In this document: positions 1-64,000 of the stretch, piece by piece | Layout of the letters: each line of letters opens with the position of its first letter | How positions within the stretch are numbered: position 1 is the stretch's first letter | From: Dehalococcoidia bacterium | GTDB taxonomy: Bacteria; Chloroflexota; Dehalococcoidia; UBA2979 | Length of the DNA: 64,000 bases | Assembly: GCA_965262725.1 (NCBI GenBank) | Contig: OZ253555.1 | Span: forward strand, 1,408,001 to 1,472,000 | Reading direction: 5' to 3' | Program-made: the position numbers and the translations under genes | The notes under the pieces: generated by a model | Database searches by the model: none | Seen by the model: only the letters and a program-made list of their open reading frames with translations | What the model was told of the DNA's origin: nothing

Positions 1-675
1 CGGCTCTCCGAGCGGAACCGGTCGCTCCACGACGACCTGGAAGTCCGATCCCATCGCCAGCGGGATCACACCGGGCCCCGGCGGGAACTCGACCTGGACG
101 TCGTGCGCGTGCAGCAGCAGCGAGAGCGGCGGCGCGATCGGTCCGCCCCACCGCGTCGGGTCCCGGAACCATGGGGTCTCGTCGCCTGCGGCGTCGCAGA
201 GCTCGGCCACATCCGCCGCCGTCACCGTGCGTCGCACCTCGGCGACCGGGGCGCCGAGGCGCACGCCCGGCAGGACCCCCTCGGCGCCGCGCGAGCCGTC
301 CTGGCTCGCGTCCCACGGATCCCGCGCTCCGAGACCGGCGCGGCCGACGCACGCGAGCCGACCGTCGCGCGTCTCCAGCACGAGGGCGAGATCGCCGTCG
401 CTGTCGCGCATCGCCCTCTCGCGCACCTCCTCGTCGTCGTAGACGGGGGAGACGATCTTGAGGTCGATCCAGCCGCCCTCGAACCAGCTCTCGCCGAGTG
501 TGGCGACGACCGCGGGCACCACCGCCTGCGCGACGTTCTGCCCGAGCACGGGTCCGGCGCGGAAGCCGACGCCCTGCGCGACGTCGTCGCTGTGTATGCC
601 CGGCTCGTCGGCGGCGAGATTCGGCAGGATCCGCCACCGTCCGTCGTGGAGCGTCTCGCCGGTCGCGAACGGCAT
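1..675 (-). CDS. MaoC-like/double hot-dog fold dehydratase-type protein (runs off the window edge)
   Basis: Manual translation from ATG at 675: MPFATGETLHDGRWRILPNLAADEPGIHSDDVAQGVGFRAGPVLG...ETPWFRDPTRWGGPIAPP. IH.DD.A...GF and WGGPIAPP are hot-dog motifs. Starts just after the acyl-CoA dehydrogenase stop. Not in the ORF track because it is open at the edge. Confidence 0.6.
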   Translation of the reverse strand, partial: MPFATGETLHDGRWRILPNLAADEPGIHSDDVAQGVGFRAGPVLGQNVAQAVVPAVVATLGESWFEGGWIDLKIVSPVYDDEEVRERAMRDSDGDLALVLETRDGRLACVGRAGLGARDPWDASQDGSRGAEGVLPGVRLGAPVAEVRRTVTAADVAELCDAAGDETPWFRDPTRWGGPIAPPLSLLLHAHDVQVEFPPGPGVIPLAMGSDFQVVVERPVPLGEP

Positions 676-678
676 CGC

Positions 679-1899
679 CTAGCCCCGCGGCAGACCGAGA
701 CCGCGCGTGGCGATGATGTTGCGCTGGATCTCCGGCGTCCCTCCTCCCACGAGGGCCGCCCAGCGCACGTAGCTCCGTGCGAACTGCGCCTCCAGAGGAG
801 CATGCGGCTCGTCCGTGTCCCAGATCGTCGAGTAGAGACCGAAGAGGGCGGTGCCGGTGCGCGCCAGCCGCTGGCCGCTCTCCCCCCCGAAGATGTGCGA
901 CGCTGACGCCTCGTAGTTCGGGATCTGGCCCGATTGCTGCATCGTAATGATGCGCAGGGAGAAGTTCGCCATCACGTTCGCCTCGATGTGGCGGTCGGCG
1001 ATCTGCTGGCGCAGCGAGTCGAGGCGCTCGATGCGGGAGCGGTCCCGTCCCTCAGGGGTGACGATGTAGCCGAGCAGCCCCTTGATGGCGCGCTCCATCG
1101 CGACCGCGCCCGCGATGTTCGAGCGCTCGTTGTCGAGCAGCGTCATCGCGACGTACCACCCGCGGTTCTCCTCGCCGACGCGCTCCGAGACCGGGACGCG
1201 GACGTCCTCGAAGAAGTCCTCGTTGATCTCGTGGCCGTCGGTCATGTCGATGATCGGGCGGATCTCGACACCCGGGGACCGGAGGTCGAGCAGCAGGAAG
1301 GAGATGCCGCGGTGCTTCGGAGCGTCGGGATCGGTGCGCGAAAGCAGCACCATCCAGTCGGCGTAGTGGGCGTGCGTCGTCCAGATCTTCTGGCCGTTGA
1401 CGATGTACTCGTCGCCGTCGCGAACGGCGCGCGTGCGCAGCGAGGCGAGATCGGATCCCGCCCCGGGCTCCGAGAAGCCCTGGCACCAGACGACGTCGCC
1501 GCGGAGGATCGGCGTCAGGTGGCGCGCCTTTTGCTCCTCGGTGCCGTGCAGGATCAGCGCCGGCCCGAGCATGCTGATGCCGACGTTGCTTCCCACTCCC
1601 GGCGCGTTGGCGCCGGCGAGCTCGGCGCTGAGAATGAACTGCTCCATCCAGCTCAGCCCGCCGCCGCCGTATTCACGGGGCCAGTGGGGCGCCACCCAGC
1701 CCTTCTCGGCGAACGCTCCGAACCACTCGTCCGCGGCCGAGCGTGCCTCCTCGTTCTCCTCCAGCCGATCACGGGCCCACTGCGTGTAGGCCGTGTACTC
1801 GTGCTCGGCCATCCTGCGGTAGCGCTCGGGCATGCGCGCGATGAGTTCACGCACCTCCTCGCGGAAACCCGCCTGCTCGGTCGTGTCCGTCCAGTCCAT
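679..1899 (-). CDS. Acyl-CoA dehydrogenase family protein
   Basis: WCQGFSEPGAGSDLASL, NGQKIWTT, GGTPEIQRNIIA motifs. Start moved to MDWTDT (ATG 1899). Confidence 0.93.
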   Translation of the reverse strand: MDWTDTTEQAGFREEVRELIARMPERYRRMAEHEYTAYTQWARDRLEENEEARSAADEWFGAFAEKGWVAPHWPREYGGGGLSWMEQFILSAELAGANAPGVGSNVGISMLGPALILHGTEEQKARHLTPILRGDVVWCQGFSEPGAGSDLASLRTRAVRDGDEYIVNGQKIWTTHAHYADWMVLLSRTDPDAPKHRGISFLLLDLRSPGVEIRPIIDMTDGHEINEDFFEDVRVPVSERVGEENRGWYVAMTLLDNERSNIAGAVAMERAIKGLLGYIVTPEGRDRSRIERLDSLRQQIADRHIEANVMANFSLRIITMQQSGQIPNYEASASHIFGGESGQRLARTGTALFGLYSTIWDTDEPHAPLEAQFARSYVRWAALVGGGTPEIQRNIIATRGLGLPRG

Positions 1900-1975
1900 G
1901 GTCGTACTCCATCGTGCGCGACCCCCGGTGCGGATGCGCGCCGGGCGGACGCCCACAGCATGCGTGATAGTAGCG

Positions 1976-3370
1976 ATGCCGCCCGTTCGTTTCATCCGGC
2001 GGGCCAAAGGCGGCCGCGGAGGGTCCCAACGACCGGGGGAGCCGGCGCGGGTACGCTACCGGCCCCAGGGGACACGGGACGGGAGAGCCGGCATCCCGAC
2101 GCGACTCGCCGAACGCGCGATCCGCCTGCCGTTCTTCTACGGATGGGTCATCGTCGCGGTCGGTTTCCTGGTCGCCTTCAGCTCCGGGCCCGGGCAGTCG
2201 TACGTCTTCTCGGTCTTCCTCGACTCCATCATCGAGGACACAGGGCTCTCGCGAACGACCATCTCCCTCCTCTACGCCGTCGGGACGGGCGTGAGCGCGC
2301 TGATGGTCGCCTTCGTGAGCCGCATGGCGGATCACGTTGGCCCCAGGCTGGTGGCGATCGCCGTCGCCGTCGCGCTCGGGGTGGCGTGCTTCGGGATGGC
2401 GTTCGCCCGTGGTTTCGCGGCCTTCTTCCTCGCGTTCGCCGCGCTGCGTGCTCTCGGGCAGGGCTCGACCCCCATCAACGCGACGCTGATGACGGCGCAG
2501 TGGTTCGTGATCCGGCGCGGCCGTGCGATGGCGATGATGGGTCTCGGACTCGCAGCCTCGCTCGCTCTCCTGCCCCCCATCTCGCGGGCGTTGATCGATG
2601 CCGCAGGCTGGCGCGAGGCCTACATCGTCCTCGGTGTGATGGTGTGGATGCTCGTCATTCCCGCGGCCCTTCTCTTCGCGCGCGACACGCCGGAGGAGAT
2701 GGGATTGCATCCGGACGGAGCGGGCCACCCGCCGCTGCGGGAGGCGGTCACCCTTCCCGGGGGGGCGGCCGCCGAGCGCCGCGTGTTCTCGTCGCTGACG
2801 TTCTGGCTGCTGGCGCTCCCGCTGACGACGTCGCCCTTCGTCGTGACGGCGCTCGTCTTCCACCAGACCGGGATCTTCGAGGAGCGCGGGCTCGGAGCGT
2901 CGGTCGCCGCCGCGGTCTTCGTGCCCTTCGCGATCGCGACGGGTGTGTCGTCCACGCTCGCGGGGTTCGCCGTCGATCGCATCGGGCCGATCCCGCTCTT
3001 CGTGCTCTCGATGCTCCTCCTTGCCGCCGCGCTCGGCGCCTCCCGGCTGATCGACGAGACCGCCGACGCCGTGCTCTACGCTGGCGTGCTCGGCACCGGT
3101 AGTGGAGTGCAGCGGATCGTGCAGAGCGTGCTGTGGGCGCACTACTACGGTCGGCGGGGACTGGGGCGCGTGCAGGGGTCGGCGACCTCGATCATGATCC
3201 TGATGTCGGCCCTCGGGCCGTTGCCGCTCGCGATGATCGAGGGGGCGACCGGCTCCTACGGCCCCGGGATCGCGGCCATGGCCGCGCTGCCCGCGCTCGC
3301 GATAGCCGGCATCCTGCTCGCGTGGCTCCGGACGTCGGGCCTCGACAGCGGCGGGGCGCACGCCGGGTAG
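1976..3370 (+). CDS. MFS transporter
   Basis: FFYGWVIV, ~12 hydrophobic segments, WFVIRRGRAM. Start uncertain (1976 or later). Confidence 0.85.
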   Translation: MPPVRFIRRAKGGRGGSQRPGEPARVRYRPQGTRDGRAGIPTRLAERAIRLPFFYGWVIVAVGFLVAFSSGPGQSYVFSVFLDSIIEDTGLSRTTISLLYAVGTGVSALMVAFVSRMADHVGPRLVAIAVAVALGVACFGMAFARGFAAFFLAFAALRALGQGSTPINATLMTAQWFVIRRGRAMAMMGLGLAASLALLPPISRALIDAAGWREAYIVLGVMVWMLVIPAALLFARDTPEEMGLHPDGAGHPPLREAVTLPGGAAAERRVFSSLTFWLLALPLTTSPFVVTALVFHQTGIFEERGLGASVAAAVFVPFAIATGVSSTLAGFAVDRIGPIPLFVLSMLLLAAALGASRLIDETADAVLYAGVLGTGSGVQRIVQSVLWAHYYGRRGLGRVQGSATSIMILMSALGPLPLAMIEGATGSYGPGIAAMAALPALAIAGILLAWLRTSGLDSGGAHAG

Positions 3371-3416
3371 GCGCGACGGGGAGCCGGGTTCCGGGCGCGC
3401 TGCTCATGCGAGAGCG

Positions 3417-4757
3417 TCAGAGCCGGGAAGGCGTCGCGGCGGTCTCCTCCCCCTCCGCGCGCTCGGGGCGTGCGGGGTTGCGGGCGAAGAAGACGAGCGC
3501 GGCGCTCGCGAGCACGAGCCCGGAGAACACCACGAATGCCCCGTCGTAGCTCCCGAACCGGTCGTAGTAGGCGGCAACCAGCACGGGGCCCGACGCCCCG
3601 AGCACGAGGGCGACCGGCATCGCCGAGCTACGGACGGCCCCAAGATGGCGGCGCCCGAAGAACGTGGCCCACATGATCTCCTGGACGGGGACGTAGCCGG
3701 CCATCCCCGATCCCATGGCGAAGAAGCCGAGGGCCACGATCGCGAGGCTCTGCGCGCGGGCGCCGAGGACGATCACCAGCACACCCGCCCCAAGGGTCAC
3801 GAAGGCGGCACAGGCGAGCCGCCGGGGATCGATGTGCTCGGCCGCCACCCCCCAGAAGGGGCGCGAGACGAGTCCCGGGATGGTGAGCACGGCCAGCATC
3901 GCCGCCGCGGTCCCCCGCGAGAAGCCGGCGTCGGTCAGAAGCGGAATCGCCTGCGTGACGAGGGCGAGCAGGGTGAGTCCGACCGTCCCGAACGCGACGA
4001 CGAGAAGCCACAGGGCACTCGTGCGCAGGGCCTCTCCGCGTGTGAGCGATGTCGCGTAGTCCAGGCGCTCGCGCTCGGCGTCGAGCGCTCCGCGTGCCGA
4101 ATCCGCCGACCGGCCATCCGGCCTGAGGCCGTAGTCCTCGGGCTGGCGGCGCATCACGAGGGCCGTCGGGAGGATCAGGATCGCGGCGACCGCCGCCAGG
4201 ACGCGCCAGCCGGCGGCCCACCCGTACGCGTCGACGATCGGGGTCAGGGCGTTCGGGACGACGATGCCCGCCAGTGAGAAGCCGACGGCTGCGATGCCGA
4301 TCACGCGGCCCCGGTAGCGGACGAACCACTTCGAGAGCGCCACGTTCACGACCAGCGAGCTCGCCATCCCCAGCCCGATGGGCTGGATCAGGCCCCGCAG
4401 CAGCACCCACTGCCACAGCTCCGTCACCTCCGCCGTCAGGGCGAGCCCAACCACGGTGATGGAGGTGCCGGCGAGCATCAGGCCCCGGCCGCCGTGACGG
4501 TCCAGGTAGCTGCCGATGGCAAGGGCGGTCGCCGCGGTGACGAACTGCCCCGTCGTGAAGGAGATGATGAACTCGGCTCGCGACCACCCCAGCTCCGCTG
4601 TCATCGGCTCGAGAAAGACGCCGGGGAGGTAGCCGACGAGCCCGGCGCCCATGACGAGGTTGGTGATCATCGCCGCTGCGACCATGTACCAGCCGAAGTA
4701 GATGCCGGATCGCCGATGGCGCGACGGCGCAGCGGCGCGGGCCTCGGTCTCGCTCAC
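3417..4757 (-). CDS. MFS transporter
   Basis: IYFGWYMV, LDRHGGR motif A, KWFVRYRGR. GTG start at 4757 inferred. Confidence 0.87.
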   Translation of the reverse strand: MSETEARAAAPSRHRRSGIYFGWYMVAAAMITNLVMGAGLVGYLPGVFLEPMTAELGWSRAEFIISFTTGQFVTAATALAIGSYLDRHGGRGLMLAGTSITVVGLALTAEVTELWQWVLLRGLIQPIGLGMASSLVVNVALSKWFVRYRGRVIGIAAVGFSLAGIVVPNALTPIVDAYGWAAGWRVLAAVAAILILPTALVMRRQPEDYGLRPDGRSADSARGALDAERERLDYATSLTRGEALRTSALWLLVVAFGTVGLTLLALVTQAIPLLTDAGFSRGTAAAMLAVLTIPGLVSRPFWGVAAEHIDPRRLACAAFVTLGAGVLVIVLGARAQSLAIVALGFFAMGSGMAGYVPVQEIMWATFFGRRHLGAVRSSAMPVALVLGASGPVLVAAYYDRFGSYDGAFVVFSGLVLASAALVFFARNPARPERAEGEETAATPSRL

Positions 4758-4860
4758 GCGAATCCCCCGATCCCAGCGCAGCCCAGCGCCCGCCGGGAAC
4801 ACCCTACCGCTACGCGCGCTCCGATCGGCTGCCGCAACGCTACCGACGTGAGGCCGCTGC

Positions 4861-6144
4861 CTAGCGCCGTGTGCCGACTCGCGTGGCCTCGGTGCCGGGA
4901 GCGCGTTCCCCGTCCGGGGGGATCACGAAGTGCCTTCGGAGTTCCGGCCACGCCAGCACCACGAGCGAGAGCGCCACGAGCCCTTCGATGGACATCAGCG
5001 TGGTCGCGATCGGCGCCCCCAGCCATTCGGCCGTGAACCCGACGCTCAGCGCTCCGATCGGGTTCCCGCCAAGCGCCATCGAGGCGGTGCCGATCACGCG
5101 ACCGCGAATCTCGGGCGGGGCGCTGGCGACGAAGAGCGTCGTCTGCATCGACGTGTAGGACGCCATACCGAAGCCGGCCATCCACAGCAGGAAGAGGGAG
5201 AGGATGAAGACCTCGGAGCGGGAGAAGAGCATCACCATCGCCATGAAGAGCGCGATGCCGCCGATGTAGAGGAAGGTGTAGATGCGCGTGGGTGCGAGAC
5301 TCGCGATGAGCGTCGCGCCGATCAGGGCGCCCAGCCCCTCCGAGGATTGCAGCAGCCCCACGCCGACCGCGCTCAGTCCCAGCGTCTCTTTACCGATCAC
5401 GGGCAGCATCGTGAGGTAGGGGAAGCCGAAGATGTTCATCAGGAGGCTGGCGAGAATCGCGCCGCTCAGCAGCCGCCGTCGGCTGATGTAGCGCACGCCG
5501 TCCATGAGGTCGGCGAGGGGGGCCTGCGGGTGGCCGCTCCGGGCCGGCGGGCTGTACGAGAGCGTCGCGAGCACGCCGAGCGCGATCAGGAAGATCACGG
5601 CCTCCGTGAAGAAGGCAGCCTCGGCGCCGATCGTGGCGAGCAGTATGCCGCCGGTGAGGGGGCCGAAGACGCGCGTGAGGGAACTCGTGCCGATGTCAAG
5701 CGCCATCGCGCGACCGATCAGCTCGCGCGGCACGACGTCGCCCAGCATCGCGCGCCGAACGGGGAACTCCACGGCCCACAGCGTGCCGGCGACGAACGAC
5801 GCTCCGAGCAGGTGCCAGTACTCGATGCGCTCGGTGACCACCAGCACGCCGAGCAGGGCCGCGATGATCGTGAGCAGGCCGAAGCACGCCATGAGCATCC
5901 GTCGCCTGTCGACGCGGTCGGCGAGGGTGCCGATCGCCAGCGAGAAGAGAATCCGGGGGACCTGGCGGGTGAAGAAGAGCAGCGCGACCATGAACGCCGA
6001 TCCGGTGAGATCGAAGACGTAGACCCCGAGCACGAGCGTGTCGAGCCAGCGCATCGCCGAGGTGAGCGCACCGGTCAGCCACAGCCGACGGAACCTCTGG
6101 TCAGCGAGGACCAGGCGGATGGGCGCACGGGAAGCTGATTGCAC
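4861..6144 (-). CDS. MFS transporter (MFS_3/EntS-like)
   Basis: FRRLW, GTLADRVDRRR motif A, EIRGRV. Confidence 0.88.
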   Translation of the reverse strand: MQSASRAPIRLVLADQRFRRLWLTGALTSAMRWLDTLVLGVYVFDLTGSAFMVALLFFTRQVPRILFSLAIGTLADRVDRRRMLMACFGLLTIIAALLGVLVVTERIEYWHLLGASFVAGTLWAVEFPVRRAMLGDVVPRELIGRAMALDIGTSSLTRVFGPLTGGILLATIGAEAAFFTEAVIFLIALGVLATLSYSPPARSGHPQAPLADLMDGVRYISRRRLLSGAILASLLMNIFGFPYLTMLPVIGKETLGLSAVGVGLLQSSEGLGALIGATLIASLAPTRIYTFLYIGGIALFMAMVMLFSRSEVFILSLFLLWMAGFGMASYTSMQTTLFVASAPPEIRGRVIGTASMALGGNPIGALSVGFTAEWLGAPIATTLMSIEGLVALSLVVLAWPELRRHFVIPPDGERAPGTEATRVGTRR

Positions 6145-6242
6145 GCGCGGAGTCTAGCAACGCGATCGTCGTCGGGCGTGGGACCCGCGCGACGACGTCG
6201 TCCGGGCGATACGCTCTATCCTGTGCCCGCGCGAGGGAAGAG

Positions 6243-7247
6243 GTGCAGGTGCGCGTCGGGCTTCGTGCCGAGATTCGGCGCGATCTGGGGGACGACTGGC
6301 ACACCGCCCTCGAGAAGGTGCGTGTGGCCGAGGACCTCGGGTTCGAGCTGGCAGCGGCGCGCGCGGGGCACGCCGCGATCCCGTGGGCGGCGGTCCTCGC
6401 GACGAACACGAGCCGGGTCACGATCGCGACCGCCCTCGTCGATTGCTGGGGGACGTCGCCCGCCACCTACGCCGAGCAGTTCGCCCTGCTCGATCATCTC
6501 TCTGAGGGCCGCATGCTGCTCGGCCTCGGCTCGACCAGTCCGAACGTTGCCGAGCACCTGCACGGCACGCCGTACCGGCGAGCCCTGACACGGCTCCGCG
6601 AGTACGTCGAGATCTTCCGTCTGCTGCTCCGCGGCGACCGCCTCCGCTACCAGGGCGAGATCTTCGAGATGAGCCGCGGCTTCCAGCTCTCGGTTCCCGC
6701 GCTCCGGAGCGAGATCCCGATCTTCATCGGCGCGATTCGCCCGGCGTCCATCCGGCAGACGGGGGAGATCGCGGACGGCATCTTCGCGATCCACTGGCCG
6801 AAGGAGCGGCTGACCGCGCTGCGGGAGATGCTCGCGGCCGGCGCCCGGCAGGCGGGGCGCGATCCGGCGGAAGTGACGATCGCGCCGAACGCGAACGTCT
6901 TCGTGCTCGACGGTCGGAACGACGAGCAGCAGTGGCTCGCCGCGCGGCGGCCGATCGAGCACTACACGAACCGCATGGGCGACTTCTACTGGCGCACATT
7001 CGTCGAGCACGGCTTCGAGGCCGAGGTGACGGCGTCGCGGCGCGCCTGGGCGGAGCGAGATCGACAGGGGGCGCTCATGGCGATCTCGGAGCGCATGGTG
7101 CGCTCGATCCAGGTGATCGGCCCGCTGGAGGAGGTGCGGGAGCAGCTGCACGAGCGCGCGGCGCTCGGGGCCGAACTCCAGATGCTCTACGTCCCCCCCG
7201 GCACGGCCCCGGAGGCCGGCCGGTTCTGGGAGACGCTGCTTCGATAG
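6243..7247 (+). CDS. LLM-class flavin/F420-dependent oxidoreductase
   Basis: AEDLGF, LDHLSEGRMLLGLG, GEIADG luciferase-like motifs. Confidence 0.88.
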   Translation: MQVRVGLRAEIRRDLGDDWHTALEKVRVAEDLGFELAAARAGHAAIPWAAVLATNTSRVTIATALVDCWGTSPATYAEQFALLDHLSEGRMLLGLGSTSPNVAEHLHGTPYRRALTRLREYVEIFRLLLRGDRLRYQGEIFEMSRGFQLSVPALRSEIPIFIGAIRPASIRQTGEIADGIFAIHWPKERLTALREMLAAGARQAGRDPAEVTIAPNANVFVLDGRNDEQQWLAARRPIEHYTNRMGDFYWRTFVEHGFEAEVTASRRAWAERDRQGALMAISERMVRSIQVIGPLEEVREQLHERAALGAELQMLYVPPGTAPEAGRFWETLLR

Positions 7248-7368
7248 TCGGCTCCCCGCGAGCGTGCGGATGACGGGAGCCTCTCGGGTGTTCGCCACGA
7301 GCCGACGCCGGGCGGCTGTGCGAGAATCACCGCCGGTCGCACCGCGGTGCCGTGGGAAGCAGGGCGGA

Positions 7369-8385
7369 ATGCGGTTCGGGATCTTTGGGGGACCGGCGGA
7401 GGAGGGGGCCGAGCCCCCGGGCGCGAGCTACCGACGGTTCATCGACCTCGCCCTGGCGGCTGAGGATCTGGGCTACGACGGCGTCTACGTCGTGGAGCAT
7501 CACTTCGGCAGGCGGGGCCAGCTATCGGCCTCGCTCACGTTCCTGAGTCACCTCGCCGCGCTCACCCGGCGCATTCGCCTCGGTACCGCGGTGGTCGTGC
7601 TCCCGTGGCACAATCCGGTGCTCGTTGCAGAGCAGGCCGCGACGGTCGACGTGCTCTCCGGGGGCCGTCTGGACTTGGGCGTGGGCCGTGGCTACCAGTA
7701 CCCGGAGTTCCGTGGCTTCCAGCTCCCCATCGAGGAGGCGGGTGCTCGCACCGACGAGGCACTGGAGGTGATCCGCAAGGCGTGGAGCTCGGACGGAAGC
7801 ATTTCGCACCACGGTCGGTACTGGCACTTCGAGGACATCTTCATCGAGCCGCGCCCGCTGCAGTCACCGCACCCCCCGCTGTGGCAGGGCGCCGGAAGCC
7901 CCGGCTCTATCCGGCGAGCCGCCCGCGAGGGATACCGGCTCTTTCTCGACCAGATCGGCTCCTTTGATCTGACCGCGGAGCGGGTGGCGATTTATCGGGA
8001 CGAGCAGGCGGCTGCCGGGCTCGCGTCGACCGATGACGACATCGCCGTGACACGCGGCCTGCTCGTCGCGGCGAGCGAGGAGGAACGGGGGACGGCGGTC
8101 GAGCGGGGCGAGCGCACCGTCAGGCGCCTCGCCGAGCTGGCGGCTGCGGGGGCCGACCCGTCGCTCCGCTCGACAAGGCCCTTCTACAGCGACCCGGCGG
8201 CGGCGCGCCAGACGACCGAGGAGAGCGCCATCCTCGGCACGCCCGCGGAGTGCGTCGAGCGCCTGAGGCGCCTCGAGGCGGCAGGCGTCACGCGGGTGCT
8301 CTTCTCGAACCCGCGCCCCGAAGACCTGCGCCTCTTCGCGCGTGAGGTGATGCCGGCATTCAGCCCGGCGCCGGCACCGGTGTGA
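7369..8385 (+). CDS. LLM-class flavin-dependent monooxygenase
   Basis: MRFGIF, EHHF, RLGTAVVVLPWHNPVLVAEQAATVDVLSGGRLDLGVGRG. Confidence 0.92.
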   Translation: MRFGIFGGPAEEGAEPPGASYRRFIDLALAAEDLGYDGVYVVEHHFGRRGQLSASLTFLSHLAALTRRIRLGTAVVVLPWHNPVLVAEQAATVDVLSGGRLDLGVGRGYQYPEFRGFQLPIEEAGARTDEALEVIRKAWSSDGSISHHGRYWHFEDIFIEPRPLQSPHPPLWQGAGSPGSIRRAAREGYRLFLDQIGSFDLTAERVAIYRDEQAAAGLASTDDDIAVTRGLLVAASEEERGTAVERGERTVRRLAELAAAGADPSLRSTRPFYSDPAAARQTTEESAILGTPAECVERLRRLEAAGVTRVLFSNPRPEDLRLFAREVMPAFSPAPAPV

Positions 8386-8425
8386 GGACCCCCTCCACCC
8401 GCGTGGGATGGCGCCCGCTGCGCGC

Positions 8426-9605
8426 CTAGTGTCCTGATTCGTAATAGCGACAGATAACGGGTATGGTGGCACAGCGGGGTTTTGCCCCATGGGGCAGACT
8501 CTGGAGTGTCATGAGCACCCGAATCGGACGGCCGACGGTCGCGATCGTCCTGAGCGACGAGGAGCGTGAGACGCTGGAGCGGTGGGCGCGCCGGCCGACA
8601 TCGGCCCAGGCGCTGGCGCTGCGCTGTCGCATCGTCCTGGCAGCGGCCGAGGGGACATCGAATAAAGCGATCGCCGCGGCGCTCGATTGCCATCCGGTCA
8701 CCGTCGGCAAGTGGCGCCGGCGCTTTGCGCAGGGGCGGCTCGATGGGCTACAGGATGAGCCGCGCCCCGGGGCGCCGCGCACGATCGCCGATGCACAGGT
8801 GGAAGCGGTGATCGTCACGACGCTGGAGGAGCAGCCTCCCAACGCGACGCACTGGTCGACCCGATCGATGGCAGCCGCGGTCGGGATGTCGCAGTCGGCG
8901 ATCTTCAGGATCTGGCGCGCCTTCGGCCTGAAGCCGCACCTCGTGGAGAGCTTCAAGCTGTCGCCCGACCCGCAGTTCATCGACAAGGTGCGCGACGTGG
9001 CCGGGCTCTATCTCAACCCGCCCGACGCGGCGGTTGTGCTGTGCGTGGACGAGAAGACCCAGATCCAGGCACTCGACCGCACCGCGCCGACGGTGCCGAT
9101 GATGCCCGGCGTCCCCGCCCGCCAGACGCACGACTACATCCGTCACGGCACGACGAACCTCTACGCGGCGCTCGATGTCGCCTCGGGATGCGTGATCACG
9201 GAGATGACCCCCCGGCACCGGGCTCGGGAGTTCCAGCAGTTCCTCGCCCTCATCGACCAAAGCGTTCCCCATGAGCTGGCGGTGCATGTCGTGCTCGACA
9301 ACGTCTCCACGCACCGCACGCCCGCCATCCAGCGCTGGCTCCAGCGCCATCCCCGCTTCACCTTCCATTTCACGCCGACCTACAGCTCCTGGATGAACCT
9401 CGTGGAGCGCTGGTTTGCAGAGCTCACCAGCAAGTGGCTCCGGCGCGGCACGCACCATAGCGTCCCTGATCTGATCCGCTCAGTGGAGATGTGGGTCGCC
9501 AGCTGGAACGAGAATCCGAGGCCCTTCATCTGGCACAAGTCCGCGGACCAGATCCTTGACAACCTCGCCGGATATCTAGAGCGCATCCCTGAATCGGGAC
9601 ACTAG
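8426..9605 (+). mobile_element. IS630-family insertion sequence (complete)
   Basis: Ends CTAGTGTCCTGATTC ... GAATCGGGACACTAG are inverted repeats; both ends lie in CTAG. Confidence 0.93.
8511..9605 (+). CDS. IS630-family transposase
   Basis: HTH N-terminus; DDE motifs CVDEK, VLDN, WMNLVERWF. Stop TAG lies in the terminal CTAG. Confidence 0.95.
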   Translation: MSTRIGRPTVAIVLSDEERETLERWARRPTSAQALALRCRIVLAAAEGTSNKAIAAALDCHPVTVGKWRRRFAQGRLDGLQDEPRPGAPRTIADAQVEAVIVTTLEEQPPNATHWSTRSMAAAVGMSQSAIFRIWRAFGLKPHLVESFKLSPDPQFIDKVRDVAGLYLNPPDAAVVLCVDEKTQIQALDRTAPTVPMMPGVPARQTHDYIRHGTTNLYAALDVASGCVITEMTPRHRAREFQQFLALIDQSVPHELAVHVVLDNVSTHRTPAIQRWLQRHPRFTFHFTPTYSSWMNLVERWFAELTSKWLRRGTHHSVPDLIRSVEMWVASWNENPRPFIWHKSADQILDNLAGYLERIPESGH

Positions 9606-10813
9606 GGGTTCTCTGAACAGGTCGCCGCGTCGTTACTGGAGCACATGCACACTCCGATGACTATATGCGATCATGGCACTCCTCCGGGAAAGGGGAGCGC
9701 TGCCATGCATCAGCCGACATTCGCGAGAGTCGAGTTCGAGCGGGATGGCTACAAGACGCGCCGCCAGAAGTTCCTCGAACGGCTGGATGGCCTCGTCCCG
9801 TGGCAGAGGTTCGAAGCAGCCATCGAGCCCCACTACCCGAAACCGGGCCGCGGGCGGAGGCCCTACCCGCTCTCCGTGATGCTGCGCATCCATACCGTGC
9901 AACTCTGCTACAACCTCAGCGACCCCGGCATGGAGGATCTGCTCCACGAGGCCGAGTCGGTGCGAGCCTTCTGCTTCCTCACGCTCTCCGAGCCCATCCC
10001 CGACGAGACGACGATCCTCAACTTCCGGCACCTGCTCGAGCGCCACTCCCTGGGTAGCAGGATCCTCCAACTCATCAACGAGCACCTCACGAGCAAGGGA
10101 TTGAAGCTGAGCGAGGGCAGCATCGTGGATGCGACCATCATCTCGGCGCCATCGTCGACGAAGAATCGCGGGCGGGCGCGGGACCCGGAGATGCATCAGA
10201 CCAAGAAGGGGAAACAGTGGTTCTTCGGGATGAAGCTGCACATCGGCGCCGACAGGGATACTGGACTGGTCCACAACTTCACGACCACGCCTGCGAACGT
10301 GTCGGACGTGTCTGAGACGCACCGCCTGCTGCACGGCGAGGAAGCCGAGGTCTACGGCGACGCCGGGTACCGGGGCGTGCAGAAGAGACCCGAGAACGCG
10401 GACTCCAGGGTCAAGGACTGGAACGTGGCGATGCGCCCGGGCCTCCGGCGTGCGCTCGACCCGGAGAGTCCTGAGGCCGTCGAGGAGAAGCGGAAGGCAT
10501 CGGTGCGAGCGCTGGTGGAGCACCCGTTCTACAGCGTGAAGCGGCGCTTCGGCTACGCCAAGGTGCGGTACCGGGGTCTCTTCAAGAACCACGAGCGGTG
10601 TGCGGTCTTGCTGGGGTTCCACAACCTGCTCACCGCGAAGCCGCACCGTGCCTGACCGTGGGTGGAGTGCGCCCTCCCCGCCCCACACGGGGCGAGGAGG
10701 GGAGCCACAGGGGCCCGCGAGGGGGCGGATATGACCACTGTCATCGGGAATCCGCCTGAGAGCGCCTGACCGCGGCGAAACTGGGTCGCTAGACCCACCT
10801 GATCAGACTTGCC
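9606..10813 (+). mobile_element. IS5-family insertion sequence
   Basis: Imperfect TIRs GGGTTCTCTGAACAGGT / ACCTGATCAGACTTGCC, flanked by CTAG at 9602-9605 and 10814-10817. Confidence 0.88.
9705..10655 (+). CDS. IS5-family transposase
   Basis: PDETTILNFRHLLE, VDATII, RDPEMHQTKKGKQWFFGMKLHIG, YGDAGY, RALVEHPF. Confidence 0.95.
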   Translation: MHQPTFARVEFERDGYKTRRQKFLERLDGLVPWQRFEAAIEPHYPKPGRGRRPYPLSVMLRIHTVQLCYNLSDPGMEDLLHEAESVRAFCFLTLSEPIPDETTILNFRHLLERHSLGSRILQLINEHLTSKGLKLSEGSIVDATIISAPSSTKNRGRARDPEMHQTKKGKQWFFGMKLHIGADRDTGLVHNFTTTPANVSDVSETHRLLHGEEAEVYGDAGYRGVQKRPENADSRVKDWNVAMRPGLRRALDPESPEAVEEKRKASVRALVEHPFYSVKRRFGYAKVRYRGLFKNHERCAVLLGFHNLLTAKPHRA

Positions 10814-11074
10814 CTAGACGCCCGCGTCGTCTCCGCGCTCGAGGGCGGAGAGGATCGCCTCCGCCAGCGCACGCGCCGAGTCCGGCTCCAGTTCGACGGC
10901 GAGCCGGGCGGAGGGCCCCTCGCCGTCGTTCACGAAGTCGATGTTGAGGGCGTGCTCCAAGCGGACGTGGAAAGGGTGATCGTAGGTGACGCTGGCGTGG
11001 CTGAGGTCGAACCACCCGTCGTGCCGCTTGCCCGCGCCCGAGACGGCAACCCGCTCCAGGATCATCGTGCACAT
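10814..11074 (-). CDS. Small conserved protein (DUF6295-like)
   Basis: MCTMILE...GWF...YDHPFH...LNIDF pattern; AGGGAGG RBS upstream; directly follows the dienelactone hydrolase. Confidence 0.7.
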   Translation of the reverse strand: MCTMILERVAVSGAGKRHDGWFDLSHASVTYDHPFHVRLEHALNIDFVNDGEGPSARLAVELEPDSARALAEAILSALERGDDAGV

Positions 11075-11107
11075 GCTCTCGACCTCCCTGTTGCCGCAGC
11101 GAGAGCC

Positions 11108-11869
11108 CTAGGCGAGATGTCGTCCGAGGAACTCGAACAGCTTCCCCCACCCGTCCATCGCCTGCTCCACACGATACGCGCCGCGGTCGTGATAGAAGAA
11201 TCCATGACCCGCCCCCGCGTACATGTGGAACTCGTAGTCCTTCCCGTGACGTTTCAACTCCTCCTCATGCAGCTGCACCTGCGCGGGAGGCGGACTGCGG
11301 TCCTCCTCGCCGAACAGGCCGAGGAGCGGGGAGGACAGGCTCGCCGTGTAGTCGAGGGGAGCAACCGGCTGCTTCGGCGTGAGCTCGTCCTCGGTCATCA
11401 CCACGCGACCGCCCCAGCAGTCGACGACGGCGTCGAATTCCTCCGTGCGGCATGCGGCGAGATACGCGTGGCGCCCACCGGAGCACGTACCGAAGACGCC
11501 GACCCTCCCATTCTGCGAGGGGAGTGCGCGTAGATAGCGCGCTGCGCCTGTCACGTCGCCGACCACCTGGTCGTCGGACACGCCCCCGACGCCGCGCACC
11601 ATCGACGCCACGTCCTCGGGCGTGCCGTGGCCCTCGCGCTGGTACAGGTTCGGGCAGATCGCCGCGTAGCCGTGGTAGGCGAATCGCCGCGTTGCCTCCC
11701 GGTACCACTCGTCCCACCCGGGGAGGTGGTGGATCAGGACGACGCCCGGGTACGGGCCTGGTCCGAGCGGTCGCGCCAGGTACGCCGAGAGCAGATCTCC
11801 CTCGTGGCCGGGGAAGGCGATGGTCTCCGCGAGCATTCCCTCGTACATGTCCGTCCGGTATGTGTGCAT
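11108..11869 (-). CDS. Dienelactone hydrolase family protein
   Basis: GTCSGG nucleophile motif and GAGHGFF. Confidence 0.9.
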   Translation of the reverse strand: MHTYRTDMYEGMLAETIAFPGHEGDLLSAYLARPLGPGPYPGVVLIHHLPGWDEWYREATRRFAYHGYAAICPNLYQREGHGTPEDVASMVRGVGGVSDDQVVGDVTGAARYLRALPSQNGRVGVFGTCSGGRHAYLAACRTEEFDAVVDCWGGRVVMTEDELTPKQPVAPLDYTASLSSPLLGLFGEEDRSPPPAQVQLHEEELKRHGKDYEFHMYAGAGHGFFYHDRGAYRVEQAMDGWGKLFEFLGRHLA

Positions 11870-12104
11870 TCGGAGACCTCCTCGCCGCCCCGCGGGGCGC
11901 GTGATTCCAGCCGCGGCATCGTGGCGTCATGCGATTGCGCGGCTCCGCAAGCCTACAGCCGCAGAGGCGCCACGGGGGCTCCACCCCCGGCGGGATTTGT
12001 CCGACGGGTCGATCGTCACCGGGACGTGAGTTGCGGCTACCACGGCCCGCGCGACTTCTCGGGGTGAATCCGAAGCCGACGCCGGCCCGTCGGCCCAGCG
12101 GTGC

Positions 12105-12956
12105 TCAGCTGGCTTGCTGACCCGTCGCGGGCTCCGCCAGGAAGGAACGCAGCTCCGCGGACCACAACTCCGGCGCCACCCGCCAGTTGAACTGGTGCGT
12201 GGTCGGCGGCCGGATGCCGCGTGCGGCCGGGATCGCCGCGAGGAGTCGCTCGTGCGCGCGCCCGAGCGCGCTCGACGTGCCGTGAATGACCATCGTCGGC
12301 GCCTTGACCAGCGGTGCCCTCTCCCACAGCGGGTACCGCGCCAGCGCCAGCGTCGATGCATCCTGTCCGGTCACGCCGTCGGGGCCGGGCGTCGCGCTGC
12401 TCACGGCGGAGAGGAAGCGGCGCCGGGTCAGCAGTGACACGTCATCGGGGTCGCTGGCCTCTCGAAGCGTCACGTCACGAGAGCGAGCCCACATGGTGAC
12501 GAGATGGCGTCCGTCGGGACGCTCCTCGATACCGTGCTCGCGCTCGAGCACGTCGACGCGGCCGGGGCGATTCCAGTTGAAGCACTCCTCCAGTACGAGC
12601 CTGTCGACGCGGTCGGGCCAGCTCGCCGCGACCTCAAGCGCGGTCAGTGAACTCGTCAGGGAGCCCAATACATGTGCCCGATCGATCTCGAGACCGTCGA
12701 GAAGCCAGGTGACTGCGCGTGCGTACTGTCGGACCTCGGTGTAGGCGATCGGCGGCGGATCCGATGCACCGAAGCCCGGCTGGGACATCGCGATCACCCG
12801 AAAGTCGTCGGCGAGAAGCGGGATCGCGTCCTGGAAGGTCGTGCAGGAACTCGGCGCCGGGTGCAGCAGGAGCAGCACTGGCCCGCTGCCGCCCTCCATG
12901 TACTCGATGTTTCCGTCCGGGCCGTGCACGAAGCCGCGGCGCACGTAGTCAGTCAT
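12105..12956 (-). CDS. Alpha/beta hydrolase fold protein
   Basis: GPVLLLLH, PGFGASD, PDRVDRLVL; non-canonical elbow GSLTS. Confidence 0.85.
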   Translation of the reverse strand: MTDYVRRGFVHGPDGNIEYMEGGSGPVLLLLHPAPSSCTTFQDAIPLLADDFRVIAMSQPGFGASDPPPIAYTEVRQYARAVTWLLDGLEIDRAHVLGSLTSSLTALEVAASWPDRVDRLVLEECFNWNRPGRVDVLEREHGIEERPDGRHLVTMWARSRDVTLREASDPDDVSLLTRRRFLSAVSSATPGPDGVTGQDASTLALARYPLWERAPLVKAPTMVIHGTSSALGRAHERLLAAIPAARGIRPPTTHQFNWRVAPELWSAELRSFLAEPATGQQAS

Positions 12957-13124
12957 TATTCTTTCCTCGCCTTCCGTGCCGTGTGCGCATGATATGCGAG
13001 CCGCCTCGTCGCGCGGACCCGGCGTCCGGCAGGCCCGGACCGCGATCGCGGCCAGCCCGGGGCGCGCTCCGCGGGTGCCGGCGAAGACTGTCCGGTGCAG
13101 AGCGCCGCCCGGGCGTCTTCGCCC

Positions 13125-13763
13125 TCAGACCTTGCGTATCAGCATCACGCCGTCGCGGGTGGGGAGCAGGACCTGCGCGACCCGATCGTCCGCGGCGACG
13201 TGCGCGTTGAAGGCGGCCATCATCTGTCCGGACTTCGACTCCGGATCCAGCACACGCCCGTTCAACAGCACATTGTCCACCGCGATGATCCCGTCATCTG
13301 CGATGAGCTCCATCGCGGCCTCGTAGTAGTCGACGTACGGTTCTTTGTCGGCATCGATGAAGACCAGATCGAACGGGCCCTCCAGGGTCGTGAGCGTCTC
13401 GGCGGCCGGCCCGATCCGGATCTCGATCTTGTGGCCGTCCGGTCCCCGGTCGGCGTGCCCGCGGGCGATGTCGGCGGTCGCAGGGTCGATCTCGCAGGTG
13501 ACCAGCCGGCCGTCCTCGGGCAGCGCGGCAGCCATCATCTGCGCGCTGAAGCCGGTGAAGCAGCCCAGCTCGAGGATGTGCTTCGCACCCGACGCCCAGA
13601 CCAGGAGCTGCAGCAGCCCACCCTCGATCGGTCCCGAGAGCATCAGCGAGTGCTCCATCTCCTCCAGGGTGAAGCGGTGGAGTTCTGCCAGATGCGGCGC
13701 GAGCGGCGTCGTGTGCTGTCGCGCGTACTCTTCGACTTGCTCCAGCACAAGAGTCAGCATCAT
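13125..13763 (-). CDS. SAM-dependent O-methyltransferase (CCoAOMT/MdmC-like)
   Basis: ILELGCFTGFS, FDLVFIDADKEPY, DNVL; GGAGGA RBS before ATG 13763. Confidence 0.92.
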   Translation of the reverse strand: MMLTLVLEQVEEYARQHTTPLAPHLAELHRFTLEEMEHSLMLSGPIEGGLLQLLVWASGAKHILELGCFTGFSAQMMAAALPEDGRLVTCEIDPATADIARGHADRGPDGHKIEIRIGPAAETLTTLEGPFDLVFIDADKEPYVDYYEAAMELIADDGIIAVDNVLLNGRVLDPESKSGQMMAAFNAHVAADDRVAQVLLPTRDGVMLIRKV

Positions 13764-14038
13764 GTCCTCCGGCTTCGTTCGGACTCTGGATGGCCACGGC
13801 AGAGGTGAAGATGCGCCAGAGCGAGGCGGCACCGTCTAGGTGCCGCCTCGCCGCGCTGCGTCCGCGCGGGTCGTTCGTCCGGATCCCCGAAGGGCGGACA
13901 CGTTCCGGGAGCTGATCCGGTGGTCGCCACCTCACCCAGCCTCCGCTTCACCGTCCCGGCCATCAATCTACAGGCGCACAAACCGAGCTGGTCACGGTTC
14001 CCCCGGTCGAGGGCATCCGCCGCTAGGGTGGGTGGGCC

Positions 14039-14428
14039 TTGACGGCTCGCAAGGCTGTGCTGCTTGACGCCGACATGACCCTCTGGCGGATTGCGCACCA
14101 GCCCGCCCAAGTCTGGCAGTCCGTCCTTGCAGACTTGGGTATCGAGGTTCCTCCGCGGAGCGGGGTGGCGGCCCTGGCCTGCAGCCGGGACGTCCTCGCC
14201 CCCGGTTGGCGGGCGCTGGAGCGCGAACGCGGGGACCGCTGCCCGGCACCTGCGCAGGGGGATCCTGGATGCTCCGGGGCGCACGAGGCAGGCGGCCTCG
14301 GGGGCTTGATCCGGTTCCTGGGTGGTCCGCCGTGGGTTGCGGCCCCCGGACCCACGAGGAGGCGAGGAGCGACTCGGCCCGGCTCCAGTCGTCCGGCGTG
14401 TGCGATCGGCGTCTGGCCAAGGGGATGA
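14039..14428 (+). pseudogene. Degraded HAD-family hydrolase fragment
   Basis: N-terminal AVLLDADMTL (HAD motif I) followed by sequence that no longer resembles a HAD protein. Confidence 0.4.
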
Positions 14429-14684
14429 GCGGGGCTGACGTGATCGCGCCTAACGCTCATGCTGGTCGTGGAGGAGCGAGCATGTGTCGATCGCCAGGGT
14501 CATTGATCCACGCGTCGCCACGGTCATTAGACCACCCGGGACGCCGGTAGGCGGCTTGATATCAGTGAGCGTCTAGTGTCCTGAATTGGAAATGCGATTG
14601 AGATATCCGGTGAGGTTGGTGTGTCCCGAAGTCGAAGGGCGGGTGACGTGATGACGTAACCGGTCTGGAGACATGCTCGTCGTT

Positions 14685-16104
14685 GAGTAGCGTCCCAGCA
14701 AGTGGTGTCACAGGCGGGGAGACGGTCTCCGCAGGGGGACCTACTACCGACCACGGTGCCCATGCAGGTGGACGTAAGAGACCACCGCATCATCCTTCAC
14801 GAAGTTATGACGAACGTGGAGGAGGACGACGGTGGTCAGAGAGAGCGTGGACGTGTTGGAACTGCTCCGCAAGCAGGCATCGGGAGCTGACCTCGATTTC
14901 CTGCGCGAAGCGGTGGCTGTGCTCGCCGAGGCGGTCATGGACCAGGAGGTCTCGGCGCAGGTCGGCGCCGGCTACGGTGAGCGCAGCGAGATGCGCACCA
15001 CCCGGCGCAACGGCTACAGGCAAAGACGCTGGGACACGCGGGTGGGCAGCATCGACCTGCAGATCCCGAAGCTCCGCCAGGGGTCCTACTTCCCGGCGCT
15101 GCTCGAGCCCCGGCGCCGCTCAGAGCGCGCCCTGCTAGCCGTCGTCCAGCAGGCGTACGTGGAGGGCGTCTCCACACGCCGCGTCGACGACCTCGTGCGC
15201 TCGCTCGGCTGCGAGGGCATCTCCAAGAGCCAGGTCTCGCGTATCTGCTCGGAGCTCGACACGGTCGTCACAAGTTTCCTCGGCCGGCCCCTGGACTCCG
15301 GCCCCTACCGATACCTCTGGCTCGACGCGCTCACCCAGCGGGTGCGCGAGGAGGGCCGCATCGCCCAGGTGAGCGTCGTCGTCGCCACCGCGGTCAACGT
15401 GGAGGGGAAGCGCGAGGTGCTGGGCATCGACGTCGGTACCAGCGAGGACGGGGCCTTCTGGCTGGCATTTCTCCGCGGCCTCGTAGCACGAGGGCTCTCC
15501 GGCGTGGAGCTGGTGACCTCCGACGCCCACCAGGGCCTGAGGGGAGCGATCGCGACCGTCTTCGGCGGCGCCTCCTGGCAGCGCTGCCGTACCCACTTCA
15601 TGCGGAACCTGCTCACACGCGTGCCGAAGAGCGCCGAGGCGCTGGTGGCGACGACCGTGCGCACCATCTACCAGCAGCCCTCGGCCTCCGAGGTGCACGC
15701 CCAGCACACGCGGGTCGTGGAGCAGCTCGGTGCGCGCTTCCCGCAGGCCGCGGCGATGCTCGCCGACGCCGCGGAGGAGATCCTGGCGTTCACGGCCTTC
15801 CCGGTGGCGCACTGGCGTCAGGTCTGGTCGAACAACCCCCAGGAGCGCCTCAACAAGGAGATCCGCCGGCGCACCAACGTCGTCGGCATCTTCCCCAACC
15901 GCTCAGCGGTCATCCGGCTCATCGGTGCGGTGCTCTCCGAGCAGCACGACGAGTGGGCCGTGGGGCGGCGCTACATGACGATGATGACGCTGCTCGCCCC
16001 GCCGGGGAGTGAGCTCACGCCGGGCAAGGAGGTGCTGCTGCAGGCTGCCGGCTAAGAACTGATAAGGATGGTGCGCAGTGACACCACTTGCCGGGACGTG
16101 ACCC
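14685..16104 (+). mobile_element. IS256-family insertion sequence
   Basis: 27-nt imperfect TIRs GAGTAGCGTCCCAGCAAGTGGTGTCAC / GTGACACCACTTGCCGGGACGTGACCC; GTCGTT duplicated on both sides; absent from intron copy 2. Confidence 0.92.
14832..16055 (+). CDS. IS256-family transposase
   Basis: RNGYRQR, GVSTRRV, YLWLDA, SDAHQGL, WQRCRTHF, SNNPQERLNKEIRRR. Confidence 0.95.
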   Translation: MVRESVDVLELLRKQASGADLDFLREAVAVLAEAVMDQEVSAQVGAGYGERSEMRTTRRNGYRQRRWDTRVGSIDLQIPKLRQGSYFPALLEPRRRSERALLAVVQQAYVEGVSTRRVDDLVRSLGCEGISKSQVSRICSELDTVVTSFLGRPLDSGPYRYLWLDALTQRVREEGRIAQVSVVVATAVNVEGKREVLGIDVGTSEDGAFWLAFLRGLVARGLSGVELVTSDAHQGLRGAIATVFGGASWQRCRTHFMRNLLTRVPKSAEALVATTVRTIYQQPSASEVHAQHTRVVEQLGARFPQAAAMLADAAEEILAFTAFPVAHWRQVWSNNPQERLNKEIRRRTNVVGIFPNRSAVIRLIGAVLSEQHDEWAVGRRYMTMMTLLAPPGSELTPGKEVLLQAAG

Positions 16105-16616
16105 GTCGTTGCCAGCCGGTGCGAGTCCGGCACGGGTAACTGTCAGGAGGCCCGTTAGCAGGTCGGCGGCGCGGACGGGAAACGGTCCACGTCGAAGCCC
16201 GACGTCAAGAGCCCTATCAGGGGGAGCAACCAAGCGGTCCGCAGCATCAAGCGAAGCCTGCCGCGTCGTTAACGGATAGTGGAGGAGCCGAGCCCGGCAA
16301 TTCAGGGCGAAGGCCATGGACGAGGTGAAGATCCTGAATGCGCGTTGCGCTGCAGCCTCAAGGAACCTCCCGGCGTAAGGGGCGTGGAACGTTTGGAAGG
16401 TAGCGACGGGAACGGGAGAAGCCCTCCCCGGCCCGGCACCCTGCGAGATGGTGTCGGAGCGAGGTGCCCTATAACCGGTCAAAGCCGGGAAGTGGGCAGC
16501 TAGCCGGAAGGGTGACGGAGGGGGTCGTAGTACCGCTTGAGCCGGACGGACAACACAACCGCCGGTGATGGGAAGGACCCCTGCTTTGCTCACGCGTGGG
16601 GAGTAGGGATGAATCG

Positions 16617-18816
16617 GTGAGTGCCCAAGCGGCTAACTCCATCCAAGACAAGGTCCGAACACTACAACGCACGCTTTACCGGGCGGCCAAGGCCGACCCC
16701 AATAGACGCTTTCATGCGCTCTACGACAAGGTTTATCGCAGAGACATTCTGGAGCGCGCGTGGGAGCAGGTGCGTCGCAATCGCGGCGCAGCCGGTATCG
16801 ACGGCGTCACGCTCGCCGAGGTCGAGCGCTACGGCGTGGAGCGCCTGCTGGATGAACTGGCCACGGAACTGAAGGAGGGAAGATACCGGGTGCAGCCGAG
16901 CCGCCGGGTCTGGATACCCAAGCCCGGTCGGTCGGAAGAGCGCCCGCTCTCGATTCCTTCGGTCCGCGACCGCATCGTGCAGGCGTCGCTGAAGCTCGTG
17001 ACGGAGCCGGTCTTCGAGGCCGACTTCCTGCCATGCAGCTTCGGCTTCCGCCCGAAGCGTTCGGCCCATGACGCCCTGCAGGTCCTCATTGACGAGGCGT
17101 GGCGGGGCAGGCGGTGGGTAGTGGAGACGGACATCGCCTCGTGTTTCGAGTCGATACCGCGTGCGTCCGGAAGTCGAAGGGGTGGTGACGTGATGACGTG
17201 ACCGGTCCGGAGACATGCTCGTTGCTGCCAGCCGGTGAGAGTCCGGCACGGGTAACTGTCAGGAGGCCCGTTAGCAGGTCGGCGGCGTGGACGGGAAACG
17301 GTCTGCGTCGAAGCCCGACGTCAAGAGCCCTATGAGGGGGAGCAAACGTGCGGTCCGCAGCATGACGCGAAGTCTGCCGCGCCGTGAGACTCGCCTGTCT
17401 ATTGACAGGACCAAGGAGGAGCCGAGCCCGGGTGGTCAGGGCGAAGGCCATGGACGAGGTGAAGATCCTGGAATGCAGCCTCAAGAAACCTCCCGGCGTA
17501 TGGGACGTGGAACGTACGGAAGGTAGCGACGGGAACCGGAGAAGCCCTCCCCGGCCCGGCACCCTGTGAGAGGGCGTCGGAGCGAGGCGTCCTATAACCG
17601 GTCAGAGCCGGGAAGTGGACAGCCAGCCGGAAGGGTGGCGGAGGGGGTCGTAGTACCGCTGGAGCCGGACGGACAACATAACCGCCGGTGATGGGAAGGA
17701 CCCCTACTTTGTCCGTGCATGTTGCTGGGGGTGTGGACTGGTGAGTGCCCCTCGGGGCTAGCAACCACTTGGTAGGGTTCGAGGCTCTCCGCACATGCTG
17801 TACCGGCTGGCCAAGGCACGACCCACGTTGTGGGGAGCGCTGCATGCCATCTGGTGAAGGGCATCGGTGAGCCGGATGAGGGAGAACCTCACGTCCGGTT
17901 CGATGTGGCAGGGGCTGGAGACGGACGCTGCTATGGCCGTGGAGTTGGGCACCACCGGGAAACCGGCTTGGAACTGATGCGCCACCGCCTACGGCTCGCA
18001 CCGCGCCAGCCCCTGACCCTACACGACCGTCTGATGACGGCCGTCGAGGAACGGATATGCGACCGCAATCTCCTGAAGCTGGTACGGGCGATGCTGCGTG
18101 CCGGTGTGATGGAGTCGGGGGTCGTGCAGCACAGCGCGACGGGTACGCCGCAGGGCGGGGTGATGTCCCCGCTGCTGGCCAATGTCTACCTGCACCGGTT
18201 GGACCGGGACTGGGAGGCGAAGGGTGATGGCGTGCTGGTGCGCTATGCGGATGACCTCGTGGTGCTCTGCCGGAGCCGGGAGGAAGCGGAGCGGGCGTTG
18301 GCCCTGCTGCGTGACCTGCTGGGTGAGCTCGGACTGGAGCTCAAGGCGGAGAAGACGCGCATCGTGCACCTGCGGGAGGGAGGCGAGGGGCTGGAGTTCC
18401 TCGGCTTCGAGCATCGCTGGGTACGTGCGAAGCGCAACAAGAATATCCAGTTCCTCGCACGCTGGCCCTCACGGCGAGCGATGCAGCGGGCGCGGGACCG
18501 CATCCGTGAAATCACGGCGCGGTTGCGTCTGCTGCTGAGTCCCCGGCAGGTCGTGGAGGAAGTCAATCGCTACCTCCGCGGCTGGATGAGCTACTTCCGC
18601 TACGGCAACTCGGCGAGGGCGTTCGACGTCCTGCACTGGTTTGCCATGTGGAGACTCAAACTCTGGCTGGGGAAGCGGTTGCGTTGGCGGCGACGCCATC
18701 GCGGGCACCCGTTTCCCGTCGCCGACCGTCTGGGGCTCATCTCGCTAGCTGGACAGCGCGTCGTGGCACCACGGCCATATCGACCGTGGCGGGGCACCCC
18801 GCATGCCGCCCGGTGA
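16617..18816 (+). CDS. ltrA: Group II intron reverse transcriptase/maturase, split: join(16617..17160,18023..18816), ~445 aa, no endonuclease domain
   Basis: Exon 1 has GAAGIDG, RPLSIPSVRDRIVQ, SFGFRPKRSAHDA and ends TCG ATA CCG C. Exon 2 begins AC GAC CGT and has GTPQGGVMSPLLAN, RYADD, FLGF and domain X. The splice restores FESIPHDRLM in frame. Confidence 0.92.
17161..18022 (+). ncRNA. Group II intron B (inner, ORF-less, 862 nt), copy 1
   Basis: 5' GTGCG; domains I-III homologous to intron A; DIV keeps only ORF remnants; DV GAGCCGGATGAGGGAGAACCTCACGTCCGGTTC; 3' CCCTGACCCTAC. Confidence 0.92.
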
Positions 18817-19124
18817 AGGGCATCGGTGAGCCGGATGAGGGAAAACCTCACGTCCGGTTCGAGGCGGCAGGGGCTGGAGACGGACGATGCTACGGCTGTG
18901 GAGATGGGCGCCACCGGGAAACCGGCCTGGCAATATGCGCCACCGCCTACGGCTCGCACCGCGCCAGCCCCTGACCCTACTCAAGGATCTGGTCGGTGGT
19001 CTTGTGCGAGATGAAGCGCATCCGGTGCTCGTTCCAGTTGCGACCCAAGCCTCCACTGGGCGGACCAAGCCTGCGAGGCTCGGTGCGATTGTTTTCAGCA
19101 TTTGCAACTCGGGACACTAGCGCG

Positions 19125-19898
19125 TCAATCACCTCCCGTCTGCGCCTCGAGCAGGGCGCGGTGCGGCGAGAGCCGCTGGCGGTAGCTATCGCCCTCGATC
19201 ACGATCTGGTAGCTGGCGTTGGCGAGGCGGTCGAGGGCGCTGTTGCCGAGGATCGGGTCGTCGAAGAGACCCAGCCATTCCTCCACGGCGCGGTTCGAGG
19301 TGATGACGAAGCTGGAGCTGCGGTGGCGCCCGATGACCAGCTCGTAGAGGTCGATGGACTGCTGCGCGCTGAGGCGATGGAGCCCGAGGTCGTCGAGGAT
19401 GAGCAGGTCGGGGGCGAGGAAGCTTCGGAAGACCTTCTCGGCCGAGTGGTCGACGCGGGCCTGCGCCATCTCGCGGAAGTAGTGGTCGGCCGGGGCGAAG
19501 CGGACGCTGCGTCCGGAGCGGACGGCTGAGTAGCCGAGCGCCTGGGCTAAGAAGCTCTTGCCGACGCCGACGGGGCCGACGAGCAGGACGTGCTCGCGGC
19601 GGTCGAGGAAGTGCAGCGAGAAGGCGGCGTCGAGCAGGCGGCGGTCGAGCCGGATGGCGGCCGCCCAGTCGAAGTCCTCGAGGCGGCAGAGCTGCTCGAA
19701 GCCGGCCTGGCGCAGGCGCAGCTCCAACCGCCCGTGGTCGCGGCGGCTCACCTCGTCGACGAGCAGGATCTGCAGGAAGTCCGCGTAGTCGAGGTGGTCG
19801 CGCCGCGCGAGGGCGATGCGCTCGGGCAGGGTGTCGAGCATACGGCCGAGCTTGAGGCGCTTGAGCAGCGGGCGGAGGTCTGAGGTGGTGGCGGTCAT
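19125..19898 (-). CDS. istB: IS21 helper ATPase IstB
   Basis: LEDFDW, Walker A GPVGVGKS, LLILDDLG, ITSN, LDRL; ATGA overlap with istA. Confidence 0.93.
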   Translation of the reverse strand: MTATTSDLRPLLKRLKLGRMLDTLPERIALARRDHLDYADFLQILLVDEVSRRDHGRLELRLRQAGFEQLCRLEDFDWAAAIRLDRRLLDAAFSLHFLDRREHVLLVGPVGVGKSFLAQALGYSAVRSGRSVRFAPADHYFREMAQARVDHSAEKVFRSFLAPDLLILDDLGLHRLSAQQSIDLYELVIGRHRSSSFVITSNRAVEEWLGLFDDPILGNSALDRLANASYQIVIEGDSYRQRLSPHRALLEAQTGGD

Positions 19899-21475
19899 CG
19901 TGGTGCTCCTGTCGGGGTCTGCGTGCGGGACTGGGCGAAGACGGAGCCCGAGCGGGCGAAGCGCCCCGGAGGCGGCGGCAGCTCGGGCTGGTCTGGGGTG
20001 CTCTCCTGGTCGAGGGCGCGGACGAGGATGCGCTCGAGGCGGCGCACGTCGATGAGGTCGACCTCGAGCGCGCGGCGGCAGGCGGCGTCGAGGCGGTCCG
20101 GGGAGTAGCGCTCGGCGAGGCGCAGCAGCTTGTGGCCCTGCCGCAGCTTCGCCCAGGGCAGGGAGCCCTCGAAGAGACGCTCGGCGTAGGCGCCCACGGC
20201 CTCCCCCAGCTCGGCGGCGCGGCGCTGTATCCAGTCGGGCGCCCGCCTGGTGTAGGGGGTGAGCTCGGCCGGGTAGTCGTTCGGGTCGGTGGCGCGGCCG
20301 CCCCGGCGCTGGCGCGGGTGGACCTTGATGAGCTGACCGCGGTGGTAGATGCGCACCAGCTTCGAGCCGAGCTGCACCTCGACCTTCTGGCGGGGCGGGC
20401 AGGCCATGGACGGCACCGAGTACAGAGCGTACTGGCAGGCGATGTGGTGGTCCGGGTGGACCGTGGCCGTCCGCCAGTCGGGGACCTCGTAGGGCTCGCC
20501 GTCCCAGGGAGCGAGCAGAGGGAGCTCCTCCTTCAGGAAGACCTCGAGCGGGCGCCGGCGTGTCGTGCCGTGGATGCGCTGCCCCGCCACCTCGAGGCAC
20601 CAGCTGCGGGCGGCGGAGCGCAGGTCGACGACGTCCCGGAAGTCGCCGCCCTTGAAGAGGCGCTCGCGCACGTAGGGGATGCTGCGTTCGACGCGCGGCT
20701 TGTCGCGGGGATGACGCACGCGCGCGGGGTCGGTGATGAAGCCTCTGTGGCGGGCGTACTCGAGGAAGCCCCGCGTGAAGCGCGGGTGCAGCGCGTCGGC
20801 CCCGGCGACGGCGGCCGGGAAGTTATCGATGACGAGGTAGCGCGGCACGCCCCCGAAGAAGGCCCAGGCCTCCTCCAGGCCCTCGATCACGGCGTCCAGC
20901 TTCTGGCTGGTGGTGGGCCACACAAAGCAGTGGCGGGAGTAGCGCCAGACGACGACCAGCGCCCACACCGCGCGCCGGCGGCCGCTCTCGGGGTCCCGGA
21001 TGAAGCCGAGGCGGCCGAAGTCCATCTCCGCCACCTCGCCCGGCGGCCCGTCGTCCATGCGCACGGTCGACGGCAGCCGGTGGCGCCAGCCGCGGCGCCG
21101 GATGAAACGCCGCAGCGTGGTGTAGGAGACCTCGCAGCCTCGTCCGGCGAGGAGCTCCTGGATGCGCGTCAGTTGCAGGCGGTCGGTCTCAAGCCAGCGC
21201 TCGATCTGCTCCGCCCAGGGCGAGAGCAGCTCCTCGCTCGGCGCCTCGACCTGCCGCGGGCCGGAGAGGCTCAGCGTCGCCAGCGCGGCGAGCTGCTCCT
21301 CACTCGGCTCGGGACCGCCCGGCGTGAGGCCGGCCGCCTCGGCCGCCTCGACGTAGCGGCGCACCGTCACGCGCGATAGCCCCGTGCCGCTGGCGATGCG
21401 GCGCTGGCTGAGCCCCGCCTGCCAGCGTCGAATGATCTCCTGGATCTCCACCCCGTGTACCTCCCGGTAGGCCAT
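19895..21475 (-). CDS. istA: IS21 transposase IstA
   Basis: N-terminal HTH, PGEVAEMDFG, YLVIDN, PRDKPRVER; start MAYREV with GGAGGGAG RBS. Confidence 0.93.
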   Translation of the reverse strand: MAYREVHGVEIQEIIRRWQAGLSQRRIASGTGLSRVTVRRYVEAAEAAGLTPGGPEPSEEQLAALATLSLSGPRQVEAPSEELLSPWAEQIERWLETDRLQLTRIQELLAGRGCEVSYTTLRRFIRRRGWRHRLPSTVRMDDGPPGEVAEMDFGRLGFIRDPESGRRRAVWALVVVWRYSRHCFVWPTTSQKLDAVIEGLEEAWAFFGGVPRYLVIDNFPAAVAGADALHPRFTRGFLEYARHRGFITDPARVRHPRDKPRVERSIPYVRERLFKGGDFRDVVDLRSAARSWCLEVAGQRIHGTTRRRPLEVFLKEELPLLAPWDGEPYEVPDWRTATVHPDHHIACQYALYSVPSMACPPRQKVEVQLGSKLVRIYHRGQLIKVHPRQRRGGRATDPNDYPAELTPYTRRAPDWIQRRAAELGEAVGAYAERLFEGSLPWAKLRQGHKLLRLAERYSPDRLDAACRRALEVDLIDVRRLERILVRALDQESTPDQPELPPPPGRFARSGSVFAQSRTQTPTGAPR

Positions 21476-21633
21476 CGCTGCTCCCTCCGCTGGGGATGCA
21501 GGCGATGGTGGCCGTACCGGCGACCCGGGCGGGCAGGAGTCCCTGACGGGGTGGATCAATGACCCTGGCGAAGTGGATCAATGACCCTGGCGATCTGGCG
21601 ATTTCGTGGTCTATAGACCTTGGCGATTCACAC

Positions 21634-22185
21634 ATGACCGACGCCTGGGGCGCTGTGGAGGCCGTGAGCAGCAGCCCGAAGCACGCGATGGCGAAGCCAA
21701 GCCGACGCCGCATCCGCCTGCTCGCGGGACTGGGCGTTGAGGGCGATGCCCACCAGGGCACCACCGTGCAACACCGCTCGCGCGTGGCCCGCGACCCCGA
21801 ACAGCCCAACCTCAGGCAGGTCCACCTGATCCACGCCGAACTGTTCGCCGAACTGCGGGCGGCGGGCTTCTCGATCACCGCCGGCCAGATGGGGGAGAAC
21901 ATCACGACCCGTGGTATCGACCTCCTGGGCATGCCGCGCGGCGCCAGACTCAGGCTCGGCGATGCCGCTGTCGTCGAGATCGCCGGCCTGCGCAATCCCT
22001 GTAGTCAACTGGACGATCTACAGTCGGGACTCATGGCGGCTGTCCTCGAGCGGGACCGGGACGGCGATCTGGTCCGAAAGGCCGGCGTCATGTCGATTGT
22101 GCTGGCCGGGGGCGACGTCCAGCCTGGTGACCCCATCTCTGTCGAGTGGCCGCCCGGACCTCACCACCGTCTTGGGGTCGTCTAG
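21634..22185 (+). CDS. MOSC domain protein
   Basis: GLGVEGDAH, LRQVHLI, GENITT, RNPCSQL. ATG is part of the IS21 target duplication. Confidence 0.9.
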   Translation: MTDAWGAVEAVSSSPKHAMAKPSRRRIRLLAGLGVEGDAHQGTTVQHRSRVARDPEQPNLRQVHLIHAELFAELRAAGFSITAGQMGENITTRGIDLLGMPRGARLRLGDAAVVEIAGLRNPCSQLDDLQSGLMAAVLERDRDGDLVRKAGVMSIVLAGGDVQPGDPISVEWPPGPHHRLGVV

Positions 22186-22282
22186 CAAGTCTCAGCGGCG
22201 AGCGTCCGGACGGTGTCGCCCCGCCCACTGGAGACGGAACCCGCGTTCCGCGGGCGCGGACCGTGCTCCCGGCCGGATGCGG

Positions 22283-23560
22283 TCAATGGCCCGCGGCGAG
22301 CGCCTCGGTCTCCGCGTCGTAGCGCTCGCCGACGGCGTGGACAGCCCGGAGGTGCTCGATCTCCGCGCCGGAGTAGCCGAGCTCTGCGAGTACCTCGGCG
22401 TTGTGCTCGCCGACCATCGCGCTCGGGCGCTCGTAGCATGCGGTGTCGGGCTCCATCCTCCAGAGGAAGCCCGGCAACAGCCGCGTCCCCAGGTAGGGCT
22501 GCGCGACCGGGTGGAACCAGCCACGCGCCTGCAGCTGGGGCGACGGGAGCATCGCCGAGGGTTCGACCACCGGGGCGGCGATCACACCGGCCGCCTGCAG
22601 CTCGTCCGCTGCCTCCAGGCGGCTGCGTGACGAACTCCACGCCGCGACCTCCGCGTTGATCTCCGCGCGGGCGCGGAGTCGCCCCGTGACGCTCGCCCAT
22701 GGATGGCCGTCGTCCGCCCACTCGGGATGGCCGAGCACGCGGGCGAGCCCCGCCCACTGCCGATCGGTCTCGGCGGCGACCGCGACCCAGCGCACGGCGC
22801 CCCTCTCGCTCTTCGTCGGGTAGCAGCCGTGTGGCACCGCGTAGGGCGAGGCGTTGCCGGTCGAAGGGGCTACCCTTCCGGTCAGTATCCAGCTGCCCAG
22901 CTGTCCCGCGAGGTACCAGGCGAAGGCCTCGGAGTGCGAGAGATCGATGAACGACCCCTGCCCCGTTAGCTCGCGCCGGCGCAGCGCGAGCAGGGAGGCG
23001 AAGGCAACCGCGACCGGGGCGCTCGCGTCGGTCGCGACCGTCCCCGGGATCTCCTCGATCGGACGGCCGCCTCCGCGTGCGAGCGTGTGCCCCATCGTGG
23101 CCTCGACCTGCGATCCGAGCGCGACGTAGCCGTGGTAGGGGCCGCGCACGCCCCAGGCTGGCATCGAGATCATCGAGATCCGCGGGTTGGCGGCTCTGAC
23201 CTCCTCCCAGCCGAAGCCGGCGCGCTGAATCGCCCCCGCCGCGAAGCCCTCCACCAGGACGTCGGCGCTCCGGAGGAGCCGCCGGAAGACCTCCGCCCCC
23301 TCTGGCGAACGAATGTCGACGGCGACGTTGCGCTTGTTGCGGTTACCTTGGATCTGCGCGGTCACGCGCTCGTAGACCGGTCCCGGGCCGTCGGCGACGC
23401 GGGCATCGGGGACGAGCGGGCGCGTCAGCGACCGGCGCGGGAACGACTCGACCTTGACGACGTCGGCGCCCATGTCCCCGAGCAGCGAGGCGCCGAAGGG
23501 CCCCGCCCACACCTCGGCAAGGTCTATGACCCGCACCCCCGCGAGCGCGCGGCCGGCCAC
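22283..23560 (-). CDS. CaiB/BaiF family III CoA transferase
   Basis: LAGVRVIDL...AGP...LGDMGADVVKVE, NRNKR, ADVLVE. Confidence 0.92.
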   Translation of the reverse strand: MAGRALAGVRVIDLAEVWAGPFGASLLGDMGADVVKVESFPRRSLTRPLVPDARVADGPGPVYERVTAQIQGNRNKRNVAVDIRSPEGAEVFRRLLRSADVLVEGFAAGAIQRAGFGWEEVRAANPRISMISMPAWGVRGPYHGYVALGSQVEATMGHTLARGGGRPIEEIPGTVATDASAPVAVAFASLLALRRRELTGQGSFIDLSHSEAFAWYLAGQLGSWILTGRVAPSTGNASPYAVPHGCYPTKSERGAVRWVAVAAETDRQWAGLARVLGHPEWADDGHPWASVTGRLRARAEINAEVAAWSSSRSRLEAADELQAAGVIAAPVVEPSAMLPSPQLQARGWFHPVAQPYLGTRLLPGFLWRMEPDTACYERPSAMVGEHNAEVLAELGYSGAEIEHLRAVHAVGERYDAETEALAAGH

Positions 23561-23569
23561 GCGGGCGGC

Positions 23570-24424
23570 CTAGATCCCGGGGTCGTCTAGGAAGGCTAGG
23601 ATCTCGCGCGACCAGAGTTCGGGATCGACCCGCCAGTCGTACTGGTTCCGGGCCGGTGGGCGGATCCCCCGCGCTCGTGGGATGTCGGCCACCATTCGGT
23701 CGTGCGCGCGGCCGAGCTCGCTGCTCGTGCCGTGGATCACGAGCGTCGGCGCCTGGATCGATGGGAGCGCCTCCCAGGTGTTGTAGTGACACATCGACCA
23801 CGGCGCGGCGCCACCCCAGGTCATCCCGTCGTAGACGGCAGTCGGATCCCCGGAATGCGCCTTCATCGAGTCCATGAAGGCCTGTCGTATGTCGTCCTCG
23901 GTGCGCGGCATCCCCTCGCCGCCCGCCCAGGAGTGCGCTTGCTGCCAGCTCTCGGCGAGGTGGCTGCCGTCCTCCCGCTCGGGGTGCTGGTGCAGCCGCT
24001 GGTGGACTGCGAAGCGCGACGGCGTACCCCAGTTGAAGAGCTCCTCGACGATCAGCTTGTCGACCCGCTCCGGCCACGCCGCGGCGACCCCGGTCGCGAC
24101 CACGGCCCCCGTGTGCGAGCCGAAGACGCTGGCCCGATCCAGGCCGAGGCCGTCCATCAGCCAGACCACGGCTTGGGCGAACTCATCGATGCTCTTGTAG
24201 GGACGGGGTGGTCGATCCGACTCCCCGTAGCCCATCGTCGACATCGCGATCGCGCGCACGCGGTCCTGCAGGTAGGGGAACGCCCCCTGGTACTGTGCCG
24301 AGGAGCTCGGCGTGCTGTGGAGCAGGATCAGGGGAGGCCCCGCCCCCGACTCCCGGTACTCGATGTTGCCGTGCGGGCTGTGGACGAAGCCGCGCTTCAC
24401 GTAGCCGTAGGTCTGTGTGCTCAC
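23570..24424 (-). CDS. Alpha/beta hydrolase fold protein (paralogue of 12105-12956)
   Basis: GPPLILLH, GYGESDRP, GSHTG elbow, PERVDKLI. Confidence 0.87.
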   Translation of the reverse strand: MSTQTYGYVKRGFVHSPHGNIEYRESGAGPPLILLHSTPSSSAQYQGAFPYLQDRVRAIAMSTMGYGESDRPPRPYKSIDEFAQAVVWLMDGLGLDRASVFGSHTGAVVATGVAAAWPERVDKLIVEELFNWGTPSRFAVHQRLHQHPEREDGSHLAESWQQAHSWAGGEGMPRTEDDIRQAFMDSMKAHSGDPTAVYDGMTWGGAAPWSMCHYNTWEALPSIQAPTLVIHGTSSELGRAHDRMVADIPRARGIRPPARNQYDWRVDPELWSREILAFLDDPGI

Positions 24425-24708
24425 CCGGATGTCCCCCGCTGCGCCAGGATCCGGATCCCGCGACGGGGTGCCCCGGCCCGCCCCGCCGGTCCCGGGAGGT
24501 GTCCGCCGCAGGCGGGTCAGCCCCGGGACATGAGCCTAGCGCTCCGGCCCCCGGCCGTACAACACGAGCCCCGGGCGTACGCCTGCCGGCACACCCTGGC
24601 GTTCCTGTTCCTGAGCTGGAGCCGCTTCGAGTCGATTCCGCGATCCGACCGCAAGCCTGCGCCGCACACACCTGGTGACTCCGAGGCCGGGATGCGCCCT
24701 GGCCTCGT

Positions 24709-25203
24709 CTACTCCTCCGTCCACGGCGCGCTCGTCGGTTTGGTCAACCGCTGGAGGATCTCCGCCCCCGACGCGTCAAGCTCCGCCTCACTGAGTACCT
24801 CCTGAAGCGACTCGAACAGCACGCGCTCCTCCCACCGGATGTGCGTGCGGAGCAACTCCCCGAACGTCGCGAGGGCCTCGCGGCGCTCCTCGTCGCCCGC
24901 AGCGTCGCGCATGCGTGCCACGAGGGCCTCCATCCCGAGGTGGTCGCGCTGCAGTCGCCGCACGCGCTCGTCGTCGTCCGGCACGTGGCGAACGAGGCGT
25001 GCGATGAGGCACTCGGTCTCCGTGTGGAAGTGCGGCAGCAGCCCGCGTGCCCAGAAGCGCAGCAGGTCGCCATAGAGGGTCGCGAGCTTGGTGTCGCCGG
25101 TCTCGGCGTCGGTTTCGGGCAACTCGCGCTCGAGACGCAGCGCAAAGGCGAGCCCGTGGTGGTGCTCTTCGGAGAGGCGGATGAGTCTCGGATCGCGTTT
25201 CAT
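24709..25203 (-). CDS. Hemerythrin-like domain protein
   Basis: MKRDPRLIRLSEEHHHGL, HFHTETE, HIRWEERVLF. Confidence 0.8.
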   Translation of the reverse strand: MKRDPRLIRLSEEHHHGLAFALRLERELPETDAETGDTKLATLYGDLLRFWARGLLPHFHTETECLIARLVRHVPDDDERVRRLQRDHLGMEALVARMRDAAGDEERREALATFGELLRTHIRWEERVLFESLQEVLSEAELDASGAEILQRLTKPTSAPWTEE

Positions 25204-25254
25204 CGGTCCGGTGGCGCCAAGTTACATAACGTCACGATTCTCTCTTGGGAGAAT

Positions 25255-25304
25255 TGGTAACAGGGGAAGGACGCGAACCTACGACCAGGGGCCTATGAGA
25301 CCCC
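25255..25304 (-). pseudogene. Degenerate 3' half of tRNA-Met(CAT); probable old att site
   Basis: Minus strand GGGGT-CTCATAG-GCCCC-TGGTC-GTAGG-TTCGCGT-CCTTC-CCCTGTT-ACCA gives anticodon arm, variable loop, T arm and acceptor strand with CCA. No 5' half seen. Confidence 0.7.
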
Positions 25305-25570
25305 AAGGATCCGTCCCCGTTGCTCCCCAGGAATGCCATTCTGTCCCGCTCCAATCGGGGATCTGGTTATCTCTGTCACGCCGCGTCCCTAACGGTACCG
25401 TCCCGTGGTCTCCTGTTAATCCCCACGAGACCCCCAAACCGATCCCCGAGTGCTGCCTACCTGGGCAATCCGATCGTAGCGTCCGCTACCGCGGTCAAGG
25501 TGAGGCCCTGGAAGCGTGCGAGCGCGCGTTCCCCTCGGCGACTCTAGGGTGGGGACGCGACGGGGGATAG

Positions 25571-27331
25571 GTGATGGCCACGGCGGTCGATAACGAGCAC
25601 GTCCGCTACGAACCGGAAGAGAGCCCGCCGCGGCTGATCGCACTCGGGGCAGGCGCCCAGGCGGCGATGCTCATCGTCGCTCCGGTGGTGCTGACCGTGG
25701 TCGTGGTCGTTCGCATCGCGGAGGCGTCCGAGAGCTACCTGACGTGGGCCGTATTCGCCGCGATGGTCGTCTGTGGCCTGACCACCGTCCTCCAGGCCGC
25801 GCGATGGGGCCGCTTCGGCTCGGGGCATGTGCTGATCATGGGCACGTCCGGGGCCTTCATCGCAGTCTGTGTGGCGGCGTTGGAACTGGCCGGCCCATCG
25901 ACGTTGGCCAGCCTTGTGCTCATCTCGTCCCTATTCCAGTTCATGCTGGCGGCCCGGCTCTCGCTGCTCCGGCGCATCTTCACGCCGGTTGTGACGGGCA
26001 CGGTGATCATGCTCATTGCCGCCACTGTGGCGCCGGTGATCTACGACTCTCTGGACGACGTGCCAGAGGGCACAGACGCCGCCGCCGCGCCGTGGGTCGC
26101 CGGGGTGACCCTGGCCGTCATGGTGGCCATGGTGCTCCGAGCACCGCCCCCGCTGCGGCTGTGGTCTCCGGTGGCCGGCATCGCGGCCGGGTGCGCGGTG
26201 GGCGCTCCGTTCGGCCTGTACGACCTCGGGACCGTCGGTGACGCCGCCTGGTTCGGCGTGCCGTTCCACGACTGGCCCGGCTTGGACCTCACGCCCGGTG
26301 CCGACTTCTGGGCGCTGCTCCCTGCCTTCGTCGTGGTGACGCTGGTGGGCGCCATCGAGACCATCGGCGACGGCGTGGCCATCCAGCGCATCTCACGCCG
26401 CCGGCCGCGTGCGACCGATTTCCGGGTGGTGCAGGGTGCTCTCAACGCCGATGGCCTGGGCAATCTGCTCTCCGGGGTGGGCGGTACTCTGCCGAACACC
26501 ACGTACTCCACCAGCATCTCGCTTGCCGAAGTCACGGGCATCGGCGCGCGGCGGGTGGGCGTGATCATCGGCCTCATCATCTTCGCCCTCGCATTCCTTC
26601 CCAAGTTCGCGGCGTTGCTCATCGCCATCCCGGGGCCGGTCGCCGCTGCCTACCTTCTCGTCCTCATCGCGCTGCTCTTCGTGCAGGGCATGAAGATCGT
26701 CATCCAGGATGGCGTTGATCATCGCAAGGCGGCGGTGGTCGGGCTGGCCTTCTGGATTGGCGTGGGCTTCCAGAACGGGTGGGTGTTTTCGGACCAGCTG
26801 GGCAGTGGATTCCTCGGCATTCTGCTGGGCAATGGCATGACGTCCGGAGCGATGGTCGCCGTCATCATGGTCGCGTTCCTGGAGCTGACCGGCCCCCGGC
26901 GCAGGCAACTGCGCATCGAGATGGATGAAGAGACTCTCCCCATGCTCGGCGATTTTCTCCGGGGATTCGCGACGAATGCCGGGTGGACCGACGCGTCGGC
27001 CGAGCGGCTGGTGCTGGTGGGAGAGGAGACGCTGCACAGCATGGCGGCCGACGATGACGACCCGGACCTGGCGAGCGGACGACGCCTGGCGGTCACCGCC
27101 CGCTCCGTGGGCGGCGCCGCCGAGCTGGAATTCATCTCCGCAACAGAGGAAGAGAATCTCGAGGACAGGCTTGCCTACATGGGCGAGAACCCGGACATCT
27201 CAGACGGTCGCGACCTCTCCTTCCACCTGCTGCGCCACCTCTCCTCATCCGTCTCCCATCAGAAATACCACGGCGTAGACATCGTCTCCGTCAGCGTCAC
27301 CAACCTGAAGACCCGAGAGGAGGGGACGTAG
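25571..27331 (+). CDS. NCS2 xanthine/uracil permease with C-terminal degenerate HATPase_c (RsbW-like) domain
   Basis: TPVVTG, ETIGD, DGLGNLLSG, TTYSTS NCS2 motifs; soluble ~140-aa tail LVLVGEETLHS...GRDLSFHLLRHL. Confidence 0.8.
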   Translation: MMATAVDNEHVRYEPEESPPRLIALGAGAQAAMLIVAPVVLTVVVVVRIAEASESYLTWAVFAAMVVCGLTTVLQAARWGRFGSGHVLIMGTSGAFIAVCVAALELAGPSTLASLVLISSLFQFMLAARLSLLRRIFTPVVTGTVIMLIAATVAPVIYDSLDDVPEGTDAAAAPWVAGVTLAVMVAMVLRAPPPLRLWSPVAGIAAGCAVGAPFGLYDLGTVGDAAWFGVPFHDWPGLDLTPGADFWALLPAFVVVTLVGAIETIGDGVAIQRISRRRPRATDFRVVQGALNADGLGNLLSGVGGTLPNTTYSTSISLAEVTGIGARRVGVIIGLIIFALAFLPKFAALLIAIPGPVAAAYLLVLIALLFVQGMKIVIQDGVDHRKAAVVGLAFWIGVGFQNGWVFSDQLGSGFLGILLGNGMTSGAMVAVIMVAFLELTGPRRRQLRIEMDEETLPMLGDFLRGFATNAGWTDASAERLVLVGEETLHSMAADDDDPDLASGRRLAVTARSVGGAAELEFISATEEENLEDRLAYMGENPDISDGRDLSFHLLRHLSSSVSHQKYHGVDIVSVSVTNLKTREEGT

Positions 27332-27530
27332 GGGGTGGGGCGAGGACCAATCAACTCTCCGTGCCAGGCACGCGGATAGCATCGGATCCACACGGTGCGG
27401 GTGCGGTACACGCTCAATACCGCGTGCTGGCTGGTCGTGACGACCAGGACCGGCGAATTCGATCTGGCGGGCACTACCATGACCAGCCAGTGCTCGCTCA
27501 AGGGACACCTGTGACGAATGGGGTGGTGCG

Positions 27531-27920
27531 ATGCTGACAGTCCAACGCATCTATCTGGGCCTGATGGGAACGCTGTTTCTGGTGTCGGGGGTCTACGCGT
27601 ACATCGACCCCGCGGGGATGGGGGAGGCGCTCGGAATCGGCATCGTCGATCCATCCGGGACAACGGAGATCAGGGCGACCTATGGCGGGCTCGTCGTTGG
27701 ATCCGGCCTCCTGCTTCTGTCGGGCCTCTTCTCCCGAGTTCTGGCGGTCGCAGCCCTTGCCGGGACAGTGTTCGGCGCCGGTGGTCTGGTGAGTACGCGG
27801 ATCGCGCTGGAGATCGTCGGCGGAGGCTTCTCGGCCAACCAGTTGATCGTGGTCGTGTTCGAAATCGCGCTCGTCTCGCTGGCCTACGTTCTGCTGCGCC
27901 GTGCGATGAAGGATCTCTAG
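27531..27920 (+). CDS. Small 4-TM membrane protein (DUF4345-like)
   Basis: EIRATYGG motif and four hydrophobic helices. Confidence 0.7.
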   Translation: MLTVQRIYLGLMGTLFLVSGVYAYIDPAGMGEALGIGIVDPSGTTEIRATYGGLVVGSGLLLLSGLFSRVLAVAALAGTVFGAGGLVSTRIALEIVGGGFSANQLIVVVFEIALVSLAYVLLRRAMKDL

Positions 27921-28178
27921 CGCCGCCCCAGATGGAAGCGGGAACGCCAGACCCGCGCGGTCGGTCCGAGGCTCCTCGCCGTCCGGCAGCGGGGGCCCCA
28001 ACACGGGGGTGACGCTGCTACTGGCGAGCAGCGAAGCGGGCCCTGACGCCTCCGAGGCCATCGCTGATCTCGCCGGGCAGGTCATCGCGCAGAGGACCAC
28101 GAGCCTCGAGGAAGACTATCTGGCCCTCCTCTCCGCGGCGTAGGCTGGGAGGCGAGCTGAGTCGACCCGGAGGGACTC

Positions 28179-28679
28179 ATGCGCACCCGGCACGCCGCCC
28201 GAATCGTTGCGATCAGCCCCGACAATGAGGTGCTCCTGCTCCGGTACCGGCATGAGCATTCGATCGATCCCGCGAGGCCAGAACTCCTGGAGTACTGGGT
28301 GCCTCCCGGTGGTGGTCTTCGCACTGGCGAGTCCTTTGAGGACGCGGCGCTGCGAGAACTTGAAGAGGAGACGGGGATCCAGGCACCCGGCGTGTGGTCC
28401 TGGGTGTGGACGAGGAGGCTCACGCTGAGATACCAGGGTGAGGACTGGCTACAGGTCGAGCGCTACTTCGTCACGCGGGTGTCTCCGCCGGACACCCTGC
28501 GCAACTCCACCGAGGAGGAGGAGATCGCGGACATGCGGTGGTGGTCGTTGGAATCCTTGCGGGAAGCCGACGCGGTGGTCTTCCCCGAACCCTTCCCAGA
28601 ACTCGTCGAACCACTTCTCAACGGTGAGCTGCCGCCAGGACCACTGGAAATCGGGTTGGGCGCCAGCTCAGCGGGGTGA
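28179..28679 (+). CDS. NUDIX hydrolase
   Basis: PGGGLRTGESFEDAALRELEEETG Nudix box. Confidence 0.9.
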   Translation: MRTRHAARIVAISPDNEVLLLRYRHEHSIDPARPELLEYWVPPGGGLRTGESFEDAALRELEEETGIQAPGVWSWVWTRRLTLRYQGEDWLQVERYFVTRVSPPDTLRNSTEEEEIADMRWWSLESLREADAVVFPEPFPELVEPLLNGELPPGPLEIGLGASSAG

Positions 28680-29323
28680 CGCACGTGCGCAACGGGAAGG
28701 AGTTCCTCGACACGATCGAGCCCGCCGGAGAACCCTTGCCGCAGCAGCCCCCGCCTCCTGTGTCTCCAGCTGTGGAGATCAGCGATCTCGACCCCGCCGA
28801 CGAGGCCGCCATCGCGCGGGTCGCCCGCATCGTCGTCGATGCCTTTCGCGGCCACACGCCCTCGTGGCCCGACCTCGCCAGCGCCGAGGCCGAGGTGCGC
28901 AAGTCCTTCGCCAGGGACCGCCTCAGCCGTGTCGCCCGCGAAGGTGATGTAGTGGTGGGCTGGATCGGCGGCATCCGTGAGTACCACGGCCACGCCTGGG
29001 AGCTCCACCCTCTCGTCGTCGACTCCGCCCGCCAGGGTGAAGGCATCGGACGTGCTCTCGTCGCTGACCTCGAGCGGCGGGTCGCCGAGCGTGGCGCCAC
29101 GACCCTCTACCTCGGCACCGACGACGAGGATGAACGCACCTCCCTCGGCGGCGCCGACCTCTACCCCGACCCTCTTGAGCACCTGGCCGCTATCACCAAC
29201 CCCGGCCGTCACCCCTACGGGTTCTATCTCGCCTGCGGGTTCTCGCTGGTGGGCGTCATCCCCGACGCCAACGGCCCGGGAAAGCCCGACATCCTCATGG
29301 CCAAGCGCGTCGGTGCAGCCTAG
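28676..29323 (+). CDS. GNAT acetyltransferase, AAC(6')-Ia/Ii-like
   Basis: WELHPLVV, RQGEGIG, LGTDDE, HPYGFY, GVIPDANGPGKPDILMAK. Start uncertain. Confidence 0.85.
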   Translation: MTHVRNGKEFLDTIEPAGEPLPQQPPPPVSPAVEISDLDPADEAAIARVARIVVDAFRGHTPSWPDLASAEAEVRKSFARDRLSRVAREGDVVVGWIGGIREYHGHAWELHPLVVDSARQGEGIGRALVADLERRVAERGATTLYLGTDDEDERTSLGGADLYPDPLEHLAAITNPGRHPYGFYLACGFSLVGVIPDANGPGKPDILMAKRVGAA

Positions 29324-29467
29324 GGCGACAGCTGGGCGTGAACGAGCCCCGTCCCCGACAACAACAACGTCCACGCGGTGTCTCGGTGAGGCGCTCCCGG
29401 CTCGCGCTCAACACGCTGCAGACAGGGGCCAAACTGAGCACAAGGGATTCGCGGCACGGCTGAAGGG

Positions 29468-30070
29468 GTGCGTCGGCGCCGTGAGAATCCGCTGGCGCAC
29501 GAGCCAGAGATCCTCCGGGACGGCAAAGACGACGCGGGGGGCGATCTGCCAGAATCAGCAATCGTCGAAAAGGTATACGGATTCGTGCTGCGCGAGGGCC
29601 CAGAGGTGAGCGAGTTGCTCGTGTTCCAGCACGCGGGCATGCCCGAGGCGGGCCTGCAGGTACCGGGCGGTACCGTCGAGCAGGGTGAGACGCCGATCGA
29701 GGCGGTCGCGCGCGAGGTGCTGGAGGAGAGCGGACTACCGCTTGACGGCTGGCAGTTGGTAGTGACGCCCGAGACGGGCGTACGGGGCTGGCACTGCTTC
29801 GCGACGGCGCCGTCGAAGCCCCTGCCTGACATCTGGTCCTGGGAACCGGCGGGGCCGGAGGCGGCGGAGGGGCTGCGCTTTGAGTACCGGTGGGTCGCGC
29901 TGGAGGCCGGGGAAGTGCTGGCGGGGGCGCAGGAGAAGGCGCGGCGGGCGGTAGCCGCGTTCGTCACTTCCGGCGACGGCTGGCGGGACTCGACGAGCTC
30001 GCGCGCCACGAGTAGTGACGAGGAGGGTGCGATGCCGCCGGGAACTGTTCGAGCACCTCGGCCCGACTGA
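29468..30070 (+). CDS. NUDIX hydrolase
   Basis: QVPGGTVEQGETPIEAVAREVLEESGL. Start uncertain. Confidence 0.75.
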   Translation: MRRRRENPLAHEPEILRDGKDDAGGDLPESAIVEKVYGFVLREGPEVSELLVFQHAGMPEAGLQVPGGTVEQGETPIEAVAREVLEESGLPLDGWQLVVTPETGVRGWHCFATAPSKPLPDIWSWEPAGPEAAEGLRFEYRWVALEAGEVLAGAQEKARRAVAAFVTSGDGWRDSTSSRATSSDEEGAMPPGTVRAPRPD

Positions 30071-30080
30071 CGGCAGGCAG

Positions 30081-30797
30081 TCACTCTGCCAATAGGGGAG
30101 TGAGCTCCGAAAGCGAACGAATCTCCATGTGCGGCTCGGGCTCCCCCTCAACATGCGACCGCTCGGTCCGGTTGAGCCACACCGAAGTGAGCCCGGCCGC
30201 CCTTGCCCCGGCAACGTCGGCTGCAAGGCCGTCGCCAATGTGCCAGACGCCTTCCCGGCCGACACCGAGCCCGTTGAGAGCGAACTCGAAGATGACCGGA
30301 TCGGGCTTGGCGATGCCAACCCCGCCGGAGATGACGATCGCATCGAAGAAGCGCTCGATATCCAGAGCGCGCAGCTTCTCGCGCTGAGTATCGGAGGCTC
30401 CGTTCGTAACCAGCCCCAGCGGCACCTGGGCCCTCACCGCTGACGCGAGGATCTCCGGTACGTCGTCGAACAGGCGGTGTGCCGCCAGCGCGAGCTGCTG
30501 ATGAGTCTGGGCTGCGCGCCGCGCCAGGGACTCGTCGTCGCACCCGCACCGCCGGAGGGTCCGACGCCAGGCTTCAAGGCTCACCGAGGCACCGTCCAAG
30601 ACTCCAAGCGTCCACTTGTCCTCGACCTCTGGCCAGTAGCGCTGCCACGCGCTGGTGTTCGCGTGAATCAGCTCCCCGGCCTCCAGGTCCGGTCGACTCG
30701 CAGCGATCCGCTCGCACGTGCGTACGACCGCCCCTTGGTGGGCCCTGACAACGAGAGTCTCGTCCAGGTCAAAGAACAGAGCCCGGATCCGCTTCAT
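30081..30797 (-). CDS. HAD-family hydrolase
   Basis: FFDLDETL, VTNG, KPDP, IGDGLAADVAGA. Real start is MKRIR at 30797. Confidence 0.9.
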   Translation of the reverse strand: MKRIRALFFDLDETLVVRAHQGAVVRTCERIAASRPDLEAGELIHANTSAWQRYWPEVEDKWTLGVLDGASVSLEAWRRTLRRCGCDDESLARRAAQTHQQLALAAHRLFDDVPEILASAVRAQVPLGLVTNGASDTQREKLRALDIERFFDAIVISGGVGIAKPDPVIFEFALNGLGVGREGVWHIGDGLAADVAGARAAGLTSVWLNRTERSHVEGEPEPHMEIRSLSELTPLLAE

Positions 30798-30951
30798 CGA
30801 TCCCCCGGCCCGGACAGAGCGACCATGGGAGGCATCCCCGCACTGGGAATGATGCTCTGAATTGGCCCCACCTGGAGCCGTTTTGATCCTTTGAAATGGC
30901 CCCTTACCTTCTTCAAACGAGCTCAGTAACCTCTGAGCCCGGGAAGCCCAG

Positions 30952-31095
30952 CAGTGCCGGCATGGCTCAAATGGCCCTGCCGCAACGGACGGCTCGGGTG
31001 GTGTTGCCACCGGCACTGTTCGGCGCGTGAACCTCTGATGGGGACATGCGAGCCAATCGCTGATTTGTAAGGTGGATGACGGCGAGCGCGCCTGC
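30952..31095 (+). ncRNA. Putative IS110 bridge RNA
   Basis: Stems CAGTGCCGG/CCGGCACTG and GGCGCG/CGCGCC enclose segments matching the left target flank (AAATGGCC) and the donor junction (ATGGGGACA, GTAAGGTG). Confidence 0.75.
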
Positions 31096-31139
31096 GGCCT
31101 TCCTGCTGGAATGAGGGGGAAACCCCGGAAGGAGTTGCA

Positions 31140-32357
31140 GTGGGTACGCCCGACGAAACCACCGTGTGGATCGGCCTCGACATCGGCAAGACAGAGCACT
31201 TCGCCGATGTGCTGGACGCGGCAGGCGCGCCGCTGTTCGCCGTCGCCGTCGCGAACGACGAGGCCGACATCGAGGCGCTCCTCGCTCGCGCGGAGTCCTT
31301 CGGCTCCCCGGCACTGGTCGTCGACCAGCCCGGCTCGCTGGCCCGGCTCGTGCTCGCCGTCGCCGCCCGCCGCGGCGTGCCGGTGGCATACGTGCCGGGG
31401 CTGGTCATGCGCCGTGCCGCCGACCTCTACCCGGGTGAGTCCAAGACCGACCGCCGCGATGCGTTCGTGCTGGCCGACACCGGCCGCACCCGGCGCCACC
31501 AGGTGCACTGGCTCGACGCCGGCGACGACGAACTCCTGGAGCAGCTGCGCGTTCTCAACGGCTACGACACCGACCTCGCCGCCGATGCCACGCGGCTCAC
31601 GAACCGGCTGCGCGACGCCGTCACCGGTCTCTCCCCGGCCCTGGAGCGCGTACTGGGCCCCAGGCTCCACAATGCGGGGGCACGGGACCTGCTCGCCCGC
31701 TACCCGACACCGCAGGCGCTGGCCACGGCGGGTCGCGGCCGCATCGCGCGGACGCTCCGGAAGCGCTCGCCGCGCCTCGCGAAGACGCTCACCGAGGCCG
31801 TCACCGGGGCCCTCGGCGCCCAGACCGTGGTCGTACCCGGCTCGGTCGCGATGGGTCGGGTGATCGCCGAGGTCGCGACCGAGCTGGATCGCACGCAGCA
31901 GCGGCGGGAGCGGCTCGGCGCGGAGATCGGGGAGCTCTTCGAGGCCCACCCTTTCGGCCCCATCCTCGGCTCCCTGCCGGGGATCGGGCCGAGGACGGGA
32001 GCGCGGATGCTCGCCGAGATCGGTGACATCTCCCGCTTCGCGAACGGATCGAGGCTGGCCAGCTACGCCGGCCTTGCCCCGGTCACCCGCCAGTCCGGCA
32101 GCAGCATCCGGGGGCAGACGCGGAGCCGCCGCGGGAATCACCGGCTCAAGAACGCGATGTACCTCTCCGCCTTCGCCTCGCTGCGCGACCCCGTCTCGCG
32201 GGCGTTCTACGACCGCAAGCGGGCCGAGGGAAAGAAACACACCGCAGCCGTCATCTGCCTCGCGCGTCGTCGCTGCGACGTCATCCTGGCCATGCTGCGC
32301 TCGCGCGAACCGTACCGCGCCGAGGAGGCTCCTCGTCACGGGTCGGTGGCTGCCTGA
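31140..32357 (+). CDS. IS110-family DEDD recombinase
   Basis: WIGLDIGK, KTDRRDA, LPGIGPRT, YAGLAPVTRQSG; AAGGAG RBS. Confidence 0.95.
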   Translation: MGTPDETTVWIGLDIGKTEHFADVLDAAGAPLFAVAVANDEADIEALLARAESFGSPALVVDQPGSLARLVLAVAARRGVPVAYVPGLVMRRAADLYPGESKTDRRDAFVLADTGRTRRHQVHWLDAGDDELLEQLRVLNGYDTDLAADATRLTNRLRDAVTGLSPALERVLGPRLHNAGARDLLARYPTPQALATAGRGRIARTLRKRSPRLAKTLTEAVTGALGAQTVVVPGSVAMGRVIAEVATELDRTQQRRERLGAEIGELFEAHPFGPILGSLPGIGPRTGARMLAEIGDISRFANGSRLASYAGLAPVTRQSGSSIRGQTRSRRGNHRLKNAMYLSAFASLRDPVSRAFYDRKRAEGKKHTAAVICLARRRCDVILAMLRSREPYRAEEAPRHGSVAA

Positions 32358-32458
32358 CGCTGCGCCGGCCATCCCCGATCAGTGGCGCTGGCCCTTGACA
32401 AAGAACATGGGGACACCCTCCATGGAGTGCAGAGCAGATTGCCGCGGTCCGATCCACC

Positions 32459-32990
32459 GTGGAGGACGTGGCGCGGACGCGACCACCGGTGTGGGCCGAG
32501 GACATCGAGGAACGAGAGCGAGGGCACCTCTCCGGGTGGCTCCGAGTTCGGGAGGACCCCGCCCCCTTCCTCAGCCTGGGGCTCAGCGACGAACGGTGGC
32601 TGCGCAGGTGTCTCCCAGCCCTCATCGAGTCGGCCGAGTCGGCACAACTCGAGGGCGGCTCGCTCGTTCACTTCGACGTGCGCAGCGACAACCTCTGCTT
32701 CGTGAACGACGATGTCCACCGACGCGTGACGCTCGTCGACTGGAACTGGTGCGGACGCGGGAGTCCGTTGCTCGACCTCATGTCATGGCTCCCGAGCCTG
32801 CATTCCGAGGGAGGACCAGCCCCGTGGGACATGGTCGAGGGATCCAGGGGTTTCGCAGCGCTGCTCAGTGGGTACTTCGCGGCACCGCGCGCAGCTCCTC
32901 GAAAGACGCGCCACGCGCTGAGCGGCACGATGGCGTCATGGAGGAGACGATGGACGCAATGCCAGGGCCAACAAGGGCCAGTCGCCGGCA
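32459..32990 (+). pseudogene. Aminoglycoside phosphotransferase-like kinase fragment
   Basis: LVHFDVRSDNL and LVDWNW motifs; N-lobe missing and C-terminus appears frameshifted. End approximate. Confidence 0.55.
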
Positions 32991-33032
32991 GCGATGGTCT
33001 GCCGCCGCGGCTTCGTGGGACACGACTATGGC

Positions 33033-33515
33033 ATGTCGCGAAGAACCGGCAGAAGCAAGCGGCTCCGCCTTCACGAGCGTGGCAACACGGCTTGCCCGAT
33101 CTGCCTGACCGGTTTCACCCGTGACGAGGCGTCTTCTGGCAAAGCGGTCACGCTGGAGCCCGGCCAGGCTCGGTGTCTCACCTGCGGGAACTGCAACGCC
33201 CAGGCCGGGCGGGGTATCGATCAAGTAGCCGCAATGAGCGCACATGACCGGTTCGGCGTGACGGTCGACATCCTCGGGAAGCGCGACACATGCATGCTGT
33301 CTCTTGACGGCAAGGAGCTCACTCCTCCCTTCGCGGGATACTCGGAACAGGACTGGCGAGACGTGGACAACACCGATTCACGAAGCTTCATGATGAGTTC
33401 AGGATTCCTGACCCCAAGGCCGTCGCCGCCTCTTCACTCACGTCGGCGCATCTCATCAAGGCCCCGGACGACGTGTCAGACGTGGCGCCGCCCCCGTTCC
33501 GGGGAATCCGGCTAG
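33033..33515 (+). pseudogene. HNH endonuclease-like remnant
   Basis: CPIC...TLE...CLTCGNCN zinc-finger pattern, with the expected His after TLE missing. Confidence 0.4.
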
Positions 33516-34513
33516 CTACCCGTCGCGCCCGTGATGTCCCGACGCTGGAAGATCCAGAGGGCGCCCCCCGCAAGCACCGTCGTGTAAGCGAGTAGCACAA
33601 GGAACGCCTGCAGCGCGTCCGAGCCGTCCATCCAGATGTCCACGTTCGCGCCGATAAGCGCTCCCGAGACGCTCTCGCCCCAGTCGAAGCTCCGAAGCAG
33701 GGGGACGACGATCAACTCGACGACGAAGTAACCCAGGCTGAGGCCCATGCCCGAATTCGCGGAGCGGGTCACCACCGTCAGGAGGGCGGCAAGCGCGACG
33801 AAGGGGGCGAGCCCGTAGACGGCCTTGCCCATCGTCACCGCGGCGTCGGTCCACTCGCCGGATCCCGTGAGCCCTCCGGATTCGGCCGGCGGGATGACCG
33901 AGGCGAGGACGCTGGAGACGGCCGCGGAGGCGCCCACGACGACGAGTCCCCCCGCGCCCAGGAGCATGAGCAGGACGAGCCTCGACAGGAGCAGCGGCCA
34001 GCGTCCGGCGCCCCCGGAGACCGCCGGCCTGAGGGTTCCCCAGCCGTACTCGTTTCCGAGGGTCGATGCGGTCAGGATCAGGACGAGAAGTGCGGCGATG
34101 TCGAACACGCTCGCCACGGCCCTCGGAATGGCGCTCGGCAGCACAAATCCCTCGCGCAGGTTCTCGCTCGCCGAGACGCCGCCACAGCTCTCGTCACGGA
34201 AGCGCTCGCCGTCGGCCAGGAAATCGCGCCGCTGCGCATCGGAGAGAAGCTCGAGGCCGTCGGGCGGTCGCTCGTTCACGAGGTCCGCGCACGTCGCCGT
34301 CACGGTAATGGTCCGGCCGTCGTTGACGTGGGTCGTGGAGTAGCTCCCCCCGGAGAGGGCATCCTGCAGGGACTCGTTGTGGAACAGGGCGTAGCTGGCC
34401 CACACGGCGATCTGCGTGAGGACGACGGCGACGGCCAGCAGGATCCAGGGCATCCAGCGTCGCCGCAGCTTGAACCACTCCCAGGACGTGAGGCGCAGCA
34501 CGTGCACGATCAT
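33512..34513 (-). CDS. ABC-2 type transporter permease
   Basis: EWFKLRRR, EYGWGTLR, FQRRDI; six TM segments. Confidence 0.88.
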   Translation of the reverse strand: MIVHVLRLTSWEWFKLRRRWMPWILLAVAVVLTQIAVWASYALFHNESLQDALSGGSYSTTHVNDGRTITVTATCADLVNERPPDGLELLSDAQRRDFLADGERFRDESCGGVSASENLREGFVLPSAIPRAVASVFDIAALLVLILTASTLGNEYGWGTLRPAVSGGAGRWPLLLSRLVLLMLLGAGGLVVVGASAAVSSVLASVIPPAESGGLTGSGEWTDAAVTMGKAVYGLAPFVALAALLTVVTRSANSGMGLSLGYFVVELIVVPLLRSFDWGESVSGALIGANVDIWMDGSDALQAFLVLLAYTTVLAGGALWIFQRRDITGATGS

Positions 34514-35430
34514 TCGCTCTCCGCCTCGCCGTCGCCCGTGACCTCGAGGAAGTACGCCTCGAGAGAGGTCTGGACGGGCGTGAGCTCGGAGACGTAGACG
34601 GCCCCGCGACCCAGGGCGGCCGTCAGCTCCCAGGAACGCTCGTGCGGGGCCGACACCATGAGGGAGCCGTCCGCCGGACGCACCTCGTCGACCCAGTCCA
34701 GGGCCGAGAGGATCCCGTGGGCCGCCGCGTCGTCGGTGGTCCGCATCCGCATCTGCTGTCGGCCCCGGCCGCCGATCAGCTCTGCGACCCGGCCCTGCGC
34801 CACCAGCTTCCCCTTCGACAGGATCGTCACGCTGTCGCAGACCTGCTCGACCTCGTTGAGGAGATGGCTCGAGAGGAGCACGGTCCGGCCGCCGGTGCCC
34901 AGGCTCCGAATCAGCTCTCGGATCTCGGCCATGCCCTCCGGGTCCATCCCGTTGGTCGGCTCGTCCAGGAACAGGAGCTCCGGGTTCCCCAGCAAGGCGT
35001 ACGCGATGCCCAGGCGCTGCTTCATGCCGAGGGAGTAGGTGTGGAAGCGGCCGTCCGCGCGGGACAGGAGCCCGACCCTGTCGAGTAGCGCGTCTACGTC
35101 GGAGGGTGACCCCCGGCCCGAGATCCCCTGGAAGTAGGCGAGGTTCCGGCGGGCCGAGAGGTACGGATAGAAAGAGGGAGTCTCCACGACGGCGCCGACT
35201 CGACGCAGTGCGTCCCGGTGCCGCTCAGTCGAGCCCAGGAGGCTGAAGCTGCCCGATGTCGGTCGGAGCAGTCCGAGCAGCATGCCGATCGTCGTCGTCT
35301 TGCCCGACCCGTTCGGGCCGAGAAGACCGTAGACATGCCCTCGCGTCACCTCGATCGAGAGCCCGTCGACGGCGAGATTCCTGCCGTACCTCTTGGTCAG
35401 GCCATCGGTCCGGATGGCGACGTCACTCAC
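34510..35430 (-). CDS. ABC transporter ATP-binding protein
   Basis: GPNGSGKTT, YSLGMKQR, LFLDEPTNG, SSH. Confidence 0.95.
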   Translation of the reverse strand: MSDVAIRTDGLTKRYGRNLAVDGLSIEVTRGHVYGLLGPNGSGKTTTIGMLLGLLRPTSGSFSLLGSTERHRDALRRVGAVVETPSFYPYLSARRNLAYFQGISGRGSPSDVDALLDRVGLLSRADGRFHTYSLGMKQRLGIAYALLGNPELLFLDEPTNGMDPEGMAEIRELIRSLGTGGRTVLLSSHLLNEVEQVCDSVTILSKGKLVAQGRVAELIGGRGRQQMRMRTTDDAAAHGILSALDWVDEVRPADGSLMVSAPHERSWELTAALGRGAVYVSELTPVQTSLEAYFLEVTGDGEAESE

Positions 35431-35907
35431 CTGTCCCTCGCTCTCGCCGTCTCACGCGATTCATCGGCGACACGACACGCCGGACCGCACGCTCACTCTC
35501 CCTCCTGAGCGCGTGACGGGGCAAGCACACGGGGACTGCATGCGTAGGTGGCCGGCGGGTGACCGGCATCTGCGCGGCCACTGCCACGCCTCGTGGACGG
35601 GGGTCGTCCGGCTCGGAGCGAGGCAGCCTCGCTCGAGGCCCGGAGGGACCCAGTCCGTTGCGGGAGCCGAGTGGAAGCGTCGGCTTCCACCGGGTCGAGG
35701 AAGCAGAGGCGGACGACCGCGCTCGGGGAGAGGTTCCTGCGCTTCATCAGCGAGCAGCCGCCGTGCCAGGACACCGCGTGGCGCCGCCGCGATCGGGCGC
35801 CGGAGTAGCATCGCGGCCTGAACCGGCCGAACCGGCGGCTCCCGGCGCGGGGGCGGGTCTGCGCCCCCCGTCCGCCGTGGGGGAGGCAACTGCGACGGAG
35901 GCACGAA

Positions 35908-37193
35908 ATGATCGGACAGGGCCACCTCGATCGCCGCGAGTTCGAGGAGCTGCTCCGCACGCTGGGCCCCGCCGACGCGCGTCTGCTGCTTCGCCGCACG
36001 GCGGATGGCTGCTCGCTGGTCACGCTCGTCGTCACCGCGGGGCGGGCCCCTGCCGGCCCATCCTCCGAGACGTACGACTACGGCGAGACCGTCCTCGCCC
36101 GGGCCGTCGTCGACGGCGGCGCCCTGGCCGACTGGCTCTCGCGGGGGAACGGCGAGCTCGCGGGTCTGACGTTCGCCGTGCCCGAGCCCGCGCTGGCTGC
36201 AACTGGGAGCACCAAGAGAGCCGCCGGCACGCCACCTACGGGACTCTCTTCGCCACGCCGCACACCGAGTACCGGCTCTCCTCGACGAACGGAGAGCAGC
36301 CGCACTGGCCCGCGGGCGTCCTCGCCGGGCCGGGCCTCCCCTTCTATCCGCATGTCGATGTCGCCGCCGCCTCGGTACTCCTGGACCTCGACTCGCTGCC
36401 CCGGGGGCGCACCATCCCGTCGGAGCTGGTGCTGCTGCGCATAGCCCATCCCGAGGCCTACTTCGAGAGGCTGCGGGTCTCCTCGGCCTCGATCGTCGCA
36501 TCGGTACGCGGCGACGACCTGGCGGACGTGCGGTTGCAGATCTCCCGGGCGGGCGGGCGCCACGAGGAGACCCTCGCGGGGCCCGGCGACGTGCGCGTGC
36601 CCGTGGCCGGAGCCGGGAGTGCCGATGCATGGGTCGCGCTCACGCGCGGGACGCAGTGCCTGGACTTCCGGGCCATCAGCCGCCGCTGGCCGGATCCGTG
36701 GGGGCAGCACGACATCGTCTTCGAGCCGGAGGATCTCGACGAGCGGCTCGATCTCATGCGGCTGGCCGGCGAGGACGAGAGCGTCGAGTTCAAGAAGGCC
36801 GTTCCGGAGGGCGAGGGGATCGCGAGGGCCGTCGCGGCGTTCGCGAACGGCGGCGGCGGCACCATTCTGATCGGGATCGAGGATCGCACGGGCGATGTCG
36901 CCGGCGTGGCGGATCCCGCCGCGTGCCGGGACCGTCTCGCGGACATCGTCCGCAACGGCGTCGCCCCTCCCCCCGAGTACGGGCTCTTCACGTGCACGGT
37001 TCGGCAACGCCCCGTCGTGGCGATGCGCGTCGAGCCGGGGGATGCTCGCCCCTACGGGGTGCGGGGGCCGGGAGGGCTCCGATACTACGTGCGGCGGGGC
37101 GCGACCAACCGCGTCGCGGAGCCCGAGGAGATGCGGGCGCTCTGCCGGGCCCGTCCGGGCGGCCCCTCCGATCCGCATGCTCCGGGGGAGTGA
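35908..37193 (+). pseudogene. Schlafen/AlbA_2 domain protein with one frameshift near 36195
   Basis: N-terminal part in ORF 35908 and remainder in ORF ending 37193; C-terminal EDESVEFK...AFANGGGGTILIGIED...YYVRRG. Confidence 0.7.
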
Positions 37194-37710
37194 GCGCGCA
37201 GCGCCGCCGTGTGCTTCCCACGCAGGGGGATCGCGCGGGGCCGCGGGGGCTCCGGTGCGGATGGTGGTCGCGCTCGTGACCTGCCGGCCGTCGCCGCGCC
37301 CGACGACCAGTGCGCCGGGATCACGGCGGCGACGGCGGCTCTCGCGGCCGGATCGCGATACGGCGCCGTCCTGGTGGCGCCCCGCGCGGTCGCCGCCGAC
37401 CTGGACGGCACCGGCACGCCGCCGCTCTCGAGGCGGGCGCGTTCTTCGAGGTCTGCGACCGTCATGAGCCGGCCGGAGGCGTCGTGGCGAAGGGTCGGAC
37501 CGTCCTGCTCCGTGCGGATGAGCCTCTCGCCGAACGTGAGCCGCGGTGGTACCGCGCGGATCGGTCGTTCCATCGTCCTCGCCAGAGAGCCACGGCAGCG
37601 GCGCGCGGACGGCGTGCCGGGGCGGCGCGGCGGCGCGGATCGGCGCATCGGGGGCAACGGCAAGCGGCGGACGGGCCGAGGCGGTCCGGGAGCGGCGGGC
37701 TGTCGCTCCG

Positions 37711-38379
37711 TCAGTCCACGACCGGGTAGTCCGGCGGCCCCCAGTCGATCTCCGGGTGTGACAGCATCAGGCCGACGAACAGGGGGACGAGGCACGCCAG
37801 GATCCGCGACCCGTCGCGGACCTGGTCGCGGTTGACGGAGCTCCGCCACGTCGCTCCGCCGTGCATGAGCTGGATGCGGAGGACGTAGAGACGATCGAAC
37901 AGCGTGTTGAGGACGACCGCGGTCTCCCCGTCGGCGAGCGCGCGGTGGACCCGGCGCCGGCGCGCCGCGAAGAGATCCTCCCAGTCATCGGAGCCTCGAC
38001 CCGCGTGGTGGTTCCAGAAGGGCTGGAACACGAACTTGTTGTCGAGCAGCATCCTGATGGGGCCCGAGAACGTCGTCCAGATCGCTTCGTAGACGGTGTC
38101 GTCGCCATCGAGCGAGAGGAGCGTGTCGAAGTAGCCGGTGAACTCGTCGCGCTCCGTCGACTCAGGGAGCCGGGGTCTGTCCCGGGCGTACGCGGCATTG
38201 AAGGCGATCCAGTAGAAGATGAAGGCCGCGTCGTCGTCCCCGTTCGCCGTTTCCCGCTCCGCGCGCCCCAGCCAGCTCAGGGCACGACGCATGCGGAGCC
38301 CGAGATGCCCGGGCAGATCGTCTCGCACGCGCTCCCACTCCTCCATGAGTCGCCCGACGGGTGTGCCCGGCATCGCCAT
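37711..38379 (-). CDS. HEPN domain protein
   Basis: RALSWL, FIFYWIAFNAAY, YVLRIQLMHGGATW (Rx4H); GAAGGG RBS before ATG 38379. Confidence 0.8.
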   Translation of the reverse strand: MAMPGTPVGRLMEEWERVRDDLPGHLGLRMRRALSWLGRAERETANGDDDAAFIFYWIAFNAAYARDRPRLPESTERDEFTGYFDTLLSLDGDDTVYEAIWTTFSGPIRMLLDNKFVFQPFWNHHAGRGSDDWEDLFAARRRRVHRALADGETAVVLNTLFDRLYVLRIQLMHGGATWRSSVNRDQVRDGSRILACLVPLFVGLMLSHPEIDWGPPDYPVVD

Positions 38380-40505
38380 GTCGTTCCCTTCGCACTCGCG
38401 AGGCGGCAGGGCCGCTCGCCCTCCCCGAAGGGTAGTCGCCCCCCGCCGAGGCGGGGTGCCGCTGCCGCGCGAACGGCTCCCCGGAGCCCGCGCGTCGGTG
38501 GAGGTCGGGCGCGGCCACGGGGGATCTGCCGGCGTGCGTGGGCCCCGGCGCCACTCCCCTCCGGCGCGCCGGGACGCGCGTGAACTTCGGAGCCCGAACC
38601 GCCCCCGGTGCGCGCGTCGGCAACGCGACCGCGACGACGGCGCCGCGAGGCGGCCGTCCTGCCGGGGACGTGGGCGTCGAGGGGGGCCTGCAGCTCCTCG
38701 TGGCGCGGCCCCCGCTCGGGGCAGGGGAGACGCGACAGCGTCGGGGCGATCCCGACATCGCGCCCGCGAGGAAGGCGCCGGGGGCCGTGCGACCGCCTCC
38801 TCGACATGGAGCAGGGCGCCGGCCGCGCGGTCCGGCCGTACCCGCGGGTCGCCGTGATCGCCCCTCCCGCGAACCGCAGCCGCTGCCTCGTGCAGGCGCG
38901 ACCCGGGTCGGGCGGCGTCGCTCCCGGCGCGGGGCCGGCTCAGTCCGCGGCGCTCGTCCCGCCCGGGCAGCTGACGGCGACCGACCGGCCGGTGACGGCG
39001 TACGCCACGACCGGCGATGAAGGGCACGTGTCCGGCACGCCGGCCTCCGCGCTCCGCAACCCGGCCACGTGGCGAGGCCTCGATCGCGAGGCGTACGGTG
39101 GCCCCGTGTAGCCGGGGAACGGGCCGTGGCATGGCGCTCATTGCGAGCATCTGCGATCGCACCACCGGGCGGCCGCTCACCTGCGTGGCGGACGGCGGCA
39201 TCGCCGCGCCGTCTGCCACTACAACCGTCCCGCGCGACGTGGCGCGGCTCCGGCGCCGCCGGCCGCGGACCGTGGAGGTGATCGGCGGCATCCCGCGCCC
39301 GGGCATCGCCACGATGGCGACGGCGCGCTTCACGGCGCGGCTCGGGAGCGATCCCGACCTCTGCATCGAGGGCGTGGCGCCGTACGTGCGCGACGGCGGC
39401 TACCCGATCGGTCCGCCGCCGCCGGAGCCATCCACCGAGGCGAGACCGCCAGCGTCTCCTCGCGCTCGAACGCCCCCGGTCCAGGGGGGCGACCGCCGCC
39501 GTTGACCCGCATAGCGCGGGAGAGCCCCGCACCCGGACGGTGCCGGGAGCGAGGCGCGCCTCGAGCGGCGCGGGGGCATCTCCTCGCGTCGCCGGCCCGG
39601 GCGGAGGACGCCGTCGGGTCGCGCGGCCCGCCCGCCGCAGGCCGTGGCGGACACGCGTGCTTCAACGTGCGGGTCGCCGGGGACCGGACCCGCGGGCGGT
39701 CGACGGCGAACTCCCGGAGGACGGCCTCGCCGCCCGCGCTGACGACGGCGCCGCCCGATGCTCGCCCGGCCCGCGGGACCGTCGCCGGGGACGCAGGCGC
39801 CGACCCGGGCGCGGAGGCTGCCCTCGCGGCCGGGTCGTGGCCGGGAACCGGCGGAGCCGTCGCGAAGAGGTCGGGACGAGGCTCCGACGCGCCCACCGCT
39901 CGAGTGGGCGCCGGAGCGGGAGCAGCAGGGCGCGCTCGCAAGAGCGGCGCGCCGGACGGGAGCTCGGGGAGCATCGCCGGATGCGGCGGTGTTCCCTGCC
40001 GCCGTGATGGGCGCGGCGTGAACGTGGAGTATCGGACCACGGCCTCGGGCGCAGTACCGAGGATCGACCTGAGCACCCGCACGCTGATCCGAACCGCGGA
40101 CAGCGCCGGAAGCGGAACGTGGTGCCCACGAGACGAGGCCGAACGGGCGGGAGTGGTGCCCGGCGTGACTCGCGTACCGACGGGGGATCGGTTGCGCGCG
40201 TGTACGGAAAAAGAACATATGATCCGCGCTCAAATCCTGCTCACGATCCGCTCCGACGCTACTCACACGCCAGGGACGCCGCATGTTGCCTGGTGCCGCT
40301 GCGGGTCGACACCGGCGACCTGCTGACGCCTCGGACACGCGAGCAGGAGCGGGCCTCCGGCCGCGTGATTGTCCTCTGAGCAATCCCTGAGCACGCCGGT
40401 TCGTAGGGTCCGTCGCGCAACACGTGCGTTTGTCGGTATCGCCGCTCCGGAGGAGCAGAGAAACCGACGCGGAGCGCTCATCCGGGACACCCGCGGCAGG
40501 CGGGG

Positions 40506-40919
40506 TGTCGATCGCCAGGGTCATTGAGCCACGCGTCGCCACGGTCATTGGACCACCCGGGACGCCGGTAGGCGGCTTGATATCAGTGAGCGTCTAGCGC
40601 GTCAATCACCTCCCGTCTGCGCCTCGAGCAGGGCGCGGTGCGGCGAGAGCCGCTGGCGGTAGCTATCGCCCTCGATCACGATCTGGTAGCTGGCGTTGGC
40701 GAGGCGGTCGAGGGCGCTGTTGCCGAGGATCGGGTCGTCGAAGAGACCCAGCCATTCCTCCACGGCGCGGTTCGAGGTGATGACGAAGCTGGAGCTGCGG
40801 TGGCGCCCGATGACCAGCTCGTAGAGGTCGATGGACTGCTGCGCGCTGAGGCGATGGAGCCCGAGGTCGTCGAGGATGAGCAGGTCGGGCGCGAGGAAGC
40901 TTCGGAAGACCTTCTCGGC
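40506..40919 (-). mobile_element. Truncated second copy of the IS21 element (right end + istB 3' part)
   Basis: Near-identical to 14485-14576 + 19121-19442, with a single unoccupied CTAG. Confidence 0.9.
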
Positions 40920-41294
40920 GACCACCGCGCGGAAGCCCGCGTCAGGCAAGCCGAGAACGAGTGGCCGGGCCCGGCAAGCGTGCTCGTGACCCGTGAATGG
41001 CGGGTCGAGGGCCCGGGTGGCGATGTCTGTCGATCAGATCCCCAGTGGATGCCGTCAGTAGTGGCCGTCCACCGGATCGGTGCGAGCCGACAGCTGCGCT
41101 TGCGTAGACGACGAAGGGAACGATTTGCGAGACGGCGTCGAGGAGGCCGGCGAGCTGGATGAACTGGAGCGGGAGCAGCAGGCCGGAGTGTGCGGTGAGG
41201 GCGGTGGAGCTGGTGTCGGTGCCGAACTCGATCGGGAGCGTCTGACGTGTCATGCTGTCTGCACCTCGCTGGTGAGTTTTCTTTGTGATACAGG
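40920..41294 (-). pseudogene. IS1380-like transposase 5' remnant
   Basis: MTRQTLPIEF...LTAHSGLLL N-terminus at 41253; possible end CCTGTATCAC at 41294. Confidence 0.45.
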
Positions 41295-41556
41295 CATTCT
41301 CTGCCCTGAGCGATCAGGGCTCCAGCGAGGTACCTCTCCTCCCTCACCGCGCACGCCGGGGCCGTACCGGGGGTGCGCAGCACCCTGAGACGCCCGATCC
41401 GGGGTGTGATCGGCGTCAGAACGGGGCTCCGGAGGTCGGATCGGGCGCGTCCGACGGCACATCTGCGTCTCGGGCGGCCTCAACCGGGCTGCTCACGCCC
41501 GACGCGGTCCCGTCAGCTTCCCGGGGCTCCAGATTTGATGGGATATCTGGGTCTAG

Positions 41557-42884
41557 GGCACCTCGAAGAACTCGCGATTGTTGATGAAGGTATCGGTGAG
41601 GGCACGAGGGGGCAGAGGGCGTAGCTGAGGAGACCCCAGGGGGTGTGGGTGAGTCCGCGAGAGCATAGGTGAAGCGGGATAATTGACAGTTAAACGGGAC
41701 TGTCAAAGCACCGAACTAGAGGCTGGTGTGAGGTCTGTGGACGGGTGGCGGCAAGCTAGGCCGCGGCAGCCGTACGGCGGTGTTCGAGGTGCGCCAGACG
41801 GCGAATATTGTACGCCAGGTTCTTGAAGCCGATCTGCGTCACTGCCCGCCGCACGCCGATCGTACGGATGTGCGTGCCGCCCATCTCGTTCGTCTGCGAG
41901 CCGAAGATGTGCTCAACCCGGGCCCGTACTTGCGACCATCCCCGGTTGACCGCCTCCTCAGCCGCCGTCAACGGCCGGTTGGCAGCGGCCTTCCGATGGA
42001 TGCGGCTCGTCAGACCTTTCTCCGTGAGCATTGCCTCAATCGCCCGCGACCGATAGGCACGGTCTGCCCACACATCGGGTGACGTGTTCGGAGAGTCGAG
42101 CAGCTGGTCGATCACCTGGCTGTCATGGACCGCGGCATCGGTGACGGCGTAGGAACGCACCAGCTTGTGGCGCCGATCGATGGTGATGTGGTTCTTGTAG
42201 CCGTAGTGACTCTTCCCGTGCTTCTTCGTCCAGCGGGCGTCGAGGTCTTTCTGGGCCAGCTTCGCCGGATTGAAGACCCACTCCGAGGGAATGAGGTCCT
42301 GCTTGAGCGACTCGTTCTCCCGGCGGCTGTTGCGCTGGATCGGCACCGAGACGATCGAGGCGTCGACGATCTGTCCGCCACTGGCGCGGTAGCCCTGGCT
42401 GGCGAGATAGTGGTCGAAGGCCTGGAACAACTCGGCGATGGCGCCCGCCCTGGTCAACTGCTCGCGGTAGAGCCAGAAGGTGGTGGCGTCGGGCACCCGG
42501 CCTTCGATGCCTGTGCCGCAGAAGCGGGAGAAGGAGAGACGGTCGCGGATCTGATACTCAATCTGTTCATCGGAGAGGTTGTAGAGTACGCCGAGTATCA
42601 ATCCCTTGAAGATGACGATTGCGTCCCATGGCTTGCGTCCGGCCGGTGATTTACGCTCTTCTTCGGGCGTGGCCCAGACGGCTTCTAACTGAGGTCTGAA
42701 CTGCTCCCACGGGATGATTTGGTCGAGCTTGGCGAGTGGGTCGCCCTTGGCGTCGAGAGCGTCGTAGCGGTCGTCCACATTGAAGAATCCAAGTTGGCCC
42801 ATATCATCCCCCGTAACCATGACACTGATGGCTACAGTATATCATTCACCATGCCGACGATATAGTCATTCTTCGAAGTGCCCT
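41557..42884 (-). mobile_element. IS5-family insertion sequence
   Basis: TIRs GGGCACCTCGAAGAA / TTCTTCGAAGTGCCC; CTAG at 41553 and 42885. Exact ends +/-2 nt. Confidence 0.85.
41756..42802 (-). CDS. IS5-family transposase
   Basis: MGQLGFF, DRLSFSRF, PDATTFW, IVDASIV, DARWTKKHGKSHYGYK, ADRAY, RARVEHIF. Confidence 0.94.
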   Translation of the reverse strand: MGQLGFFNVDDRYDALDAKGDPLAKLDQIIPWEQFRPQLEAVWATPEEERKSPAGRKPWDAIVIFKGLILGVLYNLSDEQIEYQIRDRLSFSRFCGTGIEGRVPDATTFWLYREQLTRAGAIAELFQAFDHYLASQGYRASGGQIVDASIVSVPIQRNSRRENESLKQDLIPSEWVFNPAKLAQKDLDARWTKKHGKSHYGYKNHITIDRRHKLVRSYAVTDAAVHDSQVIDQLLDSPNTSPDVWADRAYRSRAIEAMLTEKGLTSRIHRKAAANRPLTAAEEAVNRGWSQVRARVEHIFGSQTNEMGGTHIRTIGVRRAVTQIGFKNLAYNIRRLAHLEHRRTAAAA

Positions 42885-43189
42885 CTAGTGTCCCGAGTTG
42901 CAAATGCTGAAAACAATCGCACCGAGCCTCGCAGGCCTGGTCCGCTCAGTGGAGGCTTGGGTCGCAACTGGAAACGAGCACCGGAGGCGCTTCATCTGGC
43001 ACAAGTCCGCGGACCAGATCTTTGAGTAGGGTCAGGGGCTGGCGCGGTGCGAGCCGTAGGCGGTGGCGCATATTGCCAGGCCGGTTTCCCGGTGGCGCCC
43101 ATCTCCACAGCCGTAGCATCGTCCGTCTCCAGCCCCTGCCGCCTCGAACCGGACGTGAGGTTTTCCCTCATCCGGCTCACCGATGCCCT

Positions 43190-45389
43190 TCACCGGGCGG
43201 CATGCGGGGTGCCCCGCCACGGTCGATATGGCCGTGGTGCCACGACGCGCTGTCCAGCTAGCGAGATGAGCCCCAGACGGTCGGCGACGGGAAACGGGTG
43301 CCCGCGATGGCGTCGCCGCCAACGCAACCGCTTCCCCAGCCAGAGTTTGAGTCTCCACATGGCAAACCAGTGCAGGACGTCGAACGCCCTCGCCGAGTTG
43401 CCGTAGCGGAAGTAGCTCATCCAGCCGCGGAGGTAGCGATTGACTTCCTCCACGACCTGCCGGGGACTCAGCAGCAGACGCAACCGCGCCGTGATTTCAC
43501 GGATGCGGTCCCGCGCCCGCTGCATCGCTCGCCGTGAGGGCCAGCGTGCGAGGAACTGGATATTCTTGTTGCGCTTCGCACGTACCCAGCGATGCTCGAA
43601 GCCGAGGAACTCCAGCCCCTCGCCTCCCTCCCGCAGGTGCACGATGCGCGTCTTCTCCGCCTTGAGCTCCAGTCCGAGCTCACCCAGCAGGTCACGCAGC
43701 AGGGCCAACGCCCGCTCCGCTTCCTCCCGGCTCCGGCAGAGCACCACGAGGTCATCCGCATAGCGCACCAGCACGCCATCACCCTTCGCCTCCCAGTCCC
43801 GGTCCAACCGGTGCAGGTAGACATTGGCCAGCAGCGGGGACATCACCCCGCCCTGCGGCGTACCCGTCGCGCTGTGCTGCACGACCCCCGACTCCATCAC
43901 ACCGGCACGCAGCATCGCCCGTACCAGCTTCAGGAGATTGCGGTCGCATATCCGTTCCTCGACGGCCGTCATCAGACGGTCGTGTAGGGTCAGGGGCTGG
44001 CGCGGTGCGAGCCGTAGGCGGTGGCGCATCAGTTCCAAGCCGGTTTCCCGGTGGTGCCCAACTCCACGGCCATAGCAGCGTCCGTCTCCAGCCCCTGCCA
44101 CATCGAACCGGACGTGAGGTTCTCCCTCATCCGGCTCACCGATGCCCTTCACCAGATGGCATGCAGCGCTCCCCACAACGTGGGTCGTGCCTTGGCCAGC
44201 CGGTACAGCATGTGCGGAGAGCCTCGAACCCTACCAAGTGGTTGCTAGCCCCGAGGGGCACTCACCAGTCCACACCCCCAGCAACATGCACGGACAAAGT
44301 AGGGGTCCTTCCCATCACCGGCGGTTATGTTGTCCGTCCGGCTCCAGCGGTACTACGACCCCCTCCGCCACCCTTCCGGCTGGCTGTCCACTTCCCGGCT
44401 CTGACCGGTTATAGGACGCCTCGCTCCGACGCCCTCTCACAGGGTGCCGGGCCGGGGAGGGCTTCTCCGGTTCCCGTCGCTACCTTCCGTACGTTCCACG
44501 TCCCATACGCCGGGAGGTTTCTTGAGGCTGCATTCCAGGATCTTCACCTCGTCCATGGCCTTCGCCCTGACCACCCGGGCTCGGCTCCTCCTTGGTCCTG
44601 TCAATAGACAGGCGAGTCTCACGGCGCGGCAGACTTCGCGTCATGCTGCGGACCGCACGTTTGCTCCCCCTCATAGGGCTCTTGACGTCGGGCTTCGACG
44701 CAGACCGTTTCCCGTCCACGCCGCCGACCTGCTAACGGGCCTCCTGACAGTTACCCGTGCCGGACTCTCACCGGCTGGCAGCAACGAGCATGTCTCCGGA
44801 CCGGTCACGTCATCACGTCACCACCCCTTCGACTTCCGGACGCACGCGGTATCGACTCGAAACACGAGGCGATGTCCGTCTCCACTACCCACCGCCTGCC
44901 CCGCCACGCCTCGTCAATGAGGACCTGCAGGGCGTCATGGGCCGAACGCTTCGGGCGGAAGCCGAAGCTGCATGGCAGGAAGTCGGCCTCGAAGACCGGC
45001 TCCGTCACGAGCTTCAGCGACGCCTGCACGATGCGGTCGCGGACCGAAGGAATCGAGAGCGGGCGCTCTTCCGACCGACCGGGCTTGGGTATCCAGACCC
45101 GGCGGCTCGGCTGCACCCGGTATCTTCCCTCCTTCAGTTCCGTGGCCAGTTCATCCAGCAGGCGCTCCACGCCGTAGCGCTCGACCTCGGCGAGCGTGAC
45201 GCCGTCGATACCGGCTGCGCCGCGATTGCGACGCACCTGCTCCCACGCGCGCTCCAGAATGTCTCTGCGATAAACCTTGTCGTAGAGCGCATGAAAGCGT
45301 CTATTGGGGTCGGCCTTGGCCGCCCGGTAAAGCGTGCGTTGTAGTGTTCGGACCTTGTCTTGGATGGAGTTAGCCGCTTGGGCACTCAC
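43190..45389 (-). CDS. ltrA: Group II intron RT/maturase, split: complement(join(43190..43983,44846..45389))
   Basis: ORF-track translations of both halves are identical to copy 1. Confidence 0.92.
43984..44845 (-). ncRNA. Group II intron B (inner, ORF-less), copy 2
   Basis: Reverse complement of 17161-18022. Confidence 0.92.
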
Positions 45390-46003
45390 CGATTCATCCC
45401 TACTCCCCACGCGTGAGCAAAGCAGGGGTCCTTCCCATCACCGGCGGTTGTGTTGTCCGTCCGGCTCAAGCGGTACTACGACCCCCTCCGTCACCCTTCC
45501 GGCTAGCTGCCCACTTCCCGGCTTTGACCGGTTATAGGGCACCTCGCTCCGACACCATCTCGCAGGGTGCCGGGCCGGGGAGGGCTTCTCCCGTTCCCGT
45601 CGCTACCTTCCAAACGTTCCACGCCCCTTACGCCGGGAGGTTCCTTGAGGCTGCAGCGCAACGCGCATTCAGGATCTTCACCTCGTCCATGGCCTTCGCC
45701 CTGAATTGCCGGGCTCGGCTCCTCCACTATCCGTTAACGACGCGGCAGGCTTCGCTTGATGCTGCGGACCGCTTGGTTGCTCCCCCTGATAGGGCTCTTG
45801 ACGTCGGGCTTCGACGTGGACCGTTTCCCGTCCGCGCCGCCGACCTGCTAACGGGCCTCCTGACAGTTACCCGTGCCGGACTCGCACCGGCTGGCAACGA
45901 CGAGCATGTCTCCAGACCGGTTACGTCATCACGTCACCCGCCCTTCGACTTCGGGACACACCAACCTCACCGGATATCTCAATCGCATTTCCAATTCAGG
46001 ACA

Positions 46004-46187
46004 CTAGGGCTATATGAAATTTTCCATACCAGTGATTACGAAGCTCCTCTGTTTCTTCAGCACCGGCGACGTATTTTGCAACACGCGCACACATTTCTTC
46101 AGGAGTCTCGATTACGTCCCCTGTATCGTGGTTCTTCCGTAGGTAACGCTTTTCGAGTACAGTGCGCGCGTTGTCTGTAAGTTCCAA
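46004..46187 (-). pseudogene. N-terminal fragment of a ribonucleotide reductase (NrdJ-like)
   Basis: MELTDNARTVLEKRYLRK...IETPEEMCARVAKYVA; AT-rich; cut at the CTAG that holds the MITE and IS5. Confidence 0.7.
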
Positions 46188-46217
46188 GTAACCTCTCCCT
46201 CCGATTAACGGAGGTAT

Positions 46218-46246
46218 AGTATATCACATTGCAAAGTGTAAGTCAA
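46218..46246 (-). promoter_or_regulatory. Near-consensus sigma70 promoter
   Basis: TTGACT-17 nt-TATACT with extended -10 TG, then GGAGGGAGAGG RBS and TTG start. Confidence 0.75.
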
Positions 46247-46256
46247 GCACTAAATG

Positions 46257-47498
46257 TTACTCCGCACACGGTCCGAGGCCGGACTTTCGATCCTCAAGTT
46301 TCTTGTCATATATAGAATTGACAAACCGCTCAAAGAAGTCAGCCGTTGCGACCGCTGCCGCTTCTGCGGTCGTGTACGGAATCGGAGCATAAGATAAACG
46401 CACTCTGTTAAGCGACCGCACATAGGCCTCGCCGCAAGCTTCCTTTCCTGTGATTTCTACAAGACTGTTGTAGTTTTTGTGGACCTGCAGAAAGTCGAGA
46501 TCCAAGCAGCTGCCCGAGCCGTCATTACGACCTGTGTCACAAGGCGCATCCACAATTGGATTCCAGGCAAGGTCGACCTTCCAATACCCTTCAATCGTAT
46601 TACACCAGTTGCAAGCAACCCAAGCAGATCCAAAGCTGATGCTTCCGGGAATGAGTTGCTCTTCGTGCTCTAGGATTCGTACAGAGACACCACTGCCTTC
46701 TCTAATCCACGCCAAGTTTTCTTGGTGCTGATGGACAAGTGCGGTGACACAAGAGTCCATTGCTGCTGGAGGTGATACCTCTGTGATGTTTATCTTGGAG
46801 AGCTCTACAGTGTCTACTGACTCCCAACTGTTCTTTGGATCAGTGGTGTAACGGCCGAAGGCTTCCACCAGTTGTGCTTCAAGAGTCTCTGATCGTGGCG
46901 CAAGCCCCCACAGTTGCTGCAGAAGCTTGTCGTCGCGCGGACCAAGTTCACTGTGGAGGGAGACTTTCTTCAGAACTTCGTTGAACTCGTAACACGCCGG
47001 TACCTCTGTGACGCACTTACTGGCGTTCCACCACGAGCCTCGAAAGAACGGAAGATCATTTACACAGTCCGACGCAGGCACAGCCTCGATCGACGCCTGA
47101 ACTGTGGGAGTCGGCGTGCTAGGAGCCTGTGTACGAGGAACAGTCCGACTCAGATAGTCGTTGTGTACCCAACTCTTGCGTCCTCTGTCATCACGAAGCC
47201 ACACCCACTCGGCACAAGTCTGTTCACCCTCTCTGATAACGGTAACTTCAGCACCTTCAGGGATGCCACGCCCTCTGTGATCTGGATCGCGCATATCTTC
47301 TCTGCAGCCATGGCGGACCGCTACGTTATCACCGCCTGTGTCGACTATGTAAGCGATATCGTCTTTCTCCCAAACGTCGGGAGTAGGCGTTGCGACTGTG
47401 GGTGTTGCAGTTGGCGGCTCTCGCATATCATCTACGTCCACACAGCCAAAGCTGAGTGCTCCAAGAATTGTCACAAGTGCAATCACGAGACGAGCCAC
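46257..47498 (-). CDS. Putative lipoprotein with PT-rich linkers and SH3-like domain
   Basis: Signal peptide with LSFGC lipobox; PTATPT linkers; GAEVTVI...WVWLRDDRGRKSWVHNDYL; AT-rich; AAGGAG RBS before GTG 47498. Confidence 0.65.
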   Translation of the reverse strand: MARLVIALVTILGALSFGCVDVDDMREPPTATPTVATPTPDVWEKDDIAYIVDTGGDNVAVRHGCREDMRDPDHRGRGIPEGAEVTVIREGEQTCAEWVWLRDDRGRKSWVHNDYLSRTVPRTQAPSTPTPTVQASIEAVPASDCVNDLPFFRGSWWNASKCVTEVPACYEFNEVLKKVSLHSELGPRDDKLLQQLWGLAPRSETLEAQLVEAFGRYTTDPKNSWESVDTVELSKINITEVSPPAAMDSCVTALVHQHQENLAWIREGSGVSVRILEHEEQLIPGSISFGSAWVACNWCNTIEGYWKVDLAWNPIVDAPCDTGRNDGSGSCLDLDFLQVHKNYNSLVEITGKEACGEAYVRSLNRVRLSYAPIPYTTAEAAAVATADFFERFVNSIYDKKLEDRKSGLGPCAE

Positions 47499-47606
47499 TG
47501 TCTTCTCCTTCACTACTCGGGAGGGTCGCGAGGGCGCACGATCTTCGGAGCGCCGCTCCGTCGTTTCACGTGCAGGACGCCCGGTGCCGGAATTAGGTTT
47601 GAAGAC

Positions 47607-47640
47607 TGGTGCCGAAGGTGGGATTCGAACCCACACGGGC
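47607..47640 (-). other. 3' fragment of a tRNA (Leu-like); island att site
   Basis: GCCCGT-GTGGG-TTCGAAT-CCCAC-CTTCGGC-ACCA; the complementary 5' strand GCCGAAG is not found upstream. Confidence 0.8.
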
Positions 47641-47699
47641 CGACCGCGAGCGGATTGGAGGCGATGAACGAGTGTCTCCGGTCAGGTTCCGCATCCGGA

Positions 47700-48665
47700 T
47701 CATGACGAGGCCCTGTGACGCCGCACGTTCAGGGCCTTCCACTCCAGGAGCGGTTGCGACCGTATCCGTTGCTGGAGCGCCGGCTCGGAGGTCAAGATGG
47801 TCGAGTCGATCTCTCCGTCGTCGAGCAGCCGGTCAAGGAACGCTCGCTCCGCATCGGTGAACGGCAGTAGCGCGGATAGCCCCTGCTGGCAACCGTCGAC
47901 GAGCACCGGGCCATAGCCGGCCGCTTCGCTCGACTCGACCCTGGCGCGGAGCGTCGGCCTGAGCTGACTCGCGAGTTCCGCCGGGTCGAAGGCCACGTCG
48001 TCGACCGAGACCGTGCGCCAGTCCCTGCGACTCATCGCCCCATACACGACGAAGGCGGTTCTGAGCCGGCCGAGGTCGAGGGAGTCGATGGAGAAAATGA
48101 GATGGCTGTCGAACAGGTCGCGGGCGCGCCGACGCGACAGCAGTGCCGCCAGCTTCCCAGCGGCAAGCTCGTGCACATCCACGACCGGGACGTCGGTCGC
48201 CTGCCAACTCCCGACCCGATGCGAGTCCATCGTTGTGATGGGCCACAGGGGTACGCGGTACATGTAGTTGACGTCCACGTCGATTCTGCCGCCCTGCCCG
48301 GAAGCCGCCGGATAGCGCAGCGTCCACTTGCCTCCCGCGTGCTCGCTCGCGAGCTGTCTGCCAGTCAAATCCTCTCGGCCGAAGACAGCCCGGAGCGCGT
48401 CCTCCAGCCTCGGGCGCTCCTCCAACATGACCTCCCTGCTCTCGGTGCCCACGTAGTTCAGGTCGATGTCGACGGAGAGCCTGGGCACGTCAAAGACGAA
48501 GAGGTTCAGCGCTGTCCCGCCCTTCAGGGCCAGCTTTCCCTTCAGGAACGGATGAAGCTGAATCGCGTCGAGCAGCCCGAGCAGATGGGCGACCTTTTCC
48601 AGCATGTCTGCCCGGAAGCCCGTCGCCTCGGCATCCGCGACGAGCTGCTCAGGGGAGACCCTCAC
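47700..48665 (-). CDS. AbiEii/AbiGii-family nucleotidyltransferase toxin
   Basis: LALKGGTALN, RLSVDIDL, ELAAGKLAAL, RARDLFD; GTGA overlap with the upstream gene. Confidence 0.9.
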   Translation of the reverse strand: MRVSPEQLVADAEATGFRADMLEKVAHLLGLLDAIQLHPFLKGKLALKGGTALNLFVFDVPRLSVDIDLNYVGTESREVMLEERPRLEDALRAVFGREDLTGRQLASEHAGGKWTLRYPAASGQGGRIDVDVNYMYRVPLWPITTMDSHRVGSWQATDVPVVDVHELAAGKLAALLSRRRARDLFDSHLIFSIDSLDLGRLRTAFVVYGAMSRRDWRTVSVDDVAFDPAELASQLRPTLRARVESSEAAGYGPVLVDGCQQGLSALLPFTDAERAFLDRLLDDGEIDSTILTSEPALQQRIRSQPLLEWKALNVRRHRASS

Positions 48666-49477
48666 GCGACTTCCTCCCAGGCCCGGTCCACTACCTCCCG
48701 TGGTGCTACCAGGTTCCACTCGGGCACGAAACGCCCTCGGCCATTCGTCGCGGCGTCGACGTAGTGCGGCTGTCGCGGCCGGTGTTGGCGGAGCGTCTGC
48801 AGGTGGCGCGACTGGACCATGAGCACCTCGCGGTGCTGCTCCAGGAAGAAGCCCACCTTTGCGGCGGTCGTCGCGTTGCAAAGCAGGAGCGCGTAGTCCA
48901 CGACCTGCTCGATGTTGAAGAACTCCACCGATTCCAGCGAGCGCCAGATCTCCTCCCAGCCTCCCGAGTGGCGCGGGCGATCGAGCACGTCTACCAGCGT
49001 GCGCTCAAGGCTCGTGACCCTCACCGGGAGGCCGGCGCGCTCCGCAGTCAGAACACCGTGGGTCGTATTGCGTGAACGGGCGAGGGCCTCCTGGAATCGC
49101 GTTCCCCGGAAGACATGGGAGCGGAACGTCAGCGGCGACGAGGGGCGCGCCGCCAGATAGGTGAGATGCTGCCACGCCGAGTAGGCTCGGTCATGGAACT
49201 CAAGCGCCGTGTGGTGCGACAGGATGGCGTCAGCAGTGAGCCGCGACGCGATCAGGTAGGGATCCACGGGGAAGGATTCCGGGTCGGCTCCCGGCGGGAC
49301 CACGGCGTACAGGCCGCGGCGCACTCGCAGGAGCCGACCGGCCTTCACGTGGTAGCCGAGTAGTGTCTCCCGGGTCCTGGCGCTGGCGCGGCCGCGCGAC
49401 GCGAGGTGCACAGCCAGCTCATCGGTGGTGAACACGGGATGCCGGCGAAAAAACTGGTCGTGCTTGACGGTTGGCAT
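48662..49477 (-). CDS. AbiEi-family antitoxin/transcriptional regulator
   Basis: wHTH RVRRGLY, LSHHTALEFH, VTSLERTLVD. Confidence 0.88.
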   Translation of the reverse strand: MPTVKHDQFFRRHPVFTTDELAVHLASRGRASARTRETLLGYHVKAGRLLRVRRGLYAVVPPGADPESFPVDPYLIASRLTADAILSHHTALEFHDRAYSAWQHLTYLAARPSSPLTFRSHVFRGTRFQEALARSRNTTHGVLTAERAGLPVRVTSLERTLVDVLDRPRHSGGWEEIWRSLESVEFFNIEQVVDYALLLCNATTAAKVGFFLEQHREVLMVQSRHLQTLRQHRPRQPHYVDAATNGRGRFVPEWNLVAPREVVDRAWEEVA

Positions 49478-49556
49478 TACCAGTCGCCCCCTCCGCCGAG
49501 GTTCCCACCGGATGGTGTGGTCCGAGGAGCCTTCGCGAGCCCAGTACCCCAGTCTC

Positions 49557-49613
49557 TTGATGATTAGTCGAGTAAACTGCTCTTATGCTACGGGTTGCTC
49601 GTCTGATTATCAA
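49557..49613. promoter_or_regulatory. Imperfect 19-bp inverted repeat upstream of abiEi (putative operator)
   Basis: TTGATGATTAGTCGAGTAA ... TTGCTCGTCTGATTATCAA, 15/19 matches by eye. Confidence 0.55.
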
Positions 49614-49690
49614 CAATCGACGCAGTCGACGGCCGGTGGGAGCGGTGCCTACAGGCGCACCAGGCGGTCGGCCCCGCCAGCAGGAATCGT

Positions 49691-50202
49691 GGCCACGTCC
49701 CGCAAGGTGGTGTCGCAGTGCATCATCCTTATCATTTGTTAGCCGGCAGCCTGCAGCAGCACCTCCTTGCCTGACGTGAGCTCACTCCCCGGCGGGGAGA
49801 GCAGCGTCATCATCGTCATGTAGCGCCGCCCCACGGCCCACTCGTCGTGCTGCTCGGAGAGCACCGCACCGATGAGCCGGATGACCGCTGAGCGGTTGGG
49901 GAAGATGCCGACCACGTTGGTGCGCCGGCGGATCTCCTTGTTGAGCCGCTCCTGGGGGTTGTTCGACCAGATCTGCCGCCAGTGCGTGACCGGGAAGGCC
50001 GTGAACGCCAGGATCTCCTCCGCGGCGTCGGCGAGCATCGCCGCGGCCTCGGGGAAGCGCGCACCGAGCTGCTCCACGACCCGTGCGTGCTGGGCGTGCA
50101 CCTCGGAGGCCGAGGGCTGCTGGTAGATGGTGCGCACGGTCGTCGCCACCAGCGCCTCGGCGCTCTTCGGCACGCGCGTGAGCAGGTTCCGCATGAAGTG
50201 GG
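49691..50202 (-). mobile_element. 3' half of a second, slightly diverged IS256 copy
   Basis: HFMRNLLTRVPKS...VLLQAAG plus a right TIR; homology stops at 50202. Confidence 0.88.
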
Positions 50203-50320
50203 GTGCGCCAGGCTAACTGGTGCTTGGGCAGGAGGTGCAAGTCCTCTACGGCGAAGGAGCAAGCCACTCCACGCGGTTCCGCGAGCCGTGCGCGACTCGT
50301 CGCGAGGCGTGTTCCGATCG
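50203..50320 (+). ncRNA. 5' fragment of a third, different group II intron (C)
   Basis: GTGCGCCAGGCTAACTGGTGC...GGAGGTGCAAGTCCTC starts exactly at the IS256 breakpoint; no DV/DVI. End approximate. Confidence 0.7.
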
Positions 50321-50341
50321 TTCTAATACCCGACCAGTGAT

Positions 50342-51760
50342 TGTCGACGGTCAGCGATTCTGTCCTCGTAACGCGTCAGCGACTCTGTCAGTGTCGCCCT
50401 GGCCGTCAGAGGATGCCGCGGCGCCGTTGCGGCGTCCAGGCACGCCGTTAGCCAGGACGTAGTTGTGGACGGTGTCGCGGGCGATCCCGAGCAGCCTGGC
50501 GGTCGCCCGCATCGAGAGCCCTTGCAGCTGCGCCTGCTGAATCGCCTTCCAGCGGGCGAGCTGCCGGGGGGTCGGAGCAGAGAGTTGCTTGCCGTTGGTC
50601 TCCGGCCTGACCGCAGCGCCGTTGCCGGCCGCAACCGCCGACGGGGCGACGGGGGGCGCACTGAGCCGCCGAGGCGCGCCGCCGGAGCCGAGCCCTGAGG
50701 CGATGCGCTCGTGGTCGGGGCGGAGAGCCAGCTCGGAGCGAGCCTCCCGCAGCATCCCCGCGCGCGGCGGTGCCGGGCGAGAGGGGATCGTCTCGCCTAC
50801 GTGCTGGACGGAGAGCTCGCCGCCCGGCCGTTCCACGACCTCGACCCGTGTCCCAGCGTAGCTGGTGCGCTCGGGACCCGGCAGCAGCTGCAGCGTGCGC
50901 CAGCGGTACTTGACTGTGTTGTCGCGGGCGACGGTGCGGGGGTTCCGAAAGCTGAGGATGGAGGCGAGGGGGAGCGCGGGGTCGAGCGGGCGGTAGGCCT
51001 GCTCGGGTTGCGCCGCCGGGACCCGGAAGCGGGCGTCGAAGCGCGGCAGGAAGCGCTCGAGCACGGCCTGCGCCTCGGGGATGGTGGAGGCTGAGGCGTG
51101 GCGCAGCTCGGTCACCAGCCGGTCCTGAAACGTACCTGCGGCACGTTCCACGCGCCCCTTCGCCTGGGGTGATCGCGCGAAGATCTGGCGTATCCCGAGT
51201 TCGCCCATCGCCCGCGCGAACTGGGTCGAGGCCTTGAGCCCACGCCGCCCGCCGGGACCGGCCAGGAAGACGCCGTGGCGGTCGCTGTACAGGGCAAGCG
51301 GGATGCCGCAGCGCCGGACGATCTCCTCCAGCAGCAGGAAGTAGCCACGGGCGTCCTCGGCCGGGCGGAAGAGCGCGTGCACGGCTGAGCCGGTCGCATC
51401 GTCGACGGCGAGCAGCAGGGCGAAGCGGGGGCCTCGTTCCTCGAGCCAGGCGTGATGGCTGCCGTCCACCTGGAGCAGCATCCCCTCGCGGGGCATCCGC
51501 TCACGCCGGACGCGGTGCTCGGGCGGCCGGCGGCGTCGGGGACTGGGGATGCCGGCCTTCGCCAGGATCCGGCGGACGGACGAGCTGCTCACCTCCAGAC
51601 CCTCGTGCTCCCAGAGCAGCTCGGCGAGGTGGGTGTGGTTCGCTCCCGTGTAGCCGCTGGTGGCGAAGCGCACCACGGCGGAGGCGACGGCGACCGGGAC
51701 AGCGTTGTGGGGGCGACGGCCGCGGTTGCCGTGCCCCAGCGCCGAGGAGTGCGTTGCCCC
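50342..51760 (-). mobile_element. IS1202/ISNCY-like element, 5'-truncated transposase
   Basis: MLLQVDGSHH, DDATG, YSDRH, SPQAKGRVER; terminal TGT with repeated GTCAGCGA.TCTGTC sites; N-terminus lost. Confidence 0.75.
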
Positions 51761-51821
51761 TGTTGAGGCGACTATGCTGTCAGGCGGATGTCTCGGATGG
51801 CGACGGGAGCGAGCGCCTCGA

Positions 51822-52976
51822 ATGCTGGACGATCGCCTCACCAGCGCGCGCTACCGCAACTTCATGAGCTTCTCTGACGAAGAAGTGAAGCTCGACGACC
51901 TCACGGTGCTCGTCGGTCAGAACGGCGCTGGCAAGAGCAACTTTGTCGAGGGTCTCCGCTTCTTGCGTGATGCTCTGGGCGGGTTGGATGCCGCGATGCT
52001 TAGCCGTGGCGGAATCGCCAACGTGCGAAGGAAGGTCTCGTACGGTGGACGTCCGTCAGATGTGGAGATCGAAGTTCAAGCCGTTGTTGGAGGGTCGCGG
52101 TTCTTGTACGGCGTGACGATCGGAGCCGTTGCGGGAGGCGGCTGGCGTCTCAAACGTGAGGAATGCAAAGGCGAGTCCAACGAAGGATCGTTCGGCTTCT
52201 CGAGGGTGGGCGAGCGCTTGCGCTTCTCGGGCCTGCCCGATCACGGCGATACCTCGAGAAGGATTGGAGTTGCGCCGGACGACCGTTTGGCTCTGCCAAT
52301 GGTTGGTGTGCCATTTCGCAGCCTCGCCAGCTTCCTTCGCCGTGTCGGAGCGTACAGCATCTACCCCGATGCCCTGCGACAGCCGCAGCCTCTCACTCAA
52401 CCGTTGAGACTTGATGATGGTGGCGAGCAGCTCGCATCAGTGCTGCGGAGGCTTCGGAAGCGGAAGGGCAACCCGGCCGCGGTCCGCATCCGCGAGGCCC
52501 TCGCCGACCTAGTACCCGGCGCGACCAACTTCCGCGTGACGGAGCCCGGCAGTTATCTCGTGGTGAGTGTCTCAATGGAGCGCAACGGGAAAGAGATGTG
52601 GTTCGACGCGGCTCAACTGTCGGACGGAACGCTGCGGCTGCTTGGCATTTTGACTGCCCTACACCAGGCACCGGCTCCCTCGCTCGTCGCTATTGAGGAG
52701 CCGGAACTGACGGTTCACCCGGGTGCAGCTGCTGTACTCACGGACGAACTGGTCGATGCCGCACATCGTATGCAAGTCATCTTCACAACGCACTCACCCG
52801 ACATCGTCGCTCGCATGCCTCTAGGATCACTGCGAGTTGTCGAGGCGACTGCGGAAGGAACTAGGGTCGGTGCAGTCTCTGCGGAGCAGATGGATGTCGT
52901 CAACGAGAAGCTGTTCTCGGCCGGCGATCTGATACGGATTCAGGGGTTGCGCCGCGAACTCAAGACGACCGGTTAG
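51822..52976 (+). CDS. ABC/AAA_21-type ATPase
   Basis: RNFMSF, GQNGAGKSN, LSDGTLR, IEEPE, TTHS; start MLDDR at 51822. Confidence 0.9.
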   Translation: MLDDRLTSARYRNFMSFSDEEVKLDDLTVLVGQNGAGKSNFVEGLRFLRDALGGLDAAMLSRGGIANVRRKVSYGGRPSDVEIEVQAVVGGSRFLYGVTIGAVAGGGWRLKREECKGESNEGSFGFSRVGERLRFSGLPDHGDTSRRIGVAPDDRLALPMVGVPFRSLASFLRRVGAYSIYPDALRQPQPLTQPLRLDDGGEQLASVLRRLRKRKGNPAAVRIREALADLVPGATNFRVTEPGSYLVVSVSMERNGKEMWFDAAQLSDGTLRLLGILTALHQAPAPSLVAIEEPELTVHPGAAAVLTDELVDAAHRMQVIFTTHSPDIVARMPLGSLRVVEATAEGTRVGAVSAEQMDVVNEKLFSAGDLIRIQGLRRELKTTG

Positions 52977-52987
52977 CCGGGTTTCGG

Positions 52988-53608
52988 GTGCCTCTAGTCG
53001 GTGTTGTCTGCGAAGGCGACGGTGACGAAGAAGCGCTTCGCGTACTGCTATACAGGATCGCGGCGACCGAGAATCTGCCACTCGTGCCCGGCGAGGTGCT
53101 ACCAGCACGCGGGCGGGGCAACCTCACAACGCCGGGCGGTATCGAGAAGTACTTTCGCCTTGTCGCGACCGGGCACGTCGCCGTGTTGATCGTGCTCGAT
53201 GCCGATCGAGACTGCCCCGTCCAGCTCGCACGCGGCCTCGCCCGCCGAATTCGCGCGCTCCGTCCGTCAATTGCCGTGGGGATCACCGCAGCCAATGCCG
53301 CCTTCGAGGCGTGGTTCCTTGCGGACCTTAGTTCGATTGCGGGCCAGACCGTGAAGGGCCGGATACTGATCCCGGATTTGGGCGAGCCACCGGCCGACCC
53401 CGACGGCGTCCACAATCCGAAGGCGAGGCTAATCGCTTTGACGGCAGCCGCGACGACTTACAAGGAAACCAGCGACCAGCCCTCACTCGCGTCGATGATC
53501 GACCCGGATGTGGTCGCCGAGCGCTCACGATCGTTCCGCCGGCTCGTCGGCGCGCTCCGCGGTCTAGCGGACGCCGTTGCCACCGGCCGCGTGGACGTCA
53601 CACCCTAG
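52988..53608 (+). CDS. DUF4276-like TOPRIM-fold protein
   Basis: VCEGDGDEEAL, LDAD, FEAWFLAD, NPK, SRSFRRL. Confidence 0.8.
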   Translation: MPLVGVVCEGDGDEEALRVLLYRIAATENLPLVPGEVLPARGRGNLTTPGGIEKYFRLVATGHVAVLIVLDADRDCPVQLARGLARRIRALRPSIAVGITAANAAFEAWFLADLSSIAGQTVKGRILIPDLGEPPADPDGVHNPKARLIALTAAATTYKETSDQPSLASMIDPDVVAERSRSFRRLVGALRGLADAVATGRVDVTP

Positions 53609-54012
53609 CCGCGACGGACTGACTGGGCGCAGGCAAACATAGGTCCAATGCGAGAAGGCGCTCGAGTCGCTTGCAAACTGTTTGGCGGTGAGTCAAGCAC
53701 GTGGCCTGCGGGTTCGATAGAACTAGCTCAGCGTTAGGCTACGATTCTGCAATGCGCGATAGACCAGGCTGTATTCTCTCACGCTAGGCATGCAGGTGTA
53801 CGGAGAGCTGAAGCGAGATATCTTTGGTACTCAGAGGGCGGCGACATGATCGGCGGCCCGGCTCCCTAGTCCGCGGCGATCGAGTGCGAGTGTCGTCAGT
53901 CCCGTACCCCGGCGGGTTGGTGCGACGCGCTGCTGCTGTCGCCGGCGTCTCGGGCGCTGCGGGTCCCGTCGCCCGGCACGCCGGCTCGCGGGGGGCAGTG
54001 AGCGGTCGAGCG

Positions 54013-55208
54013 ATGCTTGTACTCTTCCCGGACACGAATCTCTTCATCCAGTGCCGCGCCCTGGAGGAGCTCGACTGATCGGTCTGGTCGGCCTTCTCCG
54101 AGGTCGACGTCATCGTGAGCCGACCCGTGCAGCGCGAGATCGACAGTCAGAAGAACCGCGGCAACGACCGCGTCGGGCGTCGCGCACGCAAAGCCAACCA
54201 GCTGTTCCGGCGCATGCTCGAGTCCGAGGAGGGCCGCACGGTGGTTCGGGAGTCGGCTCCACGCGTCACTTTGTCCCTAGCGGGACCGGGCAGGCCGAGC
54301 GCGGCGGCGAGCGACATCCTCGACTACAGCAAGCCCGACGACGAGATTGTCGGCCACATCTGCGAGTACCGGGAGCGGCATCCCGCATGAGACGCGAGGC
54401 TCCTCACGGGCGATTCCGGGCAGATGATGACGGCGAAGGCCCTTGATGTTCCGTACGTCCCGATCCCCGACACGTGGCGCCTCGACCCCGAACCCTGCGA
54501 GGCGGAGAAGGAGAACCGGCGCCTCCGAGCCAGAATCGCGGAACTGGAGGCCGGTCCTCAGGTCGAGGTTGCGTTCGTGGACGACGCCGGCGACGTGATC
54601 GCGGAGAGGGGGATCCTGGTGGGGCTCCATCACGAGCTACACGTGGCTTCCGGAGGCATCCCGTTCACGGTGAGGGCGCGGAACGGAGGTACCCGGCCCG
54701 CCAGGCACACGCTGATCGAGTTCCTTGCACGGGGCCATCTCTCGGTGCGCTCCGACTGGAAGGACATCGAGAGTGCCGAGGCCGAACTCATCGAGCCGAC
54801 CCTCTCTCTTCCGTCTCCGCCGGCGTTTGAACTGGGCCTGAGCTCGCTTGCGGCGAGTCTCTGGCCGTCACGCTCGGGCGGCGACAACTACCCCGCGATC
54901 CCGATGCGTTCTACCACCGGGACGGGCGGCCGCGGAGGCGCGTGACGTCATACGCCCTCGAGTGCGAGCAATGGCGCCACCATGCGGGCACGGAGCACAT
55001 CCGCGGCGAGGTGTTCCTCGGGACGGGCGGCGGGGACATCGATGGGACGGTTGCGTGCGTCGTTCACGCCGACAATCTGCCCGCGCCGGTCAGGGCGGTC
55101 GCGGCGGTCCGCGTCACCGTTGAGCCTCTCACCGCTCTCGATCGGGCGCGCGCGATGGTCCTTGAGGTCGCCGAGCGCGACGATCTCGCTCCCGGCCGCC
55201 GCCGGTGA
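54013..55208 (+). pseudogene. PIN-domain protein pseudogene
   Basis: FPDTNLF, REID, PDDEI, LLTGD in one frame with TGA stops at 54076 and 54388, then a frameshift near 54900. Confidence 0.75.
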
Positions 55209-55403
55209 GGCGCGCGGCGAGCGCGTTGCGCGTGCGAGGCGATGAGGGCCGATGCTGCGCCCGTGGCGCTCTAAAGAGCACCGAATCCGTCGCCTCGTCG
55301 ACCAGCGGTACGCTCCATCGCCCTCCGGCGAAGAAGCGCCCGTTGTTGAACACTTGGATTCCGGCCGGAATGTCGATGACCCAGGGGAGGTCCGCCCCCT
55401 CGT

Positions 55404-55513
55404 CTGGAAGGCCTCTGGTGCGCTTGCCGTCATCCACCTTACGCATCAGCGATCAGGCCGCATTCCCCATCAGAGGCTGGCGCACCGATCAGTGCCGGTG
55501 GCAACACCCCCGA
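55404..55513 (-). ncRNA. Orphan homologue of the IS110 bridge-RNA region
   Basis: Aligns by eye to ~30994-31108 with a compensatory stem change; no recombinase ORF follows. Confidence 0.65.
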
Positions 55514-55573
55514 CTGCTTTCGCGCACGGGCGGGCGCTCCACTACGATCACGTTCGATCTCTGGAGGGACAGC

Positions 55574-58507
55574 GTGACCACGGTCCCCGACACGTCGGCT
55601 TCGGCGTTTGCCGCGAAATGGCGAGACAACGCCTGGCGTGAGCGCGCCTCCTCGCAGGAGCACTTCATCGACCTCTGCCGGCTGCTCGGCGCGCCGACAC
55701 CCAACGAGGCCGACCCCGGTGGCGAGTGGTACAGTTTCGAGGCACGGGCGGAGCGCACGAGCACCGGCGGCACGGGCGCCGCCGATGTCTGGAAGCGCGG
55801 CGTCTTCGGCTGGGAGTACAAGGGCGCCCACGCCGACCTCGGCGCTGCCTACCGCCAGCTCCTCGACTACCGCGAGGCGATCGAGAACCCGCCTCTTCTC
55901 GTCGTCAGCGACATGGACCGCATCGAGGTCCACACCAACTTCACCGGCACGCGCCCCGTCGTCCACGCCGCCACCCTCGAGGATCTTGCCGAGGGCGGGG
56001 AGCGCACGTCGCGTGCGCTGCGCGTGCTGCGCGCCGTCATGGAGGACCCCGAGGCTCTGCGGCCGGAGCAGACGCCGGACGAGGTCACGAAGCTCGCCGC
56101 TTCGCGCTTCGCCGTCATCGCGCGCTCGATGCAGGAGCGCGGACACGAGCCGCAGGCCGTGGCGCACTTCCTCAACCGCGTGCTGTTCTGCCTCTTCGCC
56201 GAGGACGTCGGGCTGCTTCCGCGGGACCTGATGACCGACTTGATCCGCTCGCGTGCCCGCGAGCCGGAGGCGTTCACGGCAGGTCTCGCCGAGCTGTTCC
56301 GGCTGATGTCCGAGGCGGGCGGCTGGTTCGGCACGCAGCGCATCGAGTGGTTCAACGGCGGGTTGTTTGACGACGCGGCGGCGCTCGGCTTCACGCGCGA
56401 TGAGCTGCGTGCCGTCGCCGAGGCGTCCGAACTGGACTGGTCGCAGGTGGAGCCGGCGATCCTCGGCACACTCTTCGAGCGCGGGCTGGACCCGGCCAAG
56501 CGCGGTCAGCTGGGGGCGCACTACACGGACCGCGAGAAGATCATGATGGTCGTCGAGCCGGTGGCGCTGACGCCGCTGCGCCGTGAGTTCGCGGAGATGC
56601 GGGAGCGAGTTGCGGCGCTGGCCGCGGGCCAGGAGTTGAGCCCGCCCACCCGCGCGGGTCGTCGCCGTGCGAGGCAGGCGTTGCAGCGTTGGGAGCGCGA
56701 CGCCGAGGACGAGTGGCGCGCGATTCTGGAGCGGCTGCGCGCGGTGCGCGTGCTCGATCCGGCCTGCGGAAGCGGCAACTTCCTCTACGTCACGCTACGC
56801 CAGCTCAAGGACCTGGAGCACGCGGCGATTCGCTGGGGCGCCGAGCGGCTGCGTATCACGGGCGAGTTCCCGCAGACCGGCCCGCACAACATGCTGGGCA
56901 TCGAGATCAACCCGTACGCACGCGAGCTGGCGGGCGTCTCGATCTGGATCGGGCACATTCAGTGGATGCTCGACCACGGCTACGGCTTCCCGCGCGACCC
57001 GGTGCTGCGACCGCTCGACAACATCGAGTTGCGCGACGCGATCCTCGCGCGCGACGCCGAGGGCGCCCCGGTCCCGGCCTCCTGGCCCGCGGCGGAGTTC
57101 ATCGTCGGCAACCCGCCGTTTCTGGGCTTGCGGCGCTTGCGGGAGTCGTTGGGCGACCAGTACGTCGACGACTTGTACGAATCATGGTCGGGTGAGGTAG
57201 CCCGTGAGTCAGACCTTGTCTGCTACTGGCACGAGATGGCTCGCCGCCAGATCGCTGCGGGAACGACCAAGCGGGCGGGGCTCTTGGCGACGAACTCTAT
57301 CCGTGGAGGCCCGAACCGGCGCACACTTGCACGAATCAACGGCAGCGGAGCCATCTTCATGGCGTGGTCGGACGAGCCGTGGACCGTGGACGGCGCTGCC
57401 GTCCGCGTGTCCGTCGTGGCTCAGGATGACGGAACAGAGATCGAGCGGCACCTCGACGGTGAGCCCGTGGGCGCCATTCACAATGACCTCACCGGCGATG
57501 TTGACCTCACCGGAGCGCGACGACTCCCCGAGAACAATGGCGTCTCGTTTCAGGGCGACATCATGGTTGGGCCGTTTGATATCGCTGGCGAACTCGCTCG
57601 CGAGATGTTGCGCGCGCCGACGAACATCAACGGACGCACGAACGCCGACGTGGTGGTGCCGTGGGTGGTCGGCATCGATGTCGTGCGCCGCCCGCGGGAC
57701 ATGTTCGTGATTGACTTTGGTACTGAGATGACCGAGGAGGAAGCGGCAGCGTATGAAATGCCCTTCGCCTACATTGAGGAGCACATCCGGCCCGCGCGCT
57801 TGAATAACCGGATGAAGCGCCGCCGGGAGCAATGGTGGTTGCATGGGAGCCCCGCAGCCGAGATGCGTGCGTCACTGGCTCCGCTGGATCGGTTCGCTGC
57901 CACACTCAAGGTGGGGAAGCACCGGGTGTTCGTGTGGCTGTCCGCGCCTCAGCTCCCCTCGCAGCAACTCATCGTCGTTGCTCGCTCGGATGACTACGCG
58001 TTTGGCGTCCTCCACTCGCGGGCGCACGAGCTATGGGCTCTGCGTACCGGAACGTGGATGGGCGTCGGGAATGACCCGCAATACACACCGACCTCGGCAT
58101 TCGAGACCTTCCCCTTCCCGTGGCCGCTCGACACGCCAGACGAGGCTCTGACGGCGCAGCAGCGAGGGCATCGCGACGCGATCGGCGCCGCGGCACGGGC
58201 GCTCGACGAGGCACGGCGGCTCTGGCTCAACCCGCCGGAGTGGGTGCGCGAGGAATCGGACGTGCTGCCCTCGCTGCCCCCGCGCTTGCTCCCCGTCGAC
58301 GAGGCCGCCGAGCGCGAGCTGCGCAAGCGCACGCTCACCAACCTCTACAACACGCGCCCGGCCTGGCTCTCCCATTTCCACGCGGCCCTCGACACGGCCG
58401 TCTTCGCTGCCTACGGTTGGCCAGAGGCGGGCGCGCCAGAGGACCTGGGTGACGAAGAGATGCTGGAGCGTCTCGTGGAGTTGAACCTCGGGCGCGCGGG
58501 CCTGTGA
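55574..58507 (+). CDS. MmeI/YeeA-like type IIG/IIL restriction-modification protein (N6-adenine MTase)
   Basis: ADVWKRGVFGWEYKG (PD-D/ExK), GAHYT, DPACGSGNFL, GNPPF, C-terminal TRD; GGAGGG RBS before GTG 55574. Confidence 0.9.
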   Translation: MTTVPDTSASAFAAKWRDNAWRERASSQEHFIDLCRLLGAPTPNEADPGGEWYSFEARAERTSTGGTGAADVWKRGVFGWEYKGAHADLGAAYRQLLDYREAIENPPLLVVSDMDRIEVHTNFTGTRPVVHAATLEDLAEGGERTSRALRVLRAVMEDPEALRPEQTPDEVTKLAASRFAVIARSMQERGHEPQAVAHFLNRVLFCLFAEDVGLLPRDLMTDLIRSRAREPEAFTAGLAELFRLMSEAGGWFGTQRIEWFNGGLFDDAAALGFTRDELRAVAEASELDWSQVEPAILGTLFERGLDPAKRGQLGAHYTDREKIMMVVEPVALTPLRREFAEMRERVAALAAGQELSPPTRAGRRRARQALQRWERDAEDEWRAILERLRAVRVLDPACGSGNFLYVTLRQLKDLEHAAIRWGAERLRITGEFPQTGPHNMLGIEINPYARELAGVSIWIGHIQWMLDHGYGFPRDPVLRPLDNIELRDAILARDAEGAPVPASWPAAEFIVGNPPFLGLRRLRESLGDQYVDDLYESWSGEVARESDLVCYWHEMARRQIAAGTTKRAGLLATNSIRGGPNRRTLARINGSGAIFMAWSDEPWTVDGAAVRVSVVAQDDGTEIERHLDGEPVGAIHNDLTGDVDLTGARRLPENNGVSFQGDIMVGPFDIAGELAREMLRAPTNINGRTNADVVVPWVVGIDVVRRPRDMFVIDFGTEMTEEEAAAYEMPFAYIEEHIRPARLNNRMKRRREQWWLHGSPAAEMRASLAPLDRFAATLKVGKHRVFVWLSAPQLPSQQLIVVARSDDYAFGVLHSRAHELWALRTGTWMGVGNDPQYTPTSAFETFPFPWPLDTPDEALTAQQRGHRDAIGAAARALDEARRLWLNPPEWVREESDVLPSLPPRLLPVDEAAERELRKRTLTNLYNTRPAWLSHFHAALDTAVFAAYGWPEAGAPEDLGDEEMLERLVELNLGRAGL

Positions 58508-58773
58508 TGGAGTGCCCGGGTGCCGGCACCCAAGTCGGATGCCGCAACACCTGCGAGACATGACACGGGCTGACAGACGGCACCATCGCGCGCGGGCGCA
58601 GCCCTGGGTCGAAGCGCGGTCAGGTTGTCGGCCGTGGTCCGGCGATTCCTGACGACCAACCCGACCACGGCGAAGACGAGTAGTCGCAGCCGCATGGTCC
58701 GCCCGGCGAGCATTCGGCCCGCCAACCGAAGGCCTACCGTCAGTCGAGGCGAGCGCGCGGCGATGCGGAGGGG

Positions 58774-59230
58774 GTGGCCGTGTGTGGTCCGCTGCTCGCC
58801 GTCGCCGGTGCGCTCCTCTCCTGGCTGCTTGCCTGGCCCGCCCACGCGGAGCAGGCATCGGATCCGCTCGCCGCCCTCACCCGGGCCGGCGCTCCTCTCG
58901 TCGCTGTCAACAGCGTTCGGATAGTGATCCAGGTCAGCGGCCGGATGGTGGTCCACTCCGGCGCCACCCCGCCGGCGAGGCCGATGGCGGCTTCCGCCAC
59001 GACCCCGCCCACCGCAGAGCCGGGCGCCGCCCCCGCAATCGGCATTCCCGGGATCCCGAGCCCCTCCGACCTCTGAGCGGCCTCGACCCGCGCGAGTGGG
59101 CGGTTGCGATCCTCGACGGCGTCGTGAGCGCGCTCGGGCGGGAGCTGCTCGGGGCGATGCGCGGCTTATCGACTGGGTGCTGGGCTTCGGCTACTCGTGG
59201 CTCAACTTCGTCACGCGCACGGTGAGGAAC
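58774..59230 (+). pseudogene. Frameshifted fragment of an exported/membrane protein (possibly conjugation-related)
   Basis: Signal-like LLAVAGALLSWLLAWPAHA, continuing through frameshifts (LDPREWAVAILDG, DWVLGFG). Confidence 0.3.
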
Positions 59231-59275
59231 CGGCGCTGGCGCGCGCGAGGCATCTGATAGGATGATGCGAGGCCA

Positions 59276-61288
59276 ATGAAGATAACGATCTCGAAACTCA
59301 CGTCTGCTGACGTTGACTCTGTCGACGAACTGATGAAACGTCATACGAGCACGATTGGCTTTCTTCCGCGAATCGTGCTTGAGGATCACGCCACCAAGGA
59401 ATGGATATTAGGAGCCACGACTCAGGACGGGACACTCGCTGGATACCTTCTGTACGCAGCCTATCCGGACCGCTTCCGCATTGTGCATCTCTGCGTGGCG
59501 GAGGCTTTCAGAAACCAAGGACTCGCCAGAAGACTTCTTGATGCCATAAAGGCTCGCACGACTACCCAAAAGGTCGTGAAGCTCAGCTGCCGGAACGACT
59601 TCCCGGCGCATCACATGTGGCCAAAACTGGGTTTCGTGCCTATAGCTGAGAGATCTGGGCGATCTAAGGCCGGACATCCTCTAACGCTTTGGCGCCTTGT
59701 ACTAGCGACTGATGATCAATTGGCACTCTTTCGTGCGAATGTCTCAGACGAGACGCTTGATGTGATCATCGATTCCCAAGTATTCTTCGATTTCGATGAA
59801 CCAGACAGTGACAAGGCACAGCCGTCCAAGGCTTTGCTTGCAGACTTCTTCGTAGACTCTATTGCTATTTGGGTCACTGATGAATTGCTCACTGAAATCA
59901 GCCGCAATTCCAGTGCTAGTCGACGGGCAGAGGCAAGGACGCGCGCCAGTCAGTTTCTTGAGCTGCGATATGATCCACTCTTGCTTGATAGCCTCACTGA
60001 ATCACTAAAACAGATTCTTCCTAGCAGCAGCGCAAGTCAGATATCAGATATCAATCATTTGGCTAAGGCTGCTGCGTCTGATGTCAGTATTTTTGTCACC
60101 AGAGACCAGGACTTGCTGAAGAAATCAGACCAGATTTGTGATTTGGTGAATCTCCAGTTATTGTCCCCTACTGAGTTGATTATGAGGTTGCGCGAGCTTT
60201 CAGAAGTGACGTCTAATGTTCCGGATTGTGTTTCTGGTCTTGGTCTCGAATGGAGAACTCTATCCTCCAGCGACTTGTCAGATTTCCCGTTCAAGATCTT
60301 TCTCGAACAAGGGGAACGACTCGGGCAGTTTAGAGAGAAGTTGGACTACTTTCTCGTGGAACCTGTTCACGAACTGGAGGTCCTGTGGTCCAGGAAGAAG
60401 CCTGTGGCGCTGCGAGTCCTGTCCTATAGCTCCCCCAGGGTACTCACCGTGTCTCTCGGTAGGGTGGCGAATTCTCAGGACAGTGCATTGTACGGCCGCT
60501 TTCTAATCTCGGACATCATCTATAAGGCGACGCGGAAGAATCTGGAGATGATCAAGTTCGACACCGCCACGCTCCCGATCAGTCTCATGCAAGGACTTTC
60601 TGAAATGGGATTCACGAAATCTGGTAGTGATTTCGTGAGATTCTGTTTCCCACGTTACCTTGATCATATGGAGGCTCTGTCGGAGATTGCTCGAGTGTTC
60701 CCCGAGCATGTGGAAGAATACCGGAGTATGACACATTCAGATTTGGAGCGGTCTTGCTCCCCTCTCCTGTCCGACCTGGACCAAGGGTATTTCCTAGTTC
60801 CTATTCGACAAGGTTATGCTCTTAGCCTCTTTGACAGACAACAAGCCTCGCGCGATCTGTTCGGCGGGCTACAAGAGATTCTACTTCGCTGGAGTAACGT
60901 GTATTATCGGGCAGGGAATTTTCACAAAATGATTAAGGCCCCTGGACGGATATTATGGTATGTAAGTGGGACAGGTGGTGCGGTTGTGGCCGTGTCTCAC
61001 CTTGATGCAGTTATAGTCGACACTCCTAAAGAACTTCTTCGGAAGTTCAAGAATTATGGAGTTTTCCAGTGGACTGATCTCTACAAGATATGCGGGGATG
61101 ATATATCCGCGAAGCTTATGGCCCTGCGCTTCTCGCATACATTCCCGCTTCGTAGGCGAGTTCTACTAGATGAAATTTGGAGAGTCTTCGATGAGGATGG
61201 CGTCGGTCGATCCTTACAGGCGCCAAGAAAGCTACCAACGAAGACTTTCCGGAAGCTGTTTCAGTTGGGATACGTGGCGCGGCCATGA
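59276..61288 (+). CDS. Multidomain GNAT - PIN - degenerate domain - PUA/EVE-like protein
   Basis: GNAT HLCVAEAFRNQGLARRLL; PIN IIDSQV, TEI, SDINH, FVTRD; C-terminal VPIRQGYA...NVYY...PGRILWYVSG; AT-richer than flanks. Confidence 0.8.
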   Translation: MKITISKLTSADVDSVDELMKRHTSTIGFLPRIVLEDHATKEWILGATTQDGTLAGYLLYAAYPDRFRIVHLCVAEAFRNQGLARRLLDAIKARTTTQKVVKLSCRNDFPAHHMWPKLGFVPIAERSGRSKAGHPLTLWRLVLATDDQLALFRANVSDETLDVIIDSQVFFDFDEPDSDKAQPSKALLADFFVDSIAIWVTDELLTEISRNSSASRRAEARTRASQFLELRYDPLLLDSLTESLKQILPSSSASQISDINHLAKAAASDVSIFVTRDQDLLKKSDQICDLVNLQLLSPTELIMRLRELSEVTSNVPDCVSGLGLEWRTLSSSDLSDFPFKIFLEQGERLGQFREKLDYFLVEPVHELEVLWSRKKPVALRVLSYSSPRVLTVSLGRVANSQDSALYGRFLISDIIYKATRKNLEMIKFDTATLPISLMQGLSEMGFTKSGSDFVRFCFPRYLDHMEALSEIARVFPEHVEEYRSMTHSDLERSCSPLLSDLDQGYFLVPIRQGYALSLFDRQQASRDLFGGLQEILLRWSNVYYRAGNFHKMIKAPGRILWYVSGTGGAVVAVSHLDAVIVDTPKELLRKFKNYGVFQWTDLYKICGDDISAKLMALRFSHTFPLRRRVLLDEIWRVFDEDGVGRSLQAPRKLPTKTFRKLFQLGYVARP

Positions 61289-61824
61289 CTGCGTCATCGA
61301 CCCCTTTGCTCCTGTCGTTGAAACCATACTACTGGGACCTGATTTTCGAAGGCCAGAAGAGGGCTGAACTAAGACGTCGAGGCATGGCGGGCATGAAGGG
61401 CTGCGACGTATTCGCGTACATCAGCAGTCCTGTGATGGAATTGCAAGGTGGGTTCCGCGTCGGAGAGGTGTGGACTGGAACTCCAGAGGAGGTTTGGAGC
61501 GCGGTGTCCGACTACGCTGGCGTCGACAGGCCTGATTTCGATGCTTACTACGCGGGGCGGTCCATCGCGTATGCCTTGGAGATCACGGAGGTGTGGCGAT
61601 ATGCGAATCCAGTGGGGCTGACCGCGTTGCGGGCCCGGTTCCAGGATTTCGTTGTGCCGCAGTCCTGGCGGTATGTGAAGCCTAACGAGCGGCGGTGGTT
61701 CCAAAGGATGCAGCGTGGCCGGGAATCAAGGGCGGCGCTTGCCGCGTCACCCGAACTCGCTGACGGCGGCAGGAGCAATGAGTCATGGCGACGCTCCAGA
61801 CTTCATGGTCTCAAACGCTACTGA
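61285..61824 (+). CDS. ASCH domain protein
   Basis: LLSLKPYY...IFEGQKRAELRR (GxKxxExR), YISSP, VPQSWRY; ATGA overlap. Confidence 0.85.
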   Translation: MTASSTPLLLSLKPYYWDLIFEGQKRAELRRRGMAGMKGCDVFAYISSPVMELQGGFRVGEVWTGTPEEVWSAVSDYAGVDRPDFDAYYAGRSIAYALEITEVWRYANPVGLTALRARFQDFVVPQSWRYVKPNERRWFQRMQRGRESRAALAASPELADGGRSNESWRRSRLHGLKRY

Positions 61825-62109
61825 GGCCGTGGTGAGAAGGCAAGGTGGAACCGGTCATCGAGACGGACTTGGCGACACTTGGTCGCTCGCGCGGCTTCGC
61901 AGACGCGCTTGTCAGGGTGCGCCACCGCACACGTTCGCGACGCCCGTGCGCCCGGAAGTGCCGGACCAAAGACGTCTCGTAGCTACAAGTGGTGCACAGC
62001 TTGAGATCGCCAGAAGCGACGTTCTGGCACCAAGCCGAGTGAGCGTGCGGCCGGGTCCGGCCGGGCAGAACCGATCTGGCCGACCGGACCCGTGACGGTA
62101 ACGAGGCTC

Positions 62110-62427
62110 CTAGGTTCGCCAAGCCGGAAGCTGACCGTCGTTGAGGGCAACGAGCGCGTCGCGGACCGGCTGCGGCAGACCGGCCCAGGGCGGCAGTGTG
62201 TAGCCGTCGAACCCGGCAACGGGCACCCACTCCCCCGGTGAGACCTCCTCCTCGATGGCCTCGATTGCGTAGTTGTGCAGTCCCCAGATTTGGGTGTGGC
62301 AGCGGTAGGGGCCGGCCGCCTCGATGGCAGCGGCGACCTCGTCGGTGAAGTTGTGACCGTCGCCGTCGTCGAAGCCGAACTTCGAGAATGCGTCGGTGAT
62401 CTCCCAGCAGATGATCCGTCGTGGCAT
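62110..62427 (-). CDS. Hypothetical protein
   Basis: MPRRIICWEITDAFSKFGFDDGDG; AAGGAG RBS. Confidence 0.65.
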   Translation of the reverse strand: MPRRIICWEITDAFSKFGFDDGDGHNFTDEVAAAIEAAGPYRCHTQIWGLHNYAIEAIEEEVSPGEWVPVAGFDGYTLPPWAGLPQPVRDALVALNDGQLPAWRT

Positions 62428-62552
62428 CAGGTTCTCCTTCTCTCTCGGTGCTGTCGTGGATGGCGAGGCCGGACGGGGGCGGCGGTCCGGCGTGATCTCC
62501 CACGGTGTGCGCCATGCGCCGCCCCGCCGTGCGCTCCCCGGCCCCGCGTGGG

Positions 62553-63458
62553 TCAGGCCGCCGCTTCCGGCTCCTCCGTCACCGGACTTCGCCCGAGGAT
62601 GTGATCGGCGGCACGCTGTCCCTGCGCGGCGGCGACCACGACCAGGCGCCTGTCGTCGTCGAGCACGCGCAGCCACGAGGCGATGTAGGCGGCGGACTGC
62701 TCAACCCGGGAGGGGTCGATCCCGGCCTCGCTCCCGAGGAAGGCGGCCGCGAACTCCGCCACCAGCTCCTCCTGCGAGTAGCGCTCGGAGCCGAAGCGGG
62801 CGGCCGTCCGGTAGCCCTCGCGCGCGAGGCGGCTCGGGTGCCCGGTGGAGTGGGCGAGCTCGTGGAAGAGCGTCGCGTAGTAGCCGTGCGCATCGCTGAA
62901 GGCTGCGCGCGGCGGCACGTGCACCTCGTCGTGCTCGGGGACGTAGTAGGCGCCCTCGGCGTCCCGGTGGAGCGTCGGTGGGTTCCGGTAGCCCGCGATC
63001 ACCGCCTCCGCGCGTTCCAGCGGATCCGGGCAGCCGCCGTCCACCCGTGCGGGCAACGTCACGCCCTCGCACTGGTCGACGTTGAAGACGGCGTAGAGGC
63101 GGATGAGCGGGAAACGCTCCACCCGCTCGGTATCCTCCCGGTCCCTCCGCTCGATCCACTTCCAGAGCACGACGCGCGTGCCGTGCTCGCCGCGGCGGAC
63201 GTGCCCGCCCGCGGCCTCGGCCTGGCGGTAGGTGAGCCAGCGCGGGTCGCTCCAGCCGCGCTCGAGCGCGGTCATCTGGAGGACCAGCGTGTTGATGCCG
63301 CGGTAGGGGCGGCCCGAGCGGGCGTTGCGGTGCCCGCGTGCGCGCCACGGCGTGCGCCACGGCACGGTGCCGCGCTCAAGCGCGGTGATGATTCGGCCGG
63401 TGATCTCCTGGTAGGGGTCGGTCCGGCCGCCCGGCTGCCTACGCCGCACGGGGAGCAT
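62553..63458 (-). CDS. ardC: ArdC-family antirestriction / ssDNA-binding zincin protein
   Basis: VPWRTPW, YRGIN, WLTYRQA, FHELAHSTGH, EELVAE, YIASW. Start uncertain (63449-63488). Confidence 0.9.
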   Translation of the reverse strand: MLPVRRRQPGGRTDPYQEITGRIITALERGTVPWRTPWRARGHRNARSGRPYRGINTLVLQMTALERGWSDPRWLTYRQAEAAGGHVRRGEHGTRVVLWKWIERRDREDTERVERFPLIRLYAVFNVDQCEGVTLPARVDGGCPDPLERAEAVIAGYRNPPTLHRDAEGAYYVPEHDEVHVPPRAAFSDAHGYYATLFHELAHSTGHPSRLAREGYRTAARFGSERYSQEELVAEFAAAFLGSEAGIDPSRVEQSAAYIASWLRVLDDDRRLVVVAAAQGQRAADHILGRSPVTEEPEAAA

Positions 63459-63648
63459 CCCCGCGAGGGCGCGGCTCGAGACGCTCATAGAGCGTGAGAC
63501 GGATCGCCCGCCCGGTGGGGCGATCGGCATCGACGGCCTGGATGAGGGAGGCCCGGAAGCCCGGGATCGGGCATTCGGGCAGCGGGATCCGGGCGACGTC
63601 GTAGCGTCCGTGGCGCGTCTCGATGACGCGGCTGGGGCGGTAGGCCAT
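63439..63648 (-). CDS. Small hypothetical protein
   Basis: ATG a few bases after the upstream stop; fills the gap between the Rad52-like gene and ardC. Confidence 0.5.
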   Translation of the reverse strand: MAYRPSRVIETRHGRYDVARIPLPECPIPGFRASLIQAVDADRPTGRAIRLTLYERLEPRPRGDAPRAA

Positions 63649-63652
63649 CGGT

Positions 63653-64000
63653 TCAGGCCGCCCGTGCCCCGTTGCGGCGGTGGAGTCCGCGCGAGAGCGC
63701 GTCCACGCAGGCGAGGAGCGACCCCGCGTCGAGTTCCGCGAGCGGGCGCCCGTAGCGCTGCTCGACCCAGGCGCGCGTGCGTTCCTCGTCGGCGCCTGCT
63801 CCGGCCGCGATCTCCAGCACCCGGCGGCGCAGCTCGTCGGCTTCGACGGCGGAGGGGGCGAGCACCGAACCGTCGAGTGCGGCCGAGAGGCCGTTTCCGA
63901 AGCGCTCCCCGAAGTGTCGGAGCGCGCGCTTGAGCGCGTCGGTCACGGCGGCCTTCGCGGCGACCGCGTGCCCCTCGGCCGTCGGTTCGGATGCGACGGC
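63653..64000 (-). CDS. Rad52/Rad22-family ssDNA annealing protein, C-terminal part
   Basis: EGHAVAAKAAVTDALKRALRHFGERFGNGL; open at the window edge. Confidence 0.8.
   Translation of the reverse strand, partial: AVASEPTAEGHAVAAKAAVTDALKRALRHFGERFGNGLSAALDGSVLAPSAVEADELRRRVLEIAAGAGADEERTRAWVEQRYGRPLAELDAGSLLACVDALSRGLHRRNGARAA

Follow-up and report, generated by a model that had tools for sequence, protein, structure and literature searches.

The window analysed here, a stretch of 64,000 nucleotides from a Dehalococcoidia bacterium, contains six matches to the end motif CTAGTGTCCYGA, compared with 0.34 expected and with at least six in 0 of 100 shuffled sequences. These six matches are both ends of three elements, namely a full-length IS630-family element (8426-9605, plus strand) and two MITEs loaded with a group II twintron, referred to as copy 1 (14573-19120) and copy 2 (42885-46007, minus strand). 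The transposase ORF of the IS630 element (8463-9605, 380 aa) scores 271.6 bits against NCBIfam NF033545 IS630 (cutoff 100) and carries Pfam DDE_3 and HTH domains, and the homing site of this element, at 9559|9560, is empty.

All parts of copy 1 are read on the plus strand. Its 46-nt MITE arm, M46 (14573-14618), is the 5′ exon of the outer intron A and contains both the terminal repeat CTAGTGTCCTGA and the target motifs IBS2 (TATCCG, 14604-14609) and IBS1 (GGTTG, 14614-14618), whereas the arm M140 (18981-19120) is the 3′ exon and consists of what is left of the IS630 transposase 3′ end, in antisense, followed by the second terminal repeat. Intron A lies in between (14619-18980), running from 5′ GTGTG to 3′ CTAC over 2936 nt when a nested IS256-family element is left aside. 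Rfam recognizes its domains D1-D4 at 16113-16249 (95.3 bits, cutoff 49) and D5/D6 at 18826-18893 (41.5 bits, cutoff 40), and the exon-binding sites (16273-16302) comprise EBS2 (CGGATA, 16273-16278) and EBS1 (CAATT, 16298-16302). Domain V occupies 18828-18860. Domain VI, at 18866-18976, is longer than usual, and its bulged A (18974) precedes the 3′ splice site by 7 nt. Since the Rfam D5/D6 match stops 87 nt short of that site, a 3′ extension like that of B.c.I4 was considered; it was rejected because folding gives a single long domain VI with the bulged A at this distance from the end. A promoter scan of 14400-14760, covering the MITE arm upstream of intron A and the nearest flank, gave no sigma-70-like candidate.

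The gene for the intron-encoded protein is split in two. Its first half (16596-17160, plus strand) supplies codons 1-188 with the start of the RT domain, and its second half (18023-18816, plus strand) the remainder of the RT domain and the maturase domain, as assigned by Pfam RVT_1 and GIIM in the two halves and by the spliced translation. Between them, at codon 188|189, lies the inner group II intron B (17161-18022, plus strand), an ORF-less intron of 862 nt that starts with GTGCG and whose D1-D4 region is matched by Rfam at 17229-17365 (102.8 bits). Exact removal of B in silico restores the outer element and its RT frame (..CFESIP|HDRLM..), giving a 452-aa protein that carries RVT_1 and GIIM only, with no endonuclease domain, and whose ORF ends just before domain V. 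Both introns have the standard group II boundaries (5′ GUGYG, 3′ AY), with GTGTG (A) or GTGCG (B) starts and ..CTAC ends. A same-genus homologue with an unbroken RT (TIGR04416, 396.6 bits, cutoff 300) lacks exactly the 862 nt of B, as do contigs from two public sequencing runs, which break at the repeats and thus do not resolve empty or MITE-only alleles of single loci. The nearest solved RTs to the intron protein are group II intron RTs, the top match being the GsI-IIC RT (E = 3e-58).

Intron B is present in 28 copies genome-wide, where it interrupts all 15 protein genes of A-type and C-type introns and also occupies 12 unrelated, ectopic sites. Since the RT domain is interrupted midway by B in each of these 15 genes, its splicing, predicted from the restored frame, would be obligatory for production of the intron protein. 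B would derive from a related intron, would have become an ORF-less element homing into the RT gene of A, and would use the protein of A in trans, by which it could have reached the 12 other sites; B is therefore probably dependent on the very protein whose gene it splits. A and B alike show near-identity from copy to copy, and the two may therefore travel as a single composite.

Copies 1 and 2 form inverted repeats, with perfect complementarity (100%) in the 113-nt and 2930-nt arms and 98% in the 89-nt arm. Copy 2 is made up of M46 (45962-46007), intron A (43026-45961) with intron B inside it (43984-44845), and M140 (42885-43025). Specific to copy 1 is an additional 1418 nt at 14686-16103 (plus strand), an IS256-family element inserted in domain I of intron A, about 1410 bp long and accompanied by an 8-bp target duplication; its transposase ORF (14832-16055) is recognized by Pfam Transposase_mut (E = 9.6e-132), and eight other full copies, 95.6-100% alike, occur in the genome. 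The initial annotation gave about 3.1 kb for a filled MITE, which fits copy 2 (3123 bp) but not copy 1, whose 4548 bp are due to the IS256 insertion only. Its other statements on the anatomy stand: excision of intron A from copy 1 leaves 46 + 140 = 186 bp with CTAGTGTCCYGA ends, the intron lies antisense to the transposase remnant, and both twintron copies occupy the same nucleotide with identical junctions.

Comparison of the 186-bp element with the resident IS630 revealed its origin. Positions 1-133 of the MITE align at 81% identity with the final 134 nt of the resident IS630, read as the reverse complement. About 72% of the element thus comes from the 3′ end of an IS630 transposase gene in antisense, in line with the origin that had been proposed, and no ORF remains. 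The ends of the two elements have the motif CTAGTGTCCYGA in common, with a partial match beyond it, and CTAG is found at both MITE ends; all 52 genomic matches to this IS630 end motif lie at a CTAG. As the identity to the resident IS630 is only 81%, the true parent of the MITE is in all likelihood a related IS630 that is absent from this genome. A search of 40 relatives returned IS630-like elements that match positions 1-146 or 1-153 only, and the MITE-specific end (positions 134-186) was not found among them. The IS630 of the window is matched at 100% identity by three other full copies and by the 1134-nt body of one filled copy, which points to recent IS630 activity, and the MITE is presumably mobilized in trans by the IS630 transposase, the basis for this being just the terminal repeats and the target that the two elements have in common.

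A census of the whole genome (3.67 Mb, one contig) identified 12 copies of the MITE, 186-187 bp long without the intron, of which 7 are filled and 5 empty. A further 14 full-length or partial IS630 copies keep the site at the homologous position 1134|1135, and it is filled in five and empty in nine of them, which brings the homing sites to 26, with 12 filled. Every one of the 12 intron A copies (7 in MITEs, 5 in IS630) is found at one exact nucleotide of an IS630-type right end, with the junction ..GAGGTTG|GTGTG .. CCCTAC|TC.. identical throughout. Empty and filled MITE forms differ by exactly the intron, and those empty IS630 ends that are 99.9-100% alike equal the filled ones in sequence across the 46-nt arm to position +4. 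In the filled IS630 copies the transposase ORF stops at the junction and encodes 366 instead of 380 aa, with loss of the last 14-15 codons. The homing pad is thus the right end of the IS630 family, and the MITE inherits it. That the MITE serves as a landing pad, as first suggested, agrees with the 7 filled copies, although this role is not specific to the MITE; empty MITEs do exist, and no copy of intron A was seen at an unrelated site.

The choice of this target is encoded in RNA, as seen from the covariation of both exon-binding sites, EBS1 and EBS2, with the target in four related introns, namely A, B, the same-genus homologue and family C. In intron A, EBS2 (CGGATA) pairs with TATCCG and EBS1 (CAATT) with GGTTG, the latter requiring two G-U pairs. 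The intron A RNA would accordingly be inserted by reverse splicing at one sequence that lies 46 nt in from the IS630-family right end, antisense to the transposase gene, in a region next to the terminal repeat that any deletion derivative would be expected to keep. Because the target lies within this obligatory end region, a 186-bp MITE derived from a related IS630 would retain the homing site.

The mobility of the MITE itself, also part of the original proposal, is borne out by its insertion at CTAG. Copy 1 is hosted by an IS21-family element (19121-21633, minus strand) with istA and istB and a short 88-nt end at 14485-14572, and the paralogous empty target is preserved in an IS21 fragment of the window (40505-40893, plus strand), where the sequences flanking copy 1 meet at a single CTAG (40594-40597). 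Among 18 IS21 copies this CTAG site is empty in 15, carries the MITE alone in one, a loaded MITE in one and a loaded IS630 in one. A tree of the IS21 copies places the host of copy 1 among MITE-free copies (support 95/90) and away from the other two hosts, and the three insertions are therefore independent. Nesting reaches up to four levels, from IS21 through MITE and intron A to intron B or IS256.

The 12 twintron copies differ at only 3 variable positions in 2937 nt, near-identity that argues for retrohoming activity, and two of the three variants each occur in both MITE and IS630 hosts. The two MITE subfamilies, alpha and beta, in contrast, diverge by 5-6% and each includes filled and empty members. 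Being far older than the sweep of the twintron, the MITEs were for the most part filled where they already sat, and recent retrohoming into pre-existing MITEs would account for most of the filling. Taken together, IS630-type transposition into CTAG/TA would have spread the 12 MITE copies and the 14 site-bearing IS630 copies, and the twintron would recently have swept through these sites. We hold with good confidence that an endonuclease-less, RNA-guided intron A homing to IS630-family right ends, the MITE included, explains the system as a whole. The initial annotation had envisaged a linear dependency from IS630 through MITE and intron A to intron B, in place of which a web is found, because B splits 15 of 15 A- and C-type genes and lies at 12 unrelated sites, and A shortens the IS630 transposase.

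Site occupancy also appears to depend on the direction of replication. With replichores delimited by the skew extremes, 10 filled sites of intron A are co-oriented and 2 anti-oriented, versus 5 and 9 of the empty ones (Fisher p = 0.021), a test whose replichore borders were read off this very genome once the pattern was known and which overstates the evidence because the copies are related. By the sign of the local 200-kb skew the numbers are 8 and 4 versus 5 and 9, which is not significant (p = 0.24) and is subject to the same relatedness, as is the agreement of all 12 ectopic B copies with the GC skew (p = 0.0005). Local 5-kb GC skew around copy 2 and 3118858 is too noisy, being dominated by the G-richness of the intron itself. 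It would be mainly the sites with the intron-sense strand as lagging-strand template that are filled, presumably by priming from the replication fork; five empty sites are co-oriented and intact and are still unfilled.

Transposition of the loaded MITE as one unit is a possible second route. The reading in which loaded 3.1-kb MITEs were moved by the IS630 transposase, so that part of the twintron spread is DNA transposition, is tentative and rather less probable than its opposite, but several observations speak for it. The loaded MITEs keep both terminal repeats, with the intron only 46 nt from the end. Copy 2 and the element at genome positions 1183389-1186511 are identical over all 3123 nt while their flanks differ on both sides, and they have in common an A at MITE position 51 that is absent from every empty MITE. 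Just two filled sites lie in the orientation unfavourable to retrohoming; both are MITEs (copy 2 and 3118858-3126040), and for each there is a co-oriented filled partner of the same MITE sequence. The same pattern would arise, however, if an empty MITE variant had transposed and both copies had then been filled, or through the minor leading-strand pathway known for RmInt1 (PMC1802570), and the wrong-orientation evidence is tiny, at two sites. In addition, twintron variants cross between MITE and IS630 hosts and both alpha and beta MITEs are filled, so that retrohoming accounts for most copies, and no site was found that alternates between wholly empty and loaded without a MITE-only state. Still a little more doubtful is the extension of this idea to two movement modes for a loaded MITE, in which orientation-limited RNA-guided homing is followed by IS630 transposase-driven movement to any CTAG in either orientation. 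If true, an endonuclease-less intron could in this way reach places and strands otherwise inaccessible to it, and the two wrong-orientation MITEs with their identical right-orientation partners would be the trace of composite transposition.

It is very improbable that a single loaded element gave rise to the copies through segmental duplication or homologous recombination, with neither transposition nor homing. Recombination does occur, given that the filled IS630 copies at 548338-553315 and 2974406-2978521 carry a MITE-type 46-nt arm, and several flanks are common to different elements; these flanks, however, are the ends of other CTAG-sited insertion sequences (IS21, IS5-family, IS1182-like) rather than duplicated host DNA, the contexts of the 12 loaded elements differ, with homology ending exactly at the CTAG ends, and the intron alone separates empty from filled forms. 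For the two chimeric IS630 copies, 5′-exon co-conversion during homing was judged unlikely, because the whole 46-nt arm is MITE-type up to its end, and recombination within the 2.9-kb intron fits better. The least credible view of all, that the 186-bp unit is scattered debris of decayed IS630, could cite the missing ORF and the 72% transposase remnant, but one and the same internal deletion is found in all 12 copies, each of which retains both terminal repeats, the copies fall into two 186-187-bp subfamilies bounded by CTAG, and the presence or absence of the MITE at one CTAG among recently diverged IS21 copies marks an insertion event.

Bacterial group II introns are known to reside mostly within other mobile DNA, and no principle is therefore overturned by retrohoming of intron A into IS630-family ends. 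IS630-derived MITEs such as the pneumococcal RUP and the cyanobacterial Nezha are short and ORF-less, have IS630-like terminal repeats and a TA target, and are thought to be moved in trans; we know of none that serves as a homing site for a group II intron, and a search of full texts, with few subscription journals covered, returned no relevant report of a MITE hosting one. The system is a close variant of the known intron-in-transposon partnership, the closest known systems being RmInt1, an intron of class IIB3/class D, and the twintrons of Thermosynechococcus and Methanosarcina.

RmInt1 resides in ISRm2011-2 (IS630-Tc1 family) of Sinorhizobium meliloti, and it resembles intron A (PMC1802570, PMC4238363) in its endonuclease-less protein, its natural homing site inside a multi-copy IS630-family element, the partial occupancy of intact sites and an effect of the intron on the host transposon; 3 of 13 intact sites are occupied in strain 1021, those on the lagging-strand template. 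Unlike RmInt1, which interrupts the transposase gene and must be spliced, intron A is antisense to that gene, is not spliced from its message and merely removes the last 14-15 codons. It is also the outer part of a twintron, and a MITE derivative supplies 7 of its 12 occupied sites. The RmInt1 model is thereby extended in three respects: a retroelement can have its homing sites multiplied for it by a non-autonomous DNA transposon, the target lies so near the terminal repeat that every deletion derivative is bound to keep it, and occupancy is apparently tied to replication direction.

The inner intron has its counterpart in TeI3/TeI4 of Thermosynechococcus elongatus, in which an ORF-less derivative of a related intron likewise lies inside the protein gene of an ORF-bearing intron, and the inner introns are mobilized in trans, outnumber their driver and are mutually identical (PMC2882425). 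There the inner intron lies between two start codons, so that the protein can be made without splicing, and two introns have unbroken ORFs, whereas B sits mid-RT and all 15 A- and C-type genes are split; a further difference is that near-identity among copies extends here to the outer intron as well as the inner one. The nests of Methanosarcina acetivorans similarly involve site-specific homing into other group II introns, with the nest as a lasting homing site, although their flanking exons are without a coding ORF, and the passage on them in a review (PMC4424553) mentions neither a transposon nor a MITE as host.

With 26 homing sites and 28 inner introns in one complete genome, the system constitutes a countable natural experiment in layered genetic parasitism and allows a direct test of cooperation between DNA transposition and retrohoming. 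Other insertion sequences are found at the same kind of target. An element abutting an IS630 right end was considered as an IS110-type element aimed at the terminal repeat but is actually of the IS5 family (Pfam DDE_Tnp_1 and DUF772) and uses the same CTAG target, and the IS1182-like flanking element carries IS5/IS1182-type transposase domains.

Six matches to the 12-nt end motif lie in the window, where chance would give 0.34, and they pair up to delimit three elements. The first is a full IS630-family element of 1180 bp (8426-9605), encoding a 380-aa transposase that scores 271.6 bits against the NCBIfam IS630 model (cutoff 100) and matches Pfam DDE_3. The other two are MITEs loaded with a twintron, in which an outer group II intron (A) contains an inner, ORF-less one (B): copy 1 (14573-19120) and, inverted relative to it, copy 2 (42885-46007), to which copy 1 adds a 1418-nt IS256-family insertion at 14686-16103. 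In each copy, Rfam matched the ribozyme's D1-D4 twice and D5/D6 once. In copy 1, intron A spans 14619-18980 (GTGTG start, ..CTAC end) and intron B 17161-18022 (GTGCG start, ..CTAC end); excising B joins ..CFESIP to HDRLM.. and restores the intron A protein, of 452 aa, which has an RT and a maturase domain but lacks an endonuclease domain. Domain V (18828-18860) is followed by an unusually long domain VI (18866-18976) whose bulged A lies 7 nt upstream of the 3' splice site, so the boundaries of intron A are standard, without a 3' extension. A sigma-70-like match (10/12, with TG) on the minus strand at 46218-46246, in the unique flank of copy 2 and ~210 nt upstream of its MITE, reads into the twintron and could be a putative driver of this copy, with 0.3 such matches expected by chance; the same scan upstream of copy 1 found none.

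Removal of intron A leaves 46 + 140 bp, exactly the 186-bp IS630-derived remainder that the initial annotation had described, with the intron antisense to the transposase remnant and both copies filled at one shared nucleotide. Over positions 1-133 this MITE matches the reverse complement of the final 134 nt of the resident IS630 at 81% identity, and the other terminal repeat lies at the far end of the remainder. The insertion site is equivalent to the junction between IS630 positions 1134 and 1135 (9559 and 9560 in the window). Across the whole genome, a single contig of 3,674,403 bp in which the assembly determines where identical repeats are placed, 12 MITE copies were counted. Five of them have an empty site, either in intact elements (996020, 1986207, 2581930, 2585217) or in one split elsewhere by another insertion (1979170/1981738), and seven are filled (294687, 1183389, copies 1 and 2, 1591280, 2557598, 3118858). 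The loaded MITEs 1591280-1597035 and 2557598-2563353, each of 5756 bp, carry an extra insertion of ~2.6 kb, at different twintron positions and of a size that fits an IS21-family element.

The same nucleotide is occupied in 5 of the 14 IS630 copies that keep the site (11910-15780, 548338-553315, 1389970-1395297, 2974406-2978521, 3131578-3135692). The other nine are empty, and among them the right ends that are 99.9-100% alike have the same sequence as filled ones over the 46-nt arm (the element's end beyond the intron) to +4. In filled IS630 copies the transposase ORF runs only as far as the junction, giving 366 instead of 380 aa; only the tail after ..ADQIL is lost, and the truncated protein would be expected to stay functional. 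All 12 genomic copies of intron A lie at this one site; a related family, C (75-86% alike to A), has three copies, at other targets. Neither result that could have overturned the landing-pad proposal, a lack of empty MITEs or an intron A mostly at unrelated sites, was observed. The proposal that the MITE is a mobile landing pad for the twintron is thus borne out insofar as the MITE carries the homing site, but the pad belongs to IS630-family right ends at large, and the MITE inherits it. One IS630 copy (380617-382660) holds intron B, not A, antisense at position 83/84, with its A site empty.

Comparison of introns A and B, family C and the homologue of A in a relative of the same genus (G003; 86.6% like A) with their 5' exons revealed two domain I loops that covary with the target across all four. 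These pairings are EBS2 CGGATA/IBS2 TATCCG and EBS1 CAATT/IBS1 GGTTG (two G-U pairs) for A, GACTCG/CGAGTC and GTGGT/ACCGC for B, AGCCA/TGGCT and GGAA/TTCC for the G003 homologue, and GAGTCC/GGACTC and ACCC/GGGT for family C. The G003 homologue (locus L002, G003:C1:956360-960479) lacks B, has an unbroken 444-aa protein gene and is inserted within an IS256-like transposase gene; the aim at IS630 is therefore a retargeting present in the genome under study (G000) and absent from G003. A-like introns also occur in the genomes G008 and G018. The MITE's own end was found in G000 only, among 41 genomes searched.

Every intron protein gene of the A type (12) and of the C type (3) is interrupted by intron B between codons 188 and 189, and the genome contains no unbroken cognate RT gene. 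The protein genes are intact in another group II intron family, unrelated to these, which has roughly a dozen such copies and a few fragments and whose proteins are ~38% identical to the A protein. There are 28 copies of B, with 13 in A, three in family C and 12 elsewhere; one A holds two B in direct tandem (549500-551223), with no base between the two. Since B is also found in family C and at 12 ectopic sites, which have IBS motifs in common, the suggested linear dependency from IS630 through MITE and intron A to intron B is better drawn as a web. In contigs from two other public sequencing runs, X6 and X8, precisely the 862 nt of B are missing, and the one B-less contig detailed (from X8) is ~90% like A.

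All 12 ectopic B copies are co-oriented with GC skew (p = 0.0005), and their strand switches adjoin the two skew extremes, a minimum at 410 kb and a maximum at 2.52 Mb. With replichores taken from these extremes, filled A sites are 10 co- and 2 anti-oriented against 5 and 9 for empty sites (Fisher p = 0.021), and with the sign of the local 200-kb skew 8 and 4 against 5 and 9 (p = 0.24), in a post hoc test on copies that are not independent. Irrespective of replichore, each of the nine empty IS630 copies is on the plus strand of the contig. The orientation pattern would agree with an endonuclease-less intron using the replication fork, as does RmInt1, for which PMC1802570 gives 3 of 13 sites filled in strain 1021, all three on the lagging-strand template.

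RmInt1 in ISRm2011-2 (PMC1802570, PMC4238363) is also the nearest known system: like intron A, it resides in an IS630-family host, has no endonuclease domain and occupies only part of its sites, and the two may also have a strand bias in common, but RmInt1 lies in the sense strand, whereas intron A is antisense. The twintron itself resembles TeI3 in TeI4 of T. elongatus (PMC2882425) and the Methanosarcina nests (PMC4424553), differing from both in that splicing of the inner intron would here be obligatory, to judge from the gene that it splits. The literature searched, which covered few subscription journals, contained no description of a group II intron that homes into a MITE. The system is a variant of the known intron-in-transposon arrangement, well documented here.

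MITE subfamilies alpha and beta are 5-6% apart, with filled and empty members in both, while the 12 twintrons have just three variable positions in 2937 nt; the twintron thus swept through the genome long after the MITE had spread. Because two of the three twintron variants each occur in both MITE and IS630 hosts, the sweep passed from one type of host to the other, which is what retrohoming would predict.

The host of copy 1 is an IS21-family element, entered at a CTAG 88 nt from its end. This CTAG is empty in 15 of 18 IS21 copies, including window positions 40594-40597, and the other three hold a MITE alone (2585217), a loaded MITE (copy 1) and a loaded IS630 (2974405). In the IS21 tree the host of copy 1 clusters with copies lacking the MITE (support 95/90), apart from the other two hosts, so IS630-type insertion took place three times independently at this hot spot. 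Presence and absence at a single CTAG among IS21 copies thus indicate that the MITE does move.

That a loaded MITE transposes as one unit is possible but less probable than not. Hints in this direction are that copy 2 and 1183389-1186511 have unrelated flanks yet agree at all 3123 nt, including a MITE variant absent from every empty copy, that the only two filled sites of unfavoured orientation are both MITEs, each with an identical favoured partner, and that loaded MITEs keep both terminal repeats intact. All three are also accounted for by an empty MITE that moved and was then filled, or by the minor leading-strand pathway.

Two filled IS630 copies, 548338-553315 and 2974406-2978521, combine a body (1-1134) that is 99.9-100% identical to IS630 with a MITE-type 46-nt arm on the other side of the intron; the best explanation for such chimeras is that twintron copies recombined by homology. 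The reciprocal chimera, an IS630-type arm with a MITE body, does not occur in the genome.

CTAG is five-fold under-represented (2073 observed vs 9903 expected at 70.6% G+C), and several transposon families seem to use this rare target in common and to pile up on one another's ends. A 1212-bp IS5-family element (9606-10817 in the window; 17 full copies including this one, 99.4-100% alike) is directly next to the end of an IS630 or a MITE in 7 of these 17. A 1.9-kb IS1182-like element (locus L026, 1186512-1188435) adjoins a MITE end in five of six copies, and the sixth lies directly after a bare CTAG.

Follow-up and report, generated by a model that had tools for sequence, protein, structure and literature searches.

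Two closely related group II introns lie one inside the other in the window analysed here, a 64,000-nucleotide stretch of contig OZ253555.1 of a Dehalococcoidia bacterium, with the inner intron (B) inserted in the reverse transcriptase (RT) gene of the outer one (A). The locus raises the question of whether B sits in this gene because its guide sequences are fitted to it, as had been proposed from the sequence alone, or by chance, and of which protein would have served to copy it. We interpret the locus, with a probability of roughly 0.85, as a group II twintron in which the ORF-less B occupies a guide-matched site in A's RT gene and the RT of A, or of a third genomic intron, C, is the likely helper in trans.

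Organization of the nested introns

Intron A spans 14619-18980 on the plus strand and, in the copy at hand, is split by an IS256-type element; without B it measures 2074 nt. Its first 67 nt (GTGTG..., 14619-14685, plus strand), delimited by repeat analysis, are identical to those of an intact copy on the minus strand. The 5′ exon ends in TATCCGgtgaGGTTG at 14618 and the 3′ exon begins with T at 18981, and the two motifs recognized by A, IBS2 (TATCCG, 14604-14609) and IBS1 (GGTTG, 14614-14618), lie on the plus strand within the terminal part of an IS630-like element. This flank is common to 12/12 A copies, one of which has TAGCCG. The 5′ exon of A is located 1.5 kb upstream of the span covered by the sequence-only reading (16273-17500). 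The IS256-family insertion sequence (14686-16103, plus strand) carries an ORF at 14832-16055 that matches Pfam Transposase_mut (E = 9.6e-132), and is bordered by an 8-bp target duplication, CGTCGTTG, at 14678-14685 and 16104-16111. Intron A continues at 16112-17160 (plus strand) with domain I to IVa, including an RF02003 match at 16113-16249 (95.3 bits; gathering score 49), and with the first RT exon (RVT_1 positions 1-83), which is open from 16596 and has a likely GTG start at 16617, judged by eye. The last part of A (18023-18980, plus strand) comprises the second RT exon (RVT_1 positions 90-204 and GIIM) with its stop codon at 18814-18816, D5, matched by RF00029 at 18826-18893 (41.5 bits; gathering score 40), and a long D6, and it ends in CCCTAC.

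A second A(B) twintron, intact and 2936 nt long, is present on the minus strand at 43026-45961, with B inside it at 43984-44845, and the two copies form an inverted repeat that is 100% complementary over 2930 nt. This minus-strand copy has no IS256-type element and was used as the reference for intron comparisons. Across the genome, the 12 A copies are near-identical (0-2 substitutions) and every one contains B, and A has filled 12 of its own 25 target sites, with 13 empty.

Intron B (17161-18022, plus strand; 862 nt) contains no ORF, starts with GTGCG and ends in CCCTAC, with limits supported by RF02003, RF00029 and 28 identical 5′ ends in the genome. The RF02003 match is at 17229-17365 (102.8 bits; gathering score 49), and the RF00029 match to D5/D6, which ends exactly at 18022, passes by E-value (1.4e-5) with a score of 37.5 bits, below the gathering score of 40. 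An unpaired GA located 7-8 nt before the 3′ end provides a candidate branch A, and the 5′ ends of A and B (GTGTG and GTGCG) both agree with the conserved GUGYG. In a BLAST comparison of B with A, the first 551 nt are 86% identical and the last 197 nt 89%; identity in the longest repeat blocks free of gaps is 88-92%. The RT-start region is retained in B but meets a stop within a few codons, and GGTGAGTGCCC near the RT start is identical in A, B and C. Directly after its EBS2, B has an extra hairpin, CCTGTC-TATT-GACAGG, that is absent from A. Judged by these similarities, B appears to be a derivative of an A-like intron that lost its ORF and kept domains I to VI.

The 5′ exon of B ends in CGAGTCgatACCGC at 17160 and its 3′ exon begins with A at 18023. 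The target site in the RT gene reads ...CGAGTCGATACCGC|ACGACC..., and B's IBS2 (CGAGTC, 17147-17152, plus strand) and IBS1 (ACCGC, 17156-17160, plus strand) fall within codons for CFESIP|HD. Excision of 17161-18022 restores an open RT of 452 aa, and this B-free RT aligns without a break at the junction to 85 related RT genes. B splits the Pfam RVT_1 match of A at profile positions 83/90 (E = 2e-21 and 2.3e-11), with GIIM located downstream of the insertion (E = 2.8e-14); the Pfam listing for A's RT includes no endonuclease family. The best 30 plasmid matches of this RT are from Streptomyces, Rhodococcus and allies, at 41-63% identity; Sinorhizobium is absent from these 30, and 125 Sinorhizobium records match more weakly.

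Guide sequences and their targets

Each intron's short guides match its own insertion site. In A, EBS2 (CGGATA, 16273-16278), EBS1 (CAATT, 16298-16302) and EBS3 (A, 16378) face TATCCG, GGTTG and the T at 18981. The corresponding elements of B, also on the plus strand, are EBS2 (GACTCG, 17388-17393), identified by sequence reading and site scoring, EBS1 (GTGGT, 17432-17436), identified by the consensus fold and site scoring, and EBS3 (T, 17501), and they face CGAGTC, ACCGC and the A at 18023. EBS2 forms 6/6 pairs in each intron, all of them Watson-Crick; EBS1 forms 5/5 pairs, including two G-U pairs in A and one in B; and EBS3 pairs by Watson-Crick rules in both, with B scoring 12/12 in total. 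The EBS1 context is alike in the two introns (CCGAGCCCGG-NNNNN-CAGGGCGAAG), and EBS3 lies in CGGCGTAAG at 16371-16379 in A and in CGGCGTATG at 17494-17502 in B. The sequence-only reading had located the EBS1 and EBS2 segments of both introns and named the first 3′-exon base of each; a script read of the window returned all four coordinates and both bases unchanged, and the proposed pairing of A and B with their own exons was borne out. The third intron, C, carries GAGTCC, ACCCT and A against GGACTC, (C)GGGT and T, and the guides of these three sister introns co-vary with their exons at the same three places.

Covariation and fold in the wider intron family

The same guide columns co-vary with exons across a wider family, for which 53 distinct pairs of a related intron and its site were compiled from metagenomes and other genomes, with many different guide/target combinations among them. 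The guide register had been set on A, B and C ahead of the family count, and the family alignment was inspected in between. Mean EBS1 pairing was 3.91 of 5 with the intron's own exon versus 1.91 with the exons of other introns, and when exons were permuted among introns 5000 times, a test that kinship among introns inflates, the observed pairing was reached by 0/5000 shuffles for EBS1 and likewise for EBS2. Exon positions -1 to -4 were paired with EBS1 in 42-49 of the 53 pairs and positions -9 to -13 with EBS2 in 33-41. Position -5 was paired in just 20 cases versus 15.8 expected, and the fifth EBS1 pair seen in A and B is therefore no general rule. EBS3 could be compared with the +1 base in 25 cases, of which 24 pair (18 Watson-Crick, involving all four bases, and 6 G-U) and one is a mismatch. 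Exon recognition through EBS1, EBS2 and a single-base EBS3 is of the IIB type. For two family introns, L023 and L026, the EBS2 match in the usual register is unconvincing. A different register, with EBS1 moved one base 5′ and EBS2 scanned over a G-rich hairpin, yielded weak signals (4/2000 and 3/300 shuffles) and was rejected. When 150 further genomes from this class were scanned with RF02003, three had a match, two of them weak and one at a contig edge, and all three were left out of the family count.

Two further positions near the EBS2 target were tallied. T at -15 was favoured, at 11/15 kinds of B site and 29/53 family sites. The base two upstream of EBS2 was complementary to the exon base bordering IBS2 upstream (-14) by Watson-Crick rules in 35/53 pairs (T-A 27, C-G 5, G-C 3), a plain tally on related sequences. 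For B, this exon base could equally extend the EBS2 helix, and the corresponding pair in C would be A-G.

A consensus fold from 18 sequences places the guides outside stems, in favour of the sequence-only assignments: EBS1 occupies a 9-nt terminal loop, and a single internal loop leaves EBS2, on its 5′ strand, and EBS3, on the strand opposite, free of pairing. Ten of the 25 predicted pairs are preserved through two-sided changes, and in the stem closing the EBS1 loop such changes occur at one pair in 8/18 sequences. Single-sequence folds of the guide segments of A and B were energetically no more favourable than those of shuffled sequences (z = 0.55 and 0.47), disagreed with the consensus fold and were set aside.

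Genomic sites of intron B

The first 40 nt are the same in all 28 B 5′ ends of the genome, of which 12 lie in A, 3 in C, 12 elsewhere and 1 in a tandem. Complete B copies are 100% identical by BLAST, with one copy at 99.9%, and three copies are interrupted by insertions (G000 294653, 733701 and 1391132). These copies represent 15 kinds of site, and their flanks still pair with B's guides, again in favour of the sequence-only reading, which unrelated flanks would have contradicted. EBS1 pairs at 5/5 positions in 10 kinds and at 4/5 in the other 5, EBS2 in its fixed register reaches at least 5/6 in 9, and EBS3 pairs with the +1 base in 12. Totals out of 12 were 12 (two kinds), 11 (five), 10 (two), 9 (three) and 7 or less (three), compared with frequencies of 3.5e-5, 6e-4, 6e-3 and 0.03 for scores of 12, 11, 10 and 9 among 200,000 random genome positions. 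For two of the three low-scoring kinds, EBS2 pairs 6/6 only after the register is slid by 1-2 nt.

Both kinds that score 12/12 are the RT sites, and no other kind reaches this value. All 15 of the A- and C-type RT genes hold B, split at residue 188/189, and our searches of the genome found neither an uninterrupted RT gene of these types nor an empty home site of B. The proposal that B is programmed to target the RT gene, and did not arrive there by a chance insertion, is supported by this combination: the sole 12/12 site is filled in both the A and the C lineage, and none is empty.

The flanks of B in A and in C differ in nucleotides, and the RTs of A and C are 72-89% identical, indicating that B entered the RT site at least twice. 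Since the B copies are identical while the ribozymes of A and C are ~79% alike, the insertions in A and C were separate and recent. The 12 copies of B in A could all go back to one insertion, with the composite spreading afterwards, and are not to be counted as 12 independent events.

The 12 solo B copies have unrelated flanks beyond ~16 nt, with ends exact at the intron boundaries and guide-matched sites. To judge their gene context, each site was reconstructed without B and ORFs that run across the insertion point were considered, although the high GC content of the genome often gives rise to long spurious ORFs; tentatively, some are in sense and some in antisense orientation, one lies in an RT gene of another class, and one lies at the start of an IS630-type gene.

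Proposed mechanism and competing explanations

In the mechanism that we favour, A encodes an RT/maturase without an endonuclease domain and resides in the end of IS630-like elements, and the three guides of B, unlike those of A, fit the conserved RT-gene site in the CFESIP|HD codons. B would enter DNA by reverse splicing, guided by EBS1 (-1 to -5), EBS2 (about -9 to -14) and EBS3 (+1), and would most likely be copied in trans by an A- or C-type RT, in which case A and B may share one protein, as the sequence-only reading had suggested. As B interrupts the RT domain, the protein would be made only after B is spliced from the A or C transcript. B probably splices in vivo and is likely still mobile.

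The guides could be real and the copy of B in the RT gene could still be a single lucky ectopic insertion, carried along afterwards as A(B) retrohomed into IS630 copies. This would imply no adaptation of B to RT genes. Any reverse-spliced insertion must fit the guides, so that a match alone is no sign of adaptation; spread of the composite predicts exactly that 12/12 A copies contain B with 0-2 substitutions; and an insert in the domain IV loop need not keep a group II ribozyme from folding. However, the site is filled in the three C-type RT genes too, with other flanks and a protein 72-89% identical, the RT site is the only one of 15 kinds to score 12/12, and every RT site is full whereas A has filled 12/25 of its own sites, which makes the single-insertion account unlikely. 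We also considered whether B was mobilised by an unrelated class of group II RT, present in about 10 apparently uninterrupted copies, and not by the A/C-type RT, all of whose genes are interrupted. This class gave 10 tblastn loci with a continuous 379-aa match at 37.7% identity to A's RT, and such a helper would need no prior splicing of B. Maturases, however, usually serve the intron that encodes them or its close relatives. The cognate protein binds at the RT-start segment in other introns, and by analogy the A-like version of this segment retained in B would also speak for a related helper. In Thermosynechococcus, the helpers are 84-100% identical to each other (PMC2882425). Mobilisation by the unrelated class is accordingly quite improbable. 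That B is a dead relic whose copies spread by DNA duplication or recombination is very improbable: some copies are broken by other insertions and the activity of B is deduced from sequence, but the 12 solo copies, with unrelated flanks beyond ~16 nt, exact ends and guide-matched sites, argue for retromobility, and the 100% BLAST identity of complete copies points to a recent burst.

Every RT gene of the A/C family is interrupted, and the helper of the favoured reading therefore presupposes a splicing reaction that normally needs it. B might even be a hyperparasite that locks its own helper, having filled every copy of the RT gene that it needs (15/15), an idea that we put forward tentatively and regard as doubtful. 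If it were true, RT synthesis would need B splicing and efficient B splicing would normally need RT, making retroelement activity a self-sustaining on/off state in which a cell containing RT keeps it and a cell free of RT restarts only through rare self-splicing; the 12/25 occupancy of A's sites could be accounted for in this way. Public sequencing runs were searched for the spliced junction. The RNA-labelled runs X19 and X20 each gave one short contig located inside B only, without the junction, and these contigs could be DNA carry-over. In run X7 (labelled 'DNA?'), one contig at a depth of 175 connects 17159 directly with 18022, leaving out 862 nt; with a shorter side of 29 letters, below our 30-31 letter caution, it was not used as support and hints weakly at a B-free form existing somewhere.

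Comparison with known group II introns

A(B) is not a new kind of element but a new, clear example of an already known arrangement, for which the closest precedents are the twintrons of Thermosynechococcus and Methanosarcina. Nested introns in Methanosarcina acetivorans were reportedly described by Dai & Zimmerly in 2003. Among the TeI3/TeI4 introns of Thermosynechococcus elongatus, one intron lineage proliferated to 28 copies (Mohr et al. 2010, PMC2882425), comparable to the 28 B 5′ ends, 12 A and 4 C copies found here. The likeness extends to ORF-less derivatives that go back to one deletion of the ORF, of which remnants persist at either end, families with different EBS sequences fitting different sites, an ORF-less family at a conserved site in ORF-bearing relatives that produced twintrons, inner introns that are identical inside slightly different outer ones, and further family members in insertion sequences (PMC2882425). 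The inner intron of Thermosynechococcus, however, lies between the first two ATGs, so that translation can begin at the second ATG with no need for splicing, and continuous ORFs persist in two introns there (PMC2882425), whereas the RT domain is split by B and each A/C-type RT gene found in this genome is interrupted. The RT described here also differs from that system in lacking an endonuclease domain, and the host is a member of Dehalococcoidia; mobility was demonstrated there by experiment (PMC2882425), while that of B is deduced from its copies and sites. An ORF-less intron that saturates every candidate helper gene is a sharper version of the Thermosynechococcus twintron, the insertion being in the RT domain, and it raises the question of how the RT is ever made.

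In Methanosarcina acetivorans, ORF-less and RT-encoding introns likewise home site-specifically into related group II introns, with up to five introns nested and turnover by recombination, and nesting is described as providing a lasting target for homing that spares host genes (PMC4424553). The genome studied here has one nesting level and one head-to-tail B-B tandem.

The RmInt1-like class of introns, known from Sinorhizobium, is bacterial class D. The best 30 plasmid matches, which are actinobacterial, suggest that the RT of A is not close to that of Sinorhizobium, and we place the present family neither in this class nor in another lettered bacterial class. Several features are nevertheless alike: an RT without an endonuclease domain, a favoured T at -15 and an insertion sequence as the natural home (PMC4075523, PMC4615759), together with an IBS2 at -9 to -13 and a single-base IBS3 at +1 (PMC4075523). 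IBS1 spans -1 to -7 in RmInt1, compared with a core of -1 to -4 or -5 here, and the home sites of A and B, unlike that of RmInt1, have no G at +4 (PMC4075523). Related introns in that group are reported to cooperate through each other's proteins (PMC4075523, PMC4615759).

With 79-92% similarity, different guides and different homes, A, B and C form a natural three-way retargeting series, the kind of material from which gene-targeting rules for group II introns have been derived. For the intron family matched by RF02003, EBS1, EBS2 and EBS3 are now mapped on about 50 natural sites. This map possibly adds the favoured T at -15 and an EBS2a-like pair, since the pairing at -14 resembles the EBS2a-IBS2a pair of IIB1/IIB2 introns as presented by Monachello et al. 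2021 (PMC8643678).

Nested organization of introns A and B

A nested pair of group II introns occurs twice in the window: an outer intron with an RT gene (A) contains an ORF-less relative (B). An intact copy lies at 43026-45961 on the minus strand (2936 nt). The copy under study, on the plus strand, extends in sequence from 14619 (GTGTG) to 18980 (...CCCTAC) and is split after 67 nt by an IS256-family element (14686-16103), which is bordered by an 8-bp target duplication and whose transposase ORF matches Pfam Transposase_mut (E 9.6e-132). Domain I was identified with Rfam RF02003 at 16113-16249 in A (95.3 bits) and at 17229-17365 in B (102.8 bits). D5/D6 of A were matched by RF00029 at 18826-18893 (41.5 bits); those of B, at 17867-18022, were matched at a relaxed threshold (37.5 bits, E 1.4e-5, below the gathering score of 40), and this match stops precisely on the final base of B.

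Intron B (17161-18022, 862 nt, GTGCG...CCCTAC) is located within the RT gene of A, interrupting Pfam RVT_1 at profile positions 83/90, with the GIIM maturase domain downstream. When B is excised in silico, the RT is open over 452 residues (..ASCFESIP|HDRLMTAVEE..); no endonuclease family was reported for it in the Pfam search. BLAST identity between B and A is 86% in the 5′-terminal 551 nt of B and 89% in its final 197 nt; in the longest repeat blocks free of gaps it is 88-92%. B lacks the ORF and retains a short stretch around the RT start.

The region 14484-19416 is nested like Russian dolls. A, holding both B and the IS256-type element, resides in a short IS630-like element with the ends CTAGTGTCC...GGGACACTAG (~186 bp without the intron), and the whole nest interrupts the end of an IS21-like element at a CTAG. 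An uninterrupted twin of this IS21-like element lies at 40505-40893; the IS630 and IS21 nesting is based on repeat families D8 and D1. The two A(B) copies in the window have identical introns and 5′ flanks (46 nt). Their 3′ flanks (18981-19033 and 42973-43025), compared by eye, differ at about nine positions and by one indel in the first ~50 nt, with 98% identity over the 89 nt that follow. The second copy sits in a lower-GC stretch (46010-46200, minus strand) whose by-eye translation resembles the beginning of a B12-dependent ribonucleotide reductase, a candidate assignment.

Guides of A and B co-vary with their targets

The sequence-only reading had proposed that the intron guides EBS1, EBS2 and EBS3 of A and B co-vary with their different exon targets. 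A script read of the window sequence found all its coordinates and guide strings correct, and pairing at all three guides in both introns confirmed the co-variation. EBS2 of A (CGGATA) pairs with exon TATCCG and that of B (GACTCG) with CGAGTC, each with 6/6 Watson-Crick pairs. EBS1 of A (CAATT) pairs with GGTTG (5/5, two G-U) and that of B (GTGGT) with ACCGC (5/5, one G-U), while EBS3 is A at 16378 facing T at 18981 in A, and T at 17501 facing A at 18023 in B. The guides are the points of greatest divergence in a domain I that is otherwise 86-92% identical.

A consensus of the guide-bearing segment was computed with RNAalifold from 18 diverse sequences. The predicted fold begins with an outer helix, followed by an unpaired 5′ strand with EBS2 and a hairpin that only some sequences possess (13 of the 18, B among them and A not). 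Next come a 5-bp helix, each pair of which has changed on both sides in 1-5 sequences, and the EBS1 hairpin, whose stem (GCCN/NGGC) has a closing pair with both-sided changes in eight sequences and whose 9-nt loop contains EBS1. Beyond a second hairpin, the returning unpaired 3′ strand bears EBS3. The possibility that the guide segments form stems, which would contradict the proposed pairing, was not borne out, as all three were placed outside stems. The modelled layout, in which EBS3 is one base of an internal loop and does not adjoin EBS1, corresponds to IIB exon recognition as described in a review.

B occupies sites that match its guides

The assembly searched, a single 3.67-Mb contig, contains 28 B 5′ ends, located by an exact 40-nt probe. 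Complete B copies are 100% identical by BLAST, one copy is 99.9% identical and three are interrupted. Twelve of the 28 lie within the 12 A copies, three at the homologous position in a third sister family (C), one head to tail behind another B, and 12 at unrelated places. C is ~79% identical to B, its RT is 72-89% identical to that of A, and its guides co-vary with its own targets at the three places found in A and B: EBS2 is GAGTCC and its exon partner GGACTC (6/6 at three sites, 5/6 at one), EBS1 ACCCT pairs with GGGT (4/5), and EBS3 is A, with T as its partner.

We scored the 15 kinds of B site against the B guides in a fixed register (maximum 12). The two RT sites scored 12/12, five sites 11, two 10, three 9, one 7 and two 6; among 200,000 random genome positions, scores of 12, 11, 10 and 9 occurred at fractions of 3.5e-5, 6e-4, 6e-3 and 0.03. 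Two of the low-scoring sites show a 6/6 EBS2 match once the register is shifted by 1-2 nt, and the third is the tandem junction. T is present at -15 (minus positions denoting the 5′ exon) in 11 of the 15. Because most of B's sites match its guides, the objection that other B copies have unrelated flanks fails, and the perfect scores of the RT sites support the sequence-only interpretation, guide-directed insertion of B into its relative's RT gene.

Of 150 further genomes of the class that were searched, only 3 had an RF02003 match, whereas this genome holds more than 40 A-, B- and C-type copies, which indicates a lineage-specific burst. At position 1524130 of the genome's own contig (G000 C1), a solo B interrupts the RT gene of a group II intron from another class (RT 38-40% identical), at another protein position than the A/C site, ahead of ..YGFSHGFRPGRSAHDAL... 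At 1875219, a fourth C copy ends directly behind its EBS3 motif (..CGGCGTAAG); downstream, a domain I motif resembling GGTGGAAGTCC is followed by an RT match (1875791-1878229), and this sequence may be another group II intron.

A guide map for the wider intron family

Searching with the second RT exon yielded six loci in named genomes (Dehalococcoidia, Pseudonocardiaceae and Frankiaceae MAGs), and a five-sequence RT profile retrieved 163 relatives from metagenome contigs, 80 of them retained. Introns were located by a domain I profile; hits starting beyond profile position 60 or ending before position 400 were left out, as were seven loci that lacked a recognisable 5′ end or lay too near the end of a contig. 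De-duplication gave 53 distinct intron/site pairs, A, B and C included, covering ~20 different guide/target combinations.

The EBS1 columns paired with exon -5 to -1 at a mean of 3.91/5 (at least 4 in 41 of 53), compared with 1.91/5 against the exons of other introns; positions -1 to -4 were paired in 42-49 cases and -5 in only 20. For EBS2, the first 11 nt following the conserved GCCGCRYCGT were scanned against exon -18 to -7. The best helix mostly joined bases 3-7 to -13 to -9, positions paired in 33-41 of the 53. None of 5000 rounds of shuffling exons among introns attained the observed pairing sums, a test inflated by the kinship of introns and targets. The base two upstream of EBS2 forms a Watson-Crick pair with -14 in 35 of 53 (T-A 27, C-G 5, G-C 3; loci L022-L131), resembling the EBS2a-IBS2a pair of IIB1/IIB2 introns (PMC8643678), and T occurs at -15 in 29 of 53. 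A 3′ end could be placed in 22 of the loci, which together with A, B and C gives 25 EBS3 cases. EBS3 and the first 3′-exon base formed 18 Watson-Crick pairs (A-T, T-A, G-C and C-G all represented), six G-U pairs, all in one closely related intron type, and one mismatch.

Complete occupation of the candidate helper RT genes

B most likely descends by deletion from an A-like intron, and its guides now fit an RT gene site of its own family. This site encodes a conserved motif with nucleotides nearly invariant in close relatives (e.g., TTCGAGTCGATTCCGC|ACGACC in the related locus L022), and would therefore be a durable home travelling with every helper. Since insertion is predicted to fall in the domain IV loop, the ribozyme of A may be left undisturbed. 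Having no protein, B must use one in trans; the natural candidate is the A/C-type RT, because B keeps the RT start segment and the one further RT class encoded by the genome has an identity of 38-40%.

Every A- and C-type RT gene is split at residue 188/189, and no empty B home site was found in the genome. RT would therefore be made only from transcripts already spliced of B, and its production would presuppose some self-splicing of B or pre-existing RT. For A, 13 sites are empty versus 12 filled, and for C, four versus three or four. The empty A sites retain the intact target TATCCGG[TC]GAGGTTG|TC[AC]A (one at window 9559-9574, minus strand, and 12 elsewhere), and both filled and empty sites include short (~186 bp) as well as long IS630-like copies. 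Among 85 related RT genes from outside the genome that span B's site, none is interrupted there; four further loci do not span it, and two of these four (L055, L056) have just a local frame problem.

The composite A(B) might have spread as a unit, or B might have entered A copies that were already dispersed. Five of the 12 A copies show small differences outside B (1-2 substitutions in four, a 1-nt length change in one), while B matches the reference exactly in 11 and is interrupted by an insertion in the twelfth; five of the 12 are additionally broken by other insertions. Variation outside a uniform B, as in Thermosynechococcus, slightly favours the view that B entered recently and separately over spread as a unit. 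In a public sequencing run from another study (X7), labelled "DNA?", one contig joins 17159 to 18022, skipping exactly B (depth 175, shorter side 29 letters), a weak hint of a B-free A-type RT in a related population.

Relation to described systems

In Methanosarcina acetivorans, according to a review (PMC4424553), introns have homed repeatedly into introns related to them; the original paper, by its title, reportedly concerns homing into related intron ORFs. The closest described system is that of Thermosynechococcus elongatus, where, according to PMC2882425, one lineage proliferated, ORF-less derivatives arose from a single deletion, families differ in their EBS sequences, an ORF-less family homes into ORF-bearing relatives and an IS, and experiments demonstrated that "driver" proteins mobilise introns in trans. 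There, according to the same paper, the inner intron lies between two start codons and two introns have continuous ORFs, so that the protein is independent of splicing, whereas here B splits the RT. Features shared with RmInt1 (PMC4075523) are an endonuclease-less RT, IBS2 at -9 to -13, a preference for T at -15 and an insertion-sequence home; the RT here, however, is closest to actinobacterial introns (41-63% identity among the best 30 plasmid matches listed). A(B) is thus not a new kind of element, and its mechanism is ordinary for group II introns. Its interest lies in a clean series of natural retargeting, accompanied by a guide map of the intron family, and in an ORF-less intron that occupies its candidate helper genes completely.

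Head-to-tail tandems

Outside the window, at G000 C1 549500-551223, two B copies form an exact head-to-tail tandem inside one A copy. In the metagenome locus L115, three domain I matches recur at a spacing of 2150 nt; L118, L112 and L100 each contain a full intron directly abutted by the end or start of another. Tandem junctions fit the guides poorly (6/12 for B; EBS1 2/5 for L115), and the tandems may therefore arise otherwise than by ordinary homing.

Follow-up and report, generated by a model that had tools for sequence, protein, structure and literature searches.

An ORF-less group II intron occupies every A-type reverse transcriptase gene found in a Dehalococcoidia genome

Nested group II introns of Methanosarcina acetivorans were reportedly described by Dai and Zimmerly in 2003 (RNA 9:14). 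In T. elongatus, Mohr, Ghanem and Lambowitz found ORF-less derivatives within the ORF of their ORF-containing relatives, and the TeI4 IEP can splice and mobilise both the inner and the outer introns (2010; PMC2882425). In Trichodesmium erythraeum, the ORF-less introns are believed to use maturases encoded in trans, and sequential splicing has been reported (Pfreundt and Hess 2015, PMC4649490). The nested intron of Chaetomium thermophilum mS1247 has been examined as a regulator of homing endonuclease expression (PMC4801052). What is said here of these studies, and below of PMC4424553, covers the available parts of each paper.

Here we analysed a window of 64,000 nt from a Dehalococcoidia bacterium (UBA2979; GCA_965262725.1, contig OZ253555.1, positions 1,408,001-1,472,000 of the forward strand), in which an ORF-less intron, B, lies inside the RT/maturase gene of a second group II intron, A. 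Given the precedent in the available text of PMC2882425, this twintron architecture is not new in kind. TeI3 in TeI4 resembles B in A in that the inner intron arose by ORF deletion within the lineage of the outer intron and is inserted in the domain 4 ORF of the latter, the inner copies are mutually identical, ORF-less copies have spread to further sites, and other mobile elements are targeted as well. The interruption itself is different. In T. elongatus, five codons separate the first two ATGs and the insertion falls between them, so that translation from the second ATG can yield the IEP with the inner intron still in place, and two introns keep continuous ORFs, as far as the same paper's available text describes them. 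By contrast, the RT domain is split here (between RVT_1 positions 83 and 90), the frame stops inside B and none of the 15 cognate ORFs is continuous; the hosts also differ, a thermophilic cyanobacterium there and, here, a bacterium whose genome has Dehalococcoidia MAGs as its closest hits. M. acetivorans shares with this genome multi-level nesting and non-essential flanking exons, but the host there is an archaeon and as many as five introns are nested (PMC4424553). T. erythraeum likewise offers a bacterial twintron, although that study emphasises introns in protein-coding genes and gives RNA evidence, whereas ours is an analysis of sequence (PMC4649490). In C. thermophilum, a nested group IIA1 intron also interrupts the mobility-protein ORF of the outer intron, but that outer intron belongs to group I and encodes a homing endonuclease, and the interrupted protein is not the maturase of the inner intron, so that there is no self-dependence in the system as described in the available text (PMC4801052). 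The literature searched, which left most subscription papers outside, yielded no saturated or self-gated twintron and nothing relevant on group II introns in Dehalococcoidia. What is new here is the mid-RT insertion, which makes B splicing obligatory, combined with occupation of every cognate RT gene.

The window contains two copies of the twintron, which form an inverted repeat (I1; 16104-19033 versus 42973-45902, 100% complementary) and are 100% identical over 2930 nt. Intron A is a complete outer group II intron with defined ends, as shown by its RNA model matches, by the ends common to 12 copies in the genome and by five empty target sites at which both flanks abut. On the plus strand, copy 1 begins GTGTG, and its first 67 nt (14619..14685) match the A 5' probe, positions 1-67, at 100% (genome 1422619-1422685); the flank upstream of 14619 is the one found at other A copies. 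Domain 1 is then broken by an IS256-like element of the Mutator transposase family (14686..16103, plus strand), identified by its transposase ORF (14832-16052; PF00872, E 9.6e-132) and by the split in A, with A positions 60-67 duplicated at both of its ends (A 1-67 and 60-150 flank the element). The 33 nt that precede 16104 occur at least eight more times in the genome. Domains 1-3 and the 5' part of domain 4 follow (16104..16595, plus strand), placed by the RF02003 match (16113-16249, 95.3 bits), the A/B alignment and the consensus structure. The 3' part, with D5, a long D6 and the end CCCTAC (18817..18980, plus strand), was placed by RF00029 (18826-18893, 41.5 bits) and by the end common to the 12 copies. 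A GTGCG at 16071 was rejected as the 5' end because copy 1 begins at 14619 and is split by the IS256-like element, and 18971 was rejected as the 3' end because the 12-copy comparison gives 18980. Copy 2 (43026..45961, minus strand; 2936 nt, with ends at genome 1453961 and 1451026) is uninterrupted except for B. Of the 12 A copies, six either carry a tandem B or are interrupted by other insertions, which together with the five empty target sites suggests that A itself may not be very active now.

Inside A, the RT/maturase gene of copy 1 is divided into two exons. Exon 1 (16596..17160, plus strand) starts at GTG 16596 or the in-frame GTG 16617, encodes RT motifs 0-2 and ends ...CCG C with the first base of a His codon. 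Exon 2 (18023..18816, plus strand) resumes with AC GAC and, by its translation, supplies the rest of this codon, RT motifs 3-7 with YADD, the X/maturase domain (GIIM, 2.8e-14) and the stop; it has no endonuclease domain. The two halves are colinear in both protein models, exon 1 covering positions 1-83 of Pfam RVT_1 and 2-137 of TIGR04416, and exon 2 covering positions 90-204 and 140-352, respectively. In copy 2, exon 1 (44846..45410, minus strand; genome 1453410-1452847) and exon 2 (43190..43983, minus strand; genome 1451981-1451193) are 100% identical to these halves and free of stops, and across the genome both halves are complete and stop-free in 10 of the 12 A copies. The nearest solved structure to the A RT is GsI-IIC RT (E 3.1e-58), a match that does not settle the class of the intron.

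Between the exons lies intron B, of 862 nt (17161..18022, plus strand), with GTGCG at its 5' end and CCCTAC at its 3' end; in copy 2 it occupies 43984..44845 on the minus strand (genome 1452845-1451984, positions 1-862, 100%). Comparison of 24 full-length copies, 100% identical and set in different flanks, fixes both ends, which conform to the group II 5' GUGYG and 3' AY rule. A match to the D1-D4 model RF02003 (17229-17365) scored 102.8 bits against a gathering score of 49. D5 lies at 17869-17901 as a hairpin that has a 2-nt bulge and the catalytic AGC, and two D5-only models also align there; the whole D5-D6 model RF00029 scored 37.5 bits, below its gathering score of 40, because D6 is long. 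In the minimum-free-energy fold (D5/D6 z -4.67), D6 forms a long helix with one bulged A 7 nt before the 3' end. An RNAalifold consensus of nine aligned relatives contained 154 D1-D3 pairs, 35 of them covarying through compensatory changes, and B keeps 152 of these, the same number as A, in a consensus predicted from an alignment that has B among its members. When substitutions between B and A fell in paired columns (n=25), the pair was kept in 23. B is thus confirmed as a complete ORF-less group II intron inside group II intron A, that is, a true twintron.

In unspliced RNA, the RT frame is closed by a TGA at 17199..17201 (plus strand), 39-41 nt into B, which ends ORF 16596..17201. The effect of excision can be read from related loci in other genomes that retain both RT halves (L001-L006, L020 and L021). 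All eight are continuous in one frame across the site, with a single codon between the halves that encodes His in seven and Lys in L004, which indicates that precise excision of B restores the ORF. We set aside ORF 17830..18816, which runs from a GTG inside B in frame into exon 2, as a splice-independent truncated protein, because it lacks RT motifs 0-2 and an open stretch of 64 codons is unremarkable in GC-rich DNA. Because the frame stops 40 nt into B and the polymerase domain is split, the sequence itself shows that translation of a working A-type RT/maturase requires RNA out of which B has been precisely spliced. The first-pass annotation had placed an 862-nt intron within this His codon (CCG C^AC GAC) and proposed that unspliced RNA stops at 17201, that only precise splicing restores the RT and that both RT genes in the window carry the intron; each of these claims agrees with the boundaries, homologues and repeat described above.

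The same annotation had regarded B as a close relative of A from which the ORF was deleted and as a satellite of A, and the comparisons bear this out. Identity to A is 86% across B 1-551 and 89% across B 666-862, and the ORF that separates these two segments in A is missing from B. The A/B alignment also shows that B keeps a 10-nt block around the start codon of A; binding sites for IEPs usually lie near the start codon of the intron ORF. B and A differ in the loops proposed to recognise their targets, which are the hypervariable loops of the family alignment. We propose GACTCG, near B 227-232, as EBS2 and GTGGT, at B 272-276, as EBS1, as against CGGATA and CAATT in A; the loops of A match the A target and those of B match the RT-gene site, where IBS1 forms five of five pairs and IBS2 six of six. 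Two other candidates for EBS1 of B were rejected: GCGGT at B 190, which is also present in A and whose loop covaries with sequence further downstream in what looks like a tertiary or helix pairing, and GTGGC near B 475, whose homologous sequence in A does not fit the target of A.

We found 28 copies of B in the genome, of which 24 are full-length and 100% identical. Sixteen occupy the same codon in all 15 A-type RT genes, comprising those of the 12 A copies, one of which has a tandem B-B at the RT site, and those of three diverged A-like introns, whose RT halves are 72-89% identical to those of A. The presence of identical B in both groups argues for independent insertions of B. The searches for uninterrupted cognate RTs and for B outside A that had been suggested at the outset showed that none of the 15 A-type RT genes is uninterrupted and no A copy is free of B in this single contig of 91.55% completeness, and that 12 copies of B lie at ectopic sites, making 13 distinct B target sequences overall. 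At the ectopic sites, IBS1 forms at least four of five pairs in 12 of 12 and all five in eight, compared with 3.8% of 20000 random positions, and IBS2 forms at least five of six pairs in 10 of 12, compared with 16% of random positions, with EBS1 having been recognised partly from these same sites. Two apparent host genes carry B in sense orientation, one for an ABC-2-like permease and one for a cadherin-domain protein. At L018 the nesting reaches three levels, A-like[B[D]], and IS elements or other introns have disrupted several copies of A and B. None of the 30 + 300 related genomes searched yielded B, with two candidates per genome scored in the class-wide search. Together, these results support the view that B is related to A, has lost the ORF and behaves as a non-autonomous satellite. 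All of the genome-wide counts come from one single-contig assembly that appears to be metagenome-derived; at its completeness an unassembled replicon with an uninterrupted A-type RT gene is possible, and repeat homogenisation during assembly or polishing could inflate the 100% identity among copies.

One explanation for these observations, which we favour with some reserve, is that B is a satellite resident in all A-type RT genes and that the A RT acts as its helper in a conditional autocatalytic loop. On this reading, A is an endonuclease-less group II intron of about 2.07 kb that encodes an RT and a maturase and homes into a short repeated sequence. B has derived from an A-type intron by losing the ORF, keeping D1-D3, the start of D4, D5 and D6 and acquiring new EBS1 and EBS2 loops. 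These loops are predicted to pair with a 14-nt stretch of A-type RT genes that codes for the region between motifs 2 and 3, and B has probably entered every such gene and a dozen look-alike sites by reverse splicing. We infer that the A-type RT assists A and B alike in splicing and mobility. If the A RT does help B, RT output would rise with B splicing and B splicing would rise with RT, which is the loop in question. Such a loop would have to be started in some way: through self-splicing of B at a basal level, through protein passed on when the cell divides or through an RT that is not cognate. B would then attenuate and gate the expression of its helper, while being co-transcribed with it wherever A is transcribed. 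The feedback may serve as a switch or a throttle.

An alternative, which we regard as unlikely, is that saturation by B has shut down the A-type RT, so that the twintrons are relics of a recent burst and both A and B are immobile. The interruption of 15 of 15 A-type RT genes, the five A target sites still empty and the damage done to several A and B copies by IS elements or other introns would all be expected of such a dead end. Public sequencing runs could be set beside this. Nine were listed, and four were compared with the locus as assembled contigs, from which rare variants are dropped. X1, recorded as RNA, gave one 263-nt contig identical to B 17312-17574, its other contigs matching the D5 region only, with mismatches, and X2, whose RNA status is a guess, gave one 179-nt contig inside B. 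The contigs of both runs reach neither the RT exons nor either boundary of B and are silent on splicing and expression. None of the contigs from X3 and X4, which are DNA-like, joins 17160 to 18023, and with rare variants dropped they are still compatible with B-free A. No 17160/18023 junction was found in any of the four contig-only runs, which is uninformative either way. However, the ribozyme of B is undecayed, with 152 of 154 pairs kept, and the 24 identical copies include ectopic ones and a tandem insertion into an occupied site. The intact RT halves in 10 of 12 A copies also speak against a dead end, as do the insertions in the cadherin-domain and permease genes, which would be lost if B were unspliceable.

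A second possibility is that the loop is open, with family-D RTs or host factors splicing and mobilising B, and perhaps A, so that the gate on the A RT is incidental; we consider this improbable. The genome encodes 12 full-length family-D RT ORFs (475-500 aa, no stops), and seven contiguous family-D introns are at least 99% identical, which points to activity. Although these RTs could prime or bypass the loop, they are non-cognate by both protein and RNA model. They are just 36-46% identical to the A RT, and the family-D intron matches RF02005 rather than the RF02003 of A and B, these Rfam D1-D4 models being distinct from the structural class labels (A-F, CL, ML); at E 1e-5 that intron had no nucleotide-level match to either A or B. 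The 10-nt block around the A start codon that B retains, in the region where IEPs usually bind, also argues for the A RT as the partner of B. IEPs of relaxed specificity are known in T. elongatus, but even IEPs 87% identical to one another differ there in specificity, according to the available text of PMC2882425.

Nor do we put much weight on the strongest form of the satellite reading, in which B is a hyperparasite holding every helper gene, the loop is truly closed, cells are ON or OFF, the state is inherited through the cytoplasm and several host genes bearing B in sense orientation, such as those for the cadherin-domain surface protein and the permease, are switched with it. Finally, it is very improbable that A(B) spread only as a unit from one founder twintron with B left unspliced in domain 4: all 12 A copies and the B inside them are ~100% identical, which makes independent insertion unprovable within that set, and composite retromobility is one possible route according to the available text of Mohr et al. 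(PMC2882425), but identical B is found in three diverged A-like introns and at 12 ectopic sites, tandem B-B exists, and such spread would still need RT from spliced RNA, so that it would modify the main explanation and not replace it.

The satellite with a conditional loop remains the reading we prefer. Spliceosomal introns are presumed to descend from group II introns, and so is the division between numerous protein-less introns and a shared trans-acting machinery. B offers a natural intermediate, a protein-less derivative at 28 copies against 15 parent-type RT genes that is also found in host genes. These results extend twintron biology to a Dehalococcoidia genome. If B depends on the RT that it interrupts, the system would be a compact natural case of a parasite that throttles its own helper and of a positive feedback loop based on RNA splicing.

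We found that an ORF-less group II intron of 862 nt (intron B; 17161–18022, forward strand; 5′ GTGCG, 3′ CCCTAC) splits the reverse transcriptase (RT)/maturase frame of a second group II intron, intron A. The upstream half of this frame (16596–17159, forward strand) matches Pfam RVT_1 positions 1–83 and TIGR04416 positions 2–137, and the downstream half (18025–18813, forward strand) matches RVT_1 positions 90–204, GIIM and TIGR04416 positions 140–352. Between the halves lies a single codon, which B breaks between C and AC, and in unspliced RNA the RT frame is closed by a TGA at 17199–17201. In all eight uninterrupted homologous loci containing both halves (four loci in Dehalococcoidia MAGs, two in actinobacterial MAGs and two in metagenome contigs), the two halves follow each other in a single frame, one codon apart; a ninth locus (L010), cut by the locus end, was left out of this count. 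Because the halves are contiguous in these homologues, and given the colinear halves and profile matches, the observation in the first-pass annotation that B lies within an RT codon and that the frame stops at 17201 stands as written. The other RT gene in the window also holds B, as had been noted: it lies in a second twintron copy (43026–45961, reverse strand) that is 100% identical to the first across 2930 nt. The source genome is a single contig of 3.67 Mb, and the nearest database relatives by A-type RT are Dehalococcoidia MAGs. We also observed a frame of 328 codons (17830–18816) that has a GTG start inside B, stays open through domains 5 and 6 (D5 and D6) of B and runs in frame into the second RT exon. 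It is probably a product of chance in GC-rich DNA; translated from unspliced RNA, it could in principle give a protein with a shortened N terminus.

The sequence and predicted structure of B are those expected of an active ribozyme. It scored 102.8 bits against the D1–D4 model RF02003 (gathering score 49), and contains a canonical D5 (17869–17901) and an unusually long D6 of about 120 nt, in whose fold a lone A bulges out 7 nt from the 3′ end. D6 reaches about 120 nt in both introns (B, 17902–18022; A, 18862–18980); its helix is extended and carries an ordinary bulged A close to the base. An alignment of the first 560 nt of B, of A, of one diverged A relative from the same genome (A-like intron) and of six relatives found in other genomes gave an RNAalifold consensus of 154 pairs, 35 of which show compensatory changes. 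Of the 154 pairs, 152 are conserved in B, itself part of this alignment, and as many in A; 23 of 25 substitutions between B and A in paired columns preserve the pair. The two introns are 86% identical across the first 551 nt and 89% across the last 197 nt of B, with the ORF absent between, which bears out the proposal that B is a close relative of A that lost its ORF.

Searching the genome by tblastn with both RT halves as queries, we found 15 A-type RT genes, 12 belonging to A (99.5–100% identity) and three to A-like introns (N half 77–89%, C half 72% identical). All 15 contain B between the RT halves. Both halves are complete and stop-free in 10 of the 12 A copies; six copies, including window copy 2, are twintrons with one B and no further interruption, and the rest, among them window copy 1, hold either the B tandem or insertions within one of the two introns. 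An uninterrupted cognate RT gene, which the first-pass annotation had suggested might make these copies passive relics, was not found in the assembled genome (91.55% complete by marker genes). With the A-type frame closing inside B and 15/15 genes split, the proposed group II twintron and its obligatory gate are supported: an A-type RT is translatable only from RNA that has lost B exactly. In window copy 1, the insertion is an IS256-like element (14686–16103) in domain 1 of A, with a Mutator-family transposase ORF (14832–16052; PF00872, E = 9.6e-132) and with A positions 60–67 duplicated on both sides. A GTGCG at 16071 was considered as the 5′ end of A and rejected, as it is the end of this element.

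Mobile elements are abundant between the two twintron copies. Intron A targets a repeat of about 190 nt (14573–14618 and 18981–19120 in the window) that adjoins an IS family, and at least five copies of this target outside the window are empty (genome positions 996160, 1981690, 1986252, 2582070 and 2585265). Directly past the target lies an IS21-type element (19117–21559) with an istA-like ORF (19895–21559) and, within a minus-strand ORF (19125–20600), an istB-like region, both named by eye; its end recurs as a 300-nt direct repeat at 40594–40893.

From 31 blastn segments at ≥99% identity we identified 28 copies of B, of which 24 are full-length and 100% identical, one is truncated at position 857 and three are split by other insertions. 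Sixteen occupy a common site in the 15 A-type RT genes, one gene having a tandem pair; the remaining 12, the solo copies that the first-pass annotation proposed to look for, are at unrelated (ectopic) sites. A and B differ in the two loops that vary most across the family alignment; in each intron these loops fit its own 5′ exon as exon-binding sequences EBS2 and EBS1. At the RT-gene site, B pairs fully with both intron-binding sequences (IBS2, 6/6; IBS1, 5/5). At the ectopic sites, IBS2 pairs at ≥5/6 positions in 10/12, compared with 16% of random genome positions, and IBS1 at ≥4/5 in 12/12 (5/5 at eight), compared with 3.8% of 20000 random positions, the EBS1 pattern having been recognised in part from these same sites. 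Independent support comes from the homologous loop of A, which fits A's own, different target. In one A copy (L019, G000:C1:548200-552400), the RT-gene site holds two B arranged head to tail, most simply explained by a second insertion at the intact 5′-exon side; an occupied site would therefore still be a target, the 3′ exon counting little in target choice. Together, these data indicate that B has moved more than once in the recent past, its insertion guided by base pairing, and they support its description as a satellite of A. Two B copies lie in sense orientation (each at 1501–2362 of its locus) inside a 1402-codon cadherin-domain ORF (L012; Cadherin, E = 1.6e-15) and an ABC-2-type permease-like ORF (L007; matches below curated cut-offs), and others are antisense in histidine-kinase-like and phosphotriesterase-like ORFs, both named by eye.

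The genome also contains a second group II intron family (family D; about 1.93 kb), with 12 RT ORFs that give full RVT_1 matches in open frames of 475–500 aa; its contiguous copies comprise seven at ≥99% identity and two at 86–88%. Because its RT is 36–46% identical to that of A, the intron matches RF02005 and blastn finds no similarity between its RNA and that of A or B, we regard the family D RT as non-cognate; some cross-help from it to A or B is conceivable. We observed a three-level nest (L018, G000:C1:732400-737600), in which a family D intron (RF02005 type), its 500-aa RT ORF intact, lies in the D5 loop of B (B position 722/723), itself within an A-like intron. At three loci of relatives (L001, L003 and L006), A-type introns contain a D-like intron at the matching point of D5; domain 5 of A-type introns looks to be a homing target for family D. 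An RT-like ORF belonging to neither family (468-aa open frame; RVT_1, 32.6 bits) lies outside the window at genome positions 314319–314723.

The A-type RT would be the enzyme that moved B, as B is a deletion derivative of A and also retains a 10-nt block around A's start codon, the region in which binding sites for intron-encoded proteins (IEPs) usually lie. The same RT may aid B splicing in vivo. If so, its own dependence on B removal would create a conditional positive feedback, perhaps primed by basal self-splicing of B, carried-over protein or a non-cognate RT; the feedback or switch put forward in the first-pass annotation is a candidate mechanism. Five A target sites are empty, whereas B sites in RT genes are occupied in 15/15 cases, which suggests that B homes much more efficiently than A or that today A spreads solely as the A(B) unit. 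Identical B copies sit in diverged outer introns, which argues that B moves separately from A, a logic that follows Mohr et al. (PMC2882425); the 12 identical A(B) units may or may not also move as composites.

B as such was found in none of 30 relatives and in none of a sample of 300 genomes of the class (two candidates scored per genome). G003 (same genus) and G008 (same family) match the ends of B only as separate segments, G018 matches only B 1–601, and all three related genomes have continuous A-type RT ORFs (L008, L016 and L010, respectively). Among contigs from DNA-like public sequencing runs aligned to 16596–18816, loose ends past the 3′ end of B match ectopic B sites of the source genome in X4, and two match no B flank of that genome in X3. 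The X3 pair, two contigs at 0.65–0.7 agreement, hints weakly that related populations have B at additional insertion sites.

This kind of intron nesting is already known. The title of the original Methanosarcina nested-intron paper reportedly speaks of homing into related intron ORFs. A review (PMC4424553) presents the Methanosarcina nests as repeated events of site-specific homing, with other group II introns as the targets. The closest known case is that of Thermosynechococcus elongatus, in which, according to PMC2882425, ORF-less TeI3 introns derived from ORF-containing TeI4-type introns are sited in the TeI4 ORF, the inner intron lies between the first two ATGs, so that the IEP can be produced without inner-intron splicing, and two introns retain continuous ORFs. 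By contrast with that account, the inner intron here lies mid-RT, its splicing is obligatory for making the RT and 0/15 cognate ORFs are continuous. A saturated, obligatorily gated twintron was not described in the literature searched, which lay mostly outside subscription journals. What appears new is the mid-RT position that makes inner-intron splicing obligatory, the saturation of all cognate RT genes found and the host lineage.
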